In this document: positions 1-64,000 of the stretch, in pieces
How positions within the stretch are numbered: the first letter of the stretch is position 1
Layout of the letters: the number at the start of each line of letters is the position of its first letter
From: an uncultured bacterium
GTDB taxonomy: Bacteria > Babelota > Babeliae > Babelales > Vermiphilaceae
Direction: 5' to 3'
Assembly: GCA_963707655.1 (NCBI GenBank)
Contig: OY970172.1
Span: 320,001-384,000, forward strand
Length of the DNA: 64,000 nt
The notes under the pieces: generated by a model
Seen by the model: the letters and a program-made list of their open reading frames with translations, nothing else
What the model was told of the DNA's origin: nothing
Database searches by the model: none
Translations under genes and position numbers: made by a program

Positions 1-850
1 CAAAATCTATTGATTGATCCAACTTCATGGCGCTCTGGGTGCCATAATTGCTCGTGCCAAAAAAAACAATGGGAAAGGAAAAGGTAGTTTGATATATACT
101 GTTTTTGTCATTTTCAAATTGCTTCTTATCTTGCTCTTCAAATGCTTTAATTTTATTTTCACTCGCAGCATAACAAGACATACAGATCAATATTTTTGTA
201 CGTAGTTTATACTGCAGAAAATGAGTAAATGTTTTAAATTCTTCGATAGTTGAATCGGCTATGATGTCGCGCGCGCCATGGCCAACCAGATAAACTATCC
301 AGTCTATGACATTTGATGCATCTTCTTGTTTAGAGAAAAAGAAATTTGAAATAGTTTGTTCAAAAGAAGGGTAGATCTTTGATAGGGATGCTACGGCATT
401 TTCGCTCACCTCGTCCCAAGTAACTTTTTTCAAATTGCCTAGTTTTATACCGTGCGCAGCGGCCGTCTCTTCCCAGTTTTTATCATACATGCAATACAAG
501 CCATCGATTTCTCTTATAATGAAATGCTCTTTCATTATGGCGACATGTTTGCTGGCTTGCAGTTTTTTAAATACATGAATTGCTAATGATTTGGAAAACA
601 AAATGGGGGCCGAGGGGCTGCGTAGAATAGTAAAGTATAGTTGTTTAGTAAGAGGAATAGGCTTAAGTTTTTCCGGGATTTCTTTGTTTTGACTCATGGC
701 ATATTCTTTGTTCGTTCGATCGAGCATTATGATAATACCCTGTGTTACTTTGGTGGTTCGTATTTCTTCAATTTCAGCCGCTTTATTGCTGAACTCGAAA
801 ATGAATATGATGAGTGTTAGCGATAGCCATGGTATACAATTGTTATTCAT
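1..850 (-). CDS. Secreted hypothetical protein with clan CD cysteine-protease-like dyad (3' end runs off window)
   Basis: Not in ORF track. Frame read by hand is open from ATG 850 to the window edge: MNNNCIPWLSLTLIIFIF... with WIVYLVGHG and LICMSCYA motifs. Confidence 0.7.
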   Translation of the reverse strand, partial: MNNNCIPWLSLTLIIFIFEFSNKAAEIEEIRTTKVTQGIIIMLDRTNKEYAMSQNKEIPEKLKPIPLTKQLYFTILRSPSAPILFSKSLAIHVFKKLQASKHVAIMKEHFIIREIDGLYCMYDKNWEETAAAHGIKLGNLKKVTWDEVSENAVASLSKIYPSFEQTISNFFFSKQEDASNVIDWIVYLVGHGARDIIADSTIEEFKTFTHFLQYKLRTKILICMSCYAASENKIKAFEEQDKKQFENDKNSIYQTTFSFPIVFFGTSNYGTQSAMKLDQSIDF

Positions 851-1098
851 ATGAACCCCATAAAAAAGTAGATTGCTCCTTCTTTTTAACCTAGCATTGA
901 CGAAGAGACTAAAGATAGAATATCAATCTATTATTTTAATGAAAAACCATATGTTATTGTATGTTCCTTTTAAGTGATGCAAAAATGCATCAAATGAGGT
1001 AAAATCAATTATGAGCATCGCTTATTCTTATTTTCGTGATAAAGAGACGCGAGCCGATCTGTAGAATAAAGAACAATTCATGAAAAGGGCTCAGATAG

Positions 1099-1602
1099 AT
1101 GGATTATGAAATCATAGATTATGTTGATGATAATGATTGCGTAGTTGGTTCAATACTGCGTTCTGAATATAAGACCGTCTGTCCTCCCTATCATATCCGC
1201 GGTGTTCAGGGTTTTATTAGAAATGATGAAGGCAAACTCTGGATTCCTCGCCGCACATTTACCAAAAAACTTTTGCCTGGGGGGTTGGATTCTGCTGTTG
1301 GTGGTTTTGTGCAAGCAGGTGAAACGTATGATCAAGCCTTTGCGCGAGAACTGAAAGAAGAATTAAACCTTATAGCAGAAAAGATTACGGTACAGAAAAT
1401 TGCGACATTGACCCCTTTTCAAGGGCTCCCTGCTTTTTTGCACGTCTATGAAATTCAGATGAATGAAGCCCCCGATTATAACACAGAAGATTTCTGCGAA
1501 TATGCATGGATGACTCCCGATGAAATTCTTGCGCATCTTGCCCAGGGAGCATTGGCCAAGAAAGTGTTATCGCATGTCAAAACACTGTTTCCTGACCGCT
1601 GA
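1099..1602 (+). CDS. NUDIX hydrolase (Idi/YfcD-like)
   Basis: Nudix box GGFVQAGETYDQAFARELKEELNL. Confidence 0.9.
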   Translation: MDYEIIDYVDDNDCVVGSILRSEYKTVCPPYHIRGVQGFIRNDEGKLWIPRRTFTKKLLPGGLDSAVGGFVQAGETYDQAFARELKEELNLIAEKITVQKIATLTPFQGLPAFLHVYEIQMNEAPDYNTEDFCEYAWMTPDEILAHLAQGALAKKVLSHVKTLFPDR

Positions 1603-1611
1603 TCACTATGC

Positions 1612-2205
1612 TTAGTAAGAGTATCCTATGCCCGCTCTGAAATCAAAGCCGCCGACATCATGTTTTTGCCCGCGTATCTTTTCGCGCGGAAACAAGTATC
1701 TGAATGCGCCAGTTATATCAAGGTCACCACACGTCTGATAGTTAAAGCCGAGCTCTAATTCTCCAATACCTTTAGTGCGCTTTACTCGCCCTAAATAGCT
1801 CTTTTCTTTAATGAATATCGCCCCGGCACCTAATGAGGCGTACCCTTGCAGCCCCTCATAGCAAGAATCAAACAATCGGCGTAAATAAAAGGTGAGGGGT
1901 ATTTCTCGTAAGCAGGTGCATTGTTTATAAAAGGTTGTTTTGCCTCGCGCGCGCCAATAACTTAACTTTGCACCGATGCCCCATAGCTCTTTAGGGTAAT
2001 AGCATGCATCCGCGGTTATCACGTTTTGTATCCCATGGCCATACACTTCTTTAAATATATGATCATGTTTAAAAACATAGCCGGTGGTGAAGGCGACTGA
2101 AGAGAATGAGCAGTTTTCCTCCTCTTCTTGGGCAGCTAAACAGAATGATGATGTGCAGAGAGCGGATACAGTAAAGAGGAAAATTGTAAAGATGTTTTTT
2201 TTCAT
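1612..2205 (-). CDS. Small outer-membrane beta-barrel protein
   Basis: Signal peptide, alternating amphipathic strands, C-terminal FRAGIGYSY aromatic end. Confidence 0.7.
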   Translation of the reverse strand: MKKNIFTIFLFTVSALCTSSFCLAAQEEEENCSFSSVAFTTGYVFKHDHIFKEVYGHGIQNVITADACYYPKELWGIGAKLSYWRARGKTTFYKQCTCLREIPLTFYLRRLFDSCYEGLQGYASLGAGAIFIKEKSYLGRVKRTKGIGELELGFNYQTCGDLDITGAFRYLFPREKIRGQKHDVGGFDFRAGIGYSY

Positions 2206-2213
2206 TTTCGTTC

Positions 2214-3962
2214 CTAGTTTTGATTAAGTGATGCTAGCCACATTCTTTCATAGGCGGTGTTAAGAGCACCGTCAGGATATATTGCCATGACTCTATAATC
2301 TTTATAGTAATTGGGGGTCGCAAATGACCAGGTGTTGGTACCTTGTGAATCGGTGAAGGTGCCGCCGAGTAAAACATCACCGCCAAAAATATATACTTTT
2401 GATGGGTTTTGCGCCGTGCCGGATAGAATGGCCCCTTGTGAGGTTCTATTGACATAGTGAAGAGTAGTTGGTGTCAACGCCGGCCCTCCTATGTAGCGGG
2501 CGATTTGCGCAATAGTGTATGCTGAATTTGAGCCGACAGCAACAATTCTGCCATTTTGCTGCAGCGCACCGCTAAAGGCAACTGCTCCGGGTGGCGCTTC
2601 CACAATGCCTGCTGTGCCGAATGAGGTATCAAGGGTGCCATTGCTGTTATAGCGTATTATTTGAAATGTTGGACCCTGGTCACTCGGTAGACCAACAAGA
2701 ATGATTTTTCCGTCAGGCTGTAAGAATGCATCGTTCATAATGCCTGTGGGGCCAGTAATTACGCCGCCACCAAAAGTAGTATCAAGAGAACCATCAGTAT
2801 TAAATCGTGCTAGCATAATGCTCAGGCCCAATGTGTTGCCTGCTACAATTATTTTTCCGTTCGGCTGCAGAAGTAAGCCTGACCATAAACCTGCTGGAGC
2901 TGCCCCCGCAATAAAGCTAGGATCAAGAGTGCCATCAGTGTTATAGCGTACCAAGGTTAAATCAAAAGTGCTGCTATTGCCGGAAACAATGATTTTACCA
3001 TCGCTTTGGATTTGTACGGCTTGGGCAAATTCCTCAGGTCCACTTTCAAATACGATATCAATGCTGCCATTGCTGTTATAGCGCACAACTTCAAATAATT
3101 CGGTATCGTTATTGGTGCCGACAAAGAGAATTTTGCTATCTGTTTGTAGCGTAAGCATGCTGCCAACGCCGACGGGTCCAACTACAGAACCACCGCTAAA
3201 TGTTGTATCAATCGTGCCATTGGCGGTATACCGAATCATTTGAAAATTTTCAGATAAGGAATCTGTTCCACCTATGATAATTTTTTCATCAGGTTGTATG
3301 ATGATGGTGAAGCCAAATATTCCCGTTGTATCGGTAACAATACCGGCGAAACCAAAAGATGAATCAAGCGTTCCGTCGATATTGTATCGTATTGTTACTG
3401 TTGCCCCGTTATCATTCGGTCCAACGGTCACAATTTTTCCATCGGGTTGAATGGCAGATGCAAATGCAGAAAAGGCGCTTGGGGGAGTAGCTACAAATCC
3501 TGCTCCATTGCCAAATGATGGATCAAGGCTTCCGCTCTGTAATTGTGAATATGCTTGATTCGCAGAAGCAGTAAGTAGTATTTGTGTGGCTGAAAAAGCC
3601 CCATTTCTGAGCAAAAATTCTATCATAAATTTAGCATTCACGGGATTGCTGATCGCCGCTCGTAATGGGGTAACGCCAGCAGTATTAGGTGTATTTACAA
3701 TTGTTGCAAAAGCAGGGGCATTGACGTTATATAATTGCGTAGTGAAATAGGATTGGCTGTTTTGCGCAGCGAGCATGAGCATGGTGTTTCCGTCCGTATC
3801 AGTATTGGTGATATTGGCAGAATCACTTGCATACGTGACGAGTGTTGGTGTCAGATCGCTTGTTACGATATCGTTGATAATATTAGGCGGCAGCGGTGCG
3901 CTTTCAGATGTTGCATGGGCGAATACTAAGCAGCACAGAATGTTTTTATACCATTGCTTCAT
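2214..3962 (-). CDS. Secreted protein with ankyrin-like N-terminus and delta-60-type beta-propeller repeats
   Basis: DGNTMLMLAA and AGVTPLRAAI ankyrin-like motifs; repeated IQPDGKI...RYNxDGTLDxSF units. Confidence 0.8.
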   Translation of the reverse strand: MKQWYKNILCCLVFAHATSESAPLPPNIINDIVTSDLTPTLVTYASDSANITNTDTDGNTMLMLAAQNSQSYFTTQLYNVNAPAFATIVNTPNTAGVTPLRAAISNPVNAKFMIEFLLRNGAFSATQILLTASANQAYSQLQSGSLDPSFGNGAGFVATPPSAFSAFASAIQPDGKIVTVGPNDNGATVTIRYNIDGTLDSSFGFAGIVTDTTGIFGFTIIIQPDEKIIIGGTDSLSENFQMIRYTANGTIDTTFSGGSVVGPVGVGSMLTLQTDSKILFVGTNNDTELFEVVRYNSNGSIDIVFESGPEEFAQAVQIQSDGKIIVSGNSSTFDLTLVRYNTDGTLDPSFIAGAAPAGLWSGLLLQPNGKIIVAGNTLGLSIMLARFNTDGSLDTTFGGGVITGPTGIMNDAFLQPDGKIILVGLPSDQGPTFQIIRYNSNGTLDTSFGTAGIVEAPPGAVAFSGALQQNGRIVAVGSNSAYTIAQIARYIGGPALTPTTLHYVNRTSQGAILSGTAQNPSKVYIFGGDVLLGGTFTDSQGTNTWSFATPNYYKDYRVMAIYPDGALNTAYERMWLASLNQN

Positions 3963-4167
3963 TCAAAATTCCTTCTTTCTTTAACGGTCGGGATTTTAAA
4001 ACTTCCGTTAATCTATCGCATCTCTTTATGCATTTGCAACATATTTAATTTCTGAACTTGTTTTATGGCCAAAGAATGAGACAAGAAGAAAATGAGAATT
4101 TTTTTAGCGTGATACCAGAAAAATAGTGTCAAAAAAACGAATTAAGGTACAATAATTAATATTTTTG

Positions 4168-4254
4168 GCGCCCGTAGCTTCCTCCTATGCTTATCCATGC
4201 CCGGTGCTCTTTGAAGGAGCACTGTTTTCGGCTTGGCAAGCTACGGCGGACAGG
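4168..4254 (+). repeat. Structured palindromic element starting with a 12-nt copy of the tRNA 5' end
   Basis: gcgcccgtagct 4168-4179 equals tRNA 4311-4322; ccgtagctt (4172-4180) pairs with aagctacgg (4238-4246); inner gtgctc/gagcac hairpin. Confidence 0.55.
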
Positions 4255-4310
4255 ACGCAACGGGATCCTCGCTTTGAAATAAAATGAACGAGAGATAAAA
4301 TGATTAGTAT

Positions 4311-4387
4311 GCGCCCGTAGCTCAGATGGATAGAGCGATAGATTCCTAATCTGTAGGCCATGGGTTCGAATCCCGTCGGGCGCACCA
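4311..4387 (+). tRNA. tRNA-Arg (anticodon CCT)
   Basis: Cloverleaf: acceptor gcgcccg/cgggcgc, anticodon loop ttcctaa, T-loop ttcgaat, encoded CCA. Confidence 0.97.
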
Positions 4388-4494
4388 CTCTTCGTCTATT
4401 CGGGCCATCAGCCCCTGTATCGGCGAAGCATTCTCCCTTATAATTTTCTGAAGTTATTGAGGTTATTCATGTTTATTGTGTTATTAAAAACATA

Positions 4495-4821
4495 TTGAGT
4501 ATAATTTTTTTCATCTTTGCACTATTAATTATTCTAGGCATATACTTTTTGAAAAAAAGTGATGAAAGAAAACAAATTTTACAGCAGGCGTACAGCGACG
4601 CCACTCAAACATGTAGCGTGAGACTTGTGTCTGTAGGTCCAGAAAAAATTAAAATCATCAAAACTTTTCGAAATTATGTGGATTGGGATTTGACACTTGC
4701 TAAGCAAAAATTGCTAGACACGCCGTTACCTACCGTTGTTGTTTGGAAAATGCCATTATCATTGGGAAAGCAGCTTCAGGAAGATTTGCTAAAGTACGAT
4801 ACTATTATTGAAATATTGTAG
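4495..4821 (+). CDS. Membrane-anchored protein with ribosomal L7/L12 C-terminal-like domain (start possibly frameshifted)
   Basis: N-terminal TM; VRLVSVGPEKIKIIKTFR...DLTLAKQ resembles L7/L12 CTD; the RBS-preceded ATG 4469 is out of frame. Confidence 0.55.
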   Translation: MSIIFFIFALLIILGIYFLKKSDERKQILQQAYSDATQTCSVRLVSVGPEKIKIIKTFRNYVDWDLTLAKQKLLDTPLPTVVVWKMPLSLGKQLQEDLLKYDTIIEIL

Positions 4822-4931
4822 ATCAGTATTCACAGTCTTCATGCAAATTCCGTCTTTTCTCTGTTCATAAATTCTTGATTATAACCCCACTATATCACTA
4901 TCATATACACCGTGTAGAGCTGAAATGACTC

Positions 4932-4983
4932 ATTGTTAAAAGGAGTTGATATGCCTTATAAAGTTGGTAAGAAGACAAAAACA
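4932..4983 (+). repeat. 52-bp direct repeat, copy 1
   Basis: attgttaaaaggagttgatatgccttataaagttggtaagaagacaaaaaca, identical to 5617-5668. Confidence 0.95.
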
Positions 4984-5077
4984 GGTTGTGTTGGTAGTAA
5001 TTGGGTAAAATCTTAATGTTCTTGTTCAACGGTTACAATGTACATTACAACCGTTGATTTTTTATTTATGGAAAATC

Positions 5078-5575
5078 ATGATCAAAAAAATAATATTTTT
5101 CATAGCATTTGTGTTATTGGCCCTCGTTTATTCTTATCACTATGCATTTGGGCAGAGAGCGGATAACGAGACACTTATAAAAAACATTATGATGTATCCC
5201 ATGCCCCACATCCTTGCAAGATGTCAAAAGGATTATAATTATACTGATGAGGATATGATTATTCTCGAAAAAGAACTTAAACGATATCTCATTCTCTCAT
5301 TCGTTAATGATGAAGCGGATTTAGATACAGGGATGTATAGTGAAGATGTTGATAATCTTTGGCACACATTCATTCTATTTACCAATGAATATGCCGCATT
5401 TTGCAATAAACATTTTAATCGATTCATGCATCACATCCCGGAAATTGATACACAATCTACTCCGGAAGAATTAGAAGAAGATCGTAAAGACTTTCAAGCA
5501 TTTATAAAAGGCTATCAAGAAGTTTTTAAGGAGGAAATCCACCCTGTATGGTATCTTGGTATTCGCGAGGGGTAA
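5078..5575 (+). CDS. Exported protein with glycine-rich-domain-protein (GRDP)-like motif
   Basis: Signal peptide; VDNLWHTFILFTNEYAAFC...FMHHIP motif. Confidence 0.65.
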   Translation: MIKKIIFFIAFVLLALVYSYHYAFGQRADNETLIKNIMMYPMPHILARCQKDYNYTDEDMIILEKELKRYLILSFVNDEADLDTGMYSEDVDNLWHTFILFTNEYAAFCNKHFNRFMHHIPEIDTQSTPEELEEDRKDFQAFIKGYQEVFKEEIHPVWYLGIREG

Positions 5576-5616
5576 TGAACGATCGATAAAATTACGAATG
5601 AGTCATGAGACGACTG

Positions 5617-5668
5617 ATTGTTAAAAGGAGTTGATATGCCTTATAAAGTTGGTAAGAAGACAAAAACA
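5617..5668 (+). repeat. 52-bp direct repeat, copy 2
   Basis: Identical to 4932-4983. Confidence 0.95.
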
Positions 5669-5788
5669 AAAGGTTGGCCCATATTAAAATTTGAAAATGG
5701 AAAATGGAGTGTTATTGCACATTCAGATTCTAAATCAAACGCAGAAGCGAGCATTAGGGCTCGCCATGTGGGTGCGCATAAAAAATAA
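5636..5788 (+). CDS. Small basic protein (50 aa)
   Basis: Not in track. RBS aaggag, then MPYKVGKKTKTKGWPILKFENGKWSVIAHSDSKSNAEASIRARHVGAHKK. Confidence 0.7.
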   Translation: MPYKVGKKTKTKGWPILKFENGKWSVIAHSDSKSNAEASIRARHVGAHKK

Positions 5789-5836
5789 TGGTGCAGGACG
5801 CACTCACTTTGAAAAAGGCTGTTGTTTATTACGAAT

Positions 5837-6235
5837 TTATATCCAGAAATTGTAGAGCAGCAAGCCAAAAATTAATAGATTAATAATGTAGAGAGATGTG
5901 CACAAAAGGCAGAGCGATTTTATTTTGAAATATAATAAATACGCCAATCCCGCTGATATGATACATGCTCCTAGTGCAAGGATGAAAAGAAGTTGTGTCA
6001 TATTAAAATATGCCAAAAAAATAACTGCTGTATAATATGTCGTGCTGATGAGAGCGTTAGAGAAAAAGAATATATTCGCATAAGGACTGAGCATTGGTTT
6101 GCTGCACGAAATGCGATCAGATAAATCACACACCGGTTTATATGCAGAATCACGCTTAATTTTCTGTTCAACCCAATACGTATATAACGAGATAAAAAAG
6201 CCAATAGTCGCAAGAATAATAATTATTTGCATCAT
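5837..6235 (-). CDS. Vitamin K epoxide reductase (VKOR) family protein
   Basis: CDLSDRISCS loop cysteines, TM helices, C-terminal CLLC redox motif. Confidence 0.9.
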   Translation of the reverse strand: MMQIIIILATIGFFISLYTYWVEQKIKRDSAYKPVCDLSDRISCSKPMLSPYANIFFFSNALISTTYYTAVIFLAYFNMTQLLFILALGACIISAGLAYLLYFKIKSLCLLCTSLYIINLLIFGLLLYNFWI

Positions 6236-6468
6236 GATATTCCTCATTTTTTAAAATGTGCAATGGTCTTTTGCCAAAGAATATCTCTTTTTTCTTCTGA
6301 AACTCAATATATGGGTCGAATAAGGTGCATGGTGAGATTAAGAAAACGATCAAAAATTAAGATACGAATAAGCCCCCAAGGAAACAGGTATTTTTGACAA
6401 ATAGAGTAATTTTTATTAGCATTAATTGACTAAGGCTAGTTGTTAATAAATCAAATGGAGTCTACATT

Positions 6469-7410
6469 ATGAAATTATTATATTCAGCCCTTTTAGGGCT
6501 ATCTTTACTCGCCGCTCCCTCTATTCGGGGGATGGATGCTGCCACCAAAGCAACGGCTAAAAAGTTGTTTTCTCGGGTAATGACAGGGGCGCATTGGGGC
6601 TTAACGACTCTTCCTTTTTGGGAAAAATCATATAAGTTTGGAAAAGCGTATTGGAATGGCGATGAAATGGTTGCCCAAAGGTGTGATGCTCCTGCAGACA
6701 TTCAAGCATTTGTTCGTAGTGAATTAAAAAAGAGTGGTATTGAGCGCGCTGATTCAATTTCGGTTAAGCAGTTGAATCATGCAGCAACATGGTCCGCCAT
6801 CTTTGATAAAGCTATCGCCATCAGTACCCACGATTCGGTCCAAAAATATCCGGGCTGTAACCTCAAAAACCTACAAAAGGCACTTGCCGGAGATGCCGCT
6901 TATCGTGATGATCTTGATGCAGCTTGTTTTGCTATTCATCACGAGGCCGGGCATTTAAAAAGCAATGACGGTCTTAAAGGTGGGATCGCTTATGCGATTG
7001 CCCCTATAGCAATACATGCGGTCACCACGAGCCTATCGTTCGGTCGATTAAAATTATTGCAAAAACTTGGCAGAGAAATGCCTCAGCAGAGCTATTCCAT
7101 TGTCAAAAGCCTGCTCAAATTGCCTTCTGCGTTAGGAAAAGTTCTTGCAACTCATCTATCTGTACGTCAATATATTCAACATCAAGAATGGGCTGCTGAT
7201 GAGAATGTCCCTGCGCAAAAGCAGTTACTCAATGCGGGTAAAAAGTATTTTTTGACGCTCGATGAGCAATCAGAACATGCTAGACAGATGAAGGCACAAC
7301 CTGCTCTGCAGTTTTTTCAAAGGCATCCATCTAATGCTGCTCGCATCGCGCGTTTGGATGAGCGTATTGCTGAACTTGATGCTCGAGAGGCTCAACAAAA
7401 GCAATTATAA
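6469..7410 (+). CDS. Secreted M48-like zinc metalloprotease
   Basis: Signal peptide; HEAGH, EWAAD and HPSNAARI motifs. Confidence 0.75.
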   Translation: MKLLYSALLGLSLLAAPSIRGMDAATKATAKKLFSRVMTGAHWGLTTLPFWEKSYKFGKAYWNGDEMVAQRCDAPADIQAFVRSELKKSGIERADSISVKQLNHAATWSAIFDKAIAISTHDSVQKYPGCNLKNLQKALAGDAAYRDDLDAACFAIHHEAGHLKSNDGLKGGIAYAIAPIAIHAVTTSLSFGRLKLLQKLGREMPQQSYSIVKSLLKLPSALGKVLATHLSVRQYIQHQEWAADENVPAQKQLLNAGKKYFLTLDEQSEHARQMKAQPALQFFQRHPSNAARIARLDERIAELDAREAQQKQL

Positions 7411-7470
7411 AAGATACACTGGAATGTGTATCAAAATATTTTTTTAATTAATCGGGCTAGTAATTCATTA

Positions 7471-8652
7471 ATGAATAAAAGACATATTATTATCGGTGCT
7501 TCTGCAGCTGCTGTTGGAGCCATTAATGGCATTCGCCGTATTGATCCCCAGGCAGAAATTATATGCATTTCCGCTGAACAAGAGGCGCCTTACAATAAAT
7601 GTTTTTTGGCTGACTATCTTGCCGGTAAAAAACAGGCTGAACAGATTTCTATTTTTGATTCTGCACAACAACAGGCAAAGAATGTGCAGCTGATATTAAA
7701 TACACCCATCACTACCATTGATCCGCACAATAAACAGATTGTTGCCCAAGATGGTACACTATTTTCTTATGATTCCCTTTTGATTGCAACCGGAAGCTCT
7801 CCATGGATTCCACCCATTGCCGGGATACAAGATATACAGGGTATTTTTACTTTTCATACACATGCAGATGCGCAAGCCATTGCGCGCTATTGCGCAGAAC
7901 GGGCCATACAAAAAGCGATCATCGTGGGCGCAGGATTGAGCGGTCTTGAATGTGCCGACTCACTGCTCCAAAGAGGAATCGCGGTCGACATGGTTGTGCG
8001 TTCTCATGTTCTGAGCAGCCAATTTGATATTGAATCGGCCGATTTAGTTGCTTACCACGCACGCAACGCCGGCGTAAATTTTTATTTTAATGAGCGAGTA
8101 TCTACGTTGGTAGAAAAAGAAGGTAGAGTTTCAGGGGTGAATCTAGACAGTGGGCAGGAGTTGAGCGCAGAGCTTGTTGTTTTTGCTACTGGCTTGCGTC
8201 CCAATAGTCAGCTTGCTCGCGATGCCAGTATAGCAATTGAGCAGGGGGGTATAGTAACAAATCAGTATATGCAAACCTCAATGCCCTTTATTTACGCGGC
8301 AGGTGATGTTGCCTTGGTCCATGACCAGATTAGCAAGAAAGCGATGCTCAGTTGCTTGTGGCCCGATGCTATGCTGCAAGGATTAATAGCCGGTCAGGCC
8401 ATGGCGGGTCAATTTAAACCATATCCAGGGGTAGTACCCGTAATCAGTTCTGCCTTTTTTGGGCATAAAATCGCCAGCTATAATGCCTCGACACCTTCAC
8501 CCGCTTGGCACGTTATCCGTTCAACAGGGACTGATTTTTATAAGATTTATACAGAAGAAGATAGAGTTCGCGCCTTTTCTTTAGTCGGTTCAATTACCCT
8601 TTTGGGGCAACTCAAACGTGCTCTTTTAACCAATGAACCTTTCAATATTTAA
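7471..8652 (+). CDS. FAD/NAD(P)-dependent oxidoreductase (NirB/rubredoxin-reductase-like)
   Basis: IIIGASAAA, LIATGS, GAGLSGLE, IYAAGDVA motifs. Confidence 0.88.
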   Translation: MNKRHIIIGASAAAVGAINGIRRIDPQAEIICISAEQEAPYNKCFLADYLAGKKQAEQISIFDSAQQQAKNVQLILNTPITTIDPHNKQIVAQDGTLFSYDSLLIATGSSPWIPPIAGIQDIQGIFTFHTHADAQAIARYCAERAIQKAIIVGAGLSGLECADSLLQRGIAVDMVVRSHVLSSQFDIESADLVAYHARNAGVNFYFNERVSTLVEKEGRVSGVNLDSGQELSAELVVFATGLRPNSQLARDASIAIEQGGIVTNQYMQTSMPFIYAAGDVALVHDQISKKAMLSCLWPDAMLQGLIAGQAMAGQFKPYPGVVPVISSAFFGHKIASYNASTPSPAWHVIRSTGTDFYKIYTEEDRVRAFSLVGSITLLGQLKRALLTNEPFNI

Positions 8653-8702
8653 TTAATTCCTTTGTTAGCGCCCTGATGCCATTTTTCCCGATATAGAGCC
8701 GT

Positions 8703-8730
8703 TTGACAATACCCTGGCTACGCGTATAAT
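8703..8730 (+). promoter_or_regulatory. sigma70-type promoter
   Basis: TTGACA-N16-TATAAT upstream of ORF 8792. Confidence 0.65.
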
Positions 8731-8791
8731 TAATACTATAATTACAAATGGAATTAATAAATGGGTATAAATACCCTAAATGGAGGTTTCT

Positions 8792-9310
8792 ATGAAAACT
8801 ATACGAAATATTACTTTAGCTATCAGCTTGTTGGCTGGTATGTCTGCTTTTAACGTTTCGGCCATGTATCGGGATATGGCGACCATTCAGCGAGAAGCGA
8901 ACGAGTTTTTAGCTCCTGCTAAATTAACTTCTGTAGCGATTCCTGTTACATTAGCTCCTGCTGGAGAGACTTTGATTCAGAAATTAGGTTCAAATATATT
9001 TGCGGGCGCAAAAGTAGCTTGTGCCGCTACTAAAGATGCTGCGATTTCTGCTGCATCTTTTGCAAAGGATATAGGTATTAACTTGGCAGCGAAGACAGGA
9101 AGGCAGATGTTGAAAGAAGCAGTTGTGCTGACTGAAGGGCTTTCGCAAACCCCTCTTTTTACCACATGTGTATTGGGTGGTATAGGTATTGCAACGTATA
9201 AAGTTCTTTCAGCTAGGTGTTTTAGATTATCAAATACAGTAAAAATTGGTATTTCTGCCGCTGTACCCACAGCTCTTGTAGGCTTGGCGTATGTGTTGTC
9301 TCATAAATAA
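8792..9310 (+). CDS. Secreted/membrane hypothetical protein
   Basis: RBS ggagg, signal peptide ending VSA-M, C-terminal hydrophobic helices. Confidence 0.7.
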   Translation: MKTIRNITLAISLLAGMSAFNVSAMYRDMATIQREANEFLAPAKLTSVAIPVTLAPAGETLIQKLGSNIFAGAKVACAATKDAAISAASFAKDIGINLAAKTGRQMLKEAVVLTEGLSQTPLFTTCVLGGIGIATYKVLSARCFRLSNTVKIGISAAVPTALVGLAYVLSHK

Positions 9311-9380
9311 TGAGATTTAGGTAAAATGATTATAGAAGCCGAGAAATCGGCCTTCTATTTTTTCAATAAGAGGTGGATCT

Positions 9381-9845
9381 ATGAAGAATAGTACACGATT
9401 AATGACCTTAGTTTTTGCTTTGTCTTGTCTTTTTGGCTTTACATATGCGGCAGAAATAGAACAATCATCGATGGCAACGGAACAAGTGCAGCAATCATCA
9501 TCATTGCTTGCTCCATTAGCTCAGTGGACGGCTTCTGCTTTTATAAGTAGCTACCTGTCTCAGTTTGTACCCTGTGCCATGGCTAAAGTGGGAGCAGGAT
9601 TATCATTATCTGTTGTGGGTAATGTGTACGAAAATTATAAAAACGGTGATATGACCAGCACTAAAGCAATGGCAAATCTCATTCCTGTCTCGGTAAGATC
9701 CTTTCTCGCCAATGCTTCTTCAAAGCCTGCTTTAACGCTCGCAACAGGGGCATGCTTTGTAGCGGCGGCATATGCGCCGTCTTTTGGTATCTCTCCTTTA
9801 TGTCCGATGTTCGCAAGCTTTATTTTGCAGAATGCTATTGCTTGA
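9381..9845 (+). CDS. Secreted/membrane hypothetical protein
   Basis: RBS gaggtgg, signal peptide. Confidence 0.7.
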   Translation: MKNSTRLMTLVFALSCLFGFTYAAEIEQSSMATEQVQQSSSLLAPLAQWTASAFISSYLSQFVPCAMAKVGAGLSLSVVGNVYENYKNGDMTSTKAMANLIPVSVRSFLANASSKPALTLATGACFVAAAYAPSFGISPLCPMFASFILQNAIA

Positions 9846-9975
9846 TGCAATAATCGCGATTAAAATTGACCCATTTTCACCCACTCATTGATTGACAAAT
9901 AGAATTAAATAAGGTTATGATTATTTTTGAGCATGACGTGTTTCAATCTGTTTAGAAAATCGATAGAGAATCTTT

Positions 9976-10686
9976 ATGATGAAAAATAAATCATTACGAA
10001 ACCCCATTTTTGGCATATTGCTCATATTTACTTGCATGAATGCCATGGAAGAAGCGCCGGCTCGTAAAGAATCATCAACGAGTTATATTCAAACGGTTAC
10101 TCAATATCTCAAGCAGCTTTTTAACAATGGCTCTTACGATAAAGTGTCTGAATTAGTTGATAAAATGGCGATTATTAGTGTTTCCAATGCCGCTTCAAAT
10201 CTCATAAATCAATATTTTGGTAATACGTTTCATGGATACGCGCTTAGTGCGACGGCTAATGTATTTTTATTGACCCTTATTCGCATGTATGAGTGTTATC
10301 AAGAAGGGGATTGGTCCGAGCTGATGAATCTTAGCAAGGTGTTCCCTCGGTCGTATTGGTCTCAAAGTAAACTTTTAACCATTGCGGCCCAGCTGTGTAG
10401 TGCAGGAGCGTATGTAGGCATTTGTCCGACGTATGCATTGAATTTCGGGTTATTCATCAAAGCCCTGCAGTATGATAACGCATTAAAAGAATCAATTATC
10501 GCTAACTTGTATGGGGCTCTTGGGGCCGCTTCTTTTCAGATTTTTAACTCTTATATACACAAGCTGCCTCAGGAAATGCAGGCTGCAGTTGAAAATAAAA
10601 CATACGAGCAGGTTAAAGATTTTACGATTAATTTAAATCATCTTTTTAACATGACACCGATTAACACGGCACCAATACCACAATAA
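9976..10686 (+). CDS. Secreted hypothetical protein
   Basis: Signal peptide ending MNA-MEE; upstream TTGACA...TATGAT. Confidence 0.7.
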   Translation: MMKNKSLRNPIFGILLIFTCMNAMEEAPARKESSTSYIQTVTQYLKQLFNNGSYDKVSELVDKMAIISVSNAASNLINQYFGNTFHGYALSATANVFLLTLIRMYECYQEGDWSELMNLSKVFPRSYWSQSKLLTIAAQLCSAGAYVGICPTYALNFGLFIKALQYDNALKESIIANLYGALGAASFQIFNSYIHKLPQEMQAAVENKTYEQVKDFTINLNHLFNMTPINTAPIPQ

Positions 10687-10715
10687 TAGTCTCAAAAAGC
10701 GCTTGTATAATTTTA

Positions 10716-11903
10716 TTACATCAGTGACAAAAAGGTATACCGAGTCAATTCTTCTTTGCTGTTTCCATTATTATCAATACGTACTATTGGTTTTTTTGTG
10801 CGCCATGCATCAAATAATTCTTCGTATGTTTTAATGTTTTTAAAAACATTTTCCAATGCTATTTCTTGTACTTTTCCATATCCATGATGATACGATCGGG
10901 CTTCAATCAAAAGATTGTTTTTAATATCACTGACTATCATGACATGTCCGGGAATCCATAACAAATCACCGATCTGCAATGCAGTAAGTTGTGTAATTGG
11001 CTTTAAGGATTGCATGAGAGTACTGGTGTTTTTATAAAAATAGGGAATGCCGGCTATCTGTGCTGCGCGAGATACCAGGCCGGCACAATCAAAGCCACTT
11101 TTTGGTGAATCTTGGCAATCAGCAAGTGAAAAATAAGCTTTCGGCGTATTGATTTCTTTTTCTTCTATAACGGGTGAGTGTGAACAGGAAACAAAACTTG
11201 ATCCTCCCCATACATAGGGAATAAAGCAATCGGTAGAAACCCAACTGTGCAAAAGATGTATAAAATACTTTCTCTTCTCACCCGGTTCCATTGGCGGATT
11301 GATTAAGCATATATTTTTATCAATGAGTATCGTTTCCATGCATAAGGTTTGGGGATGTAGCACAAATACTTCTATCTGATTGTTGTGCATTGCCGCACTT
11401 TTTTTATTAATTACAAAGCGCGTTCCGGCAGAAAAAAACAAGTTCGTATGAGAATCGAACCAAGGGTTGGTTAACGTGACAATGTTTTTTTGCTGTGTGT
11501 GAGGAGATTTGAATGAAAGGGGAGCAGGTATTTTTGTTATATCAACCCCTCTTTTTTTTAGTTCTTTACAAGTGACAATGTTATTTTTGCGGGTCCAATA
11601 CACGGTCTGCTTTTTATGATTTGCAAGGTAAAAAAGCTGTGGAATGCTTATGCATACTTCATTTTCTCTCGTCTCCAGCACCGTTACTTTTTCATTGTAG
11701 AGTGATTGATGCAGTCGCGGGCAGCCATTATAGCTATTGTTCAATTGGCGACAGCACAAAGGAAAATCTTGATAAGAGGATAATTCATAAGAAGAAAGTG
11801 GCTGACCGATAAGATCGGCAACCGGCACGATAATAACTGCTTCTTCATGAATTGAGCATATCTTAAAAGAAAATAAAAAGAGCATGATTAAGATGTGACG
11901 CAT
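10716..11903 (-). CDS. NlpC/P60 peptidoglycan endopeptidase
   Basis: PYVWGG, GFDCAGLV, PGHVMI motifs; signal peptide. Confidence 0.88.
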   Translation of the reverse strand: MRHILIMLFLFSFKICSIHEEAVIIVPVADLIGQPLSSYELSSYQDFPLCCRQLNNSYNGCPRLHQSLYNEKVTVLETRENEVCISIPQLFYLANHKKQTVYWTRKNNIVTCKELKKRGVDITKIPAPLSFKSPHTQQKNIVTLTNPWFDSHTNLFFSAGTRFVINKKSAAMHNNQIEVFVLHPQTLCMETILIDKNICLINPPMEPGEKRKYFIHLLHSWVSTDCFIPYVWGGSSFVSCSHSPVIEEKEINTPKAYFSLADCQDSPKSGFDCAGLVSRAAQIAGIPYFYKNTSTLMQSLKPITQLTALQIGDLLWIPGHVMIVSDIKNNLLIEARSYHHGYGKVQEIALENVFKNIKTYEELFDAWRTKKPIVRIDNNGNSKEELTRYTFLSLM

Positions 11904-12119
11904 TTTATTCTCACTGTTATAAAATTATACCTTCTTGCTATCTTCTGACTTATGGTATCATTATTTTGCTGCTGCTGTGAATGAATCACACATTGTTGCG
12001 CAAATACTTTTGTCGCAAGCGGTTTTTTACAAATAGAATAATAATTTATTGAAAATTTATGTTATTCTATCTATTATGAAAGAGAAGAGAGAACATTGTA
12101 TGATGATAGAGAATGAGTT

Positions 12120-13142
12120 ATGAAGCACACATATTTTTTACCATTATTGTTACTTATTGCCCTGTTCAACGGCACAGCTGCCGTGGAATGGACATGGCTG
12201 CATCGCAAAATTTTTTCAGAACAAGAAATGGCCAATAATAAAGTAAAAAAAAATATTGTGTATACAAAAAGCGATCTTCCCAATTTTACTCAATTAATCT
12301 TTTCATGGAATGCGGCACGTTCTGCGCGAGGCTATTTAACTTTTTCCGCGCAAGTGCGCGATGCTCAAACAAAAAAATGGACCCCGTGGTATAAAATGAT
12401 GGAGTGGGGATCGGGCGTACAACGCTCATTTAAAAGCGATGTGTGTAAAGGAATTGGCTATATTCATGTGCGTTTGGAAACGGGAAAACGGCGTGCCGAT
12501 GCCTTTCGCATAAAAGTTGAACCAAGAGAAGGAGCTTCATTATCATCGGTCTATAATTGCTCCGTAGCTCTTTCTGATTTTACCTCTTTTGCCGCTGAAA
12601 ATCCCGCGCTTTATTATTTGCCGTCAGTTGCGGTGGAGGGAGTTCCTACGTTTTCACAGTTTCTCTTAGATCATCCGCGCAATGCAGCGCTGTGTTCGCC
12701 TACCTCTGCCGCTATGGTAGGCAGCTATTTATTACAACGAACGCTAGATCCGCTTGAATTTGCAGAAAGTTCTTACGATTATGGGCTTGAAGTATATGGT
12801 AGTTGGCCCTTTAATACGGCACATATGTTTGAAGTTTCACACGGATTAATAAAAAGCTGTGTCTGCAGGTTGCCATCTTTTAAGCATCTCTATAAACAAT
12901 TAAACAGGGGTTTTCCCGTGATAGTGAGTGTACGTGGGCCACTTCTTGGCTCGGCAACTCCGTATGCCAATGGTCACTTGTTAGTTGTTGTTGGATGGGA
13001 TTTGGACACGCGCGAAGTAATTTGCCATGATCCTGCATTTGATTCTTCATCAGCTGTTGTGAAACGATATCCATTGGCTCAATTTCTGCTTGCGTGGGAG
13101 CGTTCTCATCGTCTTGCTTACGTAGCAGAACTGAGTACATAA
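12120..13142 (+). CDS. Peptidase C39-like family protein, exported
   Basis: SQ...LCSPTSAAM, GHLLVVVGW, HDPA. Confidence 0.8.
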   Translation: MKHTYFLPLLLLIALFNGTAAVEWTWLHRKIFSEQEMANNKVKKNIVYTKSDLPNFTQLIFSWNAARSARGYLTFSAQVRDAQTKKWTPWYKMMEWGSGVQRSFKSDVCKGIGYIHVRLETGKRRADAFRIKVEPREGASLSSVYNCSVALSDFTSFAAENPALYYLPSVAVEGVPTFSQFLLDHPRNAALCSPTSAAMVGSYLLQRTLDPLEFAESSYDYGLEVYGSWPFNTAHMFEVSHGLIKSCVCRLPSFKHLYKQLNRGFPVIVSVRGPLLGSATPYANGHLLVVVGWDLDTREVICHDPAFDSSSAVVKRYPLAQFLLAWERSHRLAYVAELST

Positions 13143-13273
13143 CAGTGCGATTGTTTCTACCTGATACGTATATTTCTGTTTTTCATATCCCTGTGTGTTT
13201 TATTGACAATTTGATATTTTGAGTGATAGGATGAAATGCGTAAGGGTGGGATTAAAAAATGAAAGGGTATACC

Positions 13274-14425
13274 ATGAATCATTTGATCAAATCGCATATA
13301 TCAATATTAATAGCATTTTTATTATCTTCGCATATTGAAGCCGCTGAAAATCAGTTACAAAAAGTTTTTTGTCATAAAGGATCAGAAAAATTTGCGCTTG
13401 ATTTAGGAAAAATTGTTTTTTATTTTGCACATAAGCCCATTATTAAGCAGGTTTTACCTGAAAACAATAAAAATAAAAAGCAAACTCAAGTACTGTTTTC
13501 TATTGATCAGACAAAGATCACTTCTGCAGAATGTGAACAGATGGTAGAGGAATGCAATCGATCCAAAAACCCTTTGTATGCGATTAATATTAAGCAAGTG
13601 GTCAAGCCTGCCCCCAGCATTCAAATGACCATTAGTTACGATCCTGAATTAGTCAGCTTTGCGTATGAATCATTCGAAGCAATTACCAAGCAGCCGGGAC
13701 TTGTCTTTACTTTTTATAATAAAAAAAATATAGATAAGCTCAAAAATAAACCAAGTGCAGTTCTCACCACGGTATCAAATAATGCAGTTCCTACCATTGT
13801 CATTGATGCTGGCCATGGAGGTCACGATATCGGCGCAAGCGGTTTTTTTAATATACAGGAAAAAAATTTAACCAAAACAATGGGAGATTTGCTTGCGCAA
13901 TATTTGCAGACCAAAGGGTGGCACGTGGTATTAACGCGCAAGGCAGATGATTTTGTTGCGCTTGGCGAGCGTACAACATGCGCCAATAAAAGCGGCGCTG
14001 ATATGATGATCTCATTACATGCCAATTATTCAGTGAACGAGCAGGCATCAGGTATAGAAACTTTTTGCCTTGATTCATCACTTTTTACTTTTTTAGGTTC
14101 TTCAAATAAAAATGGTAATTCTTTTAGAAAAGTAACGTCTGATAACTCTATGAAATTAAGTAATCTCTTGGCGAGTTCAATCCATCGAAACGTCATAGAG
14201 TTGGCACATCAAAAAAGAGATTCAGTCGTTGATCGTAAAGTTAAGCATGCGGTATCCCAAATTCTCTTGGGCAGTGCTATTCCTACAGTGCTCATTGAGC
14301 TTGGCTTTATTTCAAACAAGCAAGATGCCTATTGGCTCGTTTCTCCTGCGTATCAACTAGCGTTGATAGAAGGAATATATGCAGGAATAAAAAATTACCT
14401 TGATCAGAAGCAGATGGTTCTTTGA
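13274..14425 (+). CDS. N-acetylmuramoyl-L-alanine amidase (Amidase_3)
   Basis: IDAGHGGHD, EK, ISLHAN, LIELGFISN. Confidence 0.92.
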   Translation: MNHLIKSHISILIAFLLSSHIEAAENQLQKVFCHKGSEKFALDLGKIVFYFAHKPIIKQVLPENNKNKKQTQVLFSIDQTKITSAECEQMVEECNRSKNPLYAINIKQVVKPAPSIQMTISYDPELVSFAYESFEAITKQPGLVFTFYNKKNIDKLKNKPSAVLTTVSNNAVPTIVIDAGHGGHDIGASGFFNIQEKNLTKTMGDLLAQYLQTKGWHVVLTRKADDFVALGERTTCANKSGADMMISLHANYSVNEQASGIETFCLDSSLFTFLGSSNKNGNSFRKVTSDNSMKLSNLLASSIHRNVIELAHQKRDSVVDRKVKHAVSQILLGSAIPTVLIELGFISNKQDAYWLVSPAYQLALIEGIYAGIKNYLDQKQMVL

Positions 14426-14563
14426 GAACTTGTGTTTGATCAAGATAATGTCTGGTAACATTAAAAAGTCAAAAATTACACCAAAACAAAATCTTTTACC
14501 TTACTGCAACAACAAAATTGCGCTCGCGTTATTGCGACGTACATTGTTATGATAGAGTGTTGA

Positions 14564-15319
14564 TTGTTAAACATTATTAACACTGTGGCCGGGCAAGCTC
14601 CCCTAAAAACATTTTTAGCTTTAGCCCAAAGGGATGCCTATGAACAGAATTACCAAAATACTCTTGCTTCTAGCATTGATGAGTGGCTTACACGGCGCCG
14701 AAGACAGCCGAGGAAAAGCATTAGCGTTATGGAGTCCCGACAGCAAAAAATTAGTATTGACTCAATCGAAAAATGTAAAGTTCTAGATTGTGTAAATTAT
14801 AGACCGTTATATGAATTGTCTTGTCCCCATGCGACGCTGGGTACTGATGGAATCTTTCCGGATCCGATCTGGTGCAATAAAGGAGACCATATTTTTGAGC
14901 ACTCATTATCGACTGATTGGGGTGTGCCAGAGCACGGTTTTATTGCTTATGATGCTGAAAGCGGCATTCGTTTAGCTATTTTGCATTCTCATATGCCTAA
15001 TGAAGAGCAAAAGATTGCATGGCAAGAGCAAGAAGCCAGCTCTATTATGCGTGAAGAAATAAGCCAGCTGCGATTGATAACAACTATCCCGCAGGCTTTA
15101 GTGCTGAAATATGTTCAAAGGCACCATGCTTTGCCCTTGTATGAAGATCATGCGCAACGGGATTGTTTAGATGAAATTTGGTCGAGTATTCCGGAAGAAT
15201 TGGCAAAGCCCCTTGCCCTTGCGCCAAGCGGATTTATAAATGCTGCCAAAACTATGCTGGCGTTGCTATGGGGCCCGGTAAGTATACTTTCTGGCAAATA
15301 TAGTCTCCGTAAAGAGTGA
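14564..15319 (+). CDS. Hypothetical protein, possibly 5'-truncated
   Basis: 251-aa ORF with TTG start directly after an in-frame stop; no clear RBS. Confidence 0.45.
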   Translation: MLNIINTVAGQAPLKTFLALAQRDAYEQNYQNTLASSIDEWLTRRRRQPRKSISVMESRQQKISIDSIEKCKVLDCVNYRPLYELSCPHATLGTDGIFPDPIWCNKGDHIFEHSLSTDWGVPEHGFIAYDAESGIRLAILHSHMPNEEQKIAWQEQEASSIMREEISQLRLITTIPQALVLKYVQRHHALPLYEDHAQRDCLDEIWSSIPEELAKPLALAPSGFINAAKTMLALLWGPVSILSGKYSLRKE

Positions 15320-15337
15320 ATTGAGAAATTCTTTTGA

Positions 15338-15346
15338 TGGGGATAA
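15338..15346 (-). promoter_or_regulatory. Possible DnaA box upstream of dnaA
   Basis: tggggataa is 1 mismatch from TGTGGATAA. Confidence 0.35.
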
Positions 15347-15420
15347 ACTTCTTTCAAAAAATCACTCGTTATGTTACCGTAGATTACTTATGTTTATAAT
15401 AATTTTAGCAGACGCGATGC

Positions 15421-16803
15421 ATGAAGATTAATACAATTTGGGAAGAATTTTTAACGATCATCAAAGAAGAAGCGGGAAGCCGTGTTGTTGACACATGGTT
15501 CAAAGCGGTAACTCTTTGTCGCTGGGATGTAACAACGCAGACCGCGTCTTTGGAAGTTCCCAATCAATTTGCACTTGATTGGATTAAAAATAATTATTCT
15601 GTGCTTATTCAAACCCATTTGAGTCGCTTATTGCATGTTGATAAACTCAAGTTGCTCTTTTTTTTGCATGGAAACGAAAAAGAGCAGATACAACCGCAAC
15701 TATCTACTCAGGCAGTGGTTGTTAAAAAAGAAGTTGCTCCTCCGGTAGAAAATCAGATAATTCTTGCCAAGCCACGGGGCACGCTCAATGTGAGTCAGAC
15801 TTTTAGCAGTTTTGTTGTTGGTCCCAGTAATTCTTTGGCGTATGCCGCAGCTCAAGCCGTTGCAGAAAAACCGGGCAATTTATATAACCCACTGTTTTTT
15901 TATGGCGGTTCGGGATTGGGCAAAACTCATTTACTGCATGCGATTGGCAATGAGATTAAGCGGCTATACCCCAAGGCTATTGTTTTGTATCAGACAGCAG
16001 ATCGTTTTGTGAATGAATTTATTCATGCCATTCGTTTTGACAAGATACATAAATTTCAGGAAAAATATAAAGCCGTTGATGTCTTGTTGGTTGATGACAT
16101 TCAGTTCATCTCTAATAAAGAACAGACGCAAGAAGCTTTTTTCCATATTTTCAATACGTTATATGATTTGCGCAAACAGATTATCTTTTCAAGCGACGTG
16201 GTACCTCAAGACATTAAGGGGTTAGCAGAGCGGTTGCGTTCTCGCCTTGCGTGGGGACTTGTTGCCGACATTCGTTCTCCGGCATTGGAAACGAAGATTG
16301 CTATCTTAAAAAAGAAAGCGGAATTGAGTAATGAACATCTTCCCGATGATGTTGCACATTTTATTGGGTCACGCGTTGTTTCTAATATTCGTGAATTAGA
16401 GGGGGCATTAATTCGGGTGATGGCCTTTGCTTCTTTAACGAGCCAAAAAATGAGTTTAGCATTAGCGGAAAAAGTGCTGGAAAAAAATGTTGAAACGCGC
16501 TCGGAACCAATTGGTTTTGATGGCATTGTTAAGTGTCTGAGCAACTATTATCCATATAAATTAGAGCAACTGCGTTCAAAAGATCGCAGTAAAGATCTCG
16601 CGTGTGTACGACAAATTGCCATGTTTCTTATGAAAAAAATGACTGACAAATCATTGCGTGACATCGGTGTTTTTTTAGGCGGTCGCGATCATTCTACGGT
16701 TGTGCATGCACTAACAAAAGTACAAGAGCAATGTGAGAGCGACACGGTGTTTAAAGGACATCTTCAGCAGCTTGAAGATGATATTTTACGCGTTCGGCGC
16801 TAA
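15421..16803 (+). CDS. dnaA: Chromosomal replication initiator DnaA
   Basis: YNPLFFYGGSGLGKTHLLHAIG, DDIQF, NIRELEGAL, GGRDHSTVVHA. Confidence 0.98.
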   Translation: MKINTIWEEFLTIIKEEAGSRVVDTWFKAVTLCRWDVTTQTASLEVPNQFALDWIKNNYSVLIQTHLSRLLHVDKLKLLFFLHGNEKEQIQPQLSTQAVVVKKEVAPPVENQIILAKPRGTLNVSQTFSSFVVGPSNSLAYAAAQAVAEKPGNLYNPLFFYGGSGLGKTHLLHAIGNEIKRLYPKAIVLYQTADRFVNEFIHAIRFDKIHKFQEKYKAVDVLLVDDIQFISNKEQTQEAFFHIFNTLYDLRKQIIFSSDVVPQDIKGLAERLRSRLAWGLVADIRSPALETKIAILKKKAELSNEHLPDDVAHFIGSRVVSNIRELEGALIRVMAFASLTSQKMSLALAEKVLEKNVETRSEPIGFDGIVKCLSNYYPYKLEQLRSKDRSKDLACVRQIAMFLMKKMTDKSLRDIGVFLGGRDHSTVVHALTKVQEQCESDTVFKGHLQQLEDDILRVRR

Positions 16804-17862
16804 TTCATCTTCATACCTTAAATGGTAGGCGTTGTGAGATTTTTGTGCCATACGACGCTGTCTTTTGGTTTGAAACATTGAATCGAATATAAATTTATTT
16901 GCCAGGTAAGAGTAAAAATCTACATAGCTACTAAACTTTTTTCTTTCTTTGATTCCCACCATCGAGGGAAAATGCTCTGTGTCAATAATAGTCAGCGCAC
17001 CGGTTCTTTGTTCTATTCTAAAATTACTTATGTTCGCATCAATGATCATGTTTGAGTCATGACTCAATTGCAGAGCTATTTTTCTATCTTCTTTATTGTA
17101 TAAAGAGAATACTCGTTCAGGTTTAATTTCATCGGCAATTATCGCGTATATACCCGGTATTTCTATATACTGATGTTCTTTATTGCCTATGTTGATGCCC
17201 TCAAGCGCGATCCATTGCGAAGATGAGGGAATAAAAAACCATTTTCGGGGTAATTTTACTTTTCCTCGCCATTGGGGAGAGTCTTTTATTGTTTGTTCTA
17301 TTAATTCACGATTTCGCAATCGCGTAAATCCGGTTAAATGGCGATTGACTCCGCCTCCCATAAAGAAAAAAAAGCAGGGTTCCAATCCTTTGTTCAAAGG
17401 GAGCGTTAAGCTTTTGGGATTTTCGAAAAAAAGTTTAAGTATCAGTGGATAATTTTTAAATTTTAATACGAGCATGCCGCAATGCTCTTTTTCATTAAAA
17501 TCACGATTTTTGACGATATCAAAGTTTGTGTACCATCTTTTATTTTCTATAATTTCAAGAATAAGGTCGTTGATAAGTTTTTTGATATGCGTACCTTCAA
17601 GAGTGCTTTTTTGCTGATTTTTCAAGATAGGAATATGATCAGGCAAAGCATATTTTTCGAAATATTGTTTATTGAAAGTTTTGAAATACGCGTATTCTTC
17701 AAGACAATTGTTGCGCAAAAGATATTTCTTTTGCGGGTCATCTTTCCAATAGAAGGTTATTTGAGGCATGAGTGGATCTATTGGACGATGAATGCTGCGC
17801 GCTTGACAGGATAGTGCGCAGATGATTAAAAATAGGAAAAAAATAATACTGTTGTGCTTCAT
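16786..17862 (-). CDS. Exported hypothetical protein
   Basis: 358-aa ORF with signal peptide; DANISN...IIDTE is weakly kinase-like. Confidence 0.7.
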   Translation of the reverse strand: MKHNSIIFFLFLIICALSCQARSIHRPIDPLMPQITFYWKDDPQKKYLLRNNCLEEYAYFKTFNKQYFEKYALPDHIPILKNQQKSTLEGTHIKKLINDLILEIIENKRWYTNFDIVKNRDFNEKEHCGMLVLKFKNYPLILKLFFENPKSLTLPLNKGLEPCFFFFMGGGVNRHLTGFTRLRNRELIEQTIKDSPQWRGKVKLPRKWFFIPSSSQWIALEGINIGNKEHQYIEIPGIYAIIADEIKPERVFSLYNKEDRKIALQLSHDSNMIIDANISNFRIEQRTGALTIIDTEHFPSMVGIKERKKFSSYVDFYSYLANKFIFDSMFQTKRQRRMAQKSHNAYHLRYEDELAPNA

Positions 17863-18100
17863 ACTTAATCTCGTATTAAAATTTTTTTATTTATTCTACA
17901 AACATGGATTGGCGCGGTCAAATGTTTGTGCTTTCTTTGTAAGAATTCATAGGTAATTGAGCTGAAAATAGATTAAAGCCTGCCTCGATTTCCATTTTTT
18001 TTAAAGCTGTTGATGTTAACTGATAAGTGCGCTATGGTTTTAAATAAGAAGCATTTTTTTAAGTAATGAAAGCAAACACACTAGTATAAGAAAGGATAGT

Positions 18101-18634
18101 ATGAACAGAGAGGAAATGCTCCATAAACAATATGGAATGCTTAAGCAATTAAGCTCGTTGCCGCGCAAGATGGTATCTTTGCACGGGGCTGATAAAATTG
18201 CCGATTTAGTATTGCATGAATTGTGCCAACCCGATTGCTTTAATTTAGTTAAAGCCGCCTATTTTGTAGATAACCCGGATTTCAATTGCTTTAAAGGAGT
18301 AAGTGGTCTTTTGCGCTCAGAGCTCAAAGATGATCATGTAATATCTTGGGATGATCCGGCATTATTTTTATCATATACGTTTGATTTGCCTTTTAATAAA
18401 CAAGTAAGACAGGTAACCAAGCCAAGCTACAAAAAACAGCAGTGTCGTGATCAGGAAATGGCAGAAGAGATTGCCTCTGACCTGGGGTTTAATGATCATG
18501 CCTTTTGTTCATGGAATATGAAACATGACAATCACGGTCTGTTTATTTATGAAAAAGCCAATTTAGCCGACTACCCAATAGAAGAACATTTAGCAGATGC
18601 GCTTTCTTTGCTCAGCTTCTGCCCTATATCTTAA
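18101..18634 (+). CDS. Hypothetical protein (possibly GAF-like)
   Basis: RBS aagga, 177-aa ORF. Confidence 0.7.
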   Translation: MNREEMLHKQYGMLKQLSSLPRKMVSLHGADKIADLVLHELCQPDCFNLVKAAYFVDNPDFNCFKGVSGLLRSELKDDHVISWDDPALFLSYTFDLPFNKQVRQVTKPSYKKQQCRDQEMAEEIASDLGFNDHAFCSWNMKHDNHGLFIYEKANLADYPIEEHLADALSLLSFCPIS

Positions 18635-18638
18635 AATA

Positions 18639-19871
18639 TTACTCTCCTTTTAAAACTGATGAGATGAGTAATTTTTTACTTCTTTGTACAGAAAAAAAAC
18701 TGGCACAAATGCTTATGGTAATAACCACCATGAATACTAATAAGAAGGTTTTGTATTCTATGCAAATAGGCAAATGGGATACATAATAGGTGTCAGGCAG
18801 GCTGATAAAGGGATATCTTTTTAGCAAAAGACAGATAGCATAGGCGATCAATTCTCCGCTGATCGCGGCGCAACCGCTTATCCCAATACCGATTGTCATA
18901 AAGAGAGCATTAATACTTTTTTGAGATGCTCCACACGCTTTTAAAATGGCAATATCTTTTTGTTTTTGGGTAACGTACATAAAAAGTAATGAAATAATAT
19001 TCATGCTCGCAACGATAATAATAAGCATTAACACAAAAAACATCGCATATTTTTCTAACTTAAGGGCGGATACCAACGCGGGATACAGATCTTTCCATGA
19101 ATGAGTATCAAGATGAAAGCGCTGCTTGAGTTTAGTTATCGTGGTACGGTCATCTGCGCCGGGGGTAAGATTGATATTAATTTCGCTTATGCCTTGATTA
19201 AAAATCGTTTTTAAGCAATCAAGCGAGCAGTAGAGTAACCCCGTATCAAATTCATCTATTCCCGTGTCAAAAAGTGCCGAAACGGTAACGGTGACTTTAT
19301 CAAAAGTCATATCTTCCCCATATTCTTCCGTTGCGCTGCTCCAAATTGTCATTGAATCACCAACGGTAAGATGTAACATTTCAGCCAATTTTTTTCCTAT
19401 GATGAATTGATTATTGGCAAGCAATATCGAAAGGTCATCGCCAGATGCGGGAGGAATAATTTTTTGAGCGATAGTCTTTACCCGCATTTCATGAACAGGG
19501 TGAATTCCTTTAAGCACAACAATACTATTGGTGTCATGCGCGTCGGATGTGTGAATGAGGGCGTGTTTAAAGCCGGTGGGTCCACAGGCCTCTATTTCAG
19601 GAAATTCTGAATCTAAAATTTCTTTAATACGATCAAATTTAAGATTGCCCTGTGCGGTGCGCATAATAATTTGTGAATGAATGCCGCGTAGTTTTTCGTG
19701 TGTCGCTTGTTCAAAGCCATTCATAACGCATGATACGAGAGTAAGCGCCCCTGATCCGATTAAAATTGCACAAAAACAGATTATAGCCATAACGGAGAGC
19801 GATTGCTCTTTGTTTCCTTTGATATATCGCCATGCCAGAAGGGTAACAAGGGTACGTGTAGTTGTTATCAT
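18639..19871 (-). CDS. LolC/E-type lipoprotein-release ABC permease
   Basis: VMNGFE, FDTGIDEFD, LEKYAMF, KDIAILKACGAS. Confidence 0.9.
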   Translation of the reverse strand: MITTTRTLVTLLAWRYIKGNKEQSLSVMAIICFCAILIGSGALTLVSCVMNGFEQATHEKLRGIHSQIIMRTAQGNLKFDRIKEILDSEFPEIEACGPTGFKHALIHTSDAHDTNSIVVLKGIHPVHEMRVKTIAQKIIPPASGDDLSILLANNQFIIGKKLAEMLHLTVGDSMTIWSSATEEYGEDMTFDKVTVTVSALFDTGIDEFDTGLLYCSLDCLKTIFNQGISEININLTPGADDRTTITKLKQRFHLDTHSWKDLYPALVSALKLEKYAMFFVLMLIIIVASMNIISLLFMYVTQKQKDIAILKACGASQKSINALFMTIGIGISGCAAISGELIAYAICLLLKRYPFISLPDTYYVSHLPICIEYKTFLLVFMVVITISICASFFSVQRSKKLLISSVLKGE

Positions 19872-20103
19872 GCGTGTAGTTCTTTTTTCCTTGTAAATTA
19901 GAACAGTTTTTTTTAGGCTACTACTAGTATCATCTATTTTAATAAAAAGAGGCGCACTTATGAAGCAAGCTGTAGAGTTTGCGGTGCTCTTTTTATCATG
20001 TTGATAGTGCCCGGTTGTGGTGGTACGGTAACCGTGCATTGCCGAATATTCGTGATGGGTATGTTGATAAAAAAGTATATGTGCCAATTATCTGGGGGTA
20101 ATT

Positions 20104-20550
20104 ATGAAAATCGCCTTAGGAACGGATCACCGCGGTTTTGAACAAAAAGAATTTGTTAAAAGTAGATTGTCTGTATCATCGGTAGAATGCATTGATCTTG
20201 GCTGTTTTTCTGATCAGCCATCAGATTATCCGTTGTTTGCCAAAGAAGTCTGCGCTGCGATTCAGAAAGGATATGCGCAGTATGGCATACTCTGGTGCGG
20301 TACTGGCATTGGTATGTCTATAGCTGCCAATAGATTTGCAGGGATTTATGCGGCGCTTGTCTGGAATGAAGAGATGGCGAAGTTAAGCAAAAGTGATGAT
20401 AATGCCAATGTGCTGGTATTTCCAGCCGATTTTATTTCAACAGAGCGGGTAATGGCTTGCATAGAATCATGGTTGGGAACAACGTTTAAAGGCGATCGTT
20501 ATGAGCGTCGCTTGCACATTATTGATTCATGGAGCGGTGTAAAGGGATGA
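20104..20550 (+). CDS. rpiB: Ribose-5-phosphate isomerase B
   Basis: GTDHRG, SDYP, CGTGIGMSIAANR, DNANVL. Confidence 0.95.
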   Translation: MKIALGTDHRGFEQKEFVKSRLSVSSVECIDLGCFSDQPSDYPLFAKEVCAAIQKGYAQYGILWCGTGIGMSIAANRFAGIYAALVWNEEMAKLSKSDDNANVLVFPADFISTERVMACIESWLGTTFKGDRYERRLHIIDSWSGVKG

Positions 20551-20551
20551 A

Positions 20552-20589
20552 AAAAGAGAGAGGCGCATTTAAATGCGCCTCTCTCTTTT
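20552..20589. terminator. Bidirectional intrinsic terminator
   Basis: Perfect palindrome aaaagagagaggcgcattt/aaatgcgcctctctctttt between convergent genes. Confidence 0.85.
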
Positions 20590-20609
20590 AGCTGTTTAGG
20601 CTATATTTA

Positions 20610-21044
20610 TTACTGTTGCTTTAGTTGCATTTCTAAAAGTGTCGGCAGCACTTTTTCTTGAAAATATTCTGATACGTCATTTCGTGATAATGTTTTTGGT
20701 AAAAATTCTTCGAGGTATTCAAGGAGTTCAAGTATTTGTTCTTCTGTTAGTTTGAGGTCTCGTAGTGTTAGGGAATAGATCTCTAGCAGGATTTGGAGTA
20801 GTTTTTGTTCTTTTTCTTTGCCTTGAGGTTGTTTTTGTAATACTTCTATCAGTTCGCCTGTTATTCTTTTGTGTTCTTGTGGTAAATGTGAGCTTGCTTC
20901 TTCCAGCCATGTTGCTGTCGCGATGATGAGTACCATGTCTTCGTCATAACGCCTTTGCCACTCTTCTTGGCATGAGTCATTGTTAGATTTCACAGACGCT
21001 GTGCCTGAGATGAGCAGTAAAAGAGCTAATATTGTTTTATTCAT
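20610..21044 (-). CDS. Secreted helical hypothetical protein
   Basis: RBS ggagg, signal peptide, E/Q/L-rich. Confidence 0.7.
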   Translation of the reverse strand: MNKTILALLLLISGTASVKSNNDSCQEEWQRRYDEDMVLIIATATWLEEASSHLPQEHKRITGELIEVLQKQPQGKEKEQKLLQILLEIYSLTLRDLKLTEEQILELLEYLEEFLPKTLSRNDVSEYFQEKVLPTLLEMQLKQQ

Positions 21045-21072
21045 AAGAAAACCTCCATTTCTTCAGTTATAC

Positions 21073-23535
21073 TTATTTCTTCTTCACTATTTCCGCTACT
21101 TCTTGGCCGGAAAGGCTTTTGCGCTCTTTGAGCGCAGCAACCAAGGCGGTCAATGCATCTTTATTGCTTTCAAGTAATGCGATAATTTCTTGTTCGCATG
21201 CTGCCAATATTTGCAACGCAGCAGTGCGTAATTCTTGAACGCGCTGCTTTGGCAGCTGTTGAGGGTCAATGCCTTCAAAAGCAATGCTTTGAGCAATATT
21301 TAAAGCCTGTTGTCTATAGCCGCTATGATATGATCCACCCGTTGAGCCCAGGAGCATTTTTTCTGCTGCGGCACCGGCAAGCAATAGTTTGCATTGAGCC
21401 ATTTTTTCTGTATTGCTGATAACATTCAAGGTATCATTTTCACGGTAGGTAAATACTTTACCATAGATAATAGGGCTTTGTTTCGCCTCATTTTTCTGGT
21501 CATGATATTGCATCCATACCGATTCTTCTTTGAGTTTTGCAACAATAGGCTGAATGGTTACTTTGGCAACTTTGTCTTCCGTTTCAAGAAGAACGTGTGT
21601 TAATGCGGCTGCTGCCTGGTGGGTTGCAATTACCGCCATTTCTTTGTCGGTAATCTGCTTTTCATCAACACCAATAATATTGCGCACTTCTTCATCAAAG
21701 CTCATTTCAAGCAGCTCTTGAGAAAGGGTTACGCCCAATATTTTTGATTTTTGGAATGCGGCCTTAATAATGGCATTAATATCTTCATAAGTGCAGCCAG
21801 TTGTTTCTAGCGCCAATTTTTCTACATCAAATTGCGCAATGTCGACTGAAAGATCACCAAGACGTTTGCAGAGAAACTCGATGCGATTTTCCAACGTTGG
21901 CAAATCAAAGAAGATTGACTTACCAAAGCGACCATGTTGGCGCAGGGCAAAATCAATATTTTCCGGCTTATTGGTAGCAGCCAAAAGAATCACTTGTTTT
22001 TTAGGGTCAGTATCCATAAAGCCACTTAATGTTGATAAGAATTGGCTCAACATGTTTTTGTTACCAATGCGCTGCAAGTCAAGGAGATCTATCTCATCGA
22101 TGAATATTACACAAGGTCCTGCTTCTTGGGCAAGATGCATAATATAATCAAATCCGGCTTCAGAAATTTTATCAGCTTTGATTTCATAGAAACCAAATTC
22201 ATCGGCAGGTTTACCCATTGCACGCATTAATTTCTGAATTTCTCCGCAGAGTGCTTTGGCAAAGTGTGATTTTCCGGTTCGTGTTGGACCGTAAAGGAGA
22301 TAGCCTTTTTCAGGAATAAGGTTTTTACGGGCAAAGCGTTCTGGATCTTCTAAATATTTTAAAATTTTGTAAGCAATTTCTTTGGCATGTTCTTTACCAA
22401 CCACATTATCAAAATTAACTTTGCTCTGCATGTCGGTAACGCCATCGGGTCTATTGCGATATTCGCCACCTTTGAGAAAGTTAACTGCTTTGGTAAGTTG
22501 TTTGCCTACCGCATTTTTTGCTTGCACAAATGCTGATTTGTATGCTGTTAAAGCAAGTGGCACCAATACGGTAGCAAATGGCCAATAGCCTTGCCCATAT
22601 CGTCTAATGAAATGTTCCGGCACGCCTAAATACCATTTTAATGGATGGCCCGCGACTAAAGCCGCAATCTCTTTTTTGGATTGTTCACCCTGAAGATACA
22701 GATCGATGCTTAAATCATCCATTTCTGCTGCCTTCATTACTTGCTTTAGGTACTCAACTGCTTTTTGCTCAGTAGCAAGACCATTATGATAGATGTCATT
22801 AAGGTTTCCTGCGTTATCTAATCGCGGTGGCCAGCCTAAAATATTGCGTAAACTCGTGTTTTTGCTATCTGATTGGTACCAACAATAGAGCGCAAGCAGT
22901 CCGGTGATACCCCCAACCATTGCTACTTTATCAAGATGATATTTGTGAGCAGGTTGCAGCACATTATCATCAAGCTTGCGATAGAGTTTGTTGTACCAGG
23001 TAAGACCGGCAGTTTTTGCTTGCTCTTTGACCAATTCAAGTATGACACTATTTTCTTGAGCAGCTTTCATCAGATTTTCAAAAGTAATATCATCTTCTGT
23101 TAAAGCGCTTCGCGGCACCTGGAAAGATGGAATATTGTGCAACCCTTTATCAAGTGCATTTTTAAAATGAGTGATAAGATGTTTCTCAAGCTGGAGCAAG
23201 ATGGCTAAAGTTGGCTCGTTAATATCGGCGAAAGCGTCATTTTTAATAGCGGAGGTGAATGCGCGGAGTTCTTTAATGGCAGCAATAGCTTTAGCTTTAT
23301 CTGTCTGTATGGCCTTGTTATTCACATCAAGGGCAATATCTTCCAAGATGATATCAAGGGTGTTTGCATTGTCGATGACAAGTTTGAGAATAAATTCAAG
23401 CTTGTCTTGGCGTTGCTCTGCCATTTGTGCCATAATAGACTCATCAATGGCAGGTTGTGCCGGTTGATTGGCATAAGAAAAACTGAATGGCATTATGAGC
23501 AAGAGGGTTATTCGTAGACAATTTGAAAATTTCAT
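21073..23535 (-). CDS. FtsH-like AAA+ ATPase with degenerate M41 protease domain
   Basis: GPTRTGKS, FIDEID, AATNKPENIDFALRQHGRF; HQAAA replaces HEAGH. Confidence 0.85.
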   Translation of the reverse strand: MKFSNCLRITLLLIMPFSFSYANQPAQPAIDESIMAQMAEQRQDKLEFILKLVIDNANTLDIILEDIALDVNNKAIQTDKAKAIAAIKELRAFTSAIKNDAFADINEPTLAILLQLEKHLITHFKNALDKGLHNIPSFQVPRSALTEDDITFENLMKAAQENSVILELVKEQAKTAGLTWYNKLYRKLDDNVLQPAHKYHLDKVAMVGGITGLLALYCWYQSDSKNTSLRNILGWPPRLDNAGNLNDIYHNGLATEQKAVEYLKQVMKAAEMDDLSIDLYLQGEQSKKEIAALVAGHPLKWYLGVPEHFIRRYGQGYWPFATVLVPLALTAYKSAFVQAKNAVGKQLTKAVNFLKGGEYRNRPDGVTDMQSKVNFDNVVGKEHAKEIAYKILKYLEDPERFARKNLIPEKGYLLYGPTRTGKSHFAKALCGEIQKLMRAMGKPADEFGFYEIKADKISEAGFDYIMHLAQEAGPCVIFIDEIDLLDLQRIGNKNMLSQFLSTLSGFMDTDPKKQVILLAATNKPENIDFALRQHGRFGKSIFFDLPTLENRIEFLCKRLGDLSVDIAQFDVEKLALETTGCTYEDINAIIKAAFQKSKILGVTLSQELLEMSFDEEVRNIIGVDEKQITDKEMAVIATHQAAAALTHVLLETEDKVAKVTIQPIVAKLKEESVWMQYHDQKNEAKQSPIIYGKVFTYRENDTLNVISNTEKMAQCKLLLAGAAAEKMLLGSTGGSYHSGYRQQALNIAQSIAFEGIDPQQLPKQRVQELRTAALQILAACEQEIIALLESNKDALTALVAALKERKSLSGQEVAEIVKKK

Positions 23536-23649
23536 ATAGAAATACTCCACTTTTGTTAATGGTAAAATAGTACTAGATATGTCTATTGTACGTTTTTTTA
23601 ATTTTTTGTCGATAAGTTTAAGGTAAAATCCCCATAAAAAAGGACAAAT

Positions 23650-25107
23650 GTGAATAAAATAAGAATATTGACCACCGTTTTGATTTCGGCTTGTGTTGCA
23701 TCGTTAGTTGTTTATCGTGTCGGATTACCAAAAAAGGGTATTACGGTAAACATGAATGAATTTCTTGCACGTGATCATGCCGGCAAGATTTATATTCCCA
23801 TCGCCGTTCTTGGATCGGGTCCTGCTGGAGCGAGTGCCGCAATTTATGGTGCGCGTTCAAACATGACAACGGTAGTGTTTCAGGGCAGCCGTCCCGGAGG
23901 GTTATTGACGCAGACTTCCGAGGTAGAAAATTGGCCCGGCATTCCCAAGCGCCAGGGACCGGTGATTATGCAATCTGTGCGTGAACAAGCGGAGCATTTT
24001 GGGGCGATTTTTATTGATGATACTATTGATAAAGTTGATCTTGCGCAATGGCCATTTGCGTTGCACACAGAGGGGGGCGACACCTACTATGCATTTTCTT
24101 TGGTGGTGGCAACGGGGGCAAATCCTACACTCCTGGGAGTGCCCGGTGAGCAAGAGCATTTTGGCATGGGGGTACATACCTGTGCAACGTGTGATGCCGC
24201 TTTTTACAAAGGTAAAGAGGTGTTTATAGTTGGCGGCGGGGATTCTGCCATCGAAGAAGCCACCCAGCTTTCCGGTTACGCTAAAAAGGTAACTATCTTG
24301 GTACGTAAAGATAAAATGCGTGCCGCTGAGAGTATGCAGGGTTTGCTGAAGGGTTATCCAACCATTTCTGTACAATACAATGTTGAAGTGAAAAAGGTTA
24401 TCGGTGATGGCAAAAAGGTTAACGCCGTTGAAATCTTTAACAATAAAGATCAGCAAACCAAAGAGGTTGCCATAGATGGGTTGTTCCTCGCCATAGGTCA
24501 TGAGCCGAATACCACCTTGTTCAAATCAAAACTAACCATGGATGGCAATGGGTTCCTGATTTTACAGGGAAGAACACAACACACCTCCAAAGAAGGGGTA
24601 TTTGCTGCGGGCGACTGCCACGACACCCAGTATCGTCAAGCAGGCACTGCGGCCGGATTTGGTATTGCGGCCGGGAAAGAAGCCGATGCTTTCTTAAAAG
24701 AAGTGATAGGGTTCAACGCAGAGGTGCAAGCCGCTTTGATTGACCGTATTTTTAAGCCAAAAAAGGCTGAGCAGTCTATGGTGACTACCATAGAAACGGC
24801 ACAGGAATTTGAGAAAGAAGTTTTAAAAAATGAGATGCCCGTTCTCATTGATTTTTATGCTAATTATTGTCCAACCTGCATGCAAATGTTGCCTACATAT
24901 GAACTGGTGGCCCAAGAATATGCCGATCGCATGAAATTTATCAAAGTGAATCATGAAACATCGGAATTGGCGAAGCAGTTAAATGTGGCAAAAGTGCCTT
25001 GTTTATTGGTTTATTATCAAGGGAAACAGATGGCGCAGATCTATAAAACGATGGGCAGAAAAGAACTTGTCGAATTTATTCAAAAATATCTTGTTCCTGC
25101 GCATTAA
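23650..25107 (+). CDS. trxB: Thioredoxin reductase fused to a C-terminal thioredoxin domain
   Basis: GSGPAG, CATCD, GGGDSA, FAAGD; C-terminal DFYANYCPTC. Confidence 0.92.
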   Translation: MNKIRILTTVLISACVASLVVYRVGLPKKGITVNMNEFLARDHAGKIYIPIAVLGSGPAGASAAIYGARSNMTTVVFQGSRPGGLLTQTSEVENWPGIPKRQGPVIMQSVREQAEHFGAIFIDDTIDKVDLAQWPFALHTEGGDTYYAFSLVVATGANPTLLGVPGEQEHFGMGVHTCATCDAAFYKGKEVFIVGGGDSAIEEATQLSGYAKKVTILVRKDKMRAAESMQGLLKGYPTISVQYNVEVKKVIGDGKKVNAVEIFNNKDQQTKEVAIDGLFLAIGHEPNTTLFKSKLTMDGNGFLILQGRTQHTSKEGVFAAGDCHDTQYRQAGTAAGFGIAAGKEADAFLKEVIGFNAEVQAALIDRIFKPKKAEQSMVTTIETAQEFEKEVLKNEMPVLIDFYANYCPTCMQMLPTYELVAQEYADRMKFIKVNHETSELAKQLNVAKVPCLLVYYQGKQMAQIYKTMGRKELVEFIQKYLVPAH

Positions 25108-25255
25108 TCTCTAGTTTTTATCCCCGGTTTGACGATTATATCGCCCCGGGGATAATTTTTTTATAAAAATATTGCAGATTGAAATGTTTTAATGATAGTA
25201 TTTTATTAAGACTAACAGAACAAGGGTAGAAAAACTAAAAAAGTAAGGAACTATT

Positions 25256-26365
25256 ATGAAATGCAGATCGTCATCTAAGGGTTTTGTGCTTGTTTGCACG
25301 CTTTTGGTGGTGGTTGGCCTGGTTCGTTCCCGCTTTATTCATTCTAATAACGATCAATTACATAAGCGCATTCAGCGACGAGAGTGCTCCTCTTATTTAA
25401 GCTACAATTCATATGGCGCGGTGGTTGATTCTTCGACCGACTATGCTCCGGGAGCAACTATTGAAAAAATCGTATTATTTCCCCAAAAAGATTCTTGTTG
25501 CCAGGAGCAATGTTTTGAGCGGAACGGCATACTAATTCGTTATCCACAGGCAGAAGCGACCATTCTTATGTGTCACGGTTTTATGTGCGATAAATTTGAT
25601 GTTGGTTTGTTGCGGCTCATGTTTGGACAGGGAAAATATAATATCATGACTTTTGATTTTCGCGCCCACGGAGAAGAAATTGATTGTCAAAAATGCACTT
25701 TGGGACGCGATGAGGCATATGATGTGATTGCGGCAGCTCGCTTTCTTAAAGAGCATGAGGGAATCAAAGATAAACCACTTCTTGTCTATGGATTTTCTAT
25801 GGGGGCGGTTGCGGCTATAGAAGCCCAGGCAAAGGATCCTTTATTTAAAGCAATGATTCTTGATTGTCCTTTTGATTCCAGTGAACGAGTTTTGCGACAT
25901 AATCTTGGCAATATAAAGTTTTCATTAATGGGATACGAGTTTACTATGCCGGGTAATAATTTGTTGCAGCGCTATGTATTGCATCCTCATGTGCAGTCTG
26001 GGATAAAGTTTATTTTAAAAACAGTGGCGCATTTACGCTTCAAAGATATAAAATTGCAAATTCCTCGGTTCCAGCCGGCAGAATCAATAAAAAACATTTC
26101 TGTTCCCTGTTTCTTTATTCATTGTAAAAATGATGAAACGGTGCCGCTGGATGCAATTAAATCGGTGTATGAAGGTGCACAAGGATATAAAAAATTATGG
26201 CTCACTCACGGACGGCGTCATTATGATTCCTGTTTTTACAATCCCGAGCAATACGTTGCCCGCGTGAGAAGCTTTATTTCTCAGATATTATCAGACTCTT
26301 TAGATGCCTCTGCTGCGGGAATTTCTGAAGATACTAATGATTTATTTGCGATGGATACAAACTGA
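25256..26365 (+). CDS. Alpha/beta hydrolase
   Basis: CHGF, DFRAHG, GFSMG nucleophile elbow, D..VP, H. Confidence 0.88.
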   Translation: MKCRSSSKGFVLVCTLLVVVGLVRSRFIHSNNDQLHKRIQRRECSSYLSYNSYGAVVDSSTDYAPGATIEKIVLFPQKDSCCQEQCFERNGILIRYPQAEATILMCHGFMCDKFDVGLLRLMFGQGKYNIMTFDFRAHGEEIDCQKCTLGRDEAYDVIAAARFLKEHEGIKDKPLLVYGFSMGAVAAIEAQAKDPLFKAMILDCPFDSSERVLRHNLGNIKFSLMGYEFTMPGNNLLQRYVLHPHVQSGIKFILKTVAHLRFKDIKLQIPRFQPAESIKNISVPCFFIHCKNDETVPLDAIKSVYEGAQGYKKLWLTHGRRHYDSCFYNPEQYVARVRSFISQILSDSLDASAAGISEDTNDLFAMDTN

Positions 26366-26458
26366 GTAAAATATTCATCGATGAATTAGCGGAAGATGAA
26401 TTTTTTTATCAATCCATTATACTGCTTTAAAACTACAATTTTTACAAAGGGGTATATT

Positions 26459-27970
26459 GTGATTGATATTCAGATTAGTGAAAAACCAATCTTGCAACAT
26501 ACAACGCGCTGCCGCGTGCTTATTGTTGAGCAAGATTTTGATTTTGATACGGTACTCAAGCCGCTCGTCCAAGACTTACCCATATCGGTACATGCTATTA
26601 TTAAAGAGGCTCATTTTACCGGCAAGTTAATGAGCAGCGTCTTTGTTCCGATAGTAAATAATGAGACAGTTTCCTATCTTGTGTGTATCGGAATCGGCAA
26701 ACGTGATGGGAAAAAGCCGCTGTCAATTGAAACATATCGCCGTGTGGTCGGCAAAATAATTCGTATTGCCGAGCAGCATAAATGGCACACCGTTTCATTG
26801 CAACTGCCGCCATCAGCATGGTTCGGGGTTAATGATCTGTACATGGCACAACAAACAGCGGAAATAGCAAAAATCGCTGCATATAATTTTGATCAATATA
26901 TCACCGATCATGAGCGCAAAAGTCACCTTAAAGAGCTTGTTATTGCTTCCCACGGTTATGAAAAACGTTCACTAGAAGACGGCATACTGCAAGGCAGACA
27001 AGTTGCTCATGCGGTGAATCAGGCGCGTCATTGGGTTGATTTGCCTCCTATTGCGTTGCATCCGCAAGAAATGGTTTCTCTTGCGCAGGGTATTGCAAAA
27101 GAGAACAATCTCAAAATTACGATATTTAATGAAAAACAAATTAACGAAATGGGAATGGGTGGTCTGAGCGCTGTCTCCAGTGGCTCTGAACGTGACGCGC
27201 AATTTATTATTCTTGAATATAATTGTGGTGACAAAAATGCACCGACTTTAGGTTTTGTGGGCAAAGGTATTACTTTTGATTCGGGCGGATTGAGTTTGAA
27301 ACCGGCTGAATCAATGGAAACAATGAAAGATGATATGGCCGGCGCAGCTGCGGTGCTGGCATCACTGGATGTTATTGCCAAACAAAAAGCACCGGTGAGT
27401 GTTATTGGTTTTATGCCACTTTCAGAAAACTTGCCCAGTGGTAAGGCAATTAAGCCGGGCGACATAGTAACTTTCTATAATGGAAAAACTGCAGAAATTA
27501 AAAATACCGATGCAGAAGGTCGCTTAATATTGGCCGATGCACTTTCATACGCAGAAAAAAACTACAAGCTTGACGCTATAGTTGATCTCGCAACGCTTAC
27601 CGGCGCTTGCGCGTACGCACTGGGGCCCTATTTCAGCGGACTGATGAGCAAGGATGAAGAAATAGTCAGCAAGTTAATGCACGCATCCCAAATCTCGGGC
27701 GACACGCTCTGGCGTTTGCCTTTGACTGATGATTATCTCCCCGCGATAAAATCACCGGTTGCCGATATTGCAAATATTGGGAGCAAGCGTTATATGGCAG
27801 GTGCTATTACTGCCGGATTGTTTTTAGCACACTTTGTTGAAAAAACACCGTGGGCTCACATAGACATAGCAGGAAGTGCATTTAATGTTCCCGATCTCTC
27901 TTACTATCGAAATGAGGGTGCAACCGGAGTCGGCGTTCGGCTCTTGGTTCAATTGGCAATGAATTGGTAA
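26459..27970 (+). CDS. pepA: Leucyl aminopeptidase (M17)
   Basis: VGKGITFDSGG, MKDDMAGAA, NTDAEGRL. Confidence 0.96.
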   Translation: MIDIQISEKPILQHTTRCRVLIVEQDFDFDTVLKPLVQDLPISVHAIIKEAHFTGKLMSSVFVPIVNNETVSYLVCIGIGKRDGKKPLSIETYRRVVGKIIRIAEQHKWHTVSLQLPPSAWFGVNDLYMAQQTAEIAKIAAYNFDQYITDHERKSHLKELVIASHGYEKRSLEDGILQGRQVAHAVNQARHWVDLPPIALHPQEMVSLAQGIAKENNLKITIFNEKQINEMGMGGLSAVSSGSERDAQFIILEYNCGDKNAPTLGFVGKGITFDSGGLSLKPAESMETMKDDMAGAAAVLASLDVIAKQKAPVSVIGFMPLSENLPSGKAIKPGDIVTFYNGKTAEIKNTDAEGRLILADALSYAEKNYKLDAIVDLATLTGACAYALGPYFSGLMSKDEEIVSKLMHASQISGDTLWRLPLTDDYLPAIKSPVADIANIGSKRYMAGAITAGLFLAHFVEKTPWAHIDIAGSAFNVPDLSYYRNEGATGVGVRLLVQLAMNW

Positions 27971-28001
27971 CAATCTCATTCAAAAATGAAATATTTCGCT
28001 G

Positions 28002-28042
28002 TAGACAATAATATTCTTGAATTTAAAGAATATTATTGTCTA
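28002..28042. terminator. AT-rich inverted repeat (17-bp arms) after pepA
   Basis: tagacaataatattctt / aagaatattattgtcta. Confidence 0.5.
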
Positions 28043-28089
28043 TATCAGAATAAGATACTGTTTTTTAATCCATTGTTAAGAGGAGTTGT

Positions 28090-28317
28090 ATGAAGCATCA
28101 TTTAAAACATATTAATAAGCATGATATTGCTAAAGTATTGGTTGGTTTTTCTGCCAGCGAAATTATTTCTCATCTTGTGCTTGGCGTTAGCGGTTTTTTT
28201 GCAAAATTACAAGCGCTTGGCTTGCCGGTGAGTCCTTCACTCAATATAGTAATGCTCGTTATCTGGGCCGTTGTGGGTGTGGGTTCAGCTCACTATGCAT
28301 GGTTTAAGAAAAAATAA
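28090..28317 (+). CDS. Small 2-TM membrane protein
   Basis: RBS aggag; two hydrophobic segments. Confidence 0.75.
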   Translation: MKHHLKHINKHDIAKVLVGFSASEIISHLVLGVSGFFAKLQALGLPVSPSLNIVMLVIWAVVGVGSAHYAWFKKK

Positions 28318-28329
28318 AGAAGAACTTCT

Positions 28330-28375
28330 AAAAAATGAAAGCGCATGTTATCGATAACATGCGCTTTCATTTTTT
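28330..28375. terminator. Bidirectional terminator
   Basis: Perfect palindrome centred on tcga (28351-28354), A/T tails. Confidence 0.85.
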
Positions 28376-29155
28376 TTATTTTTCCACCGCTTGGGTAAAG
28401 TTGCTGGTGAATGAATCAAATTCTAAATCAAGCTCATTCATATATTTTTCTTTCCATGCGCCCAGAGACACGGGAAAATGAGGGAGCGCCAGTGTGAGCA
28501 TTGCCTGCGCATAGCGTCTGATCTCATATTGTGCTCCTGCATGTAAACGTAGGCGTAAAAAATGCATGAGTGAATGAAGATTGCAGGTAAAAATAAATTG
28601 TGTGTAGGTGCATGTCGGTAAGATGCCGCGTGCAATTTCTCTGCCAATACCGGCATTTAACAACTGTTCATATACCTGAGTTGCCTTTTCAATCGCTTCT
28701 TTGTAAGAGGCGGTTAATTGGGCGTCATCAAATGAGCCGATTGAAGCTTGCTTGTTTTTGGTGTCTTGCGAGCGCCATTTTGGGGGCAAGTAAAATTCGA
28801 GAGGTGCTTTCACATACCGATAACTTATTTCATTATAAGAATTCATGCGATGGCGCATCCATTGGCGCCCCACGAAAAGGGGACATTTTACCCGAAAAGA
28901 AAATTGATTGTGCTCAAATGGACTGGTGTGTGAATGATCCATCAAAAATTTTATTAGCCCAACATCGCGATCAGAAATTTCTTTTACAAATTTGCCGTAT
29001 GAAACGCGTGCTGCATTTACCACGTCAACATCAGAGCCGGAAACACGCACCAATTCAATGGAACTTATGCCATCGCCTAGTGGGTCAATCTGTTGCTCGA
29101 TTGACGGTATTTCTTCATTAATATAAGACGTTTTTAGCCTGCTTTGTTCTAGCAT
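28376..29155 (-). CDS. thyX: FAD-dependent thymidylate synthase
   Basis: AARVSY, HTSPFEH, RHRMNSYNEISYRY, AQYEIR. Confidence 0.96.
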   Translation of the reverse strand: MLEQSRLKTSYINEEIPSIEQQIDPLGDGISSIELVRVSGSDVDVVNAARVSYGKFVKEISDRDVGLIKFLMDHSHTSPFEHNQFSFRVKCPLFVGRQWMRHRMNSYNEISYRYVKAPLEFYLPPKWRSQDTKNKQASIGSFDDAQLTASYKEAIEKATQVYEQLLNAGIGREIARGILPTCTYTQFIFTCNLHSLMHFLRLRLHAGAQYEIRRYAQAMLTLALPHFPVSLGAWKEKYMNELDLEFDSFTSNFTQAVEK

Positions 29156-29319
29156 AAATAATCCTTAAAAACATTTTTTTTACCTATGATTACCGTACTT
29201 TTTTTTGCTTGTTTTGTATAGCAGAAAAAGTGTGAGCCGTTGCAACATAGTAATACGTTTCTCTGGCTTTATAATACGATACATAACAAGGAGTGGCAAC
29301 AGGCGAGTGGGGTCTTTGA

Positions 29320-29838
29320 TTATTGCATGTTATCGCTTGATGCTGCTTGAGGCTTTGCCAGTGAAAACGAATGGCTTTTTGTTTTTTGAGAAGTCTCGCA
29401 AGCGCTGTTATGAGATTGATTGCTGAGTTTTTGCGACACAGTAGACAAGAGAAATGAGTTGACCACGCATCCGGCATTGGCCCATTCGCCAATATCTTCA
29501 TCGGAATCGCTATAAGAAGCATAATCTTGGAGGGCTCCCTGATTTTTTTCATCGTCAGCAGAAGGGTCATCCTCCGCGTGTGATTCTTGAATAGTTTGCG
29601 GGATGCTCAGTTTTTTGAATGGTGTTAGCTCTGTTCTGTGCCGATGCGCCACATGCCCAAAAACCTTTTTGAGTGCTATTATCTGTTCTTGGGCTTCAGG
29701 GCTGTTGCCATTTAGTTGTGCAAGTATATCCGTTGCTGTTGCCGCTTGGCTCGCAGAGCTGGCAAGTGCGGGCGCACGCTGCTCGGCCGCGTGTAGCCAG
29801 AAGCTGATAAAAAGAATGAAAACTATATTTTTTTTCAT
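29320..29838 (-). CDS. Secreted low-complexity hypothetical protein
   Basis: Signal peptide MKKNIVFILFISFWLHA-AE; acidic centre. Confidence 0.65.
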   Translation of the reverse strand: MKKNIVFILFISFWLHAAEQRAPALASSASQAATATDILAQLNGNSPEAQEQIIALKKVFGHVAHRHRTELTPFKKLSIPQTIQESHAEDDPSADDEKNQGALQDYASYSDSDEDIGEWANAGCVVNSFLLSTVSQKLSNQSHNSACETSQKTKSHSFSLAKPQAASSDNMQ

Positions 29839-30169
29839 GGGCAACGGCTCTATCCTGTTGTGTGTTCAAAAAACTTTTACAAAGATTTTTTTATGGTATA
29901 AAAAACAGGGTCAAAAAGCACTACTTGTAAAAAAGATCACGCTGTTTGTAGCTGCTTGAACCCTCGTGGATAATGATATGCTTTGGTGGAATAAATGCAA
30001 GCGTGTCGGTATTTTTTCTTGCATTCATGGACGCCTTTTGTTCATTCTGTTAGGATTATTGCTAATAAAAATTCAATTGTGTTCAATGTCTCAGTACGCC
30101 TGTTTAAAGGCGTTGGGGCATCGGCAGACAATAACTCCCCAAAAAGTATAAAAATATATGGAGAAATTT

Positions 30170-31042
30170 ATGAATATTAAAATAAGTTTTTTGGTAATTT
30201 TATGTGTTGTGTGCAATGAAGCTATGGACGGACGATTGCTACCGCCAGCGCACGCCGGAATAGCACCTATAGTGATGCGACCTCCCGCTGCGCCGTACTA
30301 CTGGCACACTGTGGTAAGACCGATTCCGATGAGGCACTTGAGATCGCAATTTTTGCACGCTGCTACCGGGTTGCCGACATCATTGAGGTCGCGCATGGCT
30401 ATTAATAATCCAGTGCAACTGACGCCAGGTTATTCTGCTTTTGTACGATTGACCCATTCTGCCCCCGCGCTTTCTCGCGCTGCAGCACGCGTTGTTGTGC
30501 CCGCTCGCTCTTTCAGCGCCTTACCGCTGCCGCAAGAAAGCGGCGTTACTTTCACCAATTCCTCTCTTGAGTTGACCAGAGCAGAGCTCGAAGCGCTCAG
30601 TGGCCTTGCGGGAATGAACAAAGTGCGCCATGGCATGAAAAAAGTTAGAGCGAGTTCATTGCCGAAACGGGCTCAAATTTTAATGTCTGACTCTGACTGC
30701 GACGAATTTTGCTCGCCGGAATTAGTACGGCATGAGTTACCGCCATTGGATGAGGATAACTGGAGTGTCACACTGGTTAAGAGACGCTTGCGATACACGT
30801 GCAAGTTTTGCGATGTTGTTTGTATGGACCTTTTCCATGCAGAGTGTCACGCATCGAGTAATAAGCATCGGAAAAACTTTAATCTTCCATTATCAGCATG
30901 GAACGAAAAAACATATCGGTGTACGCCGTGCCGGTATGGATCTATAGAGTCGCAACCAATGAGACAACATCTGAAAACCCCCGAGCACAAGAACGCCAAG
31001 CGTAAAGCAAAGAAAGCGAATGAAAATTTTGTGCAGAATTGA
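30170..31042 (+). CDS. Secreted protein with two C2H2 (CX2CX12HX5H) zinc fingers; distant relative of the array family
   Basis: Signal ending NEA-MD; KVRHGMKKVR; CKFC...HASSNKH and CTPCRYG...HLKTPEH; basic tail. Confidence 0.75.
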   Translation: MNIKISFLVILCVVCNEAMDGRLLPPAHAGIAPIVMRPPAAPYYWHTVVRPIPMRHLRSQFLHAATGLPTSLRSRMAINNPVQLTPGYSAFVRLTHSAPALSRAAARVVVPARSFSALPLPQESGVTFTNSSLELTRAELEALSGLAGMNKVRHGMKKVRASSLPKRAQILMSDSDCDEFCSPELVRHELPPLDEDNWSVTLVKRRLRYTCKFCDVVCMDLFHAECHASSNKHRKNFNLPLSAWNEKTYRCTPCRYGSIESQPMRQHLKTPEHKNAKRKAKKANENFVQN

Positions 31043-31124
31043 GACGCTCGACTAAAAAAAATCGAGTTGCGTGTTCATATCGATAACATCGATACAGATC
31101 AGGATGTTGTGCATTTTGTTGGCA

Positions 31125-32237
31125 CTATAGTGTCTTTTTGTCATTGCGTACCATATTCATGATAAGGCCGATTATTATTAAATTACACATTAAGGCACTA
31201 TTGCCATAACTGATGAATGGCAAGCCAATTCCTTTTGTTGGCGCAAGGCCGGTGGCTACTGCAATGTTAATTCCCGTTTCAAGGCCTATAAGAGTAATAA
31301 AACCGGTAGTTGCAAAGAATGAGAATTGATCATTAAGATGTGCCGCTATGCGCAGCCCAAAATAGAGCAACAAGATAAATAATATAATAATGGTGCACGA
31401 GCCGACAAAACCTGTCTCTTCAGCGATTATGGAAAAAATAAAATCGGTATGTTGCATAGGCAAGTAAAAAAACTTTTGTTTTGATTGTCCAACGCCAACA
31501 CCCCAAAAACCACCCGAGCCAATAGCAATTAATGATTGAATAATCTGAAAACCGCTCCCTTGTGGATCGTTCCATGGATTCAAAAAAGAAAGAATTCTGT
31601 TCAAGCGATAAGGACGCATGATAACAAGTATGATGAGTGCCGGTAATGATGCCGCGATGGTGCCGGCCAGATAGGTAAGGGGGATGTGAGCGATAAAAAG
31701 CATAATCCCTGCTGTTACAAGCAGCGTGACCGTTAGGCCAAAATCAGGTTGTTTAAGCAGAATAAGGCTCACGATTCCCATGATCATTAAGAATGGTAGA
31801 TAGCAGTGAGTAAAAGATTTTTTTTTGAATTCTTTTTTGGTTAAGAATGAAGCCAGGTAGAGAATAAGGCCAATTTTTAATAATTCACTGGGCTGAAATG
31901 AAAATCCGGCTATGCCTAACCAGCGGCTTGAGCCGTGAATGTGATGTGACAGTCCGGGAACAAGTGTCAGCGCGGTGAGTAATAAGCTGCCTATAAAAGC
32001 GAGCGGTGTAAGCTTTTTGACCAGACGCAGCGGAAATAGGCGTGCAACGATTAATGCGGCAATGCCGAGCCCCAAGCCAATCAGCTGTTTTTTAAGAAAA
32101 TAAAATGCGCTGCTATGCTTTTCAAGCGCGAGCATTGAACTTGCTGAATAAATAAAGAGCAAGCCAATGACAATAAGCATAGTAGTGATAATAAGAAATA
32201 TGCGCAGGTCAGATGAGATTTTTTTGTTGGCGATCAT
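31125..32237 (-). CDS. ftsW: SEDS peptidoglycan polymerase FtsW
   Basis: RWL...FQPSE, QPDFG, HTDFIFSIIAEE, GLPFISYG. Confidence 0.93.
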   Translation of the reverse strand: MIANKKISSDLRIFLIITTMLIVIGLLFIYSASSMLALEKHSSAFYFLKKQLIGLGLGIAALIVARLFPLRLVKKLTPLAFIGSLLLTALTLVPGLSHHIHGSSRWLGIAGFSFQPSELLKIGLILYLASFLTKKEFKKKSFTHCYLPFLMIMGIVSLILLKQPDFGLTVTLLVTAGIMLFIAHIPLTYLAGTIAASLPALIILVIMRPYRLNRILSFLNPWNDPQGSGFQIIQSLIAIGSGGFWGVGVGQSKQKFFYLPMQHTDFIFSIIAEETGFVGSCTIIILFILLLYFGLRIAAHLNDQFSFFATTGFITLIGLETGINIAVATGLAPTKGIGLPFISYGNSALMCNLIIIGLIMNMVRNDKKTL

Positions 32238-32503
32238 GTATCACTTTTTAAGTAATAGTTTGTTTTTATTTATCCTAAAAGAGTGTTTCTCCTTTTGTCA
32301 ATCATGTGATGGCCTTTTGATATCCCCATGATCACATGCATAAAAGATGTGTACAAGATGAATGTTTGAATATAAAAAGCTCCCATTTTTTCAATGAGAA
32401 ATGGGAGCTTTTTATGCATAAATAAGGTATAATATATGAAATCTCATTGCGCATGATAATGCCGGATGCGTTATTAAAGCAGGCATCTTTTTGAGGAAGC
32501 AAT

Positions 32504-32908
32504 ATGCAAAAAAATAAAAAAAGTATTCTGAGTATATTATTTATGTCCGGGTTATTGGCACATGTCAATTCTGACGCCATGGACGGTGGGCGGCGCGCGC
32601 GAGAATTCAGTATAGCGCTGTTTAACGATTATGATGACGCGTGCATACACGTTGAGTTGGGCGACTATACTATACAAGATGGGTCTTGCGAAATAATCGG
32701 CTTGTTTCATGATAACACAAAATACTTGAACCTGATCGGGCAAAGCGGAAGTCGGCAGAGAATAGGTTTGCGTGCAGCGGAGCGTCACGCAGGATTGAAG
32801 AATAAAGTGTTTCCGGTTGACGCAACCATGATTTTTGCCCTGAGTGAGCAAGAAATTATCATGGTAGCTACCACCGATATGTCAGCAGTAATTTATCGCA
32901 TCGAATAA
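32504..32908 (+). CDS. Secreted hypothetical protein
   Basis: RBS gagga, signal ending SDA-MD. Confidence 0.65.
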   Translation: MQKNKKSILSILFMSGLLAHVNSDAMDGGRRAREFSIALFNDYDDACIHVELGDYTIQDGSCEIIGLFHDNTKYLNLIGQSGSRQRIGLRAAERHAGLKNKVFPVDATMIFALSEQEIIMVATTDMSAVIYRIE

Positions 32909-32926
32909 CTTAGATAAGAAATTTTT

Positions 32927-33325
32927 ATGAAAAATAAAGTAACTGTTGTAATAACCATGTTATTGAGCGGTGGAATGGCGCATGCAATGGATGTGGCGTC
33001 AAAAAACGCACTTGCCGGCATGGTAACCATAACGATAAAAAACAGCTCTGTGTACAATATGCAGATTGATGACATGATTCGTGAACCACATATTATCAAG
33101 CCAGGCAAACAGGAAAGTGTGGTTTTGATGCAAAAGAAAAAAAGTTTTGCACTATCTCAGTTCACCGACCAAGAGACAACGCGAGGAATATTTAAAGTTA
33201 TATTCCCTAAGAAAGCTCTCGATGAGAGAAACTTTACTGTGGCAGCTGAAATCCTTCTGGATATGCAGCCAAAATCATCTATCTCCAATCTATCAGAGAA
33301 CGTGCGCGTTGTTCGAAAGAAATAG
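32927..33325 (+). CDS. Secreted hypothetical protein
   Basis: Signal ending AHA-MD. Confidence 0.65.
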   Translation: MKNKVTVVITMLLSGGMAHAMDVASKNALAGMVTITIKNSSVYNMQIDDMIREPHIIKPGKQESVVLMQKKKSFALSQFTDQETTRGIFKVIFPKKALDERNFTVAAEILLDMQPKSSISNLSENVRVVRKK

Positions 33326-33360
33326 AAATATACCGATAAAAATACGCTATAGTTGTTGTG

Positions 33361-34719
33361 CTATAAAGTATTTTTGCTCATTCGAGCAATCAATTCTTTA
33401 AACCGCGTCCCTCGCTCTTCGTAATTTTTAAATAAATCATAGCTGGCACCCGCAGGTGAAAATAGCACTACATCTCCTGATTGTGCTGTTTTTACACATT
33501 GCTCAACGGCAGCCTCAAGGGTTTCAAAGGGGCTGCTCTTAATGCCGTTTTCTTGTGCCACGTGATGCAGCATTTCTGCCTCTTTGCCAAAGCAATAGAG
33601 CAACTTTACCTTGCCTGCTAGCTCTTCAATAAAGGGTGAGCGGTCAACTCCTTTGCTTATGCCGCCAACAAAAAGGATAACCGGTTTATCAGTAAAATTA
33701 TTCAGTGCTGCCAGGGTTGCAGCAGGAACGGTAGATTTTGAATCATTATAAAAGCTGACTCCATTGACGGCCGCAAGTGGTTCAAGGCGGTGTTCAGGCA
33801 TGTTTAATGTTTTGTTGCGTGTAATGAGATCTGTGATGGGCAGTTTAAGAGCATGCAGCGCGGCAACGATGATGAGCCAGTTTGCAGTAAATGATACGTT
33901 GGGCAGTACATCACAATGGCATAATATGGTGAGCGTTTCATGTTTTTTAAAAACAATTTCATTGTTTTCAATATAATAGAGGCCATCTTCACTCAATAAA
34001 TCGTCATACTCATGTGGCGGTGTAACGCTGAAAAAGAGTAATGGTCGCTTGGGTACAATAGCGCGGATACGGGGCAGTAACTCAAGAGGCACCAGGGCAA
34101 GATCACTGGCTTTTTGGCGCACTAAAATTTGTGCCTTTGCTTTAAAATATTCTTCACTCGTCCCGTGCCTATCAAGATGGTTGAGGTGAAAATTGGTCCA
34201 TAATGCCAGGCTTGGAGCAAATGCTGCGCACTGTTCAAGCTGAAAGCTAGAAACTTCAAGCAGGGCGCAGTCGGCGTTATTGCGCTCTTGCAGTAAATCA
34301 AGCATGCCAATGCCAATATTGCCGCCGGTTGCTACGCGCATTGGTTCTGATAAAAGTTGTGAAAGAAGGTGGGTGACAGTGGTTTTACCTATCGAGCCGG
34401 TGATGGCGATGATTGGTTTTTGCCAAAAGCTGGCGAAAATATCAAGCTCAGTAATAAATTTTTGCTGATACTTCTCATGCGGTCGCAGATCAATTCCCGG
34501 GCTTGCCAAACAATAGTCATGTTCGGCAAGGAATGCCTCAACATTATCTTGAGCATACTGCAAGGCATCGTGTTGATTGAGAAACTCTATTTCTTGAAGA
34601 GAAAGTTCTCTGTTGTCCATCACATCAACAGCGATCCCCCGGTGATAAAAAAAACGCACTGCCGCTTTTCCTGCCACCCCAAGGCCCCAGACGCCGATTT
34701 TTTTTGAGATAAATTCCAT
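33361..34719 (-). CDS. murD: UDP-MurNAc-L-Ala--D-Glu ligase
   Basis: GLGVAG, SPGI, ITGSIGKTT, EVSSFQL, NDSKST, LFSPAGASYD. Confidence 0.96.
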   Translation of the reverse strand: MEFISKKIGVWGLGVAGKAAVRFFYHRGIAVDVMDNRELSLQEIEFLNQHDALQYAQDNVEAFLAEHDYCLASPGIDLRPHEKYQQKFITELDIFASFWQKPIIAITGSIGKTTVTHLLSQLLSEPMRVATGGNIGIGMLDLLQERNNADCALLEVSSFQLEQCAAFAPSLALWTNFHLNHLDRHGTSEEYFKAKAQILVRQKASDLALVPLELLPRIRAIVPKRPLLFFSVTPPHEYDDLLSEDGLYYIENNEIVFKKHETLTILCHCDVLPNVSFTANWLIIVAALHALKLPITDLITRNKTLNMPEHRLEPLAAVNGVSFYNDSKSTVPAATLAALNNFTDKPVILFVGGISKGVDRSPFIEELAGKVKLLYCFGKEAEMLHHVAQENGIKSSPFETLEAAVEQCVKTAQSGDVVLFSPAGASYDLFKNYEERGTRFKELIARMSKNTL

Positions 34720-34813
34720 AATTTTTATTGCACCTACCTGTTTTTTTGTTGTTTGGAATAGTATACTGAAACTGTTTAAAAAAATAGATAAAAAAAGTAT
34801 AGGATTCTTTTCC

Positions 34814-37762
34814 ATGGCAAATCATGAAGAAAATGTACCCAAAGTAAGCTTTAAAGATACGCTCAATTTACCACACACCGATTTTCCTATTCGAGCTACT
34901 CCCGCTATTGATGATCCGGCAATGCTTAAACGCTGGGAAGAAGAAAAGCTATCTGAAAAAACTTTTACCCATAATGAAGGTAAAGAAAAATTTATTTTGC
35001 ATGACGGACCTCCCTACGCGAATGGTAATATTCATATCGGCCATGCGTATAATAAAATTTTAAAAGATATTGTGTGCAAGGCGGAGCGCATGAGCGGCAA
35101 GCACGTGCCGGTAACACCGGGATGGGATTGCCATGGCTTGCCTATTGAATTTAAAGTATCTGCAGCCAATCCCGATGCGAACCCAACAGAGCTAAAAAAG
35201 AAATGCCGCGAGTACGCGCAAAGCTGGATTGATATACAGCGCGAAGAATTTAAAAAATTGGGCGTTTGCATGGATTGGGATCACCCTTACCTGACGATGA
35301 ATCACGAATATGAGGGATCAATCGTAGAGGCCTTTGGCAGATTTGTTGCGGGTGGCTATATTGAACGCAAAAATAAAACAGTGCCGTGGTGCGCATCATG
35401 CAAAACAGTATTGGCTACCGCAGAGATTGAATATCAAGAGCGCAAGGACCCGTCTCTGTATGTTGCATTTCCTCTTGAGCAGCGGGTGACTGATGCATTG
35501 ATTCCGGCGCTGCGGGGTAAACAAGTGAATGTTGTCGTCTGGACAACCACACCATGGACATTGCCATTGAATCGCGCTGTCCTTATACGACCAACTGCTC
35601 AGTACAGTGTCTTGGCCCTGTCTGCAAACACGTACGGCATCGTAGGATCGAAACTCGCCGATAAGTTCTGTGCGCTTCTGGGCATTGAGAAAAAAGTTAT
35701 AGCTGAACTTACCGCTGATCAATTTATTAAAGAAAAAGCAAAAGTTCATCACCCGTTTATTGATGTCCTTGTTCCCGTTATTCCCTCTGACACTGTTTTA
35801 GAAGATGACGGTACCGCTTTTGTGCATTGTGCCCCCGGATGCGGGCCCGAAGACTATGAGACCGGCATTAAGCATAATCTTGAAATTTTTTCTCCTATCA
35901 CGGTTGATGGTAAATACACCGCAGAAGTGATTCCTGCAGATTTGCAGGGAATGTCTGTGGCAGATGGGCAGATTTGGGTTATCAAAACATTGGCTGCGTC
36001 AGATAAATTACTATTTAAAACAAGCATTAAACACTCTTATCCGCACTGTTGGCGCTGCCACAATGGCCTTATTTTCCGTGCAACCAAACAATGGTTCTGC
36101 GATTTGTCAAAGAACGATTTAAAAAATAAAACATTGCACGCGATCGATACCATTACCAACTATCCGGAAAAATCAAAAAATAGGCTGAAGGCAACGGTGG
36201 AAGGGCGTCTGGAATGGTGTTTGTCGCGCCAGCGTATTTGGGGAGTACCAATTCCGGCGTTACTGTGTGCTTCATGCGATTGTACCTATACCAATCAACA
36301 ATTTATCGCTCATGTTGCGAAGCAGATTAAAAAAGAGGGAGTCGAATATTGGGATCGCGCCACATTAGAAGATCTTTTTGGCAATGATCGTTTGCGCTGT
36401 CCGCGCTGCTCGCAAGAGAATTGGATCAAAGAAAAAGATATTCTTGATGTATGGTTCGATTCGGGCATTAGCCATTTTGCGGTGCTTGAGAAAAATCCGG
36501 CGCTCCGTTTCCCTGCCGATATTTATTTAGAAGGCAAAGATCAGCATCGTGGCTGGTTCCAGAGTTCATTGCTCACCGGTATGGTGCTTGAAGATACAGC
36601 CCCCATGAAAGCAATTCTTACCCATGGCTTCACGGTGGATCAACAGGGAAGAAAAATGTCAAAATCATTGGGCAATGTCGTGTCGCCCGAACAAATGATT
36701 AAAGATTTGGGGACCGATGGGTTGCGTCTGTGGGCCGCGAGTATCGATTATGCAGATGATGCAGTTGTATCGCCCGTGCTCCTTGCTAATGTAAAAGAAG
36801 TGCTTCGTAAAATACGCAACACCTGCCGCTTCTTGCTTTCCAATCTGTATGATTATCATCATGAAAAAGACGCGTTGGCCTATAATGATCTCCTGCCAAT
36901 CGATCGACTCGCGATTGAGGAATTGCACCGCTTTAATGAAAAGATGGTGGCATTATATGAAAAATATGATTTCACCGCTCTATTTCATGGTCTTGCTGAT
37001 TATTGCTCAAGCACATTGAGTTCATTTTATCTTGATATTATTAAAGATCGTTTATACGTAGAGCAAAACAATGGTGTGTTGCGCCGTTCTGCGCAAACAA
37101 GCTGCTGGTATATTCTTGATACTTTGACTCGACTAGTTGCGCCAATTTTATCTTTTAATGCTGAACAAATTTCTGATTTTTATCAAAAAGGTAAAAAACA
37201 GTCTATTCATCTGCAATCATTTGCGTATATCCCCTCATTAATTGAGTTGTTGGCTCACAGCAATATGCTTGCAACCCCCCCTAGCCGACCACGCGGGTCA
37301 GAGATCGAGCGGGCAAAGACGCGCTTGGCAATTGATACTATTGCCCTGCAAGAGCAGTTGGTGATGTTTGATATGCAGTGGGATACGCTCAAAGCAATGC
37401 GCTCAGCAGTATTAAAAGCCATAGAGCAGCTGCGCGAGAAGGGAATTATTAAGCATTCATTAGAGGCGAAAGTAACCCTTTATTTTGATGCGGCTGCGCC
37501 ATGGAACGACGCGCTACGAGAATTCATTAATGCATTAAAGCGCACGGCGCAAACAGAGATGACCTTCTTTAAAGAATTTCTCATTGTTTCGCAGGTAACT
37601 TTTGCACAAGATCATCAAACATTACAGTCAACCGATGTTGCCGGTTTTTTTGTTGGTGTTGAAGTTGCGCAGGGTAATAAATGCCCGCGCTGCTGGAATT
37701 GGGATCAGACAAATGATGTTGATCATCTGTGCAATCGGTGTATGAAATTGATAAGAAAATAG
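34814..37762 (+). CDS. ileS: Isoleucyl-tRNA synthetase
   Basis: DGPPYANGNIHIGH, WTTTPWTLP, KMSKS, C-terminal CPRCW zinc site. Confidence 0.98.
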   Translation: MANHEENVPKVSFKDTLNLPHTDFPIRATPAIDDPAMLKRWEEEKLSEKTFTHNEGKEKFILHDGPPYANGNIHIGHAYNKILKDIVCKAERMSGKHVPVTPGWDCHGLPIEFKVSAANPDANPTELKKKCREYAQSWIDIQREEFKKLGVCMDWDHPYLTMNHEYEGSIVEAFGRFVAGGYIERKNKTVPWCASCKTVLATAEIEYQERKDPSLYVAFPLEQRVTDALIPALRGKQVNVVVWTTTPWTLPLNRAVLIRPTAQYSVLALSANTYGIVGSKLADKFCALLGIEKKVIAELTADQFIKEKAKVHHPFIDVLVPVIPSDTVLEDDGTAFVHCAPGCGPEDYETGIKHNLEIFSPITVDGKYTAEVIPADLQGMSVADGQIWVIKTLAASDKLLFKTSIKHSYPHCWRCHNGLIFRATKQWFCDLSKNDLKNKTLHAIDTITNYPEKSKNRLKATVEGRLEWCLSRQRIWGVPIPALLCASCDCTYTNQQFIAHVAKQIKKEGVEYWDRATLEDLFGNDRLRCPRCSQENWIKEKDILDVWFDSGISHFAVLEKNPALRFPADIYLEGKDQHRGWFQSSLLTGMVLEDTAPMKAILTHGFTVDQQGRKMSKSLGNVVSPEQMIKDLGTDGLRLWAASIDYADDAVVSPVLLANVKEVLRKIRNTCRFLLSNLYDYHHEKDALAYNDLLPIDRLAIEELHRFNEKMVALYEKYDFTALFHGLADYCSSTLSSFYLDIIKDRLYVEQNNGVLRRSAQTSCWYILDTLTRLVAPILSFNAEQISDFYQKGKKQSIHLQSFAYIPSLIELLAHSNMLATPPSRPRGSEIERAKTRLAIDTIALQEQLVMFDMQWDTLKAMRSAVLKAIEQLREKGIIKHSLEAKVTLYFDAAAPWNDALREFINALKRTAQTEMTFFKEFLIVSQVTFAQDHQTLQSTDVAGFFVGVEVAQGNKCPRCWNWDQTNDVDHLCNRCMKLIRK

Positions 37763-37792
37763 TTTTCGTTTATAAAATGGAAAGATCTTCTC

Positions 37793-38383
37793 ATGGATTA
37801 TAAATTTTATGGCATGGCGTTGTTGTTTTTATCATGTGGCGCTACGCAGGCAATGGACAATCATCGTCCTCCGATGCAGCCGACAATTAATCTGCCGCTT
37901 GCTTGTGCGGGGCACATACAACCATGCGTGAAGGGATGGAAGTCCCTTTCTGATAAAGAACCAGAAAATTCTTTAGTTCTCGATAGTTTAGGGCGTGGCT
38001 CGTCTACATGGCATGATCGGGACGATGAAACAGTCTACTCTTCGCGTCAAACCATTAAAAATTGTTCAGATTCATATGTTATAAACTATACAAAAGATGG
38101 ACAGGACAATGAATTGAAAATTGGAGATAAACCAACATATTTAGCCCTGAATGCAAATAAAACAATATTGTTGGTTGAAGGCATTGAACTGGCAGTTGAG
38201 TCTGGGGACTGGTGCGATCTTGTTGCTGTGGTTTTAGCAACAAACAAACTATACAAACTTGATGAATATAACGGATCATGTGCCAGTTTTAAACATGCAA
38301 TTGGATTCGATGGAAACAAAGCAGTGGCACATTATAATTTTACCCGTCAGGAATGGGATCTTACTTCTCTCTTGCCGGAATAA
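37793..38383 (+). CDS. Secreted hypothetical protein
   Basis: Signal ending TQA-MD. Confidence 0.65.
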   Translation: MDYKFYGMALLFLSCGATQAMDNHRPPMQPTINLPLACAGHIQPCVKGWKSLSDKEPENSLVLDSLGRGSSTWHDRDDETVYSSRQTIKNCSDSYVINYTKDGQDNELKIGDKPTYLALNANKTILLVEGIELAVESGDWCDLVAVVLATNKLYKLDEYNGSCASFKHAIGFDGNKAVAHYNFTRQEWDLTSLLPE

Positions 38384-38546
38384 GATTTGATACATCCCAC
38401 CCAAACAAAATCAATCTAAAGAGAGCCCCTGTTGCAAAAAATGGGGGCTCTTTCTTTGTTCATTACGATCTCTATGCATGATCACTTCATAGCATATTTG
38501 AGTTGTTTTATATATTCAATGTGAAATTATGCAAGTCCATGGCTTT

Positions 38547-38575
38547 TTGACTGTTTTCATATATTTTTATAAAAT
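38547..38575 (+). promoter_or_regulatory. sigma70-type promoter of the zinc-finger array
   Basis: TTGACT-N17-TAAAAT ~70 bp upstream of 38647. Confidence 0.55.
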
Positions 38576-38646
38576 ATTATTTGTTAGTAATTTTGCTCAG
38601 ATAAAGAATAACTAGAGCCAGAAAATAGAATTGCAAGGACCTTAAG

Positions 38647-39804
38647 ATGAAAAAGACATTATTCGTCATCCTATCGCTGGCTTGCCACAGTTGCTGGGCG
38701 ATGGTCGCAGTTGAAGACGCCCCATTCGGTCAGTTGGCTCTGTTTGACCATGGATTTCAACCGGGTACACCGCTGCCACCCGTTGGAGAAGGGGATGAAC
38801 TTGCACAATGGGCGATGCGGGAGGCAGTTTCTACGCCTGATGCAGCAAACAGCATCGATGCAGTATTGTCTGCAGAGCAAAAGAAAGAAGTCTCTGCTCT
38901 TCATGCAGCATCTTTGGTTACGGTAAAAAAAGGAATGAAAAAGAGAAAAATAGCGAGAAGCGCGCTGTGGTGCGAGGAATGCAGATGTCGGGCAGTAAAT
39001 CTGAAGAACTTTGATCTGCACAAGCAAAGCAAGGGCCATTTAGAAAAAACAGGGCAGCCGTTACCACATTGGTCAGTATACAATTTCACCTGCGCACCAT
39101 GTGAATACGGGTCGTTTCGTAAGCAGGACTTGAATGCGCACATGCTCAGCAATTCTCACCTAATACAAACAGGACAATCGTTGCCGGATTGGCAAGTACA
39201 TAAATACAGATGTAAAACATGTAAATATGGAACGAGCAAAAGAACAGCCATGGATATCCACCTGCTCAGCAAGAGCCATTCAGAAAAAACGGGACAATCG
39301 TTATTAGATTGGTCAACATATGATTTTGCCTGCGAACCATGTGAATATGGAACTTGGAAAAAAGATCACTTCGATCTGCACATGCTCAGCAAGAGCCATT
39401 TAAAAAAAGTGGGACAATTGTTATCAGATTGGCAGGCATGTAAATACAAATGCGAAATATGTGAATATGGCATCGCTCAAAAAGTAAAATTTAATGAACA
39501 CATGCTAAGCAAAGGCCATTTAGAGAAAATAGGGCAATCGTTGGCGTGGGATGCATATCAATATAAATGTGCACCATGTGAATATGGAACCCCGCTGAAA
39601 AGAAGCTTGAATGCACATATGCTCAGTAAGGACCATTTAGAAAAAACAGGACAATCGTTACCAGCTTGGTCAGAATATGATTTTACCTGTGCACTGTGTA
39701 AATATGGAACTCCGCATAAAAGTAACTTAGATAGGCATATGCGAAATAGTAGGCATAAGAAAGCTTATTTGAAATCAATTGAAGTCCTGATTAGGAAAGA
39801 ATAG
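38647..39804 (+). CDS. Secreted tandem zinc-finger protein, paralog 1 (7 fingers)
   Basis: Signal peptide, KKGMKKRK, 7x CX2CX12HX5H. Confidence 0.92.
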   Translation: MKKTLFVILSLACHSCWAMVAVEDAPFGQLALFDHGFQPGTPLPPVGEGDELAQWAMREAVSTPDAANSIDAVLSAEQKKEVSALHAASLVTVKKGMKKRKIARSALWCEECRCRAVNLKNFDLHKQSKGHLEKTGQPLPHWSVYNFTCAPCEYGSFRKQDLNAHMLSNSHLIQTGQSLPDWQVHKYRCKTCKYGTSKRTAMDIHLLSKSHSEKTGQSLLDWSTYDFACEPCEYGTWKKDHFDLHMLSKSHLKKVGQLLSDWQACKYKCEICEYGIAQKVKFNEHMLSKGHLEKIGQSLAWDAYQYKCAPCEYGTPLKRSLNAHMLSKDHLEKTGQSLPAWSEYDFTCALCKYGTPHKSNLDRHMRNSRHKKAYLKSIEVLIRKE

Positions 39805-39841
39805 TTGAGGCCGCAATAGTAATCGCAAGGAAAATAATAAG

Positions 39842-40852
39842 ATGAAAAAGATATTACTCGTTATTCTATTGCTGGCTTGCCCCAGCTGCTGGGCGATGGT
39901 TGACGTTGAATACGCTCCATTCAGTCAGTTGGCTCTGTTTGACTATGGATTTCAACCAGACGCGGCGTTACTAATGGAAGAAGAGGGGAATGAGGACGAA
40001 CTTGCTCAATGGGCAATGCGGGAGGCAGTTTCTGCCCCCGATGCGACGAACAGCAATGATGCAGTATTGTCTACAGAACAAAAGAAGGCAGTCGCCGCTC
40101 TTCATGCGGCATCTTTGGTTACCGTAAAAAAAGGCATGAAACAGAGAAAAATAGCGAGAAGCAAGCTGTGGTGTAAGGAATGTAAATATCGGGCAGAGAG
40201 GCCGGTTGATTTTGATCGGCACAAGCAAAGCAAGGGCCATTTGGAAAAAATAGGACAGCCGTTGCCACATTGGTCAATATATGAATTTACCTGCGCGCCA
40301 TGTGAATATGGGGTCGTACGTAAAAAGGATTTGAATACACACATGCGAAGCAAAGGGCATTTAGAAAAAACGGGACAATCATTGCCAGATTGGCAGGCAT
40401 ATGAATTTACGTGCGCACCATGTGAATATGGAGCTTTGCAAAAAGCAACCTTGAATCTGCACATGCGGAGCAAGGGTCATTTAGAAAAAACAGGACAATC
40501 GTTGCCAGCTTGGCAAGCATATGAATTTACTTGCGTACCATGTGAATATGGGGGCGTGCGTAAGGAGGATTTGAATGCGCACATGCAAAGCAATTCCCAC
40601 CTAATAAAAACAGGACAATCGCTACCAGATTGGCAAGCATATGATTTCACCTGTGCCACATGTAAATATGGAGCCTTGAAAAAAACAACCTTGAATGACC
40701 ACATGCAAAGCAAAAGCCATTTAGAGAAAATAGGGCAATCGTTGGCGTGGGATGCATATAAATACAGATGTGAAACATGTAAACATGGCTTCTTGCAAAA
40801 AGGGCATTTTGATAGACATATGCGCAGTAAGAATCATAAAAAGCTTATTTGA
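39842..40852 (+). CDS. Secreted tandem zinc-finger protein, paralog 2 (6 fingers, tail frameshifted)
   Basis: Same architecture, 6 fingers. Confidence 0.92.
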   Translation: MKKILLVILLLACPSCWAMVDVEYAPFSQLALFDYGFQPDAALLMEEEGNEDELAQWAMREAVSAPDATNSNDAVLSTEQKKAVAALHAASLVTVKKGMKQRKIARSKLWCKECKYRAERPVDFDRHKQSKGHLEKIGQPLPHWSIYEFTCAPCEYGVVRKKDLNTHMRSKGHLEKTGQSLPDWQAYEFTCAPCEYGALQKATLNLHMRSKGHLEKTGQSLPAWQAYEFTCVPCEYGGVRKEDLNAHMQSNSHLIKTGQSLPDWQAYDFTCATCKYGALKKTTLNDHMQSKSHLEKIGQSLAWDAYKYRCETCKHGFLQKGHFDRHMRSKNHKKLI

Positions 40853-40920
40853 AAGCATTGAAATCCTGACTAGGAAAGAATAGCTAAGGCCGCAATAGTA
40901 ATCGCAAGGAAAATAATAAA

Positions 40921-41967
40921 ATGAAAAAGACATTATTCGTTATCCTATTGCAGGCTTGGCCCAGCTGCTGGGCTATGGTTGACGTTGAAGACGCTCCATT
41001 CAGTCAGTTGGCTCTGTTTGACCATGGATTTCAACCAGACGCGGCGTTACTAATGGAAGAAGAGGGGCATGAGGACGAACTTGCTCAATGGGCAATGCGG
41101 GAGGCAGTTTCTACACCCGATGCGGCGAACAGCAATGATGCATTACTGCCTACAGAACAAAAGGAGGCAGTCGCCGCTCTTCATGCGGCATCTTTGGTTA
41201 CCGTAAAAAAAGGCATGAAAAAGAGAAAAATAGCGAGGAGCGAGCTCTGGTGTAAGGAATGCAAACATCGGGCAGTAAATCTGTATAACTTCGATCTGCA
41301 CAAGCAAAGCAAGGGCCATTTAGAAAAAACAGGACAACCATTACTCCATTGGTCAGCATACAATTTTACCTGCGCGCCATGTGAATATGGGGCGCTTCGT
41401 GATAAGGACTTGAATGTGCACATGCTAAGCCGTTCTCACCTAATAAAAACAGGACAATCGTTACCAGATTGGCAAGCATATAAATACAGATGTGAAACAT
41501 GTAAATATGGAGCTTGCAAAAAAACAACCTTCGATGTGCACGTGCACAGCAGGAGCCATTTAGAAAAAACAGGACAATCGCTGCCAGATTGGCAAGCATA
41601 TGAATTTACGTGTGCACCATGTGAATATGGAAGCCCGCAAAAAAGTAACTTGAATTTGCACATGCAAAGCAAAGGTCATTTAGAGAAAATAGGGCAATCG
41701 TTATCAGATTGGCAAGCATATGAATTTACTTGCGAACCATGTGAATATGGGGCCGTGCGTAAGGACGATTTGAATGCACACATGCACAGCAGGAGCCATT
41801 TAGAAAAAACAGGACAATCGTTACCAGATTGGTCAGCATACAATTTCACCTGTGCACTATGTGAATATGGAACCCCGTATGAAAATGACTTAGATAGACA
41901 TATGCGCAGTAAGAAGCATGAGAAAGCTTATTTGCAATCAATTGAAGTCCTGACTAGGAAAGAATAA
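40921..41967 (+). CDS. Secreted tandem zinc-finger protein, paralog 3 (6 fingers)
   Basis: Same architecture, 6 fingers. Confidence 0.92.
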   Translation: MKKTLFVILLQAWPSCWAMVDVEDAPFSQLALFDHGFQPDAALLMEEEGHEDELAQWAMREAVSTPDAANSNDALLPTEQKEAVAALHAASLVTVKKGMKKRKIARSELWCKECKHRAVNLYNFDLHKQSKGHLEKTGQPLLHWSAYNFTCAPCEYGALRDKDLNVHMLSRSHLIKTGQSLPDWQAYKYRCETCKYGACKKTTFDVHVHSRSHLEKTGQSLPDWQAYEFTCAPCEYGSPQKSNLNLHMQSKGHLEKIGQSLSDWQAYEFTCEPCEYGAVRKDDLNAHMHSRSHLEKTGQSLPDWSAYNFTCALCEYGTPYENDLDRHMRSKKHEKAYLQSIEVLTRKE

Positions 41968-41993
41968 ATAGTAATTACAAGGAAAATGATAAG

Positions 41994-43151
41994 ATGAAAA
42001 AGATATTACTCGCTATCATAATGCTGACGGCCTCCAGCGGCAGGGCGATGCTTGAAGTTGAAGATGCTCCATTCGGTCAGTTGGCTCTGTTTGACTATGG
42101 ATTTCAATCAGGTACGCCGTTGTCACTGGTTGTAGAAGGGGACGAACTTGCACAATGGGCGATGCGGGAGGGAGCTTCTACACCTGATGCGGCAAACAGC
42201 ATCGATGCATTATTGTCTACAGAACAAAAGAAAGCAGTCGCTGCTCTTCATGCGGCATCTTTGGTTACCGTAAAAAAAGGCATGAAACAGAGAAAAATAG
42301 CGAGAAGTAAGCTGTGGTGCAAGGAATGCAAATATCGGGCAGGAAATCTGAATCACTTTGATGAGCACAAGCGAACCAAGGGCCATTTGGAAAAAACAGG
42401 ACAACCATTACCACATTGGTCAACATATGATTTTTCCTGCGAACCATGTGAATATGGGGTCGTGCGTAAGAAGGATTTGAATATACACATGCGAAGCAAA
42501 GGCCATTTAGAAAAAACGGGACAATCGCTACCAGATTGGGCAGCATACGATTTTACCTGCGCACCATGTGAATATGGAGCTTTGAAAAAAGCAACTTTGA
42601 ATTTGCACAAGCGAACCAAGGGCCATTTAGAAAAAACAGGACAATCGCTACCAGATTGGTCAACATATGATTTTTCCTGCGAACCATGTGAATACGGAAC
42701 CATGAAAAAAACAACCTTGAATGACCACATGCAAAGCAAGAGCCATTTAGAAAAAGTAGGACAATCGTTATCAGATTGGCAAGCATACGATTTCACCTGT
42801 GCACTATGTAAATATGGCACCACGCAAAAAGTAAACTTGAATGCACACATGCAAAGCAAGGGCCATTTAGAGAAAGCAGGGCAATCGTTGGCGTGGGATG
42901 CATATCAATATACATGCGCACCATGTGAATATGGAACCCCGCAAAAAAGATGCTTGAATGCACACATGCTCAGCAAGGATCATTTAGAAAAAACAGGACA
43001 ATCATTGCCAGATTGGCAAGCATACAATTTCACCTGTGCACTATGTAAATATGGAACTCCGCATAAAAGGAACTTAGATAGACATATGCGCAGTAAGAAG
43101 CATGAGAAAGCTTATTTGAAATCAATTGAAGTTCCGGCTAGGAAAGAATAG
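41994..43151 (+). CDS. Secreted tandem zinc-finger protein, paralog 4 (7 fingers)
   Basis: Same architecture, 7 fingers. Confidence 0.92.
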   Translation: MKKILLAIIMLTASSGRAMLEVEDAPFGQLALFDYGFQSGTPLSLVVEGDELAQWAMREGASTPDAANSIDALLSTEQKKAVAALHAASLVTVKKGMKQRKIARSKLWCKECKYRAGNLNHFDEHKRTKGHLEKTGQPLPHWSTYDFSCEPCEYGVVRKKDLNIHMRSKGHLEKTGQSLPDWAAYDFTCAPCEYGALKKATLNLHKRTKGHLEKTGQSLPDWSTYDFSCEPCEYGTMKKTTLNDHMQSKSHLEKVGQSLSDWQAYDFTCALCKYGTTQKVNLNAHMQSKGHLEKAGQSLAWDAYQYTCAPCEYGTPQKRCLNAHMLSKDHLEKTGQSLPDWQAYNFTCALCKYGTPHKRNLDRHMRSKKHEKAYLKSIEVPARKE

Positions 43152-43188
43152 CTAAGGCAGAAATAGTAATCGCAAGGAAAATAACAAG

Positions 43189-43986
43189 ATGAAAAAGACA
43201 TTATTCGTCATCCTAGTGCTGGCTTGCCCCAGCTGCTGGGCGATGGTTGAAGTTGAAGATGCTCCATTCGGTCAGTTGGATTTGTTTGACTATGGATTTC
43301 AACCGGGCGCGGCGTTGCTGATGGAAGAAGAGGGGAATGGGGACGAACTTGCGCAATGGGCGATGCGGGAGGCAGTTTCAGCACCCGATGCGGTGAACAG
43401 CAATAATGCATTACTGTCTACAGAACAAAAGAAGGCAATCGCTGCTCTTCATGCGGCATCTTTGGTTACCGTAAAAAAAGGCATGAAAAAGAGAAAAATA
43501 GCGAGAAGTAAGCTGTGGTGCAAGGAATGCAAATGTCGGGTAATAAATCTGAAGAACTTTGATTTGCACAAGCAAAGCAAGGGCCATTTAGAAAAAACAG
43601 GACAGCCGTTACCACATTGGTCAGCATATGAGTTTACTTGCGCACCGTGTGAATACGGGGCTTTTCTTAAGCAATCTTTGAATGCACATATGCGAAGCCG
43701 TTCCCACCTAATAAAAACAGGGCAATTGTTACCAGTTTGGCAAGCATATAAATACAGATGTGAAATATGTAAATATGGAACTCCGCATAAAGGAAACTTG
43801 AATACACACATGCAAAGCAAGGGCCATTTAGAGAAAACAGGGCAATCGTTGGTGTGGGATGCACATAGATACAGATGTGAAATATGTGAACGTGGCTTCT
43901 TGGAAAAAGGGCATTTTGATAGGCACATGCGCACTAAGAAGCATGAGAAATCAGTAACTAAAAAAACAATCGTGAGGAAAAAATAA
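43189..43986 (+). CDS. Secreted tandem zinc-finger protein, paralog 5 (4 fingers)
   Basis: Same architecture, 4 fingers. Confidence 0.92.
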   Translation: MKKTLFVILVLACPSCWAMVEVEDAPFGQLDLFDYGFQPGAALLMEEEGNGDELAQWAMREAVSAPDAVNSNNALLSTEQKKAIAALHAASLVTVKKGMKKRKIARSKLWCKECKCRVINLKNFDLHKQSKGHLEKTGQPLPHWSAYEFTCAPCEYGAFLKQSLNAHMRSRSHLIKTGQLLPVWQAYKYRCEICKYGTPHKGNLNTHMQSKGHLEKTGQSLVWDAHRYRCEICERGFLEKGHFDRHMRTKKHEKSVTKKTIVRKK

Positions 43987-43987
43987 G

Positions 43988-44929
43988 ATGAAAAAGATAT
44001 TACTCGTTATCCTGTTGCTGGCTTGCCCCAGATGCTGGGCGATGGGCGAAGAAGCCTCATACTACGATCAGTTGGCCCTGTTTGACCATAGATCTCAACG
44101 AGATGTTCCCTTTTTATCAATGGAACAATGTGATGTGGACGGAATCGCGCCATGGATTATTGATGAGGAAAATCCGTTTAGCCAGTGGAATCCATCTGAC
44201 TATGAATTGCGACTAGGCACGCCATTATTGACACCGAGGCAAGAAGATGATGGGTGTGAGCTTGAGTCTTTGGCAATGCAGGGCAATGTTGTGGATCCTC
44301 ATGAGGAGCTGGACATCGGTGCATCATTGTCTACAAAACAAAAGAAAGCAGTCGCCGCTCTTCATGAGTCATCTTTGATTACCGTAAAAAAAGGTATGAA
44401 AGAGAGAAGAATAGCTAGGGGTAAGTTGTGGTGCAAGGAATGCGGATATAATGTCTGGCATAAAGGAAACTTGAATGCACACATGAAAGGCAAAGTTCAT
44501 CTAAGAAGAACAGAACAATCGTTACTAGATTGGCAAGAGCATAAACACAGATGTGCACCATGCAAATATGGTGACTGGCATAAAGGACACTTGAATGCAC
44601 ACATGAAAAGCAAAGCGCATCTAAGAAAAATAGAACAATTGTTGTCATCGGTATCGGGGCAATATCAATGTCCACCATGTGGATATGACACCCCTTTGAA
44701 GCGTAGCTGGAATGCGCACGAGCGTAGTAGGGACCATTTAGAAAAAACAGGACAGTTGTTAAAAGATTGGCGCTCATATGAATATAAATGTAAAACATGT
44801 AAACATGGCATGGCTTCCAGGCTTCAATGGGATACACACGTGCGAAGCAAGCAACATGTGCAAACAAGTAAACTGCTTATTGAAAATCAACGGAAAAGCG
44901 CCAGAGTAAAAGAAATAGCTAAAGCTTGA
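43988..44929 (+). CDS. Secreted tandem zinc-finger protein, paralog 6 (4 fingers, divergent)
   Basis: Same signal peptide and KKGMKERR block; longer acidic region; 4 fingers. Confidence 0.9.
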   Translation: MKKILLVILLLACPRCWAMGEEASYYDQLALFDHRSQRDVPFLSMEQCDVDGIAPWIIDEENPFSQWNPSDYELRLGTPLLTPRQEDDGCELESLAMQGNVVDPHEELDIGASLSTKQKKAVAALHESSLITVKKGMKERRIARGKLWCKECGYNVWHKGNLNAHMKGKVHLRRTEQSLLDWQEHKHRCAPCKYGDWHKGHLNAHMKSKAHLRKIEQLLSSVSGQYQCPPCGYDTPLKRSWNAHERSRDHLEKTGQLLKDWRSYEYKCKTCKHGMASRLQWDTHVRSKQHVQTSKLLIENQRKSARVKEIAKA

Positions 44930-44963
44930 AAAATAATTGCAAGAAAAGAGTAGTGCATTCTCA

Positions 44964-44995
44964 AAAAACCCCGCCAATATAAAAGCGGGGTTTTT
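44964..44995. terminator. Bidirectional terminator ending the zinc-finger array
   Basis: aaaaaccccgc...gcggggttttt. Confidence 0.8.
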
Positions 44996-45015
44996 AGTTT
45001 TTAAGAAAGTTATAA

Positions 45016-46767
45016 TTATCTTATTGATTTAAGAACATCAATCAACTCTTTGAGCGATTTTTGCAAGGTATAGACCGATGCCGGCACTGGAACCAGTTGC
45101 ATTAAATTAGCATTGGGGACTGGTTGAGGTTCGCCCAAAAATGCCCATCGTTTATCAGCAGTAATGGTGCTTTCCTGATTTTTTATAGCATCAATCTGTT
45201 GCATTATTGAATTAATTGTTGCGGTTTTTGCGATTATTTCATCAACATCTATCTTATAATATTTTTTTTGTTCCGGGCTGAACTTGCTAAAGCGAACACG
45301 AAGAGCATTTGCTTTCTCCATAGTGCGGTCCGCGGCGTTTATTGCGCTTTGCAACGCATTTGCTGCTTGAGTATTAACGGGTGTAGCAGTACTCAGTACC
45401 AAAGTCTCTATATTTTTAAAGTTATTATCAATAAGAATATCAGTTACTCTATCCAGAGAAGAAGATAAATTGTCAAAGCTTTTTTCAGTTCGTTTATCTT
45501 CTTCACCTTTCTTTTTTTCATCCTCTTTTTTTGGTTTATCTGTTGCTGCCGGTTTAGCTGCTTCTTTTTTGCCTTCAGCCGGTTTTGGCATTGGCGCAGC
45601 GCCGCCTGCTTTTGGTGCGGATGCACCGCCGCCAGCGTTACCTCCTGTTTTACCGGTACCGCCGCCGGTTGATCGTGTTCCGGCTTCGGTTGATGAAGGT
45701 TGGTTGTCTGCAGAACCAAAACGAGGTTGTCCTGTTTGCTGATACAATGCATCATTTGAATAGCCACTGCCATATGAAGGGGTTTGTCTTTGCACCTTGC
45801 TGTATTGTGGTGCGGGTGCCTCATAACCAGCGGTGATTACCGGCGTTGCTGGGCGGGGGGCAGCACTTTTTTGTGCTTCCTGTATGCTTTTTGTTTTTTC
45901 TTCACTTAATTTAGCGGCCTTTGGTCCGTATGTGCCAATGATGCTTTCAAGGCTTGCGGGCAAACCGAGTTTGTAAAATGCCTCACTAATGCAGCTGAGC
46001 GCTTTTTTAAAGGCGGTGCTTGATTTTTCAGTCAAAGTAGTAGAACCAAATTCAGGAATTTCAATATTTGGTTCATTGATGCGTAACACACTTTCTACGC
46101 GTGCGAGGTTGTTGCGTACAACTTCATTTTTAATCAATTCAGGCAAATATTTATATTCTTTTGTTTTTGGATCGCGATCTTTCATCTTTGAGAGTTGTTG
46201 TATCAAAAGCTCTATCTGGCCTTTTAGTGTTTCCCAGCGGTCAAAAGATGGATTGATGCCGCCTTCTTTGAGCCATGCGCTCACTTTTATTGAAAAATCG
46301 GGAATAAGAGCACTTTTGCTTATTATTTTTTCAAGTCTTGTTAAAAGACTATCAATAATGGCAGCAGCTTCATCTATTTTTGAAGAAGCAATCGGTTTAG
46401 CCGCCGGTTTTGTTTCCTGCGTTACCGGCGTAGAAACAACAGGAGTTGTTTCTGTTATTGGTGTTTCAATCGGTTTAATTTTTTCTTCCAGTTGAGTAGC
46501 CTCTTTTTCAACTTCTGCCCAAAACTCTTCAAGAAATTTTTCCTGCTCGGCCGGTGGTAATTTAGCAACTTCCTTTTCAAGCTCTTGCATGATTTCCATA
46601 AAAAATTGCTGTTGCTGTTCCTCATTGAGTCCCTGTACCATCTCCATCATTTCGCGTTCTTGCGGATCTAAGCGAGAAAGGTCGAGCGCGCTCGCGCTTG
46701 TCACTACGATTGCAGATCCCCATATAATGAGCGATAAGAGCACAAGAAGATTTCTGAAAAAATTCAT
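45016..46767 (-). CDS. Large exported hypothetical protein with low-complexity linker
   Basis: Signal peptide, E/Q-rich helices, G/P/K-rich linker. Confidence 0.75.
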   Translation of the reverse strand: MNFFRNLLVLLSLIIWGSAIVVTSASALDLSRLDPQEREMMEMVQGLNEEQQQQFFMEIMQELEKEVAKLPPAEQEKFLEEFWAEVEKEATQLEEKIKPIETPITETTPVVSTPVTQETKPAAKPIASSKIDEAAAIIDSLLTRLEKIISKSALIPDFSIKVSAWLKEGGINPSFDRWETLKGQIELLIQQLSKMKDRDPKTKEYKYLPELIKNEVVRNNLARVESVLRINEPNIEIPEFGSTTLTEKSSTAFKKALSCISEAFYKLGLPASLESIIGTYGPKAAKLSEEKTKSIQEAQKSAAPRPATPVITAGYEAPAPQYSKVQRQTPSYGSGYSNDALYQQTGQPRFGSADNQPSSTEAGTRSTGGGTGKTGGNAGGGASAPKAGGAAPMPKPAEGKKEAAKPAATDKPKKEDEKKKGEEDKRTEKSFDNLSSSLDRVTDILIDNNFKNIETLVLSTATPVNTQAANALQSAINAADRTMEKANALRVRFSKFSPEQKKYYKIDVDEIIAKTATINSIMQQIDAIKNQESTITADKRWAFLGEPQPVPNANLMQLVPVPASVYTLQKSLKELIDVLKSIR

Positions 46768-46851
46768 ATTTTTCCTTTTCGTTACGGTGTGTTAGATAGA
46801 ATTCTAATGTACCCTAGTATAAGGCAATTGCTATCAGTTACAATAGAGTTT

Positions 46852-47229
46852 ATGAAAAAACAGAACAAAAAAGGATTTCTTCTTATTGAATTTATTATTG
46901 CATGCGCATTGCTTGTATCGATAGCTGCACTGATGAGTTTGTATTTTTCTGCCATGGCAAAACAGTATTGCCAAGCAAAGCGCCATTTAGAAACTTTTCG
47001 TCTGTTGCAGCACGCGTTGTATGAAGATGGATCAGCTGCTGCGCATAACGCGGGAACGATAGACGCGCAAGAATTCATGTTGCCACCTCTTAAAGCAGCA
47101 TTGCGAAACAAGGGATATAGCAATGCGTTTCACCAAACATTAATTATTAAAGTAGTGAGCATGCCTGAGGATCAAGATGCTCGATTGATGCGCTTGGAGA
47201 GCATTTGTGTGCGTAGGAATGCAGTATGA
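46852..47229 (+). CDS. Prepilin-type (pseudopilin) protein
   Basis: KKGFLLIEF class III signal. Confidence 0.75.
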   Translation: MKKQNKKGFLLIEFIIACALLVSIAALMSLYFSAMAKQYCQAKRHLETFRLLQHALYEDGSAAAHNAGTIDAQEFMLPPLKAALRNKGYSNAFHQTLIIKVVSMPEDQDARLMRLESICVRRNAV

Positions 47230-47663
47230 AAAAGCGGGGATTCACCTTAATTGAATGTATTATCGCCATAGCGCTGTTTGCGCTCATTGCGTTTTTAACA
47301 ACTCATTTTAGCGTACAATGTTATACAACAATTACTCAATTGCGCACGCAAAGTTCTGCGTTGATGATGTTTAATACTGCCTTTGATTTTCTTGCGCGCG
47401 ATCTTAAAATGGCGCCGACCATGAGTGAGTGGAAATCAAAAAACAAAAATGATTATACGTGGCGGCAGGGGGATGCCCAATTACGATGGCGCATAGATGA
47501 AAACAAGTTATTACGCAGCTGTGGTAATCGTTCAAGCGTTGTTGCATTGCATGTTGAATCGTTAACTATAGAAGAAGCGCGTAATGGATTTAATCTATTT
47601 TTAAAACTTGATAACAACGGACATTGTTATCAAACGAAACAATGGGTAAGGGTAGTGCGATGA
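47226..47663 (+). CDS. Prepilin-type (PulJ/PilW-like) protein
   Basis: KRGFTLIEC; ARDLKMA. Confidence 0.8.
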   Translation: MKKRGFTLIECIIAIALFALIAFLTTHFSVQCYTTITQLRTQSSALMMFNTAFDFLARDLKMAPTMSEWKSKNKNDYTWRQGDAQLRWRIDENKLLRSCGNRSSVVALHVESLTIEEARNGFNLFLKLDNNGHCYQTKQWVRVVR

Positions 47664-48055
47664 ATAAACCGGGGATGGCCCTTATTACCGTTTTTCTTTG
47701 TTTGTCTGCCTCATCCGTAATCATTCTTACCGCTTATCAAGCAATAGCGCTATTGCCCATTTTTTCCCGTGATCATATTAAATATCAAGCAGATGAACTG
47801 ATGCTTGATGGGGCTTGTATATATGCGCGCGAATTTTGCAGAGAAAATTGGAAACGCCTTGTTTTTTATGCTCAGCAGGGGGAAAAACAAGAGATATTTT
47901 TTGCGCCATCATCATCACCCGGTGTTCGAGCGCGCATTGGTATTAACTTGGGTACCAAAGAGCAGCAGATAGAAATATCGTTATTAAAAAAAGGCCAGCA
48001 GAGCTGTATGCGAAAAATATCTATAAATCACAACTGTGCCATTGCCTTACAGTAA
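47660..48055 (+). CDS. PulK/PilX-like minor pilin
   Basis: KPGMALITV (lacks E5, as in PilX/GspK); overlapping ATGA junction. Confidence 0.6.
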   Translation: MNKPGMALITVFLCLSASSVIILTAYQAIALLPIFSRDHIKYQADELMLDGACIYAREFCRENWKRLVFYAQQGEKQEIFFAPSSSPGVRARIGINLGTKEQQIEISLLKKGQQSCMRKISINHNCAIALQ

Positions 48056-48076
48056 CTATGCATCTCACCTGTATGG

Positions 48077-48422
48077 TTATGCCCGTCTCGCGCGTCTGGT
48101 AGCAGTTCTATGCGCAGTGGTGTTGTTGTGTTGAGTAAGATGTGTAACAATATCAGTGCCATACTGGCACGTTTTATACGTATATTCATGAAGGTACCAC
48201 GCTAAGAGCGGTAGTCCGGTAGCACGCTTCTTGGTCACCGCCAATCGAGCTATTTTTAAGTTTTTGGGCGCTCTTATATCCAGAGGCTCTGTATTGGCAT
48301 TGAGTCTACTGGCGTTTGTGAGCAGCCAATTCAATCTCATCTGTTATTGCCAGATCAATTTCTTGGGCAATGGCAAGGGAAAATGTGCTGATTATGAATA
48401 GTATAATTATTTTTGGCATCAT
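48077..48422 (-). pseudogene. Degraded copy of the 49000-49614 zinc-finger gene
   Basis: MMPKIIIL...STFSLAIAQE then a frameshift near 48325 into KNLKIARLAVTKKR; single finger with C->Y (YKTC). Confidence 0.8.
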
Positions 48423-48696
48423 TATTCGTATGATTTCATGTATTGCGTGACTGCCTTAGCTTGCCCTTAAAACGATTCTTTATCAAGAGTAGATAAAAAG
48501 AAATTCTATGCGCCATTCAAAGACGCATAATTCTTACCCTTATGTTAATTCTTCTCCTCCTGCTTATTCAAACAACAAAGAACTCAGCCAACAGTGATAC
48601 AAGAAAGTATAAAAAGGACTGACCCTTGCTCAACTATTACTGATACATGTCATCATTGAAACCAAGAAGCTCCCCGTAATAATACCCGAGCAGTCA

Positions 48697-48921
48697 TTGG
48701 TTCAAGGACCGTTGGAAAAAACATCTAACATGGTAAGTATTAAAAACCCTCAGCAAGACTCACCCGAAGTGCCAAAGGAATTAACGCAAGTTGTCTACAC
48801 GCAACAACTCTTTAATGGCCTTCCAGAATCAATAAGAAAGTATCTGTCTACTGTGGCGAGTCCACAACCTGTTCCTCAATCAATACAAAAGAGTATTGAC
48901 AGAATTGTGCGAGCGCACTAG
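48697..48921 (+). pseudogene. Possible gene remnant
   Basis: Frame open from ~48613 (KGLTLAQLLLIHV..) but no ATG. Confidence 0.3.
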
Positions 48922-48999
48922 ATAGAGCCATACATTCGGGAGGGCAGGGGTTCTCTGCGGGCCCCTGAATGGGATCAACCACTTCTGGTTGTCTAGGCG

Positions 49000-49614
49000 T
49001 TATTGTTGTGCTCGTAAGGTTTGCAAGTCAATCGGTGCCACGCGTTCGGCGGCAGTTCTATGTTTGGCGCTATTGTTGTGTGAGGTAAAACGTTCGCGCC
49101 GATCAGTGCCATACTCGCACGTTTTACACATATATTCACGAAGGTACCACGCTACTTGCGGTAGTCCAGTAGCAGCTCTATGCGCAGTACTGTGGTTATG
49201 TTGAATAAGATGTGAAAAAACATCAGTGCCATACTTGCACGTTGCACACGTATATGCACGAAGGTACCACGCTACTTGCGGTAGTCCGGTAGTAGTTCTA
49301 TGTTTGGCGGTGTTATTATGTTTAACAAGGTCTGCAGGCTGATCAGTGCCATACTTGCAAATCTCACATATATATTTACGCTTACGCCACGTTGAAGCAA
49401 CACGCTTTTTGGTAGCTAATCGAGCCGCTTTTAAGTTTTTGGATACTTTTACGCTCGTGGGCATGGGCTTTGCATCAGCATTTACTTTCCCTATGTTTGC
49501 CAGTATAGTAACAGCCAATTGAATATCACCGATTCTTACTGGATTGACTTCTTGAGCCATTACCAGAGAAAATGTGCTGAGTATAATTATTTTTATCATC
49601 ATCATCATCATCAT
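49000..49614 (-). CDS. Secreted 3-finger C2H2 zinc-finger protein (second subfamily)
   Basis: Signal peptide, TKKR..WRKRK, 3x CxxCxYGTD...HX5H with TGLPQVAWY linkers. Confidence 0.88.
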   Translation of the reverse strand: MMMMMMIKIIILSTFSLVMAQEVNPVRIGDIQLAVTILANIGKVNADAKPMPTSVKVSKNLKAARLATKKRVASTWRKRKYICEICKYGTDQPADLVKHNNTAKHRTTTGLPQVAWYLRAYTCATCKYGTDVFSHLIQHNHSTAHRAATGLPQVAWYLREYMCKTCEYGTDRRERFTSHNNSAKHRTAAERVAPIDLQTLRAQQ

Positions 49615-50030
49615 AGTTTCATTTTCCGTGCTCGTTTATGTGTGCAACTGCCTTAAACCAATCTTGCGTGGGTGATGAATTCTAGCTTGCCTTTTAAATG
49701 ACTTTTTATCAAGAACGAGCGACCTAAAAATACAATATGTCATATAAGGGCGCATAATTCATTGCCATTATGTCAATAAAGCCCGCCTGCTCATTCAGAC
49801 GAAAAAAGCTAAACTAACAGCGATACAAGATGATATAAAAAGGACTATTACATAATGTATTCTTAATCGGAAAAAATAGTATCGGCCCGATTTTGCGAGG
49901 CAAAATGTAATAAACCATTCCATCTCATGGCTAACATTGAAAAGGCGATTACGTTTTTTATTTCCAAGCAACTTTTTTTGGGCTATACTTTTTGCCATTA
50001 ATAAAGCATTTTTTTATGTATAGGAACATT

Positions 50031-50474
50031 ATGAAAGTATATCTATTAAAAAATATTGAACGAGTTGGTATTGCCGGAGAAATTATTAAAGTGAGCGATG
50101 GCTATGGTGCCAATTACCTTATTCCTCACAAATTGGCAGTAGCCGTCACCAGCGAGAACGAAGGATCATTTAAACAGCGCGCGCAAAGCATTGATCGCCG
50201 CAACGAAGTAATATCAACGCAAACTTCTATGTTGGCCGAAAAAATAAAATCAATTACCGTGACCTTAAAACGCAAAATGCATGATGATGGCAAGTTGTAT
50301 GGCTCGGTATCTCAAGGTGAAATTGCCGATCTTCTCGCAGAAAAAGGGGTCAGTGTTTCTAAGAGCCAAGTGGAAATCCCAAAATCAATCAAAGAAAAAG
50401 GGAACTACGAGGTAACCATTAAATTATCCTCACGCTTGCAGCCAACAATAACGCTTAAAGTAATCGCAGAATAG
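50031..50474 (+). CDS. rplI: 50S ribosomal protein L9
   Basis: MKVYLL...VSDGYGANYLIP, GKLYGSV. Confidence 0.96.
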   Translation: MKVYLLKNIERVGIAGEIIKVSDGYGANYLIPHKLAVAVTSENEGSFKQRAQSIDRRNEVISTQTSMLAEKIKSITVTLKRKMHDDGKLYGSVSQGEIADLLAEKGVSVSKSQVEIPKSIKEKGNYEVTIKLSSRLQPTITLKVIAE

Positions 50475-50505
50475 TACGTCATTTTTTTAAAGAGGCCACA
50501 GCAGA

Positions 50506-51873
50506 ATGTACGCTGACCGCAACACCACGGGTAGCCTGCAAAAAAAAATTAGTACTGAACGAGTAATAGGTAAAGCACTGCCATCAAACCTTGATGCAGA
50601 AAAAGCGGTGCTTGGCGCCTTACTTCTTAATGATGAATATATGTCATTAGTAAGTGAAATTATCGTAGCAGAAGATTTTTATAGCGCACCCCATAAACTT
50701 ATTTTCCAGGCAATTTTAGATATTACTGCCCAAAGAAAGCGGATTGATCTGCTCACGTTACAAGATGAGTTAAGTCGCAGAAATCAGCTCGAGGCAATAG
50801 GGGGCGTTGTGTATCTTCTTGCTTTACAGGAAGATATTCCTGCTATTGGCCTTATTGAGCAGCATGCGAATATTGTTAAAGAAAAATCGGTGCTGCGCAA
50901 TTTAATTGGTTCAGCTGCATCAATCATTACCAATTGTTATGATCAAAACAAGGCAAGCATAGATTCAGTGCTCGATGACGCTGAAAAAACTATCTTTCAA
51001 ATTGCCAACAAACGTACAAATCAAAGCTTTGTACAGCTTAACATTTGGCTTAAAAAAACATTCCAGCACCTTTCTGATATTAAAAGCAATAATAAAGGAA
51101 TCACCGGCGTTCCCTCAGGCTATAAAAAATTGGATGACATGACCTCAGGGTTTCAAAAGGGTGATTTGATTGTTCTTGCCGCGCGCCCGTCAATGGGCAA
51201 AACAGCGCTTGCCCTGAGTATTGCCGCACAAGCGGCCCATGATGCAACGGTTGGATTTTTCTCACTAGAAATGTCTGCCGAACAGTTAACGCTGCGTATG
51301 CTTTCTGCCGAATCAGGTATTGCGCATCATAACATTCGTAATGCAACAATAAGTTCGCAAGAATGGATCGAGCTCACGAGTGTTGCCGGACGCATGTCTC
51401 AAATGAAGTTATTTATTGACGATACCGCCATGCTCAGTGTCATGGATTTACGTACAAAAGCCCGCAAGTTAAAAATAGAGCACAAGTTGCAATTTCTGGT
51501 GATTGATTATTTGCAGCTCTTGCATAGTACCAACAAGCATGAAAACAGGCATCAGGAAGTATCTGAAATATCACGCTCACTTAAAGCATTAGCAAAAGAA
51601 TTAGATATTCCCATTGTGGCGCTCTCACAGCTTTCTCGTGCTGTTGATTCACGGATGGATAAACGTCCCATGCTTTCTGATTTGCGTGAATCGGGTGCGA
51701 TTGAACAAGATGCTGACTTGATTATGTTCTTGTATCGTGATGTAGTATACAACCAAGAAACAGAAAATCCGGCCTTGGCAGAACTTATTATCGGTAAACA
51801 AAGAAATGGTCCTACCGGGACAGTGTTTCTAAACTTTATGCGTGAATTAACAAAATTTGAAGATGAAGAGTAA
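50506..51873 (+). CDS. dnaB: Replicative helicase DnaB
   Basis: AARPSMGKT, FSLEM, IDYLQL, LSDLRESGAIEQDAD. Confidence 0.98.
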   Translation: MYADRNTTGSLQKKISTERVIGKALPSNLDAEKAVLGALLLNDEYMSLVSEIIVAEDFYSAPHKLIFQAILDITAQRKRIDLLTLQDELSRRNQLEAIGGVVYLLALQEDIPAIGLIEQHANIVKEKSVLRNLIGSAASIITNCYDQNKASIDSVLDDAEKTIFQIANKRTNQSFVQLNIWLKKTFQHLSDIKSNNKGITGVPSGYKKLDDMTSGFQKGDLIVLAARPSMGKTALALSIAAQAAHDATVGFFSLEMSAEQLTLRMLSAESGIAHHNIRNATISSQEWIELTSVAGRMSQMKLFIDDTAMLSVMDLRTKARKLKIEHKLQFLVIDYLQLLHSTNKHENRHQEVSEISRSLKALAKELDIPIVALSQLSRAVDSRMDKRPMLSDLRESGAIEQDADLIMFLYRDVVYNQETENPALAELIIGKQRNGPTGTVFLNFMRELTKFEDEE

Positions 51874-51924
51874 AGAAGCAGCGTGTAGTTTTACCATCTT
51901 TTACCCATAAGCAGGTTTATTCAT

Positions 51925-52668
51925 ATGTCAACTAAGTCTATTTCTCTTTTCTATACAAAAATGAATCGTTTTCTGACAAAATGTATCATTGCTCTTCTTG
52001 TTTCATCGTTCGTGCTGTATCAAGGCGCACGCATCTTGTGGGGCGAGCATTATATGACTTTTTTCAAAGGAATTGTCCGTAACCCCTTGCAAGTTGGTGC
52101 ATTTTCTCCCTGCTCAGTATTTGTTGCGCAGGAAATAACAAAATATGTGGCTTCTGATACAAAACAAGGATCATTGCGGGTTTTAGAGGTTGGCGCCGGG
52201 TCGGGAGTATTGACCACGGACCTTGAAAAGGCTCTACAGAAAAGGGGCGGGGAATATATTCTTGATGTTATTGAAATTGATCCCGAATATGCTGCGTTGT
52301 TAAAAAAACGATTTGAAAACAATAAGAATGTTGCTATTCATTGCATCGATATAAACGATTTTAATGTAGAACAGCGTTATGACTATCTCATTTCAACTCT
52401 ACCTTTTAATGTGATGGATAATTCTGTTATTAAACAGATTTTTCAGCAATATGAAAAAATGGTTGCACCCAATGGCGTACTTTCCTATGTTGAGCATATG
52501 TGGCTGCCTGATATAAAAGAAAAGACACTCAGTGGCACTGAAAAACAAGCATTTATTGAAAAGCGTACCATAGTAAACAGCTTCAAAGATAAATACCTTG
52601 TTGAAACAGTGAACGTATATAGAAATATTACTCCTTTATATGTGCACCATTTAAAAATAGTAGATTAA
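51925..52668 (+). CDS. Class I SAM methyltransferase (phospholipid N-methyltransferase PmtA-like)
   Basis: NPLQVGAFSPCS, VLEVGAGSG, ISTLPF. Confidence 0.8.
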   Translation: MSTKSISLFYTKMNRFLTKCIIALLVSSFVLYQGARILWGEHYMTFFKGIVRNPLQVGAFSPCSVFVAQEITKYVASDTKQGSLRVLEVGAGSGVLTTDLEKALQKRGGEYILDVIEIDPEYAALLKKRFENNKNVAIHCIDINDFNVEQRYDYLISTLPFNVMDNSVIKQIFQQYEKMVAPNGVLSYVEHMWLPDIKEKTLSGTEKQAFIEKRTIVNSFKDKYLVETVNVYRNITPLYVHHLKIVD

Positions 52669-52712
52669 AGATTATAAAGTATAATGTATCTGCAAAAGGA
52701 GAGTAGAGTAGT

Positions 52713-53210
52713 ATGATAATTCTGGGCATCGATCCGGGATTTCAGGTCACCGGTTATGGTATTGTTAAAAAAGAGGGAAGCAAGTCTTACTTAATCGACT
52801 GCGGTTACCTTAAAATGAGTTCAACAAAAACATTATCATATCGCATAGGCATATTTTATAATTTTTTCACGAATAAAATTAAAGAGGCAAGTGTCACTAA
52901 TATTGCTCTTGAAACCCCGTTCTTGGGAAAAAACGCCCAAAACTTTCTCAAATTAGGGTATCTGCGTGGCATATTATATCTTCTTGCCGAGCAACATCAG
53001 CTGCCATTGCATGAGTTTTCACCGACAGAAGTAAAATCATCATTAACCGGTTTCGGTGGCGCAAGCAAAGAACAAGTTGCACGCGTTATTTTACGGTTAT
53101 TTCCTCAATTACAAGCTCCCGATAAGGCTGACGTTACCGATGCAATTGCCGTAACCTTGTGCGGCTTATGGAAAAGCAACAGCAACATATTGCTCAATAA
53201 GATGAAATAA
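52713..53210 (+). CDS. ruvC: Holliday junction resolvase RuvC
   Basis: ILGIDPG, E, TGFGGASKEQV, DVTDAIAV. Confidence 0.95.
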   Translation: MIILGIDPGFQVTGYGIVKKEGSKSYLIDCGYLKMSSTKTLSYRIGIFYNFFTNKIKEASVTNIALETPFLGKNAQNFLKLGYLRGILYLLAEQHQLPLHEFSPTEVKSSLTGFGGASKEQVARVILRLFPQLQAPDKADVTDAIAVTLCGLWKSNSNILLNKMK

Positions 53211-53380
53211 TGAGTGATAAACAAACACTTTTTTAAAAATGAAAGTAATGTCTTGCTTTTGCTCCGGTGCTTTATTTACCTTGTAGGCATGAAGGGTCAC
53301 GGGGAAGGGACGTCTTAATGCCAGGTCTCATCATTATGGTGATGGGGCCAACCGCGCTATTAAAGGAAGGGAATGTGCTC

Positions 53381-53851
53381 ATGACAAAATTGGGCTTCAC
53401 CTATCCATCGTTTACTAGAAGCAATTTTATCTATATTCATGATCAAAGAATCAGTTCTCATGAAGAAATCATTGCGCTGCATGATATATTGCTTACTCCC
53501 GGTTTTCATTGTTTAAAAGCTAAGAATATGGCATCGGGCAGAGTTGTTGTTGATGTTTTTCTTATGTCATTAAATTGTTTTCACACTATCGGTTGCTTAA
53601 CTATGGAAAAACATCAGTTACCCTGCAATATACAAAATATATATCAACAGTTAGAGCAGGGGGACTATCTATCTCAAGGGGCGGATGGGATAGAGAATTT
53701 TCTTGTTGATGCTTTTTACTGCGATTTTCTTTTCATTGAAATGCAGCCCATGCTCATGAGTAGCCGTTGGTTCCCCGTACTACAACAAAAAATGATTGAT
53801 TTAAAACTCGATCAGGCAATTCCTATTATTTATCTGATATATGAATATTAA
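53381..53851 (+). CDS. Hypothetical protein
   Basis: ORF with purine-rich RBS before ATG 53381. Confidence 0.65.
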   Translation: MTKLGFTYPSFTRSNFIYIHDQRISSHEEIIALHDILLTPGFHCLKAKNMASGRVVVDVFLMSLNCFHTIGCLTMEKHQLPCNIQNIYQQLEQGDYLSQGADGIENFLVDAFYCDFLFIEMQPMLMSSRWFPVLQQKMIDLKLDQAIPIIYLIYEY

Positions 53852-54633
53852 TCTTTCCATTCGTCAGGCGTTTCTTCTGCCTCTTCTTCTAATGATCCGC
53901 CTTTATCTTTAATAATTTGCTTGATCAGATTTTCTTTATCTGTTAATTGGTCAATTTTTTCTTGATCAACAGAACCAAACATTACTTTTGTTCCCTCAGT
54001 GACCAAAGCAGCACTATTCTTTTTATATTCTGCTTTCAGTTGATCAACCGTCATAGTTCTTAATGAGATCAAAAGCTCAATATGCTCTTTTTGTGTGACC
54101 AGAGAGCGTTTTTTCAACTGTGTTTTACTGTTTTCGATTTGTTGCTTAACGTTTGTCAATTCTGCCTTTAACTGTTCTATGTTCATAGAATCAAAACGTC
54201 GTAAAACTTCTCGGGCAACTTCAGGTTTTTTCAAAGGAGCACCTTTTCTTATTCCCTCTAAGAATTCATCACGATCACCGGTAGGTTCTTTCGTCTGCGG
54301 AGAGGTTTTTGGCTCTTCTGCCGGCAGTTGTTCTTCTTTCGGCTTTTCTACGGGAGGAGCTTTTTGCGCCGGTGGAGGAGGTGGCGGAGTAGGGACGTTT
54401 GGTTCAACGACGGGCAATTTTTCTTTCTTCTGTGCTTCTTTTAATGATTTAACCGCATCATATTGTTTTGACAGTACTGCTATATTTTTCTCTATATCGG
54501 CAATCTGTTTTTCAGTTTTTTCTTCAAACAATCGTATGTCTTGATCCAAGTTTTTGATTTCTTCAGACACGGTGGCAACAAGAACAGAGGAATGAAAGAA
54601 GAAACTGAACAGGAGAATAGAAATGCGCTTCAT
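53848..54633 (-). CDS. Secreted WASP/RickA-like protein (coiled coil, poly-Pro, WH2, acidic-Trp tail)
   Basis: MKRISILLFSFFF signal; PTPPPPPPA; GDRDEFLEGIRKGAPLKK; C-terminal EEEAEETPDEWKD. Confidence 0.75.
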   Translation of the reverse strand: MKRISILLFSFFFHSSVLVATVSEEIKNLDQDIRLFEEKTEKQIADIEKNIAVLSKQYDAVKSLKEAQKKEKLPVVEPNVPTPPPPPPAQKAPPVEKPKEEQLPAEEPKTSPQTKEPTGDRDEFLEGIRKGAPLKKPEVAREVLRRFDSMNIEQLKAELTNVKQQIENSKTQLKKRSLVTQKEHIELLISLRTMTVDQLKAEYKKNSAALVTEGTKVMFGSVDQEKIDQLTDKENLIKQIIKDKGGSLEEEAEETPDEWKD

Positions 54634-54651
54634 ACATTGCCTTTCTAAATC

Positions 54652-54679
54652 AGAGCCGATAAGAGCTATTATGTTAAAA
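54652..54679 (+). other. dif-like XerC/D site
   Basis: agagccgataa-gagcta-ttatgttaaaa (11-6-11); right arm 1 nt from E. coli TTATGTTAAAT. Confidence 0.7.
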
Positions 54680-55762
54680 GAGACTGCTGCTGCACAATAA
54701 CAAATCTCCAATAAACAAGGGAGAAAAACTATGTTTCTTACCGACATACTCTTTTTTTATTTCATATGTCTTTACATTATAACTCAAGATAACAAAAAGG
54801 TTTTCATCATAGTCAACAAAATAAATTTTCCCCTCATGATAGCGTGGCAATAATGGGGCCAAAGACTCAGTCAGCCGCTCTGTTGTATCTCCCGCCACAA
54901 AACAATACGGAATTTTAAAAGAAAATGCTTTTTCATAGCGCCACACCTCTGCTCTCTTTTCAATATAATAAGCATCAAACATGCACGCTGTAGCGTCATA
55001 ATTTATCACAAATCCAGAATTCTCCGATGTCATTGATAATGATACCGGAGAATGAATTTCATCAAAACCCAATAAGAGAGATTGTTGCTGCAATGTGCCC
55101 TGTGCTCTTGATTCATTTTTTTTACCTAACAAGCGTGCTACTCTCTCATCAAAAGTGTCTAGCGCATTAAAATTATTCTCTTCAGAAAGCGGTATAGATG
55201 GATATGTGCTGTGCATTAACACACAACCACTTTCATTATTATTGTGTTTAATATAATAAAGAGAATCAGTAATTTTTTGTGGATATATTAAATCATAATG
55301 CTCATCCTGCACCACAGCCTCAAGCTCGCCGGTAATAGTAAGATGAAAAATCGCATAATGCCCATATTGTTTAGCGCATACATACAGTGAGTTTCTATCT
55401 ATCCATGAAAATGAAAGAATATCATAAATAGGAGAATCTATATCTATACTCATTACCGAGCGCTTATCAAAGAACTTTACCCGTATTCTGCCCTGATCCA
55501 AAAAACTAATTCCTTCTTGATTTGGTACCAATGTCAAAAGCGTGGGATTAAGATGACTGGGCAGCCCTTTAAAAAAATTATTATTGTGTACATCCCATAC
55601 CCATACTTCAAGACGTTTATCAATCTTTTGATGCACCAAATAGACCATGGGCGCATCGGGCTTGCCTATCCATAGACAAGGATACAGATAAGGACCATCA
55701 AAACTGAAACAGGAAGAAGACGACGACAATAAAAGCATGCAAAACAGAAAAAAGAGCTTCAT
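54674..55762 (-). CDS. Exported hypothetical protein (beta-rich, possibly propeller)
   Basis: 362-aa ORF with signal peptide. Confidence 0.7.
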   Translation of the reverse strand: MKLFFLFCMLLLSSSSSCFSFDGPYLYPCLWIGKPDAPMVYLVHQKIDKRLEVWVWDVHNNNFFKGLPSHLNPTLLTLVPNQEGISFLDQGRIRVKFFDKRSVMSIDIDSPIYDILSFSWIDRNSLYVCAKQYGHYAIFHLTITGELEAVVQDEHYDLIYPQKITDSLYYIKHNNNESGCVLMHSTYPSIPLSEENNFNALDTFDERVARLLGKKNESRAQGTLQQQSLLLGFDEIHSPVSLSMTSENSGFVINYDATACMFDAYYIEKRAEVWRYEKAFSFKIPYCFVAGDTTERLTESLAPLLPRYHEGKIYFVDYDENLFVILSYNVKTYEIKKEYVGKKHSFSPLFIGDLLLCSSSLF

Positions 55763-55855
55763 TGGTAATCCTTTTCTTAATCCTCATCGTAGATAGCCTT
55801 GTTATACAGTAACAAAAAGCGAGGCAAAAAAGTAAAATTTATTTGAAAAACCCGC

Positions 55856-55965
55856 AAAAAAAATCCACCGCACTGACCGAAATCAATGCGATGGAAAAAA
55901 GGAGAGTAGTAATGAAGCCTAATTGACAGAATAAATACTTGTGGGTTACCCCCAAGACTTATACT
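55856..55965 (-). ncRNA. Candidate small RNA (~110 nt)
   Basis: Own promoter, GUAA-tetraloop hairpin, anti-SD single strand, terminator with G-U pairs and U8 tail. Confidence 0.65.
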
Positions 55966-55971
55966 GGAATA

Positions 55972-56000
55972 ATAGTATTAATAAATAGTTCAAATGTCAA
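55972..56000 (-). promoter_or_regulatory. sigma70 promoter for the candidate sRNA
   Basis: TTGACA (56000-55995)-N17-TACTAT (55977-55972). Confidence 0.7.
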
Positions 56001-56127
56001 ATTTAAAAATTATTAAATTGATAGAAATATCAAATAAAATAGCTAATCATTCTCTTATAGAATAGCTTATTTTTTATGTCTGTCAATAGATAACGCTTTA
56101 AGAATTGGCTTACATAAAGGCATCATT

Positions 56128-57207
56128 TCAATGTGAAATGATGAGTCGCTGAAAATTAAGCGATTCAAGCTTCTGGAGCAAGAAGCTGTTACTTGTGGGG
56201 CAGGTAAATATAAGTTGACAATCAAGATTTTTCAAGACATCTATGATTTGATCAGATCGCTCTTGATCCAAGTCAGTTATGAAATCATCGAGTAACAATA
56301 TGGGCCGCACTGCTTTTTTAGCTATGAGATTTTTAATTTGAGCTATTTTCAGCAGCAAAATGATAAGTTTTTGCTGGCCACGCGAAGCAAAGGCGCGAGA
56401 GCGCTGGTCCCTAAATTGAATCATAAAATCATCAAGATGTGCCCCAAATAGCGATCGACCGAGCTGTAGCTCATTTTGATATAAAAGTGGCTGATCGGCC
56501 CAAAACTGCTCAAAATTGGTTGCAGCGCTTTCTTTTTTTTCCTGGTACGCAAAGGAGATTGAAATATCTTGGGGAAAATGGGCAGCCAACAACTCTTTAA
56601 CCCCCGTATCCAGTTCCGCCAGACCTTCTTTACGCTTTGTGCGAATAGCGTATGAAATATCCCATAATTCCTTGCTCCAAAATTCATAATATTCTTGCGA
56701 ATTATTATGGCGAAACAATGCGTTTCTGCTATCAACGGTATAACGGAGCTTTTTTACCAGAAGAGCAAAATCAGGATCATACAACATCATAACCTGGTCG
56801 AGGAATACCCTACGCTGATCCGGCCCCTCTTTAATCAATGCCAGATCATCTTCGGTTAACGTAACAATGCGATAATAATCCATCAGCTCTTTATAGGAGA
56901 CAATGCTTTTCTGATCAACTTTAACCACTCTTTTTTTACCGGAGAAACCTATTTTAATCTCATGTTCCTGGTAATCCTGGCTCTTGAGAGCAATTTTAAC
57001 GAAGAATGAATTTTGATCAAAATAGGAAAGTTCTTGCGGGCTATGGGTTCTAAAAGATCGCAAATAACAAGCATAATGCAAAGCCTCGAGCACTGATGTT
57101 TTGCCCGTACCGTTGATACCCTCAAGCAAGATAATGTGCTTATCAAAGGTAAGGTTAAGCTCTTTGAAGCATCTAAAATTCTTTAGATGAATACCGGTAA
57201 TATGCAT
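56128..57207 (-). CDS. recF: DNA replication/repair protein RecF
   Basis: NFRC, GINGTGKTSVLEA, ASRGQQK, LLLDD. Confidence 0.95.
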   Translation of the reverse strand: MHITGIHLKNFRCFKELNLTFDKHIILLEGINGTGKTSVLEALHYACYLRSFRTHSPQELSYFDQNSFFVKIALKSQDYQEHEIKIGFSGKKRVVKVDQKSIVSYKELMDYYRIVTLTEDDLALIKEGPDQRRVFLDQVMMLYDPDFALLVKKLRYTVDSRNALFRHNNSQEYYEFWSKELWDISYAIRTKRKEGLAELDTGVKELLAAHFPQDISISFAYQEKKESAATNFEQFWADQPLLYQNELQLGRSLFGAHLDDFMIQFRDQRSRAFASRGQQKLIILLLKIAQIKNLIAKKAVRPILLLDDFITDLDQERSDQIIDVLKNLDCQLIFTCPTSNSFLLQKLESLNFQRLIISH

Positions 57208-58331
57208 TAGTTACTCAAGCTTGGGGAAACCGGCATTACCAAATAGAGCAATTCATGATCAGCGGCGTGAGATTCAAAGATAATCGGTTTTGCTGATGTC
57301 TGAAGATAAAATTTTACTTTATCTTCAGAAAAAGATTGCAGACCGCTTAATAAATAAGGAGCATAAAAACGAATATCTAAATCGGTTCCATCAAAATCAG
57401 GCAACGGCACTTCTTCTTTTAATTTTCCTACTTCCTGATTTTGCATAGAAACTTTTAATAAACGGGAGGTAAAACCAAAATTGGTAGCAATAAATTGCCC
57501 CGATAATAAGCAGGCTGAGCGGCGCAAGGTCTTGACCAGTTGCTGACGATCCACTGTTGCGGCTTTGAAACCATCTTTTTTCAAAATTGCCGAATATTGT
57601 GGAAATTGGTCCACTAATATTTTAGTAAAGAAATTAAATGACTCACCGGAAAACACTAATTGGTTGCCACAAATACCAACAAAAATTTCTTTATCGCCAG
57701 AACCTTCGACAATCTTTTTTACTTCAAAAATAGCGCGGCGCGGGATGAGCCAGGTGCGCGGTTGTGTTAACGTGTACTGCGCTGTTGAAACTTGCGCCAA
57801 ACAATGACCGTCGGTAGTTGTCATGGTAAGTCCGGTTTGGCCAATTTCTAAAAAAAGCCCGTTCAAAGCCGGATTAGCGTTATTTTGTGGAATAAGGAAC
57901 GCTACTTTATTGAGAAGATTCAATACAAAAGAAGATGCCATATGCATGAGGTTTTCAATGCGTTCGGGAAAAGGAGGAAATTCACTGGGGTCTTTGATAT
58001 TAAGCGCAATAGCTACCGATCCTGATTTAAGAAGCAGTTGCGCTTCTTCTACAACAAATTCAATTTCCCCTTCAAATTCTTTTACAATATCAAAGATGCG
58101 CTTTCCCGATACTAAAAATGAGCACTCTTGCATAATGTCTGCATGCTGCAATAAATAACTTGATTGCAAGCTTACTTCAAGATCGGTACTTTTTAAAACC
58201 AATTCTTTGTGGCCGAGTTGAAAAAGAATAGAATTGGTCGCATTAATAGTTGTTCGCTTTGTGCAAATTGGTTGCATGGCGGAAAGAATGGCCATTAGCG
58301 GTTTTTGATCAACAGTAAAATTATGTTTCAT
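57207..58331 (-). CDS. dnaN: DNA polymerase III beta clamp
   Basis: STDLE, TTDGHCLA, FPQY, YLVMPV. Confidence 0.94.
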   Translation of the reverse strand: MKHNFTVDQKPLMAILSAMQPICTKRTTINATNSILFQLGHKELVLKSTDLEVSLQSSYLLQHADIMQECSFLVSGKRIFDIVKEFEGEIEFVVEEAQLLLKSGSVAIALNIKDPSEFPPFPERIENLMHMASSFVLNLLNKVAFLIPQNNANPALNGLFLEIGQTGLTMTTTDGHCLAQVSTAQYTLTQPRTWLIPRRAIFEVKKIVEGSGDKEIFVGICGNQLVFSGESFNFFTKILVDQFPQYSAILKKDGFKAATVDRQQLVKTLRRSACLLSGQFIATNFGFTSRLLKVSMQNQEVGKLKEEVPLPDFDGTDLDIRFYAPYLLSGLQSFSEDKVKFYLQTSAKPIIFESHAADHELLYLVMPVSPSLSN

Positions 58332-58555
58332 AAAATCCTTATTTTTCAATATTTTATTGCATAATTAAGATATGAATAAGTATACCGCGCTCCGGTAAAA
58401 AGAAAAAGATAGCCTTTTCTTTTATATAAAGACACTATTTGCATTAGTATCAAACCTTTTTTTAAAGACTATTTCTCTTAAATGTGTTGAAAATTTAATG
58501 ATTAACTTGATACTATTAAATTAATATTTGAAATGCTTTAAATTAAGGAAGAAAT

Positions 58556-59176
58556 ATGAAAATCATTCTGAGACATGCATTTACTTTGCTTGTTGTGGTC
58601 TTTCATTGTGCGCAATCAGCTGAGCAAAAAGAAAAACAAACTATGTTCAGTGCTGTTGCAACGGGAGATCTTCCTGCCGTAAAAGTATTGATAGAACGGG
58701 GAATTGATCTCAATCAACCAATCCTTGAAGGGGCAACTGCATTAATGTTTGCCGTGATGAATAATCATCTTGAAACAGCACAGCTACTCATAGCGAATGG
58801 TGCAAATGTCAATGTGCAAAACGATGCTGGATCTACCGCATTGATGATGGCCACCGCGAGAGCCAATTTTGACATAACGCAGTTGCTTGTAAAGAATGGC
58901 GCAAATCTCGATTTACAAGATGAGCGAGGATGGACCGCATTAATGATAGCCGTATACAATGAAGAATTTAAACTAGCGCAGCTACTCGTAAAGAACGGCG
59001 CAAATAGACGCCTCAAAAATAAGGATGGCGATACAGCACTTATTATAGCGATAAAGAATCGTAATGACCCAGCGTACATTGCTATGTTGGGATCTAAAGA
59101 TGAAATATCAGAGTATGAACAAGCGAGAAACAATGGCACTATTCCCGCATTGATCAATACTCTCAGAAATAGATAA
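58556..59176 (+). CDS. Secreted ankyrin-repeat protein
   Basis: Signal peptide; four G(A/S/W/D)TAL repeats. Confidence 0.92.
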   Translation: MKIILRHAFTLLVVVFHCAQSAEQKEKQTMFSAVATGDLPAVKVLIERGIDLNQPILEGATALMFAVMNNHLETAQLLIANGANVNVQNDAGSTALMMATARANFDITQLLVKNGANLDLQDERGWTALMIAVYNEEFKLAQLLVKNGANRRLKNKDGDTALIIAIKNRNDPAYIAMLGSKDEISEYEQARNNGTIPALINTLRNR

Positions 59177-59205
59177 AATAGTATTTTGGTTGAAATGATT
59201 AATAT

Positions 59206-60120
59206 CTATGATCGTGGATGTTTTTTATCATACATTGATCGTAAATAACTTGTTTCAACATGAGTATATATTTGAACGGTCGCTATTGTTTCATGCCCGA
59301 GAAGCATTTGCAATGAACGCAAATCGGCACCGCGTTTAAGCATGTGGGTGGCAAAAGAATGACGCAAAACATGGGGAGAAATAGAGCGCACACAGCCGGT
59401 CTTTTTCCAAAGTTCTTTTAAACTCATCCAGAATGATTGGCGCGTAATAGCTTTAACCTTCCCCGCATAAAAAATAGGAAAAAGCCAATCTGTTGCGCGT
59501 GAACCATGATCAACATTAACAAATGAGCGGTGCACTGTTTTAAGATACTGCTGCAGCAACTCAAGCATCGGTTGTGGTAGCGGAATTAATCGCCCCTTGC
59601 CCCCTTTGCCTATTACTTCAACAAAACCGGTATCAAAATGAATATGGGGCAATTTTAAATGAGTAAGCTCACTAATACGCATTCCCGAAACATACAGCAA
59701 ATACAACATAACCTTTGTACGTATTCCCACGTCTGAAACGTCTTGATTTGCAACAGCAAAAAGCTGTTGAATTTCTTCTTCTGAAACAGCGCATGGCAGA
59801 GATTTATCAAGTTTGGGAAAAATAAGATCTTGCGCGCTATTTGCAATACCAAAACGCTCATACGCATAATTAAAAAATAATTTTAACGAAGAAATCTTGC
59901 GCGCCATCGTGCGGGCAGTTAATTTCAAGTCATATAAATAATGTAAAAAACTTTTTAATAATTCCGGATCAATGTCGGTAAGTTCTTCTTTTTTGTTCTT
60001 TACGAGATACGCAGTAAACTGATCAAGATCGTTTTTGTAAGCACTAAATGTGTTAAATGATACACATTTTTCAGTCAACAAGTAGGCTTGGAACTTAGTT
60101 AAAATTTCTTGAATGGTCAC
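59206..60120 (-). CDS. xerD: Xer-family tyrosine recombinase (XerD-like)
   Basis: SGMRISEL, GKGGKGR, SPHVLRHSFATH, LGH, TVQIYTHV, C-terminal HPRS. Confidence 0.85.
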   Translation of the reverse strand: MTIQEILTKFQAYLLTEKCVSFNTFSAYKNDLDQFTAYLVKNKKEELTDIDPELLKSFLHYLYDLKLTARTMARKISSLKLFFNYAYERFGIANSAQDLIFPKLDKSLPCAVSEEEIQQLFAVANQDVSDVGIRTKVMLYLLYVSGMRISELTHLKLPHIHFDTGFVEVIGKGGKGRLIPLPQPMLELLQQYLKTVHRSFVNVDHGSRATDWLFPIFYAGKVKAITRQSFWMSLKELWKKTGCVRSISPHVLRHSFATHMLKRGADLRSLQMLLGHETIATVQIYTHVETSYLRSMYDKKHPRS

Positions 60121-60278
60121 GTGCTTTACTTTCCGTCCAATTGCTTATTTGTATACATATTTCCTACCCAAAGAATAGTAATGTTTTCACGCCAAAGCAA
60201 TAATTATTCTTTTATTTATTTCTCATTTATCCTATCTTGATTGAAGAGTAAAAATTTTCTTAAAAGTTTGGGATTGGC

Positions 60279-61040
60279 ATGGAGCATAATAATAACATTG
60301 ACACATTAATTTTTGATCTCTTTGGCGTTCTGTTCAAGTTTGATACAATTCCCTCTATCCGCTATTTGGGCATTTGTGATATTATCTGGTACTACTTCAG
60401 ATTTCAACAAAACCCTTTTAAACGCGCATTGAATGTTTTAGATAAAATGCGTCGGGAAGTCCCTGGTGAATATCAAGATCTCATGACCTATAAAGGGGAG
60501 CATCTTTTGCCTGAAAGCTTTGTAAATTGGCAAAAAGGATACACCTCTCGCGCCGAAATGGTCAGCAAAATACATCGTTACATACATCTTTTACAGAGCG
60601 AGAATTATTTTGTTAATGATTATGATAGAAAATCAATAGAAAGCCTTCTCATGCTTTTTGCCCATCCATCGCAATTAATTGATTCCTTCTACCCTCCCTC
60701 ATATATCATTGATTTAATAGAAAAAATATATGCGCAAAAAAGATATAAACTCTATATTATATCTAATATCGACACAGAAACTTTTAATCTTATCTCAAAA
60801 AGATATGAATCATTTTTTGCACTTTTTGATGGCTTTGTTGCCTCATGCAACGTACATAAAATAAAGCCTGATCCCGCGATTTATGAGTATGCGATCCACA
60901 AATACAATCTGGTTCCGGAGCGGTGTTATTTTATTGATGATCAAAAAGAAAATATTCTTGCCGCACAAAAACTGGGCATCAATACGCTCTTGTGCCCCAA
61001 GCCAAGTAAACTTGCCGGAATACTGGAGCCCTTGTTATAA
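60279..61040 (+). CDS. HAD-like hydrolase
   Basis: IFDLFGVL, ISN, KPDPAIY, FIDD. Confidence 0.88.
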   Translation: MEHNNNIDTLIFDLFGVLFKFDTIPSIRYLGICDIIWYYFRFQQNPFKRALNVLDKMRREVPGEYQDLMTYKGEHLLPESFVNWQKGYTSRAEMVSKIHRYIHLLQSENYFVNDYDRKSIESLLMLFAHPSQLIDSFYPPSYIIDLIEKIYAQKRYKLYIISNIDTETFNLISKRYESFFALFDGFVASCNVHKIKPDPAIYEYAIHKYNLVPERCYFIDDQKENILAAQKLGINTLLCPKPSKLAGILEPLL

Positions 61041-61151
61041 AAAAGAGCTTGTAGCATAGTGAAAATGAGCTGCCATTTTTTTGCCATTCATTTACCCAAC
61101 ATACTATAGAAAATGTGCTGGGTAAGGTGAATAACAAAAAAAGCTTGGCTT

Positions 61152-62573
61152 CTAGTAGGATTTTGCCACTATAACGTCCCCCATGCTGGGACGATCACAA
61201 TTAAAGCAATCTAAAAAAGTTTTTTCCGGTAATAGACAGCGTGTTGTTGCCTGAAATTGTTTTAATTGTTTTTCGCACTCAGGCCGTTGGCACCAGCCCG
61301 TTTGATAAACCCCATTGTGCTCCATCAGTACAGGCCCGAAATCTTTTAATTTTTCAGCCTTGTGCCACTGACTCTCTTGGCGCTCTTTGGCTCGTTCAAA
61401 CATGGTCTTTTGAATTACTTCAAGACGATTTTTTACATAATCAGATACTTGGTCCAAAGAAACCGCTTCTTTCATCAATCCTAGACGGTCGGCAATAAGC
61501 GCATTGTTGCGCGCAATATCGCGCGGTCCAATTTCAAGGCGTAACGGCACGCCCTTTAATTCCCAATGCCAGAATTTGGCTCCGGGGGTTTTATTATCAT
61601 CAAGATCAATTTTGACGCGAACCCCATGAGCTGCAAGATTCTTTTCAATGCTGTGCGCAACATCTAAGACAGCATCTTTACTTTCCCCAGCCTTGAAAAT
61701 AGGGATAATAACCAATTGAATTGGCGCAATTTTTGGCGGTAATACCAATCCTTTTTGATCACCATGCACCATAACAACCGCACCGATTAAACGAGTCGTT
61801 GCTCCCCAACTTGTCAGATATGGGTGCGCAAGGGTACCGGTGCGATCTTGAAATTTGATATCAAAAGATACAGCGAAACTCTGAGACAGAAGATGCGAGG
61901 TGCCCATTTGCAAAGCCTTGCCATCTTGCATGACCCCTTCAAACGTTAAGGTTTTTTCTGCACCGGGGAACTTCTCTTGCTCAGATTTGGTTCCGGCAAT
62001 AACCGGTATTGCCAAATAGTTATGGGCAAGATCCACATACTCATCGAGCATGCGCTTGGTAAACGCCCATGCTTCATCTCGCGTTTCATGTGCCGTGTGG
62101 CCTTCCTGCCAGAAAAATTCGGTTGTTCTTAAGAATGCCCGGGGACGCATCTCCCAACGCACCACATTAGCCCATTGGTTAATTTTAAGCGGTAAATCGC
62201 GCCACGATGATATCCAGCGGGCAAACATATAGTGAATAATTGTTTCGGAAGTGGGCCTAATCACCAACGGTTCTTCAAGCTCTTTGCCTCCTGCGTGGGT
62301 TACCACCGCCAATTCAGGAGCAAATCCTTCAACATGCTCCGCTTCTCGCTTTAAAAATGATTCGGGAATAAGCAGAGGAAATGAGGCGTTTTGTGTGCCG
62401 GTTGCCTTAATTTTACTATCTAAAACATCTCTGATATGTTCCCATACGGCATAACCATAGGGGCGAATAACTATAGAGCCACGCACCGGTGATTGATCAG
62501 CAAACTCAGCAAGGTAAATTATTTCTTGATACCACTCATTAAACTGTTTTTTGATGTCTGGTAACTTATTCAT
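61152..62573 (-). CDS. proS: Prolyl-tRNA synthetase (archaeal/eukaryote-like type)
   Basis: EHVEGFAPE, RPTSET, FLRTTEFFWQEGHT, C-terminal AKSY. Confidence 0.97.
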   Translation of the reverse strand: MNKLPDIKKQFNEWYQEIIYLAEFADQSPVRGSIVIRPYGYAVWEHIRDVLDSKIKATGTQNASFPLLIPESFLKREAEHVEGFAPELAVVTHAGGKELEEPLVIRPTSETIIHYMFARWISSWRDLPLKINQWANVVRWEMRPRAFLRTTEFFWQEGHTAHETRDEAWAFTKRMLDEYVDLAHNYLAIPVIAGTKSEQEKFPGAEKTLTFEGVMQDGKALQMGTSHLLSQSFAVSFDIKFQDRTGTLAHPYLTSWGATTRLIGAVVMVHGDQKGLVLPPKIAPIQLVIIPIFKAGESKDAVLDVAHSIEKNLAAHGVRVKIDLDDNKTPGAKFWHWELKGVPLRLEIGPRDIARNNALIADRLGLMKEAVSLDQVSDYVKNRLEVIQKTMFERAKERQESQWHKAEKLKDFGPVLMEHNGVYQTGWCQRPECEKQLKQFQATTRCLLPEKTFLDCFNCDRPSMGDVIVAKSY

Positions 62574-62888
62574 ATTAGATACACTTTTTTCAATTAAGAT
62601 AAGATAACTCTATATTCTGATACGACAATAATATTAGTACAGAATATCCTATCGATCAAAATAAGTCATCTCGCGTTCATTTTTCTGCGTTAATTTTAAA
62701 TAAATACTATTTTTTTTATTATGTAGTCACTTCTTCATAAAACCGTCAAGCAGGTGTTTTTGATAAAACTCAATTTAGAAACTAATTATTTTTTTCAATT
62801 AATTGTTGATTTTCAAACAAGCAATTCTATAAGATGAAAGTAAGTAGAAGTTTCGATTGTTAATTTCTAAAAAAGGAAGGATTCACCC

Positions 62889-63032
62889 ATGGCAATCAAA
62901 CGCAAAGTCGCTAAGAAGGCAGTTAAGAGAGCTGCCCCTAAAAGAAAAGTGGCTAAAAAAGCAGTTAAAAAAACTGCTAAAAGAAAAGTAGCTAAAAAAG
63001 CGGTAAGAAGAACCGTTAAAAAAGCAGCGTAA
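62889..63032 (+). CDS. Histone H1-like lysine/alanine-rich protein (47 aa)
   Basis: Not in track. RBS aaggaagga; MAIKRKVAKKAVKRAAPKRKVAKKAVKKTAKRKVAKKAVRRTVKKAA. Confidence 0.85.
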   Translation: MAIKRKVAKKAVKRAAPKRKVAKKAVKKTAKRKVAKKAVRRTVKKAA

Positions 63033-63050
63033 GCTGTAAGCTACTCTTTA

Positions 63051-63092
63051 AAAATAAAATAGGCCTTTCTCGTAAAGGCCTATTTTATTTTT
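63051..63092. terminator. Bidirectional terminator
   Basis: aaaataaaataggccttt / aaaggcctattttatttt. Confidence 0.8.
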
Positions 63093-64000
63093 AAAACCCT
63101 TGTTTCTAACTCTTCCTGATAAAAGCAATACAGACCACACATGACCAAAATTAAAGTGGCCACAAAATAGCCTGATAATTGTTCATCAAAGAACAACCAA
63201 CCCAAGATAGCCGCAAATAACGGACACATAAAGCCGGCAAATGATAAAAAAGTAGCTGAATAGCGCTTTAAAAGATAGGCGTATAAGTTATAGCAAATCA
63301 CATTGGCAATTGTGATGAGCGCCAGCAAATAAACACCACTTAAAAGGAAAACCGTCCCTTTATTACCAATAAACGAAGCTAGCATATTTTCCCAGGGGCC
63401 AAGCTGCTGCCCCCCAATAATATGGGGCGCGCCTTCAATATATAATGAACTTATCAATGCTAAAAACCCACCGCCCAACATGGCGATGCCGTTAATGGTA
63501 AGCGGCGTATACTGGTATTCCTTCATCAAACGAAATACTAAAAGCCACCCATAACAGGCACTTGCCACGGCGAGTAACAATGCAAGCTCGGGAAAAGAGA
63601 CAAATGAGAAGTGGCCGACCAGGTCTTCAGTAACCGTTGACGAGAACAGCCAAGGAACAAGCGCAACAAGACCAAAAGCAAGGCCTAGCCATTTCTTGGC
63701 AGTTAATCGTTCATAACCGAGAAAAAATGCCATGAATGCGGTAATAAAAGGAGAAAAATTATAAATGAGTGCTGTTTTTGCGGAAGCGGTATATTGTAAT
63801 GCCCAAAATTCAGCTACATATGCTATGTAGATGTGAAAAAGAATAACTTGAAGCAACAACGGCCACGATCTTTTATTAATTTTGATCCCCGCCGTGTATG
63901 ATTCATAGCCAAGCAATAAAAACCCGGCAAGCAGCATGCGAATGCCGATGCACAAAAATGGCGGCAAAAATAAGAGTGTCGCTTTTGCTAAAGTAAAAGT
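63080..64000 (-). CDS. DMT/EamA family transporter (5' end probably outside window)
   Basis: Multiple TM helices, GIRMLLAG, two EamA-like halves. Confidence 0.88.
   Translation of the reverse strand, partial: TFTLAKATLLFLPPFLCIGIRMLLAGFLLLGYESYTAGIKINKRSWPLLLQVILFHIYIAYVAEFWALQYTASAKTALIYNFSPFITAFMAFFLGYERLTAKKWLGLAFGLVALVPWLFSSTVTEDLVGHFSFVSFPELALLLAVASACYGWLLVFRLMKEYQYTPLTINGIAMLGGGFLALISSLYIEGAPHIIGGQQLGPWENMLASFIGNKGTVFLLSGVYLLALITIANVICYNLYAYLLKRYSATFLSFAGFMCPLFAAILGWLFFDEQLSGYFVATLILVMCGLYCFYQEELETRVLKIK

Follow-up and report, generated by a model that had tools for sequence, protein, structure and literature searches.

What might a bacterium do with six adjacent genes that each encode a putatively exported array of C2H2 zinc fingers? 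The window (the whole 64,000-nucleotide stretch analysed) belongs to a 1.09-Mb Dependentiae (Babeliales) chromosome; the relatives of IleRS are Dependentiae/Babeliales, in agreement with the placement of the organism in the preliminary description. The genome encodes three ATP/ADP translocases (four TLC matches). Six tandem + strand ORFs, all paralogs, were confirmed at 38647-44929, and they are listed below with the features around them.

38420-38453, + strand: intrinsic terminator of the upstream 196-aa ORF; 14-pair stem with 6 GC pairs, then a T run
38547-38575, + strand: promoter-like site TTGACT-17-TAAAAT; 10/12 consensus positions, 72 nt upstream of the first ATG
38647-39804, + strand: paralog 1, 385 aa; signal peptide (residues 1-19), acidic region, helix with KKGMKKRKIAR, 7 fingers
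39805-39841, + strand: conserved intergenic element (…ATAGTAATCGCAAGGAAAATAATAAG) with AAGGA ribosome-binding site, from the gap sequences
39842-40852, + strand: paralog 2, 336 aa, 6 fingers; FLQKGHFDRH-type cap finger at the C-terminus
40853-40920, 41968-41993 and 43152-43188, + strand: further copies of the AAGGA intergenic element, from the gap sequences
40921-41967, + strand: paralog 3, 348 aa, 6 fingers; weakest hydrophobic core of the set (1.96 on the hydropathy scale used)
41994-43151, + strand: paralog 4, 385 aa, 7 fingers; signal peptide lacking Cys (…SSGRA↓M)
43189-43986, + strand: paralog 5, 265 aa, 4 fingers; modelled with AlphaFold2
43988-44929, + strand: paralog 6, 313 aa, 4 fingers; starts 1 nt past the paralog 5 stop
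44964-44995, both strands: bidirectional terminator hairpin common to the array and the convergent 583-aa ORF; 11-bp GC-rich stem, T run
45016-46767, - strand: convergent 583-aa ORF, sharing the terminator hairpin with the array

The intergenic gaps are, in order, 37, 68, 26, 37 and 1 nt. As the gap sequences with their conserved element show, the duplication unit was a gene together with its own ribosome-binding site. Paralog 6 has diverged furthest (it is 52% identical to paralog 1), and its acidic region is longer by 40 residues. Short contigs from four public DNA runs (three studies) matched segments of the array (0-1 differences); therefore, the sequence that sets the paralogs apart also occurs outside this assembly.

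The strong terminator hairpin at 38420-38453 probably marks the 5' boundary of the six-gene unit. The hairpin at 44964-44995 (-20.8 kcal/mol, z -3.47) is absent from the pattern-scan list because its loop is 10 nt. The layout is consistent with the operon originally proposed, with one promoter and one terminator, but this falls short of proof because promoter-like matches across the region were no commoner than in shuffles (12 vs. 18.2); the site at 38547-38575 is a consensus match only.

A regular expression for C-x2-C-x12-H-x5-H identified 7, 6, 6, 7, 4 and 4 fingers in paralogs 1-6, and these counts, like the ORF positions, bear out the initial account of the six genes. The finger period is 40 residues, or 39 where the linker is SLAWDAY, and Tandem Repeats Finder identified 120-bp arrays within genes 1-4. 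The consensus that we derived from 34 fingers, WxAYxFxCxxCEYGxxxKxxLNxHMxSKxHLEKTGQSL, agrees with the one reported earlier. HMM searches confirmed true C2H2 arrays, with scores above the Pfam gathering cut-off for zf-met (50.4 bits, cut-off 21.2), zf-C2H2_2 (51.2, cut-off 26.9) and zf-C2H2_jaz (43.7, cut-off 22.6); paralog 6 barely exceeded it (jaz, 22.8 vs. 22.6). Single fingers (n = 34) matched zf-met in 12 cases, zf-C2H2_2 in 12, jaz in 10 and classical zf-C2H2 (PF00096) in 7. All six paralogs also carry the three further modules described for them, namely a Sec-type N-terminus (MKK, 12-13 hydrophobic residues, then small-x-A↓M), an acidic, disordered stretch with a net charge of -8 to -18, and a basic patch, KKGMK(K/Q/E)R(K/R)IAR, that ends a helix.

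Signal peptides were scored by a hydropathy heuristic only, with thresholds of 2.2 and 1.9. Based on this score, each of the genome's 11 C2H2 ORFs has a hydrophobic N-terminus (10 at 2.2, one at 1.96), compared with 430 of all 958 ORFs. Because of the N-terminal MKK and the positive-inside rule, the fingers are expected to lie outside the cytoplasm, which argues against cytoplasmic bacterial regulators. Prokaryotic C2H2-type regulators do exist (Ros/MucR, cited in excerpts of PMC12491435), but Ros/MucR was not among the Pfam matches. In the only congener, the syntenic locus has no such array, as would be expected of such regulators or of recent duplicates decaying without function; however, all six frames are open, and omega is 0.33 in scaffold and linker and 0.48 in the N-terminal region. 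Purifying selection acts on the six genes, all of them intact, and we regard both regulation in the cytoplasm and decay as very improbable.

We identified two secretins and T2SS/T4P ATPases in the genome, whereas VirB4, FHIPEP and VipB had no matches, leaving no T4SS, T3SS or T6SS marker. The proteins would cross the inner membrane by Sec, as their N-termini suggest, and would then probably leave the cell by type II secretion, the only dedicated export system with markers found. Proteins that leave by type II secretion are already folded when released from the bacterium. One point against host delivery is that a host vacuole membrane, if any, would still have to be crossed after such release. 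In the Dependentiae papers (PMC4378268, PMC6561590, PMC4776705), T2SS is reported as the sole system, and eukaryote-like proteins with signal peptides in Babela and Chromulinavorax are read as released into the host. On comparative grounds, the reading of the array proteins as exported, host-directed effectors is well supported.

A Sec signal by itself reaches the periplasm only, and the proteins might instead remain in the periplasm or at the surface, either signal- or lipid-anchored or as soluble zinc-buffering or envelope proteins with 4-7 Cys2His2 sites each. A lipobox-like L-x-L-A-C (residues 9-13) occurs in four of the six paralogs, there are 34 Cys2His2 sites across the six proteins, and, as DsbA had no match in the genome, periplasmic cysteines could stay reduced. 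However, the lipobox Cys is absent from paralogs 3 and 4, while the small-x-A↓M cleavage site is present in all six; the conserved 17-residue linker, the diversifying helix face and the acidic and basic modules would be superfluous for a zinc store; and the fold belongs to a nucleic-acid-binding family of eukaryotes, while the module layout of the proteins recurs with classical TGEKP arrays elsewhere in the phylum. Retention in the envelope thus appears improbable.

If the proteins are host-directed effectors, what do their fingers bind? Both AlphaFold2 models show the beta-beta-alpha fold followed by a second, C-terminal helix that bears the last His; a third beta-strand was not seen. A second helix carrying the last His has been described for ZFa (excerpts of PMC7614390), and long non-TGEKP linkers are given as a mark of the dsRNA-preferring ZFa/JAZ/wig-1 class (excerpts of PMC5100589). 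Together with H-x5-H and the 17-residue linkers, the extra helix with its fourth ligand suggests that the fingers are of a zf-met/JAZ/ZFa-like subtype. Like ZFa, JAZ (ZNF346) and wig-1 (PF12874, PF12171), the array proteins have several C2H2 fingers, long non-TGEKP linkers, H-x5-H and, in the AlphaFold2 models, the fourth zinc ligand on a second C-terminal helix. In contrast, the eukaryotic proteins are nuclear and have no signal peptides, whereas the array proteins have Sec-type N-termini, and their units, each with a variable helix face, repeat in tandem at a strict 40-residue period. The array linkers are highly conserved and, at 17 residues, shorter than those of ZFa, which span 34-44 residues. 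Structural matches of the single 40-residue unit were all weak (Foldseek E ≥ 0.8, VIA Z ≤ 3.5); the longest alignments were to RNA-associated fingers, namely those of pre-60S particles, the spliceosomal B complex, TUT1 and JAZ (Z 3.0-3.5), and the matches included JAZ (2mkn, Z 3.0) and ZFa (1zu1, Z 2.2).

The preliminary description had instead proposed host-nucleus transcription effectors with a modular DNA finger code, in which the basic patch is an NLS, the acidic region an activation domain and the whole a functional analogue of TAL effectors. Acidic and basic modules are indeed present in all six paralogs, and the arrays are mosaics of common finger types that differ in finger number, as in KRAB-ZNF or PRDM9. 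The solved structures that best match the finger profile by sequence are DNA binders (PRDM9 at 2.9e-14, Aart and CTCF), and the Foldseek listing for the four-finger model includes PRDM9, CTCF and ZBTB proteins. Elsewhere in Dependentiae there are signal-peptide-bearing arrays with TGEKP linkers and KKRKR-type patches. With classical poly-C2H2 proteins (CTCF, PRDM9, KRAB-ZNFs; PF00096), the arrays share the ligand pattern and core F/Y-x-C-x2-C-x-Y…L-x2-H, the gain and loss of units, and variability at helix positions -1, +2, +3 and +6; however, they have no TGEKP, their period is 40 rather than 28, and they have H-x5-H rather than H-x3-4-H.

Those canonical DNA-contact positions are, together with -2, the most variable in the finger. 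Their dN is significantly raised, at 0.67 compared with 0.20 elsewhere, a value reached by 10 of 10,000 random position sets; however, omega at the recognition positions is 0.93, which is not >1 and no more than relaxed constraint gives. Neither the omega permutation (1535/10,000) nor the all-pairs version of the test (1997/10,000) was significant. Support for the proposed specificity surface lies in where the fastest changes fall, at the canonical recognition-helix positions, and the omega value weakens it. Similarly, the basic patch is universal, but the strict K-K/R-x-K/R motif of a classical NLS occurs in only three of six paralogs, and the acidic region, for which an activation role is putative, has pLDDT < 50 in the AlphaFold2 model of paralog 5. 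The linkers, H-x5-H and extra helix belong to the dsRNA-preferring class rather than to contiguous triplet-reading arrays. Because the zf-met/JAZ/ZFa class is described as preferring dsRNA, a TALE-like DNA code, though possible, is not what fits best, and we consider it somewhat unlikely.

The likeness to TAL effectors (Xanthomonas/Ralstonia) is functional: export signal, basic patch, acidic region, tandem modular repeats with variable residues that could determine which nucleic acid is recognised, and paralogs that differ in repeat number. The folds are unrelated, as the TAL effector repeat is a helical repeat of 33-35 residues and the unit here is a zinc-dependent C2H2 unit of 40. Furthermore, the arrays here have a Sec signal in a genome without a T3SS marker and an N-terminal acidic region, and a one-repeat-one-base code is only a candidate for them. 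Membership in the TALE family itself was rejected: none of its testable defining features was found, and functional analogy alone remains.

Host-directed proteins could also use their fingers as protein-binding modules, acting as scaffolds or decoys for host factors, in the manner of the phylum's ankyrin, F-box and WD40 effectors, and binding no nucleic acid. C2H2 fingers can contact proteins (the weak structural matches included the EEA1 finger with Rab5 and IKZF/SALL4 fingers with CRBN), a variable exposed helix face suits any evolving interface, and Dependentiae effectors described so far in excerpts of PMC4378268 are protein-interaction repeats. Against this, five of the six paralogs have basic finger arrays, with net charges of +11 to +18 (paralog 3 has +2); K at helix +1 and S-K ahead of the last His are retained in most units, which suits phosphate-backbone contacts; and all Pfam families matched are nucleic-acid-type fingers. 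We consider protein binding improbable.

Within the host-directed reading, then, RNA is our tentative first choice, DNA is less probable and protein has only a small chance. The six genes would be recently amplified paralogs of one exported effector family in an obligate protist parasite, and in the host cell each 40-residue unit (a zf-met/JAZ/ZFa finger plus its conserved 17-residue linker) would bind nucleic acid. Because of the finger class, the likeliest ligand would be double-stranded or structured host RNA, possibly nuclear, and the rapidly changing residues where the recognition helix begins may tune target preference in each paralog. We hold this proposal well short of confidence. Two observations run counter to RNA: dsRNA binders that read the backbone would not be expected to diversify recognition-helix residues, and the best solved-structure matches of the finger profile are, as noted, DNA-binding proteins.

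Two distant family members lie elsewhere in the window.

30158-31042, + strand: 294-aa ORF with signal peptide, HGMKK patch and 2 fingers
49000-49614, - strand: 204-aa ORF (P0065) with signal peptide, basic patch and 3 fingers at a 40-residue period

The first aligned to profile A2, of which it is itself a row, at E 8e-54. Across the phylum the array family is nearly an orphan, matching in 4 of the 261 genomes. Tandem C2H2 arrays had been called rare in bacteria, which holds for controls (0-1 of 14) but not for Dependentiae, where 81 of the 261 genomes have PF00096 matches, often in the form of clustered tandem paralogs that have classical TGEKP linkers. Many other Dependentiae genomes encode unrelated zinc-finger families with the same layout of signal peptide, acidic region, basic patch and finger array. 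Among 39 complete poly-finger ORFs of other Dependentiae, 29 have signal-peptide-like N-termini at the 2.2 threshold and 36 at 1.9, and K[KR]x[KR] occurs ≤40 residues before finger 1 in 16 (vs. 3.5% of random windows). Judged by sequence, signal-peptide-bearing poly-C2H2 proteins in general are not rare in the phylum.

Other close parallels are the signal-peptide-bearing ankyrin/WD40/LRR/F-box effectors of Babela and Chromulinavorax, which, in excerpts of PMC4378268 and PMC6561590, share the phylum, the proposed Sec-then-T2SS route and the lineage-specific expansion of a eukaryote-type repeat domain; those are protein-interaction repeats, whereas the arrays here are zinc fingers of nucleic-acid-binding type. 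MoHTR1-3 of the rice blast fungus likewise combine a signal peptide with a C2H2 domain and are delivered by the pathogen to the host nucleus (excerpts of PMC12488382; abstract of PMC10189765), but these fungal proteins are small, with one finger domain (MoHTR2, 110 aa), rather than bacterial 4-7-finger arrays in a six-gene cluster; the comparison is one of generic fold and does not imply homology beyond it. The literature searched contained no link between C2H2 fingers and Dependentiae ("zinc finger" has no occurrences in the Babela and Chromulinavorax papers, and "zinc" none in the TM6 paper). Clusters of genes for putatively exported zinc-finger proteins, similar to the six-gene array, are common in the little-studied phylum Dependentiae.

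All six open reading frames of the array were found on the + strand exactly where the preliminary description had placed them (paralogs 1-6), and a pattern count of C-x2-C-x12-H-x5-H reproduced its finger counts of 7, 6, 6, 7, 4, and 4. In this count, the fingers repeat every 40 residues, dropping to 39 where a linker lacks one residue; Tandem Repeats Finder identified 120-bp arrays matching the fingers in genes 1-4. Identity to paralog 1 ranges from 52% to 73% among the paralogs. The intergenic gaps measure 37, 68, 26, 37, and 1 nt, and a conserved element with an AAGGA site is present in each.

Features of the array and further family members in the window
30158-31042, + strand, further family member
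38420-38453, strong terminator of the upstream gene
38547-38575, promoter-like site TTGACT-17-TAAAAT, a consensus match
38647-39804, + strand, paralog 1, seven fingers
39842-40852, + strand, paralog 2, six fingers
40921-41967, + strand, paralog 3, six fingers
41994-43151, + strand, paralog 4, seven fingers
43189-43986, + strand, paralog 5, four fingers
43988-44929, + strand, paralog 6, four fingers
44964-44995, GC-rich hairpin and T run between the array and the convergent gene
49000-49614, - strand, further family member with three fingers

The flanking terminator, promoter-like site, and 3' hairpin would fit an array framed as one unit. The preliminary description proposed an operon with one promoter and one terminator; the layout is consistent with this, but a single operon is unproven because promoter-like matches are no more common here than in shuffled sequences. 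The array lies between murD, ftsW, and ileS upstream and minor pilin or pseudopilin genes downstream, and no functional link between it and these neighbors was seen. Composition gave no signal of recent horizontal transfer, which we therefore rejected: GC (0.43-0.44) and GC3 (0.39-0.43) are like those of neighboring housekeeping genes. Pieces of the array are matched with zero to one difference by short contigs from four public DNA runs in three studies; these contigs represent low-depth DNA (151-299 bp), and array parts without coverage carry no meaning. No RNA run was among those listed for the sequence. A 272-bp peat-metagenome contig (run X4) joins position 42075 back to 39924, linking paralog 4 at its start with paralog 2, and may be either a chimera caused by the repeats or an array variant that has lost or never had some of the genes.

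Each paralog starts with MKK, followed by 12-13 hydrophobic residues and a small-x-Ala cleavage site before Met (C-W-A before M, or G-R-A before M in paralog 4). After this signal segment comes an acidic segment of 56-96 residues with a net charge of -8 to -18, which is disordered in the AlphaFold2 model (pLDDT <50, residues 20-73) except for a short helix, DELAQWAMRE. A basic helix (residues 78-107 in the model; net charge +5 to +9) ends in KKGMK(K/Q/E)R(K/R)IAR. The signal peptide, acidic stretch, and basic patch of the preliminary description are thus all present as sequence features in each paralog. An NLS-type motif, K[KR]x[KR], occurs in three of the six. We rejected a lipoprotein as the main reading: a lipobox-like LxLAC with Cys at residue 13 is found in four of the six paralogs and is lost in paralogs 3 and 4.

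The Cys/Cys/His/His ligand columns are invariant, with C-x2-C-x12-H-x5-H spacing in 34 of 34 units. In AlphaFold2 models, the predicted fingers consist of two strands and a helix, a break, and a second helix that carries the last His (pLDDT 83-90); helices span residues 161-168 and 171-177, with His173 in the second, and a single-unit model shows the same arrangement. The identification of these units as zinc fingers held in Pfam HMM searches, in which all six proteins pass the gathering cut-off for at least one of zf-met (PF12874), zf-C2H2_jaz (PF12171), and zf-C2H2_2 (PF12756). The best scores are 50.4 bits for zf-met, 51.2 for zf-C2H2_2, and 43.7 for zf-C2H2_jaz, and paralog 6 passes only marginally (jaz 22.8 vs a cut-off of 22.6). 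Finger by finger, zf-met matches 12 of 34 units, zf-C2H2_2 12, zf-C2H2_jaz 10, and classical zf-C2H2 7. By Pfam membership, they are C2H2 fingers of the zf-met/JAZ type. ROS_MUCR is absent among Pfam matches at E <= 0.1 for all six proteins, and we rejected Ros/MucR regulators, which have a single cytoplasmic finger vs the multiple fingers and export signal seen here.

The linker between fingers has 17 residues and is not of the TGEKP type (LEKTGQSLPDWQAYEFT). According to the available text of PMC5100589, long non-TGEKP linkers set the dsRNA-preferring ZFa/JAZ/wig-1 class apart from DNA-reading arrays, and the portion of PMC7614390 on Xenopus ZFa describes an additional C-terminal helix whose N-terminal end holds the fourth zinc ligand. 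The modeled fingers resemble this class in their long non-canonical linkers and in a predicted extra C-terminal helix with the fourth ligand. Structural matches to the single-unit model, which includes both linkers, were all weak (Foldseek E >= 0.8, VIA Z <= 3.5); solved structures of JAZ (2mkn, Z 3.0) and ZFa (1zu1, Z 2.2) were among these weak matches, and classical fingers scored in the same range. The longest structural alignments of the unit were to RNA-associated fingers in pre-60S particles, the spliceosomal B complex, TUT1-U6, and JAZ, whereas alignments of classical DNA-binding fingers were limited to a 22-30-residue core. Overall, the fold class leans towards RNA-duplex binders, albeit not decisively. 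Because of this finger subtype, we tentatively lean toward double-stranded or structured RNA as the possible ligand.

Sequence-specific DNA binding, the TALE-like function suggested in the preliminary description, is a strong rival, although we consider it somewhat unlikely. The best sequence matches of the finger profile among solved structures are DNA binders (PRDM9 at 2.9e-14, Aart, and CTCF), with alignments that span the core up to the first-histidine region. With a four-finger model, Foldseek retrieved generic poly-finger DNA complexes (TM 0.2-0.26) and did not discriminate between finger classes. Five of the finger arrays carry a net charge of +11 to +18, and that of paralog 3 carries +2; given this basic charge and the finger family, the arrays would bind nucleic acid, and their use as protein-binding scaffolds appears improbable. 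ESM Atlas yielded no usable match to the N-terminal region. The whole of paralog 5 matched zf-met clusters of giant viruses, fungi, and arthropods (score 0.91, with recognition below the reliable range); we treat these look-alikes as a low-confidence lead, not as evidence of origin.

Variability across the 34 fingers is highest at helix positions -2, -1, +2, +3, and +6; of these, -1, +2, +3, and +6 are canonical DNA-contact positions, a further point in favor of DNA reading. Conservation is seen in the scaffold, in K at +1, in the S-K that precedes the last His, and in the linker TGQSLPDW. We compared the collinear paralogs 1-5 at the canonical contact positions -1, +2, +3, and +6, chosen a priori; this comparison was used instead of a test on all 561 finger pairs, which was saturated and not significant (1997/10,000). 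At the contact positions, dN was 0.67 vs 0.20 at other non-ligand positions, a result reached by only 10 of 10,000 random four-position sets. Replacements are therefore concentrated on the recognition face. Omega at these positions was 0.93 vs 0.43, a difference that is not significant (1535/10,000); these values do not demonstrate positive selection, as omega is not above 1 and does not rise significantly. An omega of 0.87 for a "helix face" set carries little weight, since its positions were picked after their variability was known. Elsewhere, omega is 0.33 in scaffold and linker and 0.48 in the N-terminal region, and the genes are therefore maintained by selection.

The arrays are mosaics of fingers. 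Writing finger 2 of paralog 2 as 2.2, DNA identity reaches 92% for 2.2/4.2, 91% for 2.3/4.3, 91% for 1.6/4.6, 92% for 3.6/4.7, and 82% for 2.6/5.4. The first finger is conserved among paralogs, and the last is of two types. Between paralogs 2 and 3, synonymous divergence is 0.06 in the N-terminal region (5' parts, 39842-41300) and ~0.6 in the fingers, which points to a probable recent gene conversion or recombination of the export/N-terminal module.

Based on sequence searches, the family appears almost private to this species. A 5.8-billion-protein word index, queried with paralog 4 and family profile A2, returned the window's own paralogs and one metagenome protein (P0049). Profile A1 had matches in four of 61 related genomes, including its own, and every outside match was weak; the broader profile A2 had matches in four of 261 genomes of the phylum. 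HMMER identified 1355 matches (E <= 1e-3) among 1.84 billion representatives, nearly all finger-only and resembling eukaryotic or giant-virus poly-finger proteins. The whole layout of signal peptide, acidic stretch, basic patch, and three or four fingers ~40 residues apart (40-47) was found in five metagenome proteins (P0010, P0031, P0049, P0077, and P0098) on contigs of 1.2-13.9 kb. An A1 scan of genome contigs gave 603 pattern matches, none confirmed, and scans of metagenome contigs with A1 and P0010 gave no match.

Amplification of the array is lineage-specific. In the sole congener (IleRS 84% identical), the locus is syntenic, running from ileS through a convergent 609-aa gene to pilin genes, L9, and dnaB, and no zinc-finger gene is present at this locus. 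Elsewhere in the congener (G001:C29, locus L090, 11312-13038), three small finger genes in tandem, all with signal peptides (141, 194, and 224 aa), sit between an FtsH-like AAA gene and rpiB, and one of them carries a family-like THGMKK patch; at the corresponding syntenic position, the window has a 144-aa ORF (20610-21044) that is unrelated. Between its pilin genes and rplI, the congener encodes a 453-aa multi-pass membrane ORF (G001:C56, locus L092, 9352-10713) that, judged by eye from sequence, we take to resemble an apolipoprotein N-acyltransferase. At the corresponding place, the window (48055-49992) has the three-finger gene at 49000-49614 and a weak finger-like remnant at 48098-48265. 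In a genome of the same order, three loci (L011, L014, and L016; G053:C1:406346-413212) gave weak finger-profile matches with 10-15 stop codons each, and may represent decayed zinc-finger genes or a repeat region.

The preliminary description regarded tandem C2H2 arrays as rare in bacteria. This is borne out among 14 control genomes (PF00096 in one, zf-met in none) and does not extend to this phylum: classical zf-C2H2 (PF00096) was found in 81 of 261 Dependentiae genomes, 59 of them over the cut-off, and zf-met in 32 of 261. The DNA around the best matches contains tandem paralog clusters with classical 28-residue TGEKP fingers. These paralogs have a signal-peptide-like start, then an acidic stretch, then a basic patch directly before finger 1, so that the layout recurs through the phylum. 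Seven such genes with 5-12 fingers occur on a 643-kb contig of G073 (L105, G073:C1:232500-243500), five in G112 (L106, G112:C2:1-6000), and six in G113 (L107, G113:C28:1-9500), with 4-12 fingers per protein across the three clusters; single or paired genes occur in G003, G008, G105, G110, G135, G156, and G256. Among 39 complete poly-finger ORFs (at least two fingers; loci picked via finger matches, and cluster paralogs not independent), 29 have a signal-peptide-like N-terminus at a hydropathy of 2.2 and 36 at 1.9, vs 45% of ORFs in the array's own genome. K[KR]x[KR] lies within 40 residues before finger 1 in 16 of these 39 ORFs vs 3.5% of random 40-residue windows. The length of the bacterial contigs and the tight packing of tandem genes lacking introns speak against contamination by host DNA. 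Arrays of this type are missing in both cultured relatives examined: PF00096 had no match in Vermiphilus pyriformis and one match below the cut-off in strain Noda2021, so neither offers a ready system for culture work.

The array's own genome is a single contig of 1,091,075 bp with 41% G+C, and the closest relatives of the IleRS encoded upstream of the array are from Dependentiae/Babeliales/TM6 (best 84% identical; V. pyriformis 56%). This genome has three ATP/ADP translocase genes with four TLC matches, and two secretins with T2SS/T4P-type ATPases. Searches of the single contig with VirB4, FHIPEP (SctV/FlhA), VipB, and DsbA gave no match. This marker inventory agrees with published descriptions of the phylum, as far as the available sections of these papers report: T2SS was the sole secretion system found in Babela (PMC4378268), gspD is present in two copies throughout TM6 genomes (PMC4776705), and 44% of Chromulinavorax coding sequences have signal peptides (PMC6561590). 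The array's own genome has 958 ORFs of 100 aa or more, and a simple hydropathy rule assigns a hydrophobic N-terminus to 430 of them; all 11 multi-finger ORFs of this genome have one. A second T2SS/T4P-type ATPase match (G000:C1:764698-765845, - strand) is interrupted by in-frame TGA and TAG stops and may reflect a pseudogene or a sequencing error.

The Ala-Met junction is not confined to the array. Genome-wide, signal-peptide-like N-termini very often have an Ala-Met-Asp/Glu end (in the window, for example, in ORFs starting at 30158, 32504, 32927, 37793, and 9976): AM[DE] lies within residues 13-40 of 34 of the 430 ORFs with a hydrophobic N-terminus, whereas only 2 of these 430 have it in a control window at residues 61-88, and it occurs in 7 of the 528 remaining ORFs. 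An "AM" junction is also present in finger proteins of other Dependentiae. The Ala-Met-Asp/Glu junction may be a lineage-specific cleavage or sorting motif. Outside the window, the same genome carries three more tandem zinc-finger paralogs with signal peptides (399, 524, and 440 aa; G000:C1:725791-730060, locus L113:3292-7558). In their ~108-residue unit, a C2H2 finger (CxxCNY…H…H) is joined by a Cys/His-rich motif (ICACN…F…H.C) and by TKIATTDQERRIQAAW, a stretch that is conserved; their Pfam matches are zf-C2H2_2, REST, and jaz. A T2SS-type ATPase gene (722934-724079, - strand) lies 1.7 kb upstream of this trio.

Because the array proteins have signal peptides, no other secretion-system marker was found, and signal-peptide-bearing eukaryote-like proteins of Dependentiae have been read this way in the literature, we infer Sec export, release by the T2SS, and action in the host. 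The signal peptides and that published reading also lend indirect support to a putative role as nucleomodulins, bacterial proteins that act in the host nucleus. The missing DsbA match, which is one negative search in a genome scored 88.6% complete, fits cysteine-rich fingers that stay reduced while crossing the periplasm. We give little credence to a periplasmic or surface role for these signal-peptide-bearing proteins. What we propose for their function is based on sequence, models, and comparison. The nearest functional precedents are MoHTR1-3, nuclear effectors with C2H2 fingers that the rice blast fungus secretes, as described in PMC12488382 and PMC10189765, and the signal-peptide-bearing ankyrin-type effectors of Dependentiae. 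A text search of open-access papers and bioRxiv found no tie between C2H2 fingers and Dependentiae among the papers listed, and for secreted C2H2 effectors of bacteria it found only fungal and oomycete work. The term "zinc finger" is absent from the available text of the Babela and Chromulinavorax papers, as is "zinc" from that of the TM6 paper (PMC4776705).

The array proteins are not TAL effectors, and every testable defining feature fails. TAL effectors have 33-35-residue helical repeats with a repeat-variable di-residue and are delivered by type III secretion; the units here are 40-residue C2H2 fingers, the genome has no FHIPEP match, and the N-terminus is instead of the Sec type. TAL effectors also have an NLS and an acidic activation domain; possible counterparts in the array proteins would be K[KR]x[KR], seen in three of the six, and the acidic region, which is N-terminal, has a net charge of -8 to -18, and is modeled with low confidence. 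A wider reading is that Dependentiae have repeatedly turned eukaryote-type C2H2 arrays into programmable effectors that are exported by Sec and the T2SS, are amplified in tandem, evolve fast, and recognize specific sequences in host DNA or RNA by a modular finger code. We regard this programmable-effector reading as doubtful, if worth stating: the six-gene cluster would be a private, 40-residue-unit version, about one-third of the phylum's genomes would carry TGEKP versions, and bacteria would thereby have a counterpart to both TAL effectors and the KRAB-ZNF arms race.

To our knowledge, few bacterial effectors target nucleic acids, and among these only TALEs are modular and can be re-programmed. 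A genome-engineering platform grew out of TALEs, and the C2H2 finger is the best-understood DNA- and RNA-reading module in biology. As the array proteins are small, look soluble, and should be easily expressed, the question is open to direct testing. Whichever nucleic acid is bound, the 40-residue unit with its conserved linker would offer a new natural scaffold for finger engineering. If true, export of multi-finger C2H2 proteins into protist hosts would represent a second, independent modular solution, and it would provide a handle on host control by a phylum of protist parasites that occurs worldwide and has hardly been studied.

What the first reader, a model, noticed from the sequence alone, without database searches (positions are those of the whole stretch)
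38971..44860. Finger variability concentrates at the DNA-recognition helix positions
Seen: aligning the fingers by eye, the scaffold and linker (HLEKTGQSLPDW) are conserved. The heptad before the first His (positions -1 to +6) varies: RKQDLNA, KRTAMDI, KKDHFDL, QKVKFNE, LKRSLNA, HKSNLDR, RKKDLNT, QKATLNL, RKEDLNA, KKTTLND, QKGHFDR, QKSNLNL, RKDDLNA, YENDLDR, HKGNLNT. Positions +1 (mostly K), +4 (L/F) and +5 (N/D) are nearly fixed, while -1, +2, +3 and +6 change, as do the two residues before -1. Established: -1, +2, +3 and +6 are the base-contacting positions of classical C2H2 fingers. However, H-x5-H spacing with long linkers is typical of matrin/JAZ-type dsRNA-binding fingers. Inference: diversifying selection on sequence specificity. 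The ~17-aa Trp-containing linker implies a binding geometry different from TGEKP arrays, and the target could be DNA or RNA.
Basis: partly seen in the sequence, partly recalled or inferred. Interest (0 to 1): 0.85.

Follow-up and report, generated by a model that had tools for sequence, protein, structure and literature searches.

The report
Secreted bacterial zinc-finger array gene cluster
A tiny host-dependent bacterium carries six side-by-side genes for exported proteins built from eukaryote-style zinc fingers that differ mainly at the residues that normally read DNA, which suggests a family of proteins sent into the host cell to bind its nucleic acids.

Summary
Six tandem + strand paralogs (38647-44929) encode 34 fingers, all C-x2-C-x12-H-x5-H with a 40-aa period. 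All 15 quoted heptads are present. Entropy peaks at helix positions -1, +2, +3 and +6 and the two residues before them. Zinc ligands, core and the Trp linker are conserved. Non-synonymous change is 3.2-fold more frequent at these six sites than elsewhere, while synonymous change is equal.

Diversifying selection is not shown: dN/dS at these sites is 0.8-1.05, against about 0.3 elsewhere, and never exceeds 1. Finger types are shared across paralogs and units are mosaic, so repeat shuffling contributes.

Each protein has a Sec-type signal peptide, an acidic region, a basic NLS-like patch and the finger array. The 1.09 Mb genome has ATP/ADP translocases, many ankyrin genes and secretins.

In its phylum, 81 of 261 genomes carry classical C2H2 fingers. 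Two related genomes I inspected hold tandem clusters of signal-peptide proteins whose fingers vary most at -1, +3 and +6.

Best reading: exported, host-directed nucleic-acid-binding effectors working on a TALE- or KRAB-ZNF-like principle. Whether the target is DNA or RNA is open. I found no description of them in print.

The parts
38647..39804 (+). g1: 385 aa, with signal peptide, acidic region, basic patch and 7 fingers
   Evidence: ORF; fingers; Pfam zf-C2H2_2 37.6 bits and zf-C2H2_jaz 27.5 bits
39842..40852 (+). g2: 336 aa, 6 fingers
   Evidence: Pfam; AF2 two-finger unit has pLDDT 84.5
40921..41967 (+). g3: 348 aa, 6 fingers
41994..43151 (+). g4: 385 aa, 7 fingers; colinear with g1
43189..43986 (+). 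g5: 265 aa, 4 fingers
43988..44929 (+). g6: 313 aa, 4 fingers; the divergent paralog, with a 39-residue insert in the acidic region
38971..44857 (+). Span of the 34 finger units (120-nt coding repeats) across the six genes
38647..38703 (+). Signal-peptide-like N-terminus of g1: MKK, a hydrophobic run, then small residues before a conserved A-M junction. The same is seen in all six genes.
   Evidence: Alignment A1. Read by eye; no predictor was run.
38926..38952 (+). Basic K/R patch (KKGMKKRKI in g1) directly before finger 1; reads like a nuclear localisation signal
   Evidence: Invariant V-K-K-G-M-K..R.IAR columns in A1. The function is inferred.
38547..38575 (+). Best promoter-like site upstream of g1 (10 of 12). 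No terminator-like site lies in the gaps between g1 and g6.
   Evidence: a consensus scan only; the total number of sites is not above the shuffles.
49000..49614 (-). Dispersed family member, 204 aa, with 3 H-x5-H fingers and a Trp linker (P0003)
30158..31042 (+). Dispersed, more distant member, 294 aa, with 2 H-x5-H fingers (P0004)

Best explanation
The six genes encode a young, tandemly amplified family of exported proteins from an obligately host-dependent bacterium. Each protein has four parts in order: a Sec-type signal peptide, an acidic and hydrophobic region, a lysine/arginine patch that reads like a nuclear localisation signal, and an array of 4-7 eukaryote-type C2H2 fingers.

Shown:
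- The genes are intact.
- The zinc ligands, core, linker and N-terminal region are under purifying selection.
- Amino-acid change concentrates on the exposed face of the first helix (-1, +2, +3, +6) and the two residues before it.
- Finger types are shared and reordered among paralogs.

Inferred: the proteins leave the bacterium, reach the host nucleus or cytoplasm, and bind host nucleic acid as arrays. Each finger's variable face would set what it reads, and the conserved K(+1), N/D(+5), H-x-x-S-K-x-H loop and Trp linker would set the common geometry. New specificities would arise by point change at the variable sites and by recombination among the 120-nt repeats. This is the logic of TAL effectors, KRAB-ZNF and PRDM9 arrays.

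DNA is the somewhat likelier target, and structured or double-stranded RNA is the main alternative.
For: Real genes under selection:
- All 136 ligand codons are intact, with 0 non-synonymous and 14 synonymous changes on the finger tree.
- dN/dS is 0.32 for non-variable finger sites and 0.27 for the N-terminal region.

Concentration of change.

Helix identity is kept in some lineages and replaced in others:
- Four sister pairs have pN 0.07-0.08 below pS 0.22-0.40 at the variable sites.
- Four others have pN 0.45-0.62 there, against 0.03-0.08 in the rest of the unit.

Shuffling:
- Fingers cluster by type across genes.
- 26 of 34 units have discordant nearest neighbours along their length; for example, g4f4 has the 5' part of g1f4/g4f2 and the helix of g2f5.

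Architecture:
- A1 alignment.
- The acidic region has net charge -8 to -16, and the finger region +8 to +26.

Host dependence and export capacity of the genome:
- Three TLC ATP/ADP translocase ORFs, against 0 of 14 control genomes.
- 32 Ank_2 matches.
- Two secretins.

Family context:
- The same-genus genome has three tandem signal-peptide finger genes.
- Metagenome proteins P0012, P0033, P0051, P0078 and P0099 share the signal peptide, basic patch, H-x5-H fingers and Trp linker.
- PF00096 occurs in 81 of 261 genomes of the phylum, against 1 of 14 controls.
- Tandem clusters in G053 (7 genes, 48 fingers) and G093 (5 genes, 21 fingers) have a signal peptide, an acidic region, a basic patch and TGEKP-linked fingers. 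Their entropy peaks at -1, +3 and +6.

By sequence, the closest solved fingers are DNA-binding CTCF fingers (E 3.8e-11).
Against: - No experiment exists, and no RNA data set holds the locus.
- dN/dS at the variable sites is not above 1, so adaptive diversification is unproven.
- Exposed helix positions are also the most variable in unrelated H-x5-H arrays.
- The Pfam models that fit best are zf-C2H2_2, zf-C2H2_jaz and zf-met. By their Pfam descriptions and my recall, their characterised members bind RNA or ribosomal particles largely without base specificity.
- The signal peptide and the NLS-like patch were read by eye, not predicted by a tool.
- A Sec signal takes a protein only to the periplasm. 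The route across the outer membrane and into a host compartment is unknown, and the finger cysteines would have to stay reduced.
- The N-terminal region shows no detectable homology to the classical-finger proteins of related genomes (best E 0.35 in a database of 167 sequences). The shared architecture may therefore be convergent.
- The host is unknown.
Confidence: 0.55

Rival explanations
1. The proteins are JAZ/ZFa-like binders of double-stranded or structured RNA, in the host or elsewhere. They would recognise helix shape through the conserved basic and polar residues. The variable helix face would then be merely unconstrained surface, so the variation carries no specificity code.
For: - All 34 fingers have H-x5-H spacing.
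- PF12171 is over its cut-off in 6 of 6 proteins and PF12874 in 4 of 6.
- The predicted finger has a helix-kink-helix.
- The lowest-rmsd single-finger matches are RNA-associated: JAZ 2mkn at 2.3 A over 33 residues, TUT1, and a pre-60S factor. All have Z of 2.3-2.7.
- dN/dS at the variable sites is about 0.8-1.05, as expected for neutral surface.
- Unrelated H-x5-H arrays show the same trend.
Against: - Four sister-finger pairs keep their helix residues under purifying selection (pN 0.07-0.08 against pS 0.22-0.40).
- Finger types persist across paralogs, which neutral surface would not explain.
- The profile search of solved structures ranks DNA-binding fingers first, and no JAZ chain is among the 60 listed.
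- The conserved aromatic sits at the second residue after Cys2, as in CTCF/REST-type fingers.
- Sister clusters in the phylum use classical TGEKP fingers with variation at -1, +3 and +6.
Confidence: 0.22
2. The fingers are protein-binding modules. The arrays would act as adaptors or decoys for host proteins, and the variable face would be a protein interface.
For: - C2H2 fingers can mediate protein contacts. A 2026 Nucleic Acids Research paper says so in its abstract (seen in the listing).
- The net charge per finger is modest: +8 to +26 over 170-292 residues.
- The genome invests heavily in protein-binding ankyrin repeats.
Against: - The regular 40-aa array with an invariant linker and a conserved K at +1 is more typical of a polymer-tracking array.
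- The basic patch and the acidic-basic bipartite layout fit a nucleic-acid factor.
- No partner is known.
Confidence: 0.1
3. The proteins act within the bacterium's own envelope, for example as periplasmic zinc-binding or storage proteins, and never reach a host.
For: - A Sec-type signal alone predicts only periplasmic delivery.
- Each protein offers 4-7 zinc sites.
Against: - The eukaryote-type fold and its hypervariable helix face are unnecessary for metal storage.
- Neither the K/R patch nor the tandem diversification has a role in this model.
- Published genomes of a phylum with the same hallmarks attribute signal-peptide proteins to host manipulation (passages of PMC6561590 and PMC4378268).
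Confidence: 0.05

Closest known systems
JAZ/ZNF346, dsRBP-ZFa and U1/matrin-type fingers (Pfam PF12171 zf-C2H2_jaz, PF12874 zf-met, PF12756 zf-C2H2_2)
   Same: - C-x2-C-x12-H-x5-H spacing.
- The H-x-x-S-K-x-H loop.
- Fingers separated by more than the 7-residue classical linker.
- A predicted helix-kink-helix.
- Pfam scores over the cut-off.
   Different: - The conserved aromatic is at the second residue after Cys2, not the fourth.
- The linker is a fixed 17 residues with an invariant Trp.
- These are bacterial, signal-peptide-bearing, tandemly amplified genes.
- Nucleic-acid preference is untested.
Classical polydactyl C2H2 factors (CTCF, PRDM9, KRAB-ZNF arrays)
   Same: - Beta-beta-alpha fingers in arrays.
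- Variability on -1, +2, +3 and +6.
- Conserved scaffold and linker.
- Minisatellite-like coding repeats that recombine.
- Tandem gene clusters.
- The best sequence matches among solved structures.
   Different: - H-x5-H instead of H-x3-4-H.
- A 17-residue linker instead of TGEKP.
- dN/dS is not above 1 here.
- The genes are prokaryotic and carry an export signal.
TAL effectors of Xanthomonas and Ralstonia (function recalled, not tested here)
   Same: - A bacterial protein delivered to a eukaryotic host.
- A tandem array of near-identical repeats that differ at a few residues.
- A basic nuclear-import-like motif and an acidic region.
- Evolution by repeat recombination.
   Different: - No sequence or fold relation; no TAL Pfam hit at E up to 0.1.
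- The repeat is a zinc finger of 40 aa, not a 34-aa helical hairpin.
- The signal is Sec-type rather than type III.
- Delivery and DNA binding are unproven.
Secreted C2H2 nuclear effectors of the rice blast fungus (MoHTR1/2). I saw only the abstract of PMC12488382 in the listing; the rest is recalled.
   Same: A pathogen-secreted protein with an NLS that acts in the host nucleus.
   Different: - A eukaryotic pathogen.
- No tandem paralog cluster or long arrays with a Trp linker.
Ros/MucR prokaryotic zinc finger
   Same: A bacterial protein with Cys2His2 zinc coordination.
   Different: By recall, Ros/MucR is a single finger inside a larger globular domain and is a cytoplasmic regulator. No PF05443 match appeared at E up to 0.1. 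Here there are arrays of eukaryote-type fingers with an export signal.

Membership tests
C2H2 zinc finger superfamily (classical, PF00096) | Cys-x2-4-Cys-x12-His-x3-5-His ligand spacing | tested here: met
   34 of 34 fingers are C-x2-C-x12-H-x5-H
C2H2 zinc finger superfamily (classical, PF00096) | Beta-beta-alpha fold with a hydrophobic core (an aromatic plus Leu at +4) | tested here: met
   The AF2 two-finger model (pLDDT 84.5) gives two strands followed by a helix in each finger. Y is at the second residue after Cys2 in 16 of 16 internal fingers, and L/F/M is at +4. The aromatic position is shifted relative to the classical consensus.
C2H2 zinc finger superfamily (classical, PF00096) | Pfam PF00096 score over the gathering cut-off (25.2 bits) | tested here: inconclusive
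   g4 scores 27.5 bits, over the cut-off. g5 (23.2), g2 (20.8) and g1 (17.3) are under it. g3 and g6 are not listed at E up to 0.1.
Classical Kruppel-type array | A seven-residue TGEKP-type linker between fingers | tested here: not met
   The linker is 17 residues from H2 to the next C1 and carries an invariant Trp.
JAZ / U1-matrin type fingers (PF12171, PF12874) | H-x5-H spacing and Pfam score over the cut-off | tested here: met
   PF12171 scores 22.8-43.7 bits against a cut-off of 22.6 in 6 of 6 proteins. PF12874 is over 21.2 in 4 of 6.
JAZ / U1-matrin type fingers (PF12171, PF12874) | Kinked or extended helix carrying the second His | tested here: met
   DSSP on the model gives helix 19-26, a two-residue break, then helix 29-35. 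This is a prediction only.
JAZ / U1-matrin type fingers (PF12171, PF12874) | Binding of double-stranded RNA | not testable with these tools
   Needs EMSA or NMR titration.
JAZ / U1-matrin type fingers (PF12171, PF12874) | Closest solved structures belong to this class | tested here: inconclusive
   The sequence profile ranks CTCF, PRDM9 and ZNF64 first, and no JAZ chain is among the 60 listed. The structure search gives Z of 4 or less throughout, with JAZ 2mkn at Z 2.3 and rmsd 2.3 A over 33 residues.
TAL effectors | 33-35-aa TAL repeats (Pfam TAL_effector) | tested here: not met
   No such Pfam hit at E up to 0.1 in any of the six proteins. The resemblance is in logic only.
Ros/MucR | ROS_MUCR domain (PF05443) | tested here: not met
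   Not among the Pfam hits at E up to 0.1.
Signal-peptide H-x5-H Trp-linker finger proteins (the family defined here) | N-terminal hydrophobic signal, a K/R patch, then two or more C-x2-C-x12-H-x5-H fingers at a 40-aa spacing, with Trp 7 residues before Cys1 | tested here: met
   The six window genes, P0003, P0012, P0033, P0051, P0078 and P0099 fit. Trp is at that position in 14 of the 23 fingers of the distant members.

The most novel reading that the evidence does not exclude
A whole bacterial phylum of protist parasites may have built TALE-like arsenals out of eukaryote-type zinc fingers. These would be exported transcription-factor mimics, made of an acidic activation-like region, an NLS and a polydactyl finger array. 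Their base-reading residues and finger order would be continually reshuffled in tandem gene clusters to retarget host genes. The window's H-x5-H, Trp-linker subfamily would be a new array geometry with its own recognition code, possibly for DNA-RNA hybrids or dsRNA.
Probability: 0.3. Interest if true: 0.9.

Novelty: new variant of a known kind. Interest (0 to 1): 0.78.

Why it matters
Sequence-reading repeat arrays delivered by bacteria into eukaryotic cells are so far known essentially from TAL effectors and their relatives. If these proteins are exported and bind host nucleic acid, they would be a second, independent solution built from the eukaryote's own zinc-finger module.

The solution would be spread widely in one phylum. 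81 of 261 genomes carry classical C2H2 fingers, and the two related clusters I inspected put their variability at the textbook contact positions.

This would matter in three ways:
- It would give a direct handle on how barely studied obligate parasites of protists reprogram their hosts.
- It would offer a natural experiment on zinc-finger recognition codes. Near-identical scaffolds differ at six positions, and a fixed 17-residue Trp linker departs from the TGEKP geometry.
- It would be a case of host-domain capture followed by minisatellite-like diversification in a 1 Mb genome.

Tried and rejected
- Word-indexed homology search: only the window's own g5 and g6 were returned among 6316 candidates.
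- Scan of genome contigs with alignment A1: 603 pattern matches, none confirmed, and the own genome was left out.
- Two-finger profile A2 over the order: 0 of 260 other genomes at E up to 1e-5, so the exact subfamily is not found in those species representatives.
- AF2 of whole g2: mean pLDDT 52, not usable.
- Foldseek against the PDB: no match at E up to 0.001. VIA-align wide: best Z 4.0. Neither discriminates the DNA-binding from the RNA-binding finger classes.
- HMM of the N-terminal region against ORFs of the classical-finger loci and distant members: best E 0.35 among 167 sequences, at the level of the decoys. Common descent of the N-terminal module is not shown.
- Sequencing runs: no RNA holder is listed. 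The contigs of four soil or peat runs that I laid are short (151-299 nt) and nearly all identical to the window, so they gave no population variation to test the helix sites.
- ESM Atlas: the recognition score is below the usable level. The nearest clusters are eukaryotic and giant-virus C2H2 proteins at 0.91-0.92, which are leads only.
- Earlier-findings look-ups: nothing.
- Tree-based site dN/dS is compromised by mosaic units. I therefore also used closest pairs. Codon site models (PAML or HyPhy) are not installed and were not run.
- The first script for one search failed on a stop codon in the short last unit of g2 and was corrected.
- Literature:
  - 'Dependentiae' with 'zinc finger': 1 irrelevant paper.
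  - Babeliales, Vermiphilaceae or Dependentiae with C2H2 terms: nothing relevant in the 15 papers listed.
  - Nucleomodulin with C2H2: no bacterial case in the 15 listed.
  - C2H2 with eukaryotic-like proteins, endosymbiont or amoeba: only Ros/MucR references.
  - Effector with C2H2 in intracellular bacteria: nothing relevant in the 20 listed.
- Rejected readings:
  - Eukaryotic contamination: the genes lie in one 1.09 Mb contig between ileS/murD and rplI/dnaB, and their GC of 0.41-0.43 is close to their surroundings.
  - Lipoprotein signal: the Cys at residue 13 is absent in g3 and g4.
  - Antisense ORFs inside the repeats (for example 42353-42859 on the - strand) as genes: they are by-products of the repeat.

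Full report
WHAT IS THERE

The window is G000:C1:320001-384000 of a single-contig genome of 1,091,075 bases, scored 88.6% complete. Between ileS (34814-37762) and a convergent gene at 45016-46767 lie six intact + strand ORFs, separated by 1-68 bases:
- g1 38647-39804
- g2 39842-40852
- g3 40921-41967
- g4 41994-43151
- g5 43189-43986
- g6 43988-44929

Tandem Repeats Finder sees 120-nt and 240-nt periods in five of them.

A motif scan finds 7, 6, 6, 7, 4 and 4 fingers. All 34 are C-x2-C-x12-H-x5-H. Successive fingers are 40 residues apart, or 39 where the linker reads ...SLAWD. All 15 quoted heptads and the linker are in the listing.

The genome holds no further copies outside this neighbourhood. 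All 11 matches to g4 fall in window positions 30-50 kb. Besides the six genes they comprise a three-finger gene at 49000-49614 (-) and a two-finger gene at 30158-31042 (+).

IS THE VARIABILITY PATTERN REAL?

Yes. Over the 16 internal 40-aa units of g1-g5, entropy runs as follows:
- +2 2.91, the residue before -1 2.78, +3 2.41, +6 2.28, two residues before -1 2.06, and -1 1.88 bits.
- The 11 linker columns average 0.46 bits.
- The four ligands are at 0.
- +1, +4 and +5 lie between 0.67 and 0.87 bits.

Over all 34 fingers, the six positions hold ranks 1-6 of the 24 non-ligand columns. The four a-priori contact positions hold ranks 1, 3, 4 and 5 (chance 4.7e-4).

As a control I took the 46 unrelated proteins from the library search that have six or more fingers of the same spacing (390 fingers). 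There too the contact positions are the most variable, but only 2.25 against 1.84 bits, compared with 2.95 against 1.61 here. Part of the pattern is therefore what any beta-beta-alpha finger shows on its exposed helix face. The sharpness here comes from an unusually uniform scaffold and linker.

IS IT DIVERSIFYING SELECTION?

It is not shown.

I built a finger tree and counted changes by codon parsimony, relative to the global synonymous rate:

| Sites | dN/dS |
|---|---|
| -1, +2, +3, +6 | 1.05 |
| The two preceding residues | 1.03 |
| +1, +4, +5 | 0.33 |
| First five linker residues | 0.48 |
| Ligands | 0 (0 non-synonymous, 14 synonymous changes) |

The units are mosaic, so I repeated the count on the 19 closest finger pairs:

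| Sites | omega |
|---|---|
| Six variable sites | 0.80 |
| Four contact sites | 0.87 |
| Rest of the finger unit | 0.32 |

The variable sites do not exceed the neutral expectation (binomial p 0.81). The rest fall far below it (p 6e-11). The N-terminal region has omega 0.27, with dS of 0.07-0.65 between paralogs.

Non-synonymous change is 3.2 times more frequent at the six sites than elsewhere (Fisher p 5e-11; the pairs are not independent). Synonymous change is equal (p 0.48). The concentration therefore acts at the protein level. It is not a mutation hotspot, and it does not come from uneven gene conversion.

The pairs fall into two kinds:
- Four pairs keep their helix: g2f2/g4f2, g2f3/g4f3, g1f7/g4f7 and g2f6/g5f4. 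Their pN is 0.07-0.08, below pS of 0.22-0.40.
- Four pairs have a replaced helix on an almost unchanged scaffold: g1f4/g4f4, g4f1/g2f1, g3f4/g2f3 and g5f2/g3f2. Their pN is 0.45-0.62, against 0.03-0.08 in the rest of the unit.

The first kind argues against mere neutral surface. The second kind can be adaptive bursts or cassette exchange.

HOW THE ARRAYS EVOLVE

Fingers cluster by type across genes, not within genes. The first fingers group together (SH-aLRT 99). So do the terminal fingers (96), an 'R-K-x-D-L-N' type (98) and others.

By my reading of that tree and of the helix sequences:
- g1 and g4 are colinear.
- g2, g3 and g5 carry the same types in other orders and numbers.

In 26 of 34 units, the nearest neighbour differs between the 5' part, the helix part and the 3' part. 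For example, g4f4 matches g1f4/g4f2 at 0.05 in the 5' part and g2f5 at 0.07 in the helix. The segments are short, so single cases are noisy.

One low-depth metagenome contig joins 42075 back to 39924, that is, the N-terminal region of g4 to that of g2. This is a possible recombinant or an assembly chimera.

The picture is a young tandem family whose 120-nt repeats recombine, as in PRDM9 and KRAB-ZNF arrays and TAL effector repeats (comparison from established knowledge).

WHAT THE PROTEINS LOOK LIKE

All six begin with M-K-K, a hydrophobic run and small residues before a conserved A-M junction. Then come, in order:
- an acidic, aromatic-rich stretch;
- a conserved A-A-L-H-x-x-S-L-x-T-V-K-K-G-M-K motif;
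- a K/R patch directly before finger 1.

Net charge is -8 to -16 for the region after the signal and +8 to +26 for the patch plus fingers. I read the N-terminus as a Sec signal peptide and the patch as a nuclear localisation signal. Both readings are by eye and inferred. A lipoprotein signal is unlikely, because the Cys at residue 13 is missing in g3 and g4.

A promoter-like site lies at 38547-38575, after a terminator-like hairpin at 38420-38453. No terminator-like site falls in the short gaps between the genes, so co-transcription is possible (a consensus scan only).

The whole-protein model is poor (pLDDT 52). A two-finger unit folded with the 28 two-finger units as its alignment reaches pLDDT 84.5. 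In each finger it shows two short strands, a helix from +1 to the residue after the first His, a two-residue break, and a second helix through the second His. A short turn sits at the Trp. Confidence is lowest over E-K-T-G-Q-S-L-P. The flexible linker may thus be only about eight residues, with the Trp segment belonging to the next finger. This is an inference from the prediction.

WHICH FINGER CLASS?

| Pfam family | Scores (bits) | Cut-off | Proteins over cut-off |
|---|---|---|---|
| zf-C2H2_2 | 23.7-51.2 | 26.9 | 4 of 6 |
| zf-C2H2_jaz | 22.8-43.7 | 22.6 | 6 of 6 |
| zf-met | 16.2-50.4 | 21.2 | 4 of 6 |

These rank ahead of PF00096, which only g4 passes.

A profile of the two-finger unit searched against solved chains ranks DNA-binding fingers first: CTCF at E 3.8e-11, then ZNF64 and PRDM9. 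No JAZ chain is among the 60 listed. The conserved aromatic two residues after Cys2 is the CTCF/REST-type variant, consistent with the PF24540 and PF13909 hits.

Structure searches do not discriminate. Foldseek finds nothing at E up to 0.001. In VIA-align, every Z is 4 or less, with two-finger DNA binders at rmsd 4-6 A and single-finger RNA-associated matches at lower rmsd, such as JAZ 2mkn at 2.3 A over 33 residues.

The fingers are therefore a hybrid: an H-x5-H helix-kink-helix like JAZ or U1-type fingers, joined to a hairpin and helix start like CTCF-type fingers. These tools cannot settle DNA against RNA.

RELATIVES

The word-indexed search of 5.8 billion proteins returned only the window's own g5 and g6. 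The exhaustive profile search of 1.84 billion representatives gave 1355 hits at E up to 1e-3 and 131 at E up to 1e-10. Most are eukaryote-like:
- P0006 carries an insect zf-AD domain.
- P0007 is zf-met/JAZ-rich.

Five proteins of 252-318 aa share the whole layout: P0012, P0033, P0051, P0078 and P0099. Each has a hydrophobic N-terminus, an acidic region, a K/R patch and three or four H-x5-H fingers at 40-aa spacing with a Trp in the linker. P0106 is a fragment of this kind. P0017 is a 71-aa fragment almost identical to the start of g2.

The same-genus genome G001 has three tandem signal-peptide genes with one or two such fingers.

Across the 23 fingers of these distant members, the following are conserved while the helix varies:
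- Trp seven residues before Cys1 (14 of 23)
- Tyr two residues before Cys1 (14 of 23)
- G-T-[DN] after the aromatic
- Leu or Phe at +4
- Asn after His1 (13 of 23)

Their +1 and +5 also vary. The two residues before -1 are conserved there, although they vary in the window.

THE ORGANISM AND ITS PHYLUM

The genome encodes:
- three TLC-type ATP/ADP translocase ORFs, against 0 of 14 control genomes;
- 32 Ank_2 matches;
- two secretins;
- a peptidoglycan and Lol machinery in the window.

Its phylum, as held here, is one order of 261 species-level genomes of 0.7-2.4 Mb.

These are the hallmarks published for Dependentiae (TM6). In that phylum, 44% of the CDS of one isolate carry signal peptides. [quoted passage not shown] The name itself was not verified. 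Neither paper mentions C2H2 fingers: 0 occurrences in each.

The family profile A3 hits 13 of 260 other genomes at E up to 1e-4. The ORFs behind most of these hits have a signal-peptide-like start, an acidic region, a K/R patch and classical TGEKP-linked H-x3-H fingers.

PF00096 matches 81 of 261 genomes, 59 of them over the cut-off, against 1 of 14 control genomes.

I looked closely at two clusters.

| Genome | Tandem genes | Fingers | Entropy at -1 / +3 / +6 (bits) |
|---|---|---|---|
| G053 | 7 | 48 | 2.66 / 2.96 / 2.83 |
| G093 | 5 | 21 | 2.16 / 2.89 / 2.95 |

- In G053, every other column is at or below 2.03 bits.
- In G093, the scaffold is nearly invariant.
- These are the textbook DNA-specificity positions.

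The window's cluster is thus one variant of a recurrent theme in this phylum. An HMM of its N-terminal region finds no significant match in the loci fetched (best E 0.35). Shared architecture is shown. Shared ancestry of that module is not.

HOW IT MOST LIKELY WORKS

Shown:
- intact genes;
- purifying selection on ligands, core, linker and N-terminal region;
- protein-level concentration of change on one face of the first helix;
- finger types that persist and are reordered;
- a host-dependent genome.

Inferred, in decreasing order of confidence:
- export through Sec, with an onward route that might use the secretin system;
- action in the host;
- nuclear import through the K/R patch;
- array binding to nucleic acid, with specificity set by the variable face.

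I put 0.55 on this host-directed nucleic-acid-binding effector reading. Within it, DNA is somewhat ahead of RNA because of the classical sister clusters and the CTCF-type similarity.

The rivals:
- Shape-reading dsRNA binder with a neutral variable face: 0.22.
- Protein-binding fingers: 0.10.
- Periplasmic role: 0.05.

NOVELTY

C2H2 fingers, JAZ-type fingers, eukaryote-like domains in intracellular bacteria, and the hypervariable-contact-residue logic are each known. Their combination is not described in anything I could find (searches; passages). That combination is:
- exported bacterial proteins with polydactyl eukaryote-type finger arrays;
- tandem paralog clusters;
- variability on the recognition face.

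Subscription journals and supplementary tables are not covered by these searches. A mention in a domain table of a comparative-genomics paper could exist.

I rate it a new variant of a known kind, with interest 0.78.

Noticed in passing
L053 (G053:C1:232500-243500) and L054 (G093:C2:1-4500): Related genomes hold tandem clusters of 7 and 5 genes. Each gene encodes a signal peptide, an acidic region, a K/R patch and classical TGEKP-linked H-x3-H fingers (48 and 21 fingers). Their entropy peaks at -1, +3 and +6. PF00096 occurs in 81 of 261 genomes of the phylum.
   Followed up: partly
window 37793-38383 (+): The ORF just upstream of the cluster (196 aa, no Pfam hit) also starts with a hydrophobic signal-like segment ending ...A-T-Q-A-M-D. 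The same junction motif is seen in distant family members P0078 and P0099. It may be another exported protein.
   Followed up: no
window 45016-46767 (-): A convergent 583-aa ORF has a hydrophobic N-terminus, a coiled-coil-like acidic part and a Gly/Ala/Pro-rich low-complexity middle. Only sub-threshold Pfam hits were found (TssO at 16.9 bits).
   Followed up: no
window 42075 joined to 39924 (run X4, one contig, depth 3.75): A peat-metagenome contig joins the N-terminal region of g4 back to that of g2. It is either a recombinant or copy-number variant of the cluster, or an assembly chimera across paralogs.
   Followed up: no
window 39000-44900, - strand: Long antisense ORFs of up to 168 aa (for example 42353-42859) run through the finger repeats. 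They repeat with the same 120-nt period and are most simply by-products of the coding repeat.
   Followed up: no
window 38000-44000: The cluster is strongly purine-rich on the coding strand: AT skew is up to 0.22 and GC skew up to 0.13, against about 0 and 0.07 nearby. Its GC of 0.41-0.43 is close to its surroundings.
   Followed up: no
window 23650-25107 (+): Thioredoxin reductase is fused to a C-terminal thioredoxin domain in one 485-aa ORF (TIGR01292 at residues 51-349, TIGR01068 at residues 383-480).
   Followed up: no
window 2214-3962 (-) and 58556-59176 (+): Two further candidate host-interaction genes: a 582-aa protein with six delta-60 repeat matches, and a 206-aa ankyrin-repeat protein.
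   Followed up: no
window 15421-16803 (+) and 56128-58349 (-): dnaA lies about 40 kb from dnaN-recF, on the opposite strand. Cumulative GC skew rises up to about 54 kb and then falls, so a skew turning point lies inside the window.
   Followed up: no
P0026, P0070 (library proteins); ESM Atlas rows 9-10: Small AT-rich proteins have C-x2-C-x-Y-x-T...H-x2-S-K-K-H fingers spaced 35-41 aa apart. Giant-virus (Nucleocytoviricota) zf-met clusters are among the nearest neighbours. This hints that viruses of protists carry similar finger arrays.
   Followed up: no

Follow-up and report, generated by a model that had tools for sequence, protein, structure and literature searches.

A signal-peptide-bearing protein with WH2 and acidic-tryptophan motifs, a candidate WASP-type actin effector of a Dependentiae bacterium

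Introduction

Does a bacterium of the Dependentiae export a protein that acts on host actin in the manner of a WASP-type nucleation-promoting factor (NPF)? The question is raised by one gene in a window of 64,000 nucleotides, which is the whole stretch of DNA analyzed here, from the 1.09-Mb genome of a Dependentiae/Babeliales bacterium. Its product, P0001, had been described in a sequence-only reading as a secreted WASP/RickA-like candidate NPF. The Dependentiae (TM6) form a widespread phylum whose members are obligate parasites of protists. How they handle their hosts is almost unknown, and no paper connecting the Dependentiae and relatives with WH2 or VCA motifs was found in the literature searched. 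Two studies describe these bacteria as obligate intracellular parasites of protists (PMC4776705, PMC6561590), which makes a host-actin target for P0001 plausible.

Results

The P0001 gene lies on the minus strand and encodes 261 aa. If translation began at the ATG at 54747, the longer frame would overlap the upstream gene by 74 nt, and the start was therefore placed at 54633. The relatives of the DnaB protein of this genome bear the names Dependentiae, Babeliales, or Vermiphilaceae, and short contigs of 151-272 nt from three peat-metagenome runs are identical to parts of the P0001 gene, no significance attaching to the stretches that they leave uncovered. The features of the gene and its surroundings are as follows:

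53848..54633, minus strand: P0001 gene, 261 codons plus the stop codon; the open frame is also intact in the syntenic homologue P0003 on metagenome contig L088
54574..54633, minus strand: signal-peptide-like N-terminus, residues 1-20 (MKR, hydrophobic core, VLVA/TV), from the sequence and a crude hydrophobicity rule
54421..54573, minus strand: heptad coiled-coil helix, residues 21-71; AF2 helix 2-71 with pLDDT 71-85, I/L/V/F heptad spacing read from the sequence
54286..54420, minus strand: predicted disordered Pro/Lys/Glu-rich region, residues 72-116; AF2 pLDDT <50 over 72-119, PPPPPP at 83-88 (54370-54387)
54223..54285, minus strand: WH2 motif at residues 117-137, with PLKKP following a short helix (FLEGIRKG); sub-cut-off match to Pfam PF02205, profile match, AF2 helix 119-129
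53938..54222, minus strand: predicted folded helical region, residues 138-232, with both M(N/T)(I/V)(E/D)QLKAE repeats; from AF2, with a strongly conserved core at 181-213
53893..53937, minus strand: C-like amphipathic helix end, residues 233-247, ENLIKQIIKDKGGS; 67% identity with P0003, weak in-register alignment to the CA profile
53851..53892, minus strand: acidic C-terminal tail, residues 248-261, LEEEAEETPDEWKD, with a Trp close to its end; P0003 shares 10 of the 14 residues, the Trp among them
54674..55762, minus strand: gene for a 362-aa signal-peptide protein upstream of P0001, same strand, 40 nt gap, no Pfam family
55864..55895, minus strand: terminator-like hairpin with 14 pairs and a T run, lying between recF and the gene for the 362-aa protein, from a consensus scan only

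The 362-aa gene and the P0001 gene are probably cotranscribed, and the hairpin may mark the upstream boundary of this unit. The same adjacency is found on L088, where the 362-aa protein is 62% identical, while its counterpart in the same-genus genome G001 is 42% identical.

Read from its N-terminus, P0001 begins with a signal-peptide-like stretch, which is followed by a heptad coiled coil. The PPPPPP run and the WH2 motif come next, and predicted helices of about 105 aa lead on to the tail EEEAEETPDEWKD. The composition of the protein is rich in K and E. The N-terminus MKRISILLFSFFFHSSVLVA/TV has K/R within the first 8 residues and a maximal 10-residue Kyte-Doolittle mean of 2.62; this signal-peptide call was made with our own crude rule combining K/R and Kyte-Doolittle values. 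As no Cys is present, the N-terminus has no lipobox. A two-copy complex prediction of residues 21-75 gave a score of 0.01, which has no bearing either way on pairing. The proline motif PTPPPPPPA occupies residues 81-89 (54367-54393), and GDRDEFLEGIRKGAPLKK occupies residues 119-136 (54226-54279). AF2 placed helices at 137-149, 152-168, 172-193, 196-219, and in the first part of 224-243, with 10-residue pLDDT means of 75-95 across residues 141-232, and the same helices recur in the P0003 model. The repeats MNIEQLKAE (150-158) and MTVDQLKAE (194-202) lie in this region. The acidic tail is modeled as disordered; in LEEEAEETPDEWKD, 8 of 14 residues are acidic and the Trp stands at position -3, and 112 residues separate the LKK from the acidic run. 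The signal peptide, coiled coil, poly-Pro, repeat-bearing helical region, acidic C-terminus with subterminal Trp (EEEAEETPDEWKD), and unusually long WH2-to-acidic spacer described in the sequence-only reading were thus all recovered, the spacer lying far outside the canonical range.

The structure and the repeats were also compared with known folds and domains. Foldseek returned no PDB match for P0001 at E up to 0.001. A fold assignment from a wide structural alignment was rejected, with a best Z of 7.5 to generic long helices and a helical hairpin (ribosomal uL29 and others), as was a SAP domain on the QLKAE repeats, for which the Pfam E values of 0.12 (P0001) and 0.077 (P0003) were both far under the cut-off.

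P0003 on the syntenic contig L088 is the only full-length homologue. A phmmer search of 1.84 billion representatives with P0001 returned only P0002; the word-indexed homology search, 40 relatives, and the genome-contig scan gave P0001 itself only, as did the profile in the word-indexed search; and the ESM Atlas gave no usable match. A first metagenome profile scan, with low-complexity patterns, returned nothing, and the second profile scan led to L088. A second candidate, L089, was treated as spurious, being a 26-residue match within an unrelated 194-aa ORF. The gene is absent from the syntenic site of G001 (87% complete) and has no match in 260 other Babeliales genomes, so it appears dispensable and lineage-restricted. 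A 132-aa secreted protein of G001 with a similar MSVEDLK motif was not accepted as related (BLASTP E 0.45).

While the overall identity of P0001 and P0003 is about 40%, it is unevenly distributed, with 57% in the WH2 motif, 67% in residues 181-213, 67% in the C-like helix, and 71% in the tail, compared with 16% in the coiled coil. In both proteins, the signal peptide is followed in turn by the coiled coil, the poly-Pro run, WH2, and the acidic-Trp end. The Pro run, WH2 motif, and acidic-Trp tail are all kept in P0003, which has two WH2 motifs.

The presence of a WH2-like motif, claimed before, was borne out, although the earlier coordinates were off by about 6 nt. The Pfam check proposed at the time gave a divided answer, since PF02205 matched P0001 at E 9.6e-4 with 19.2 bits, below the gathering cut-off of 23.1, while the orthologous WH2 of P0003 scored 27.1 bits (E 3e-6), above it. 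When the genome was searched in six frames, P0001 scored 21.7 bits, again under 23.1. The two-protein profile of P0001 and P0003 matched PDB chains of N-WASP (3m3n_W, E 3.2e-6; 2vcp_D, E 0.035) and Spire (3mn7_S, E 1.2e-5), WH2 chains solved with actin, and the alignment puts the P0001 motif in register with the N-WASP and Spire WH2 repeats. Residues 123-135, FLEGIRKGAPLKK, follow the WH2 pattern of hydrophobic residues at i, i+1, and i+4, a Gly turn, and LKK/LRK; a Pro follows the LKK, where the AF2 confidence is only about 55. On these matches, we take the WH2 motif of P0001 to be real. No member of the actin family PF00022 turned up in the 261 Babeliales genomes.

Read in six frames, the 1.09-Mb genome holds 1904 ORFs of 80 aa or more. 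Of these, the WH2 regular expression matched three, the acidic-Trp tail pattern one, and a run of at least five Pro one, these patterns having been composed after P0001 had been seen. The sole acidic-Trp tail and the sole Pro run are both in P0001. Judged by these counts, the combination of motifs in P0001 is beyond chance.

WH2 matches above the cut-off were obtained in 20 of 261 Babeliales genomes versus none of 14 control genomes. When E values up to 1 were allowed, the model for WH2 matched 6 of the 14 control genomes, none above the cut-off, and at E up to 0.001 it matched none of them. A signal-peptide-like start was found in 14 of the 15 Babeliales WH2 ORFs with a complete 5' end, and seven of all 21 Babeliales WH2 ORFs (L095, L096, L098, L102, L107, L109, and L110) end as a canonical V-C-A module, that is, WH2, an RR-bearing C helix, an acidic run, and a Trp no more than three residues from the end. 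Residues 6-80 of L095 align with N-WASP 426-501 (chain 6uhc_H) at E 3.7e-6, end to end with the N-WASP VCA. The relatives of L096 are labeled "hypothetical protein". P0001 and the canonical proteins come from the same bacterial order and share a signal-peptide-like start, a WH2 motif, and an acidic end with a Trp. A Pro-rich stretch and a coiled coil, here a short one, are also frequent in the canonical proteins, and their Trp stands 1-3 residues from the C-terminus. They are, however, compact and have a C helix with RR, and P0001 has neither property. No homology between P0001 or P0003 and the canonical proteins was detectable. The P0001 locus and that of the canonical VCA gene in L096 are not syntenic.

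The C-terminal part of P0001 was compared with these modules in several ways. When 4902 ORFs were searched at E up to 10 with a CA profile built from nine canonical Babeliales proteins, neither P0001 nor P0003 was recovered; with the composition correction off, P0003 ranked first (E 0.0021) and P0001 14th (E 8.7) of the 4902. The helix of P0001 ends at residue 243 with LIKQIIKDKGG, in which the hydrophobic pattern is kept and the Arg pair is absent, K-D-K standing where the canonical Babeliales modules have RR; it is modeled as packed in a helical hairpin. This element is accordingly best described as a putative, only C-like helix. A PDB search with the 42-residue tail found no WASP-family chain. 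From WH2 to Trp, P0001 spans 134 residues and P0003 spans 151, compared with 49-68 in eight canonical Babeliales modules and 104 in one. In a class I NPF, WH2 lies within tens of residues of C, an arrangement by which the bound actin passes to Arp2/3, whereas in P0001 the spacer is longer and modeled as folded helices; the acidic C-terminal segment with a Trp near its end, which also marks this class, is present.

Discussion

Compared with the N-WASP VCA (3m3n, 2vcp, 6uhc), P0001 has the same succession of elements. A proline-rich region precedes a WH2 that consists of a short helix and LKK and is similar in sequence, and the C-terminus is acidic, its Trp standing three residues from the end in both. 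P0001 differs from N-WASP in its signal peptide and in the predicted folded helices, about 100 residues long, that part V from CA. It also has no WH1, GBD, SHD, or other N-terminal domain of the family, WH2 being the only Pfam match, and the matches of the P0001/P0003 profile in the PDB were confined to profile positions 2-36, with no WASP-family similarity beyond WH2. P0001 therefore stands outside the WASP family proper (WASP, N-WASP, WAVE, WASH, WHAMM, JMY), both in its N-terminal domains and by homology.

Arpin and cortactin contact Arp2/3 through the Trp of an acidic stretch; P0001 likewise has an acidic stretch with a Trp, and they, unlike it, have no WH2. Arpin is an Arp2/3 inhibitor, and activation by cortactin is weak and depends on filaments. 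WH2-type bacterial nucleators include TarP of Chlamydia and VopL/VopF of Vibrio. Legionella MavH and RavH are described as such (PMC10381072, PMC13481308). These proteins and the candidate P0001 share WH2 or WH2-like motifs, an intracellular or amoeba-associated bacterial source, and host actin as the actual or putative target, but the known nucleators are delivered by a T4SS or T3SS, nucleate independently of Arp2/3, and have no acidic-Trp tail, and MavH and RavH require PI(3)P membranes. RickA is held to activate Arp2/3; its WH2, C, and A elements lie behind a proline-rich region, its N-terminal domain binds G-actin, and it lacks a signal sequence (PMC2440523). Like P0001, it is bacterial and has its proline-rich region ahead of WH2; P0001 differs in its signal peptide and coiled coil, and shows no detectable homology to RickA. 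Of the former label "WASP/RickA-like", the WH2 and the motif order hold; homology to RickA or the WASP family was not detectable beyond the 20-residue WH2, and the C element is putative. P0001 would be a functional mimic, and no member of either family by descent.

Our preferred reading, which we put forward tentatively and at somewhat less than even chances, is that a Dependentiae bacterium living as an intracellular parasite of protists exports P0001 by the Sec route as an effector, and that P0001 acts on host actin as a WASP-type NPF. The cleavable-looking signal peptide would take the protein across the inner membrane; it indicates probable periplasmic export and, in itself, no delivery into the host. 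The genome encodes two secretins and T2SSE and T2SSF homologues. T2SS genes, including two gspD copies, are described as core in TM6 (PMC4776705), and for Chromulinavorax signal peptides on 44% of CDS and the sighting of vesicles are reported (PMC6561590). Release toward the host could thus proceed through the T2SS/T4P-type machinery or through outer-membrane vesicles. There, PPPPPP would recruit profilin-actin or SH3 proteins, the single WH2 would bind one actin monomer, and the conserved last helix and the acidic tail with Trp259 would dock on Arp2/3, making the protein a class I NPF. Dimers may form through the N-terminal coiled coil, and, more speculatively, the roughly 105 residues of predicted helices between V and the acidic tail might position or mask the C-like helix. 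The WH2 matches, the motif order and conserved islands shared with P0003, the acidic-Trp tail and Pro run that no other ORF of the genome has, the canonical modules of other Babeliales, and the organism with its export genes speak for this reading. The sub-cut-off WH2 score of P0001, the CA-profile ranks, the fruitless PDB search with the tail, the long WH2-to-Trp distance, the K-D-K in a C-like helix modeled as packed, and the narrow distribution of the gene speak against it.

Part of the same evidence could be read as an Arp2/3-independent actin binder or nucleator, in which WH2 binds monomers, the coiled coil gathers several WH2 motifs, and sequestering or nucleation of the TarP, VopL/VopF, or MavH/RavH kind follows, the tail serving another purpose. 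This account, which we regard as somewhat unlikely, draws on statistical support that extends to WH2 only, a C element that the CA profile does not recover, the noncanonical V-to-CA spacing, the heptad coiled coil of P0001, and the two WH2 motifs of P0003, which bring that protein nearer to tandem-WH2 nucleators. It is opposed by the last 14 residues with their Trp, which are the most conserved part (71%) and need a partner, and by the same kind of tail at the end of canonical V-C-A modules within Babeliales; oligomerization is, moreover, hypothetical. A protein with no actin role at all, a fast-evolving periplasmic or envelope coiled-coil protein that resembles WH2 and the A motif by chance, seems quite improbable. 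The sub-threshold Pfam score of its WH2, the weak matches of the WH2 model in control genomes at E up to 1, the tiny family missing from the sister species, the K/E-rich composition, and a secretion into the host that is hypothetical would all suit such a protein. They are set against the coincidence of three motifs in one of 1904 ORFs, motifs that form conserved islands between proteins of 40% identity, an ortholog whose WH2 passes the Pfam cut-off, control genomes free of matches at E up to 0.001, and the existence of canonical VCA proteins in Babeliales.

W-acidic motifs recruit kinesin light chain or coat adaptors. We give only a small chance to the idea that the acidic-Trp tail of P0001 binds another such host machine, or blocks Arp2/3 as an Arpin/cortactin-type A-motif, with WH2 only tethering actin. 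A conserved and disordered tail, a C-like helix that has no canonical Arg pair, and a tail that shows no sequence tie to the WASP CA are consistent with it, but poly-Pro and WH2 in the WASP order are then hard to account for, and the Lys after the Trp and the Asp/Glu two residues before it are presumably a poor fit to W-acidic kinesin motifs.

A wider form of the preferred WASP-type reading is that the Dependentiae as a group deploy Sec-exported WASP VCA mimics against their protist hosts, of which mimics P0001 and P0003 would be a regulated version, with the C-like helix packed in a folded insert between WH2 and the acidic Trp tail and Arp2/3 activation masked until a host cue or membrane opens the domain. 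We consider this doubtful; if true, the masked version would parallel WASP autoinhibition in a bacterium, with components of unrelated origin.

Should P0001 and the V-C-A proteins of the canonical type in related genomes indeed act on actin and Arp2/3, WASP mimicry would have arisen in, or been acquired by, a further bacterial phylum, and delivery would depend on a signal peptide, as opposed to type III/IV injection or an autotransporter. The Babeliales proteins would then form a natural set of compact and variant VCA designs, one of them with a folded V-CA insert, and these variants could be used to probe spacing and masking in Arp2/3 activation.

Genomic setting of the WH2 gene

The genome around the window consists of a single contig of 1,091,075 bases with 41% G+C. 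A contig scan returned 92 stretches with DnaB relatives, and among the 80 loci kept, most of those with a taxon name were assigned to Candidatus Dependentiae, TM6, Babeliales or Vermiphilaceae. According to two papers (PMC4776705; PMC6561590), members of the phylum parasitize protists and are obligately intracellular. The gene encoding P0001 (the WH2 gene) is flanked by housekeeping genes, with dnaB, a methyltransferase gene and ruvC on one side and recF and dnaN on the other. The features between these flanks are as follows (window coordinates).

53267-53851 (+): conserved ORF with a 160-aa homologue in the same-genus genome G001 and no Pfam match, convergent with the WH2 gene, its stop codon sharing 4 nt with the 3′ end of that gene
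53848-54633 (-): WH2 gene, 261 residues
54674-55762 (-): gene of a 362-aa signal-peptide protein, 40 nt upstream of the WH2 gene on the same strand
55864-55895: terminator-like hairpin ahead of the 362-aa gene

The 362-aa neighbour, which matched no Pfam family, probably shares a transcript with the WH2 gene. It is kept beside the WH2 gene on the metagenome contig L088 (62% identity over 142 residues) and is found in G001 at 42% identity. On sequence comparison of window 53200-56100 with G001:C56:10000-17643 and G001:C49:1-6000, the ruvC-recF stretch forms a variable island of secreted proteins. In place of the WH2 gene, the G001 region (L086, L087) has a gene for a beta-barrel of the outer membrane (PF13505, 29.7 bits), one for a signal-peptide protein of 132 aa, and apparently two copies of the 360-aa gene, one of them truncated at the edge of a contig. 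Within window 54213-54640, contigs of 151-272 nt from three peat-metagenome runs (X1-X3) match portions of the WH2 gene exactly, and one of the runs could be the sample from which the genome came.

With respect to export, the genome encodes two secretins, two T2SSF-type proteins and two T2SSE ATPase homologues, one intact and one with in-frame stops. This set agrees with the TM6 core T2SS/T4P set, including two gspD copies, as given in an excerpt of PMC4776705. The second T2SSE homologue (PF00437; G000:C1:764698-765845, minus strand, in the window's own genome outside the window) contains the stops TGA, TAG and TAA and may be a broken gene or reflect a sequencing frameshift. For Chromulinavorax, signal peptides on 44% of the CDS and outer-membrane vesicles were reported in PMC6561590, a paper that does not mention actin.

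Layout and conservation of P0001

Signal peptides were called throughout by a crude hydrophobicity rule. Translation from 54633 begins with MKR, passes through a hydrophobic core of 16 residues and reaches VLVA/TV, which is signal-peptide-like. A longer alternative frame, opening at 54747, would share 74 nt with the upstream gene. The rest of the layout was derived from the sequence and from AlphaFold2 modelling with an alignment of two sequences (mean pLDDT 70.2). Every feature listed by the sequence-only reading was recovered, with coordinates right to within a few bases.

Layout of P0001 and its identity to the homologue P0003; the homologue set for conservation comprises these two sequences
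Residues 1-20: signal-peptide-like start (hydrophobicity rule)
Residues 21-71: heptad coiled-coil helix; coiled coil 16% identical
Residues 72-118: disordered Pro/Lys/Glu-rich stretch including PPPPPP; Pro-rich region 33%
Residues 119-129: WH2 short helix FLEGIRKG, then PLKKP; WH2 57%
Residues 137-243: five helices (10-residue pLDDT means of 75-95 over 141-250); 138-180, 26%; 181-213 (HIELLISL..MTVD.LK), 67%; C-like helix end (233-247), 67%
Residues 244-261: disordered tail LEEEAEETPDEWKD; acidic tail 71%

In a genome-wide set of 1904 six-frame ORFs, each 80 aa or longer, the WH2 pattern matched three. An acidic tail carrying Trp among the final five residues and a run of at least five Pro were each found in P0001 only, making it the sole ORF with both. 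Since the patterns were composed after P0001 had been seen, these counts serve as a descriptive control and not as a formal test.

A word-indexed search with P0001 returned only itself from 1562 candidates, and no homologue was found in 40 relatives or in the genome contig scan. An exhaustive phmmer search of 1.84 billion representatives added one match, the 59-aa fragment P0002, against residues 200-261 (E 2.1e-7), whose cluster includes the 352-aa P0003. P0003 is encoded on L088 (1713 bases) immediately after the C-terminal portion of the 362-aa-neighbour homologue, and is therefore syntenic with P0001. Over 167 residues the two proteins show 40% identity (BLASTP E 3e-28), which, compared with 62% for the neighbour, indicates that the WH2 gene evolves faster than its neighbour. 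In G001, which is 87% complete and has a DnaB 90% identical, the flanking genes lie within 51 nt of each other with no WH2 gene between them, and no match was found elsewhere in that assembly. When 261 Babeliales genomes were scanned with a C-terminal-half profile, the family was detected in one, that of the window. In the segment at residues 105-155 (L088:832-984, plus strand), P0003 has an additional upstream WH2-like motif, LSDQIKGGTKLKPV. A KRR-bearing helix and an acidic run lacking Trp come after it, an arrangement that resembles a second V-C-A (WH2, C helix, acidic Trp tail) unit in decayed or partial form.

WH2 proteins across Babeliales

At E up to 0.001 the WH2 model matched in 24 of the 261 Babeliales genomes; over the cut-off it matched in 20 of the 261, versus none of 14 control genomes. 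In the best 20 loci, to which the ORF census was confined, there were 21 WH2-bearing ORFs; the 5′ end lay inside the locus for 15, and 14 of these had a signal-peptide-like start. Seven of the 21 (L095, L096, L098, L102, L107, L109, L110) close with a WH2, followed by an RR-bearing helix, an acidic run and a Trp located 1-3 residues from the C-terminus, with a signal-peptide-like start in each whose 5′ end falls within the locus. L093, L097 and L105 have a similar acidic Trp located 10 to 288 residues from the C-terminus. The final 80 residues of the L095 ORF (1354-1593, minus strand) matched N-WASP 426-501 (6uhc_H, E 3.7e-6) in an alignment that begins at the WH2 and reaches the final residue. 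For the L096 protein, three close relatives were found, two with a precomputed PF02205 match, and one more distant relative (61% identical) without PF02205 on record, for which the sole source name is 'hypothetical protein'. Two related WH2 proteins in the genomes G083 and G036 (L104, L108) have Trp as their final residue (DEAW and DETW, respectively), lack a C-like helix carrying RR, and may represent another tail variant.

P0001 shares its architecture with this class but no detectable homology, and no synteny was found between its locus and L096. From WH2 to Trp, the distance amounts to 134 residues for P0001 and 151 for P0003, versus 49-68 in eight canonical modules and 104 in one, bearing out the unusually long spacer reported earlier. 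The spacer was modelled as confident helices in both proteins, although the two models come from one common alignment and are thus not independent. Residues 194-246 form a modelled helical hairpin, with the C-like helix against the conserved MTVDQLK helix; structure comparison of the P0001 model found no specific known fold.

Possible function of P0001

The WH2 proposed by the sequence-only reading fell below the 23.1-bit PF02205 cut-off in P0001 itself (19.2 bits, E 9.6e-4), whereas the orthologous motif of P0003 passed it (27.1 bits, E 3e-6). A profile of both C-terminal halves matched WH2 repeats in the PDB, namely N-WASP 3m3n_W (E 3.2e-6) and Spire 3mn7_S (1.2e-5), and more weakly N-WASP 2vcp_D (0.035) and MIM 2d1k_C (0.44), the aligned part being the WH2 segment only. 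We accept the predicted WH2 of P0001 as real. A P0001 without any actin role is rated improbable.

For the C element, the LIKQIIKDKGG helix ahead of the tail has C-helix hydrophobic spacing without the Arg pair. A CA profile from nine canonical Babeliales proteins detected neither P0001 nor P0003 in a set of 4902 ORFs at E up to 10. Once composition correction was switched off, P0003 came first (E 0.0021) and P0001 fourteenth (E 8.7), its tail in register. The 42-residue P0001 tail alone matched no WASP-family chain in the PDB. The C element of P0001 is therefore an unproven, C-like candidate. P0001 could be a binder or nucleator acting through its WH2 only, which we consider unlikely but worth reckoning with; the tail, for its part, is conserved and conforms to the A-motif pattern, being acidic with Trp at -3. 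That this tail blocks Arp2/3 or is a ligand of another host machine seems quite improbable.

The main texts of the searched literature contained no link between Dependentiae or Babeliales and WH2. The earlier proposal of a WASP/RickA-like protein does not hold by descent, as P0001 falls outside both families: RickA, according to PMC2440523, binds G-actin with an N-terminal domain and lacks a signal sequence, in contrast to the signal-peptide-like start of P0001. WASP mimicry by bacteria is already known as a kind. We tentatively read P0001, at somewhat less than an even chance, as an exported WASP-type mimic effector with an unusual folded insert, whose WH2 would bind host G-actin and whose conserved last helix and acidic Trp tail would engage Arp2/3.
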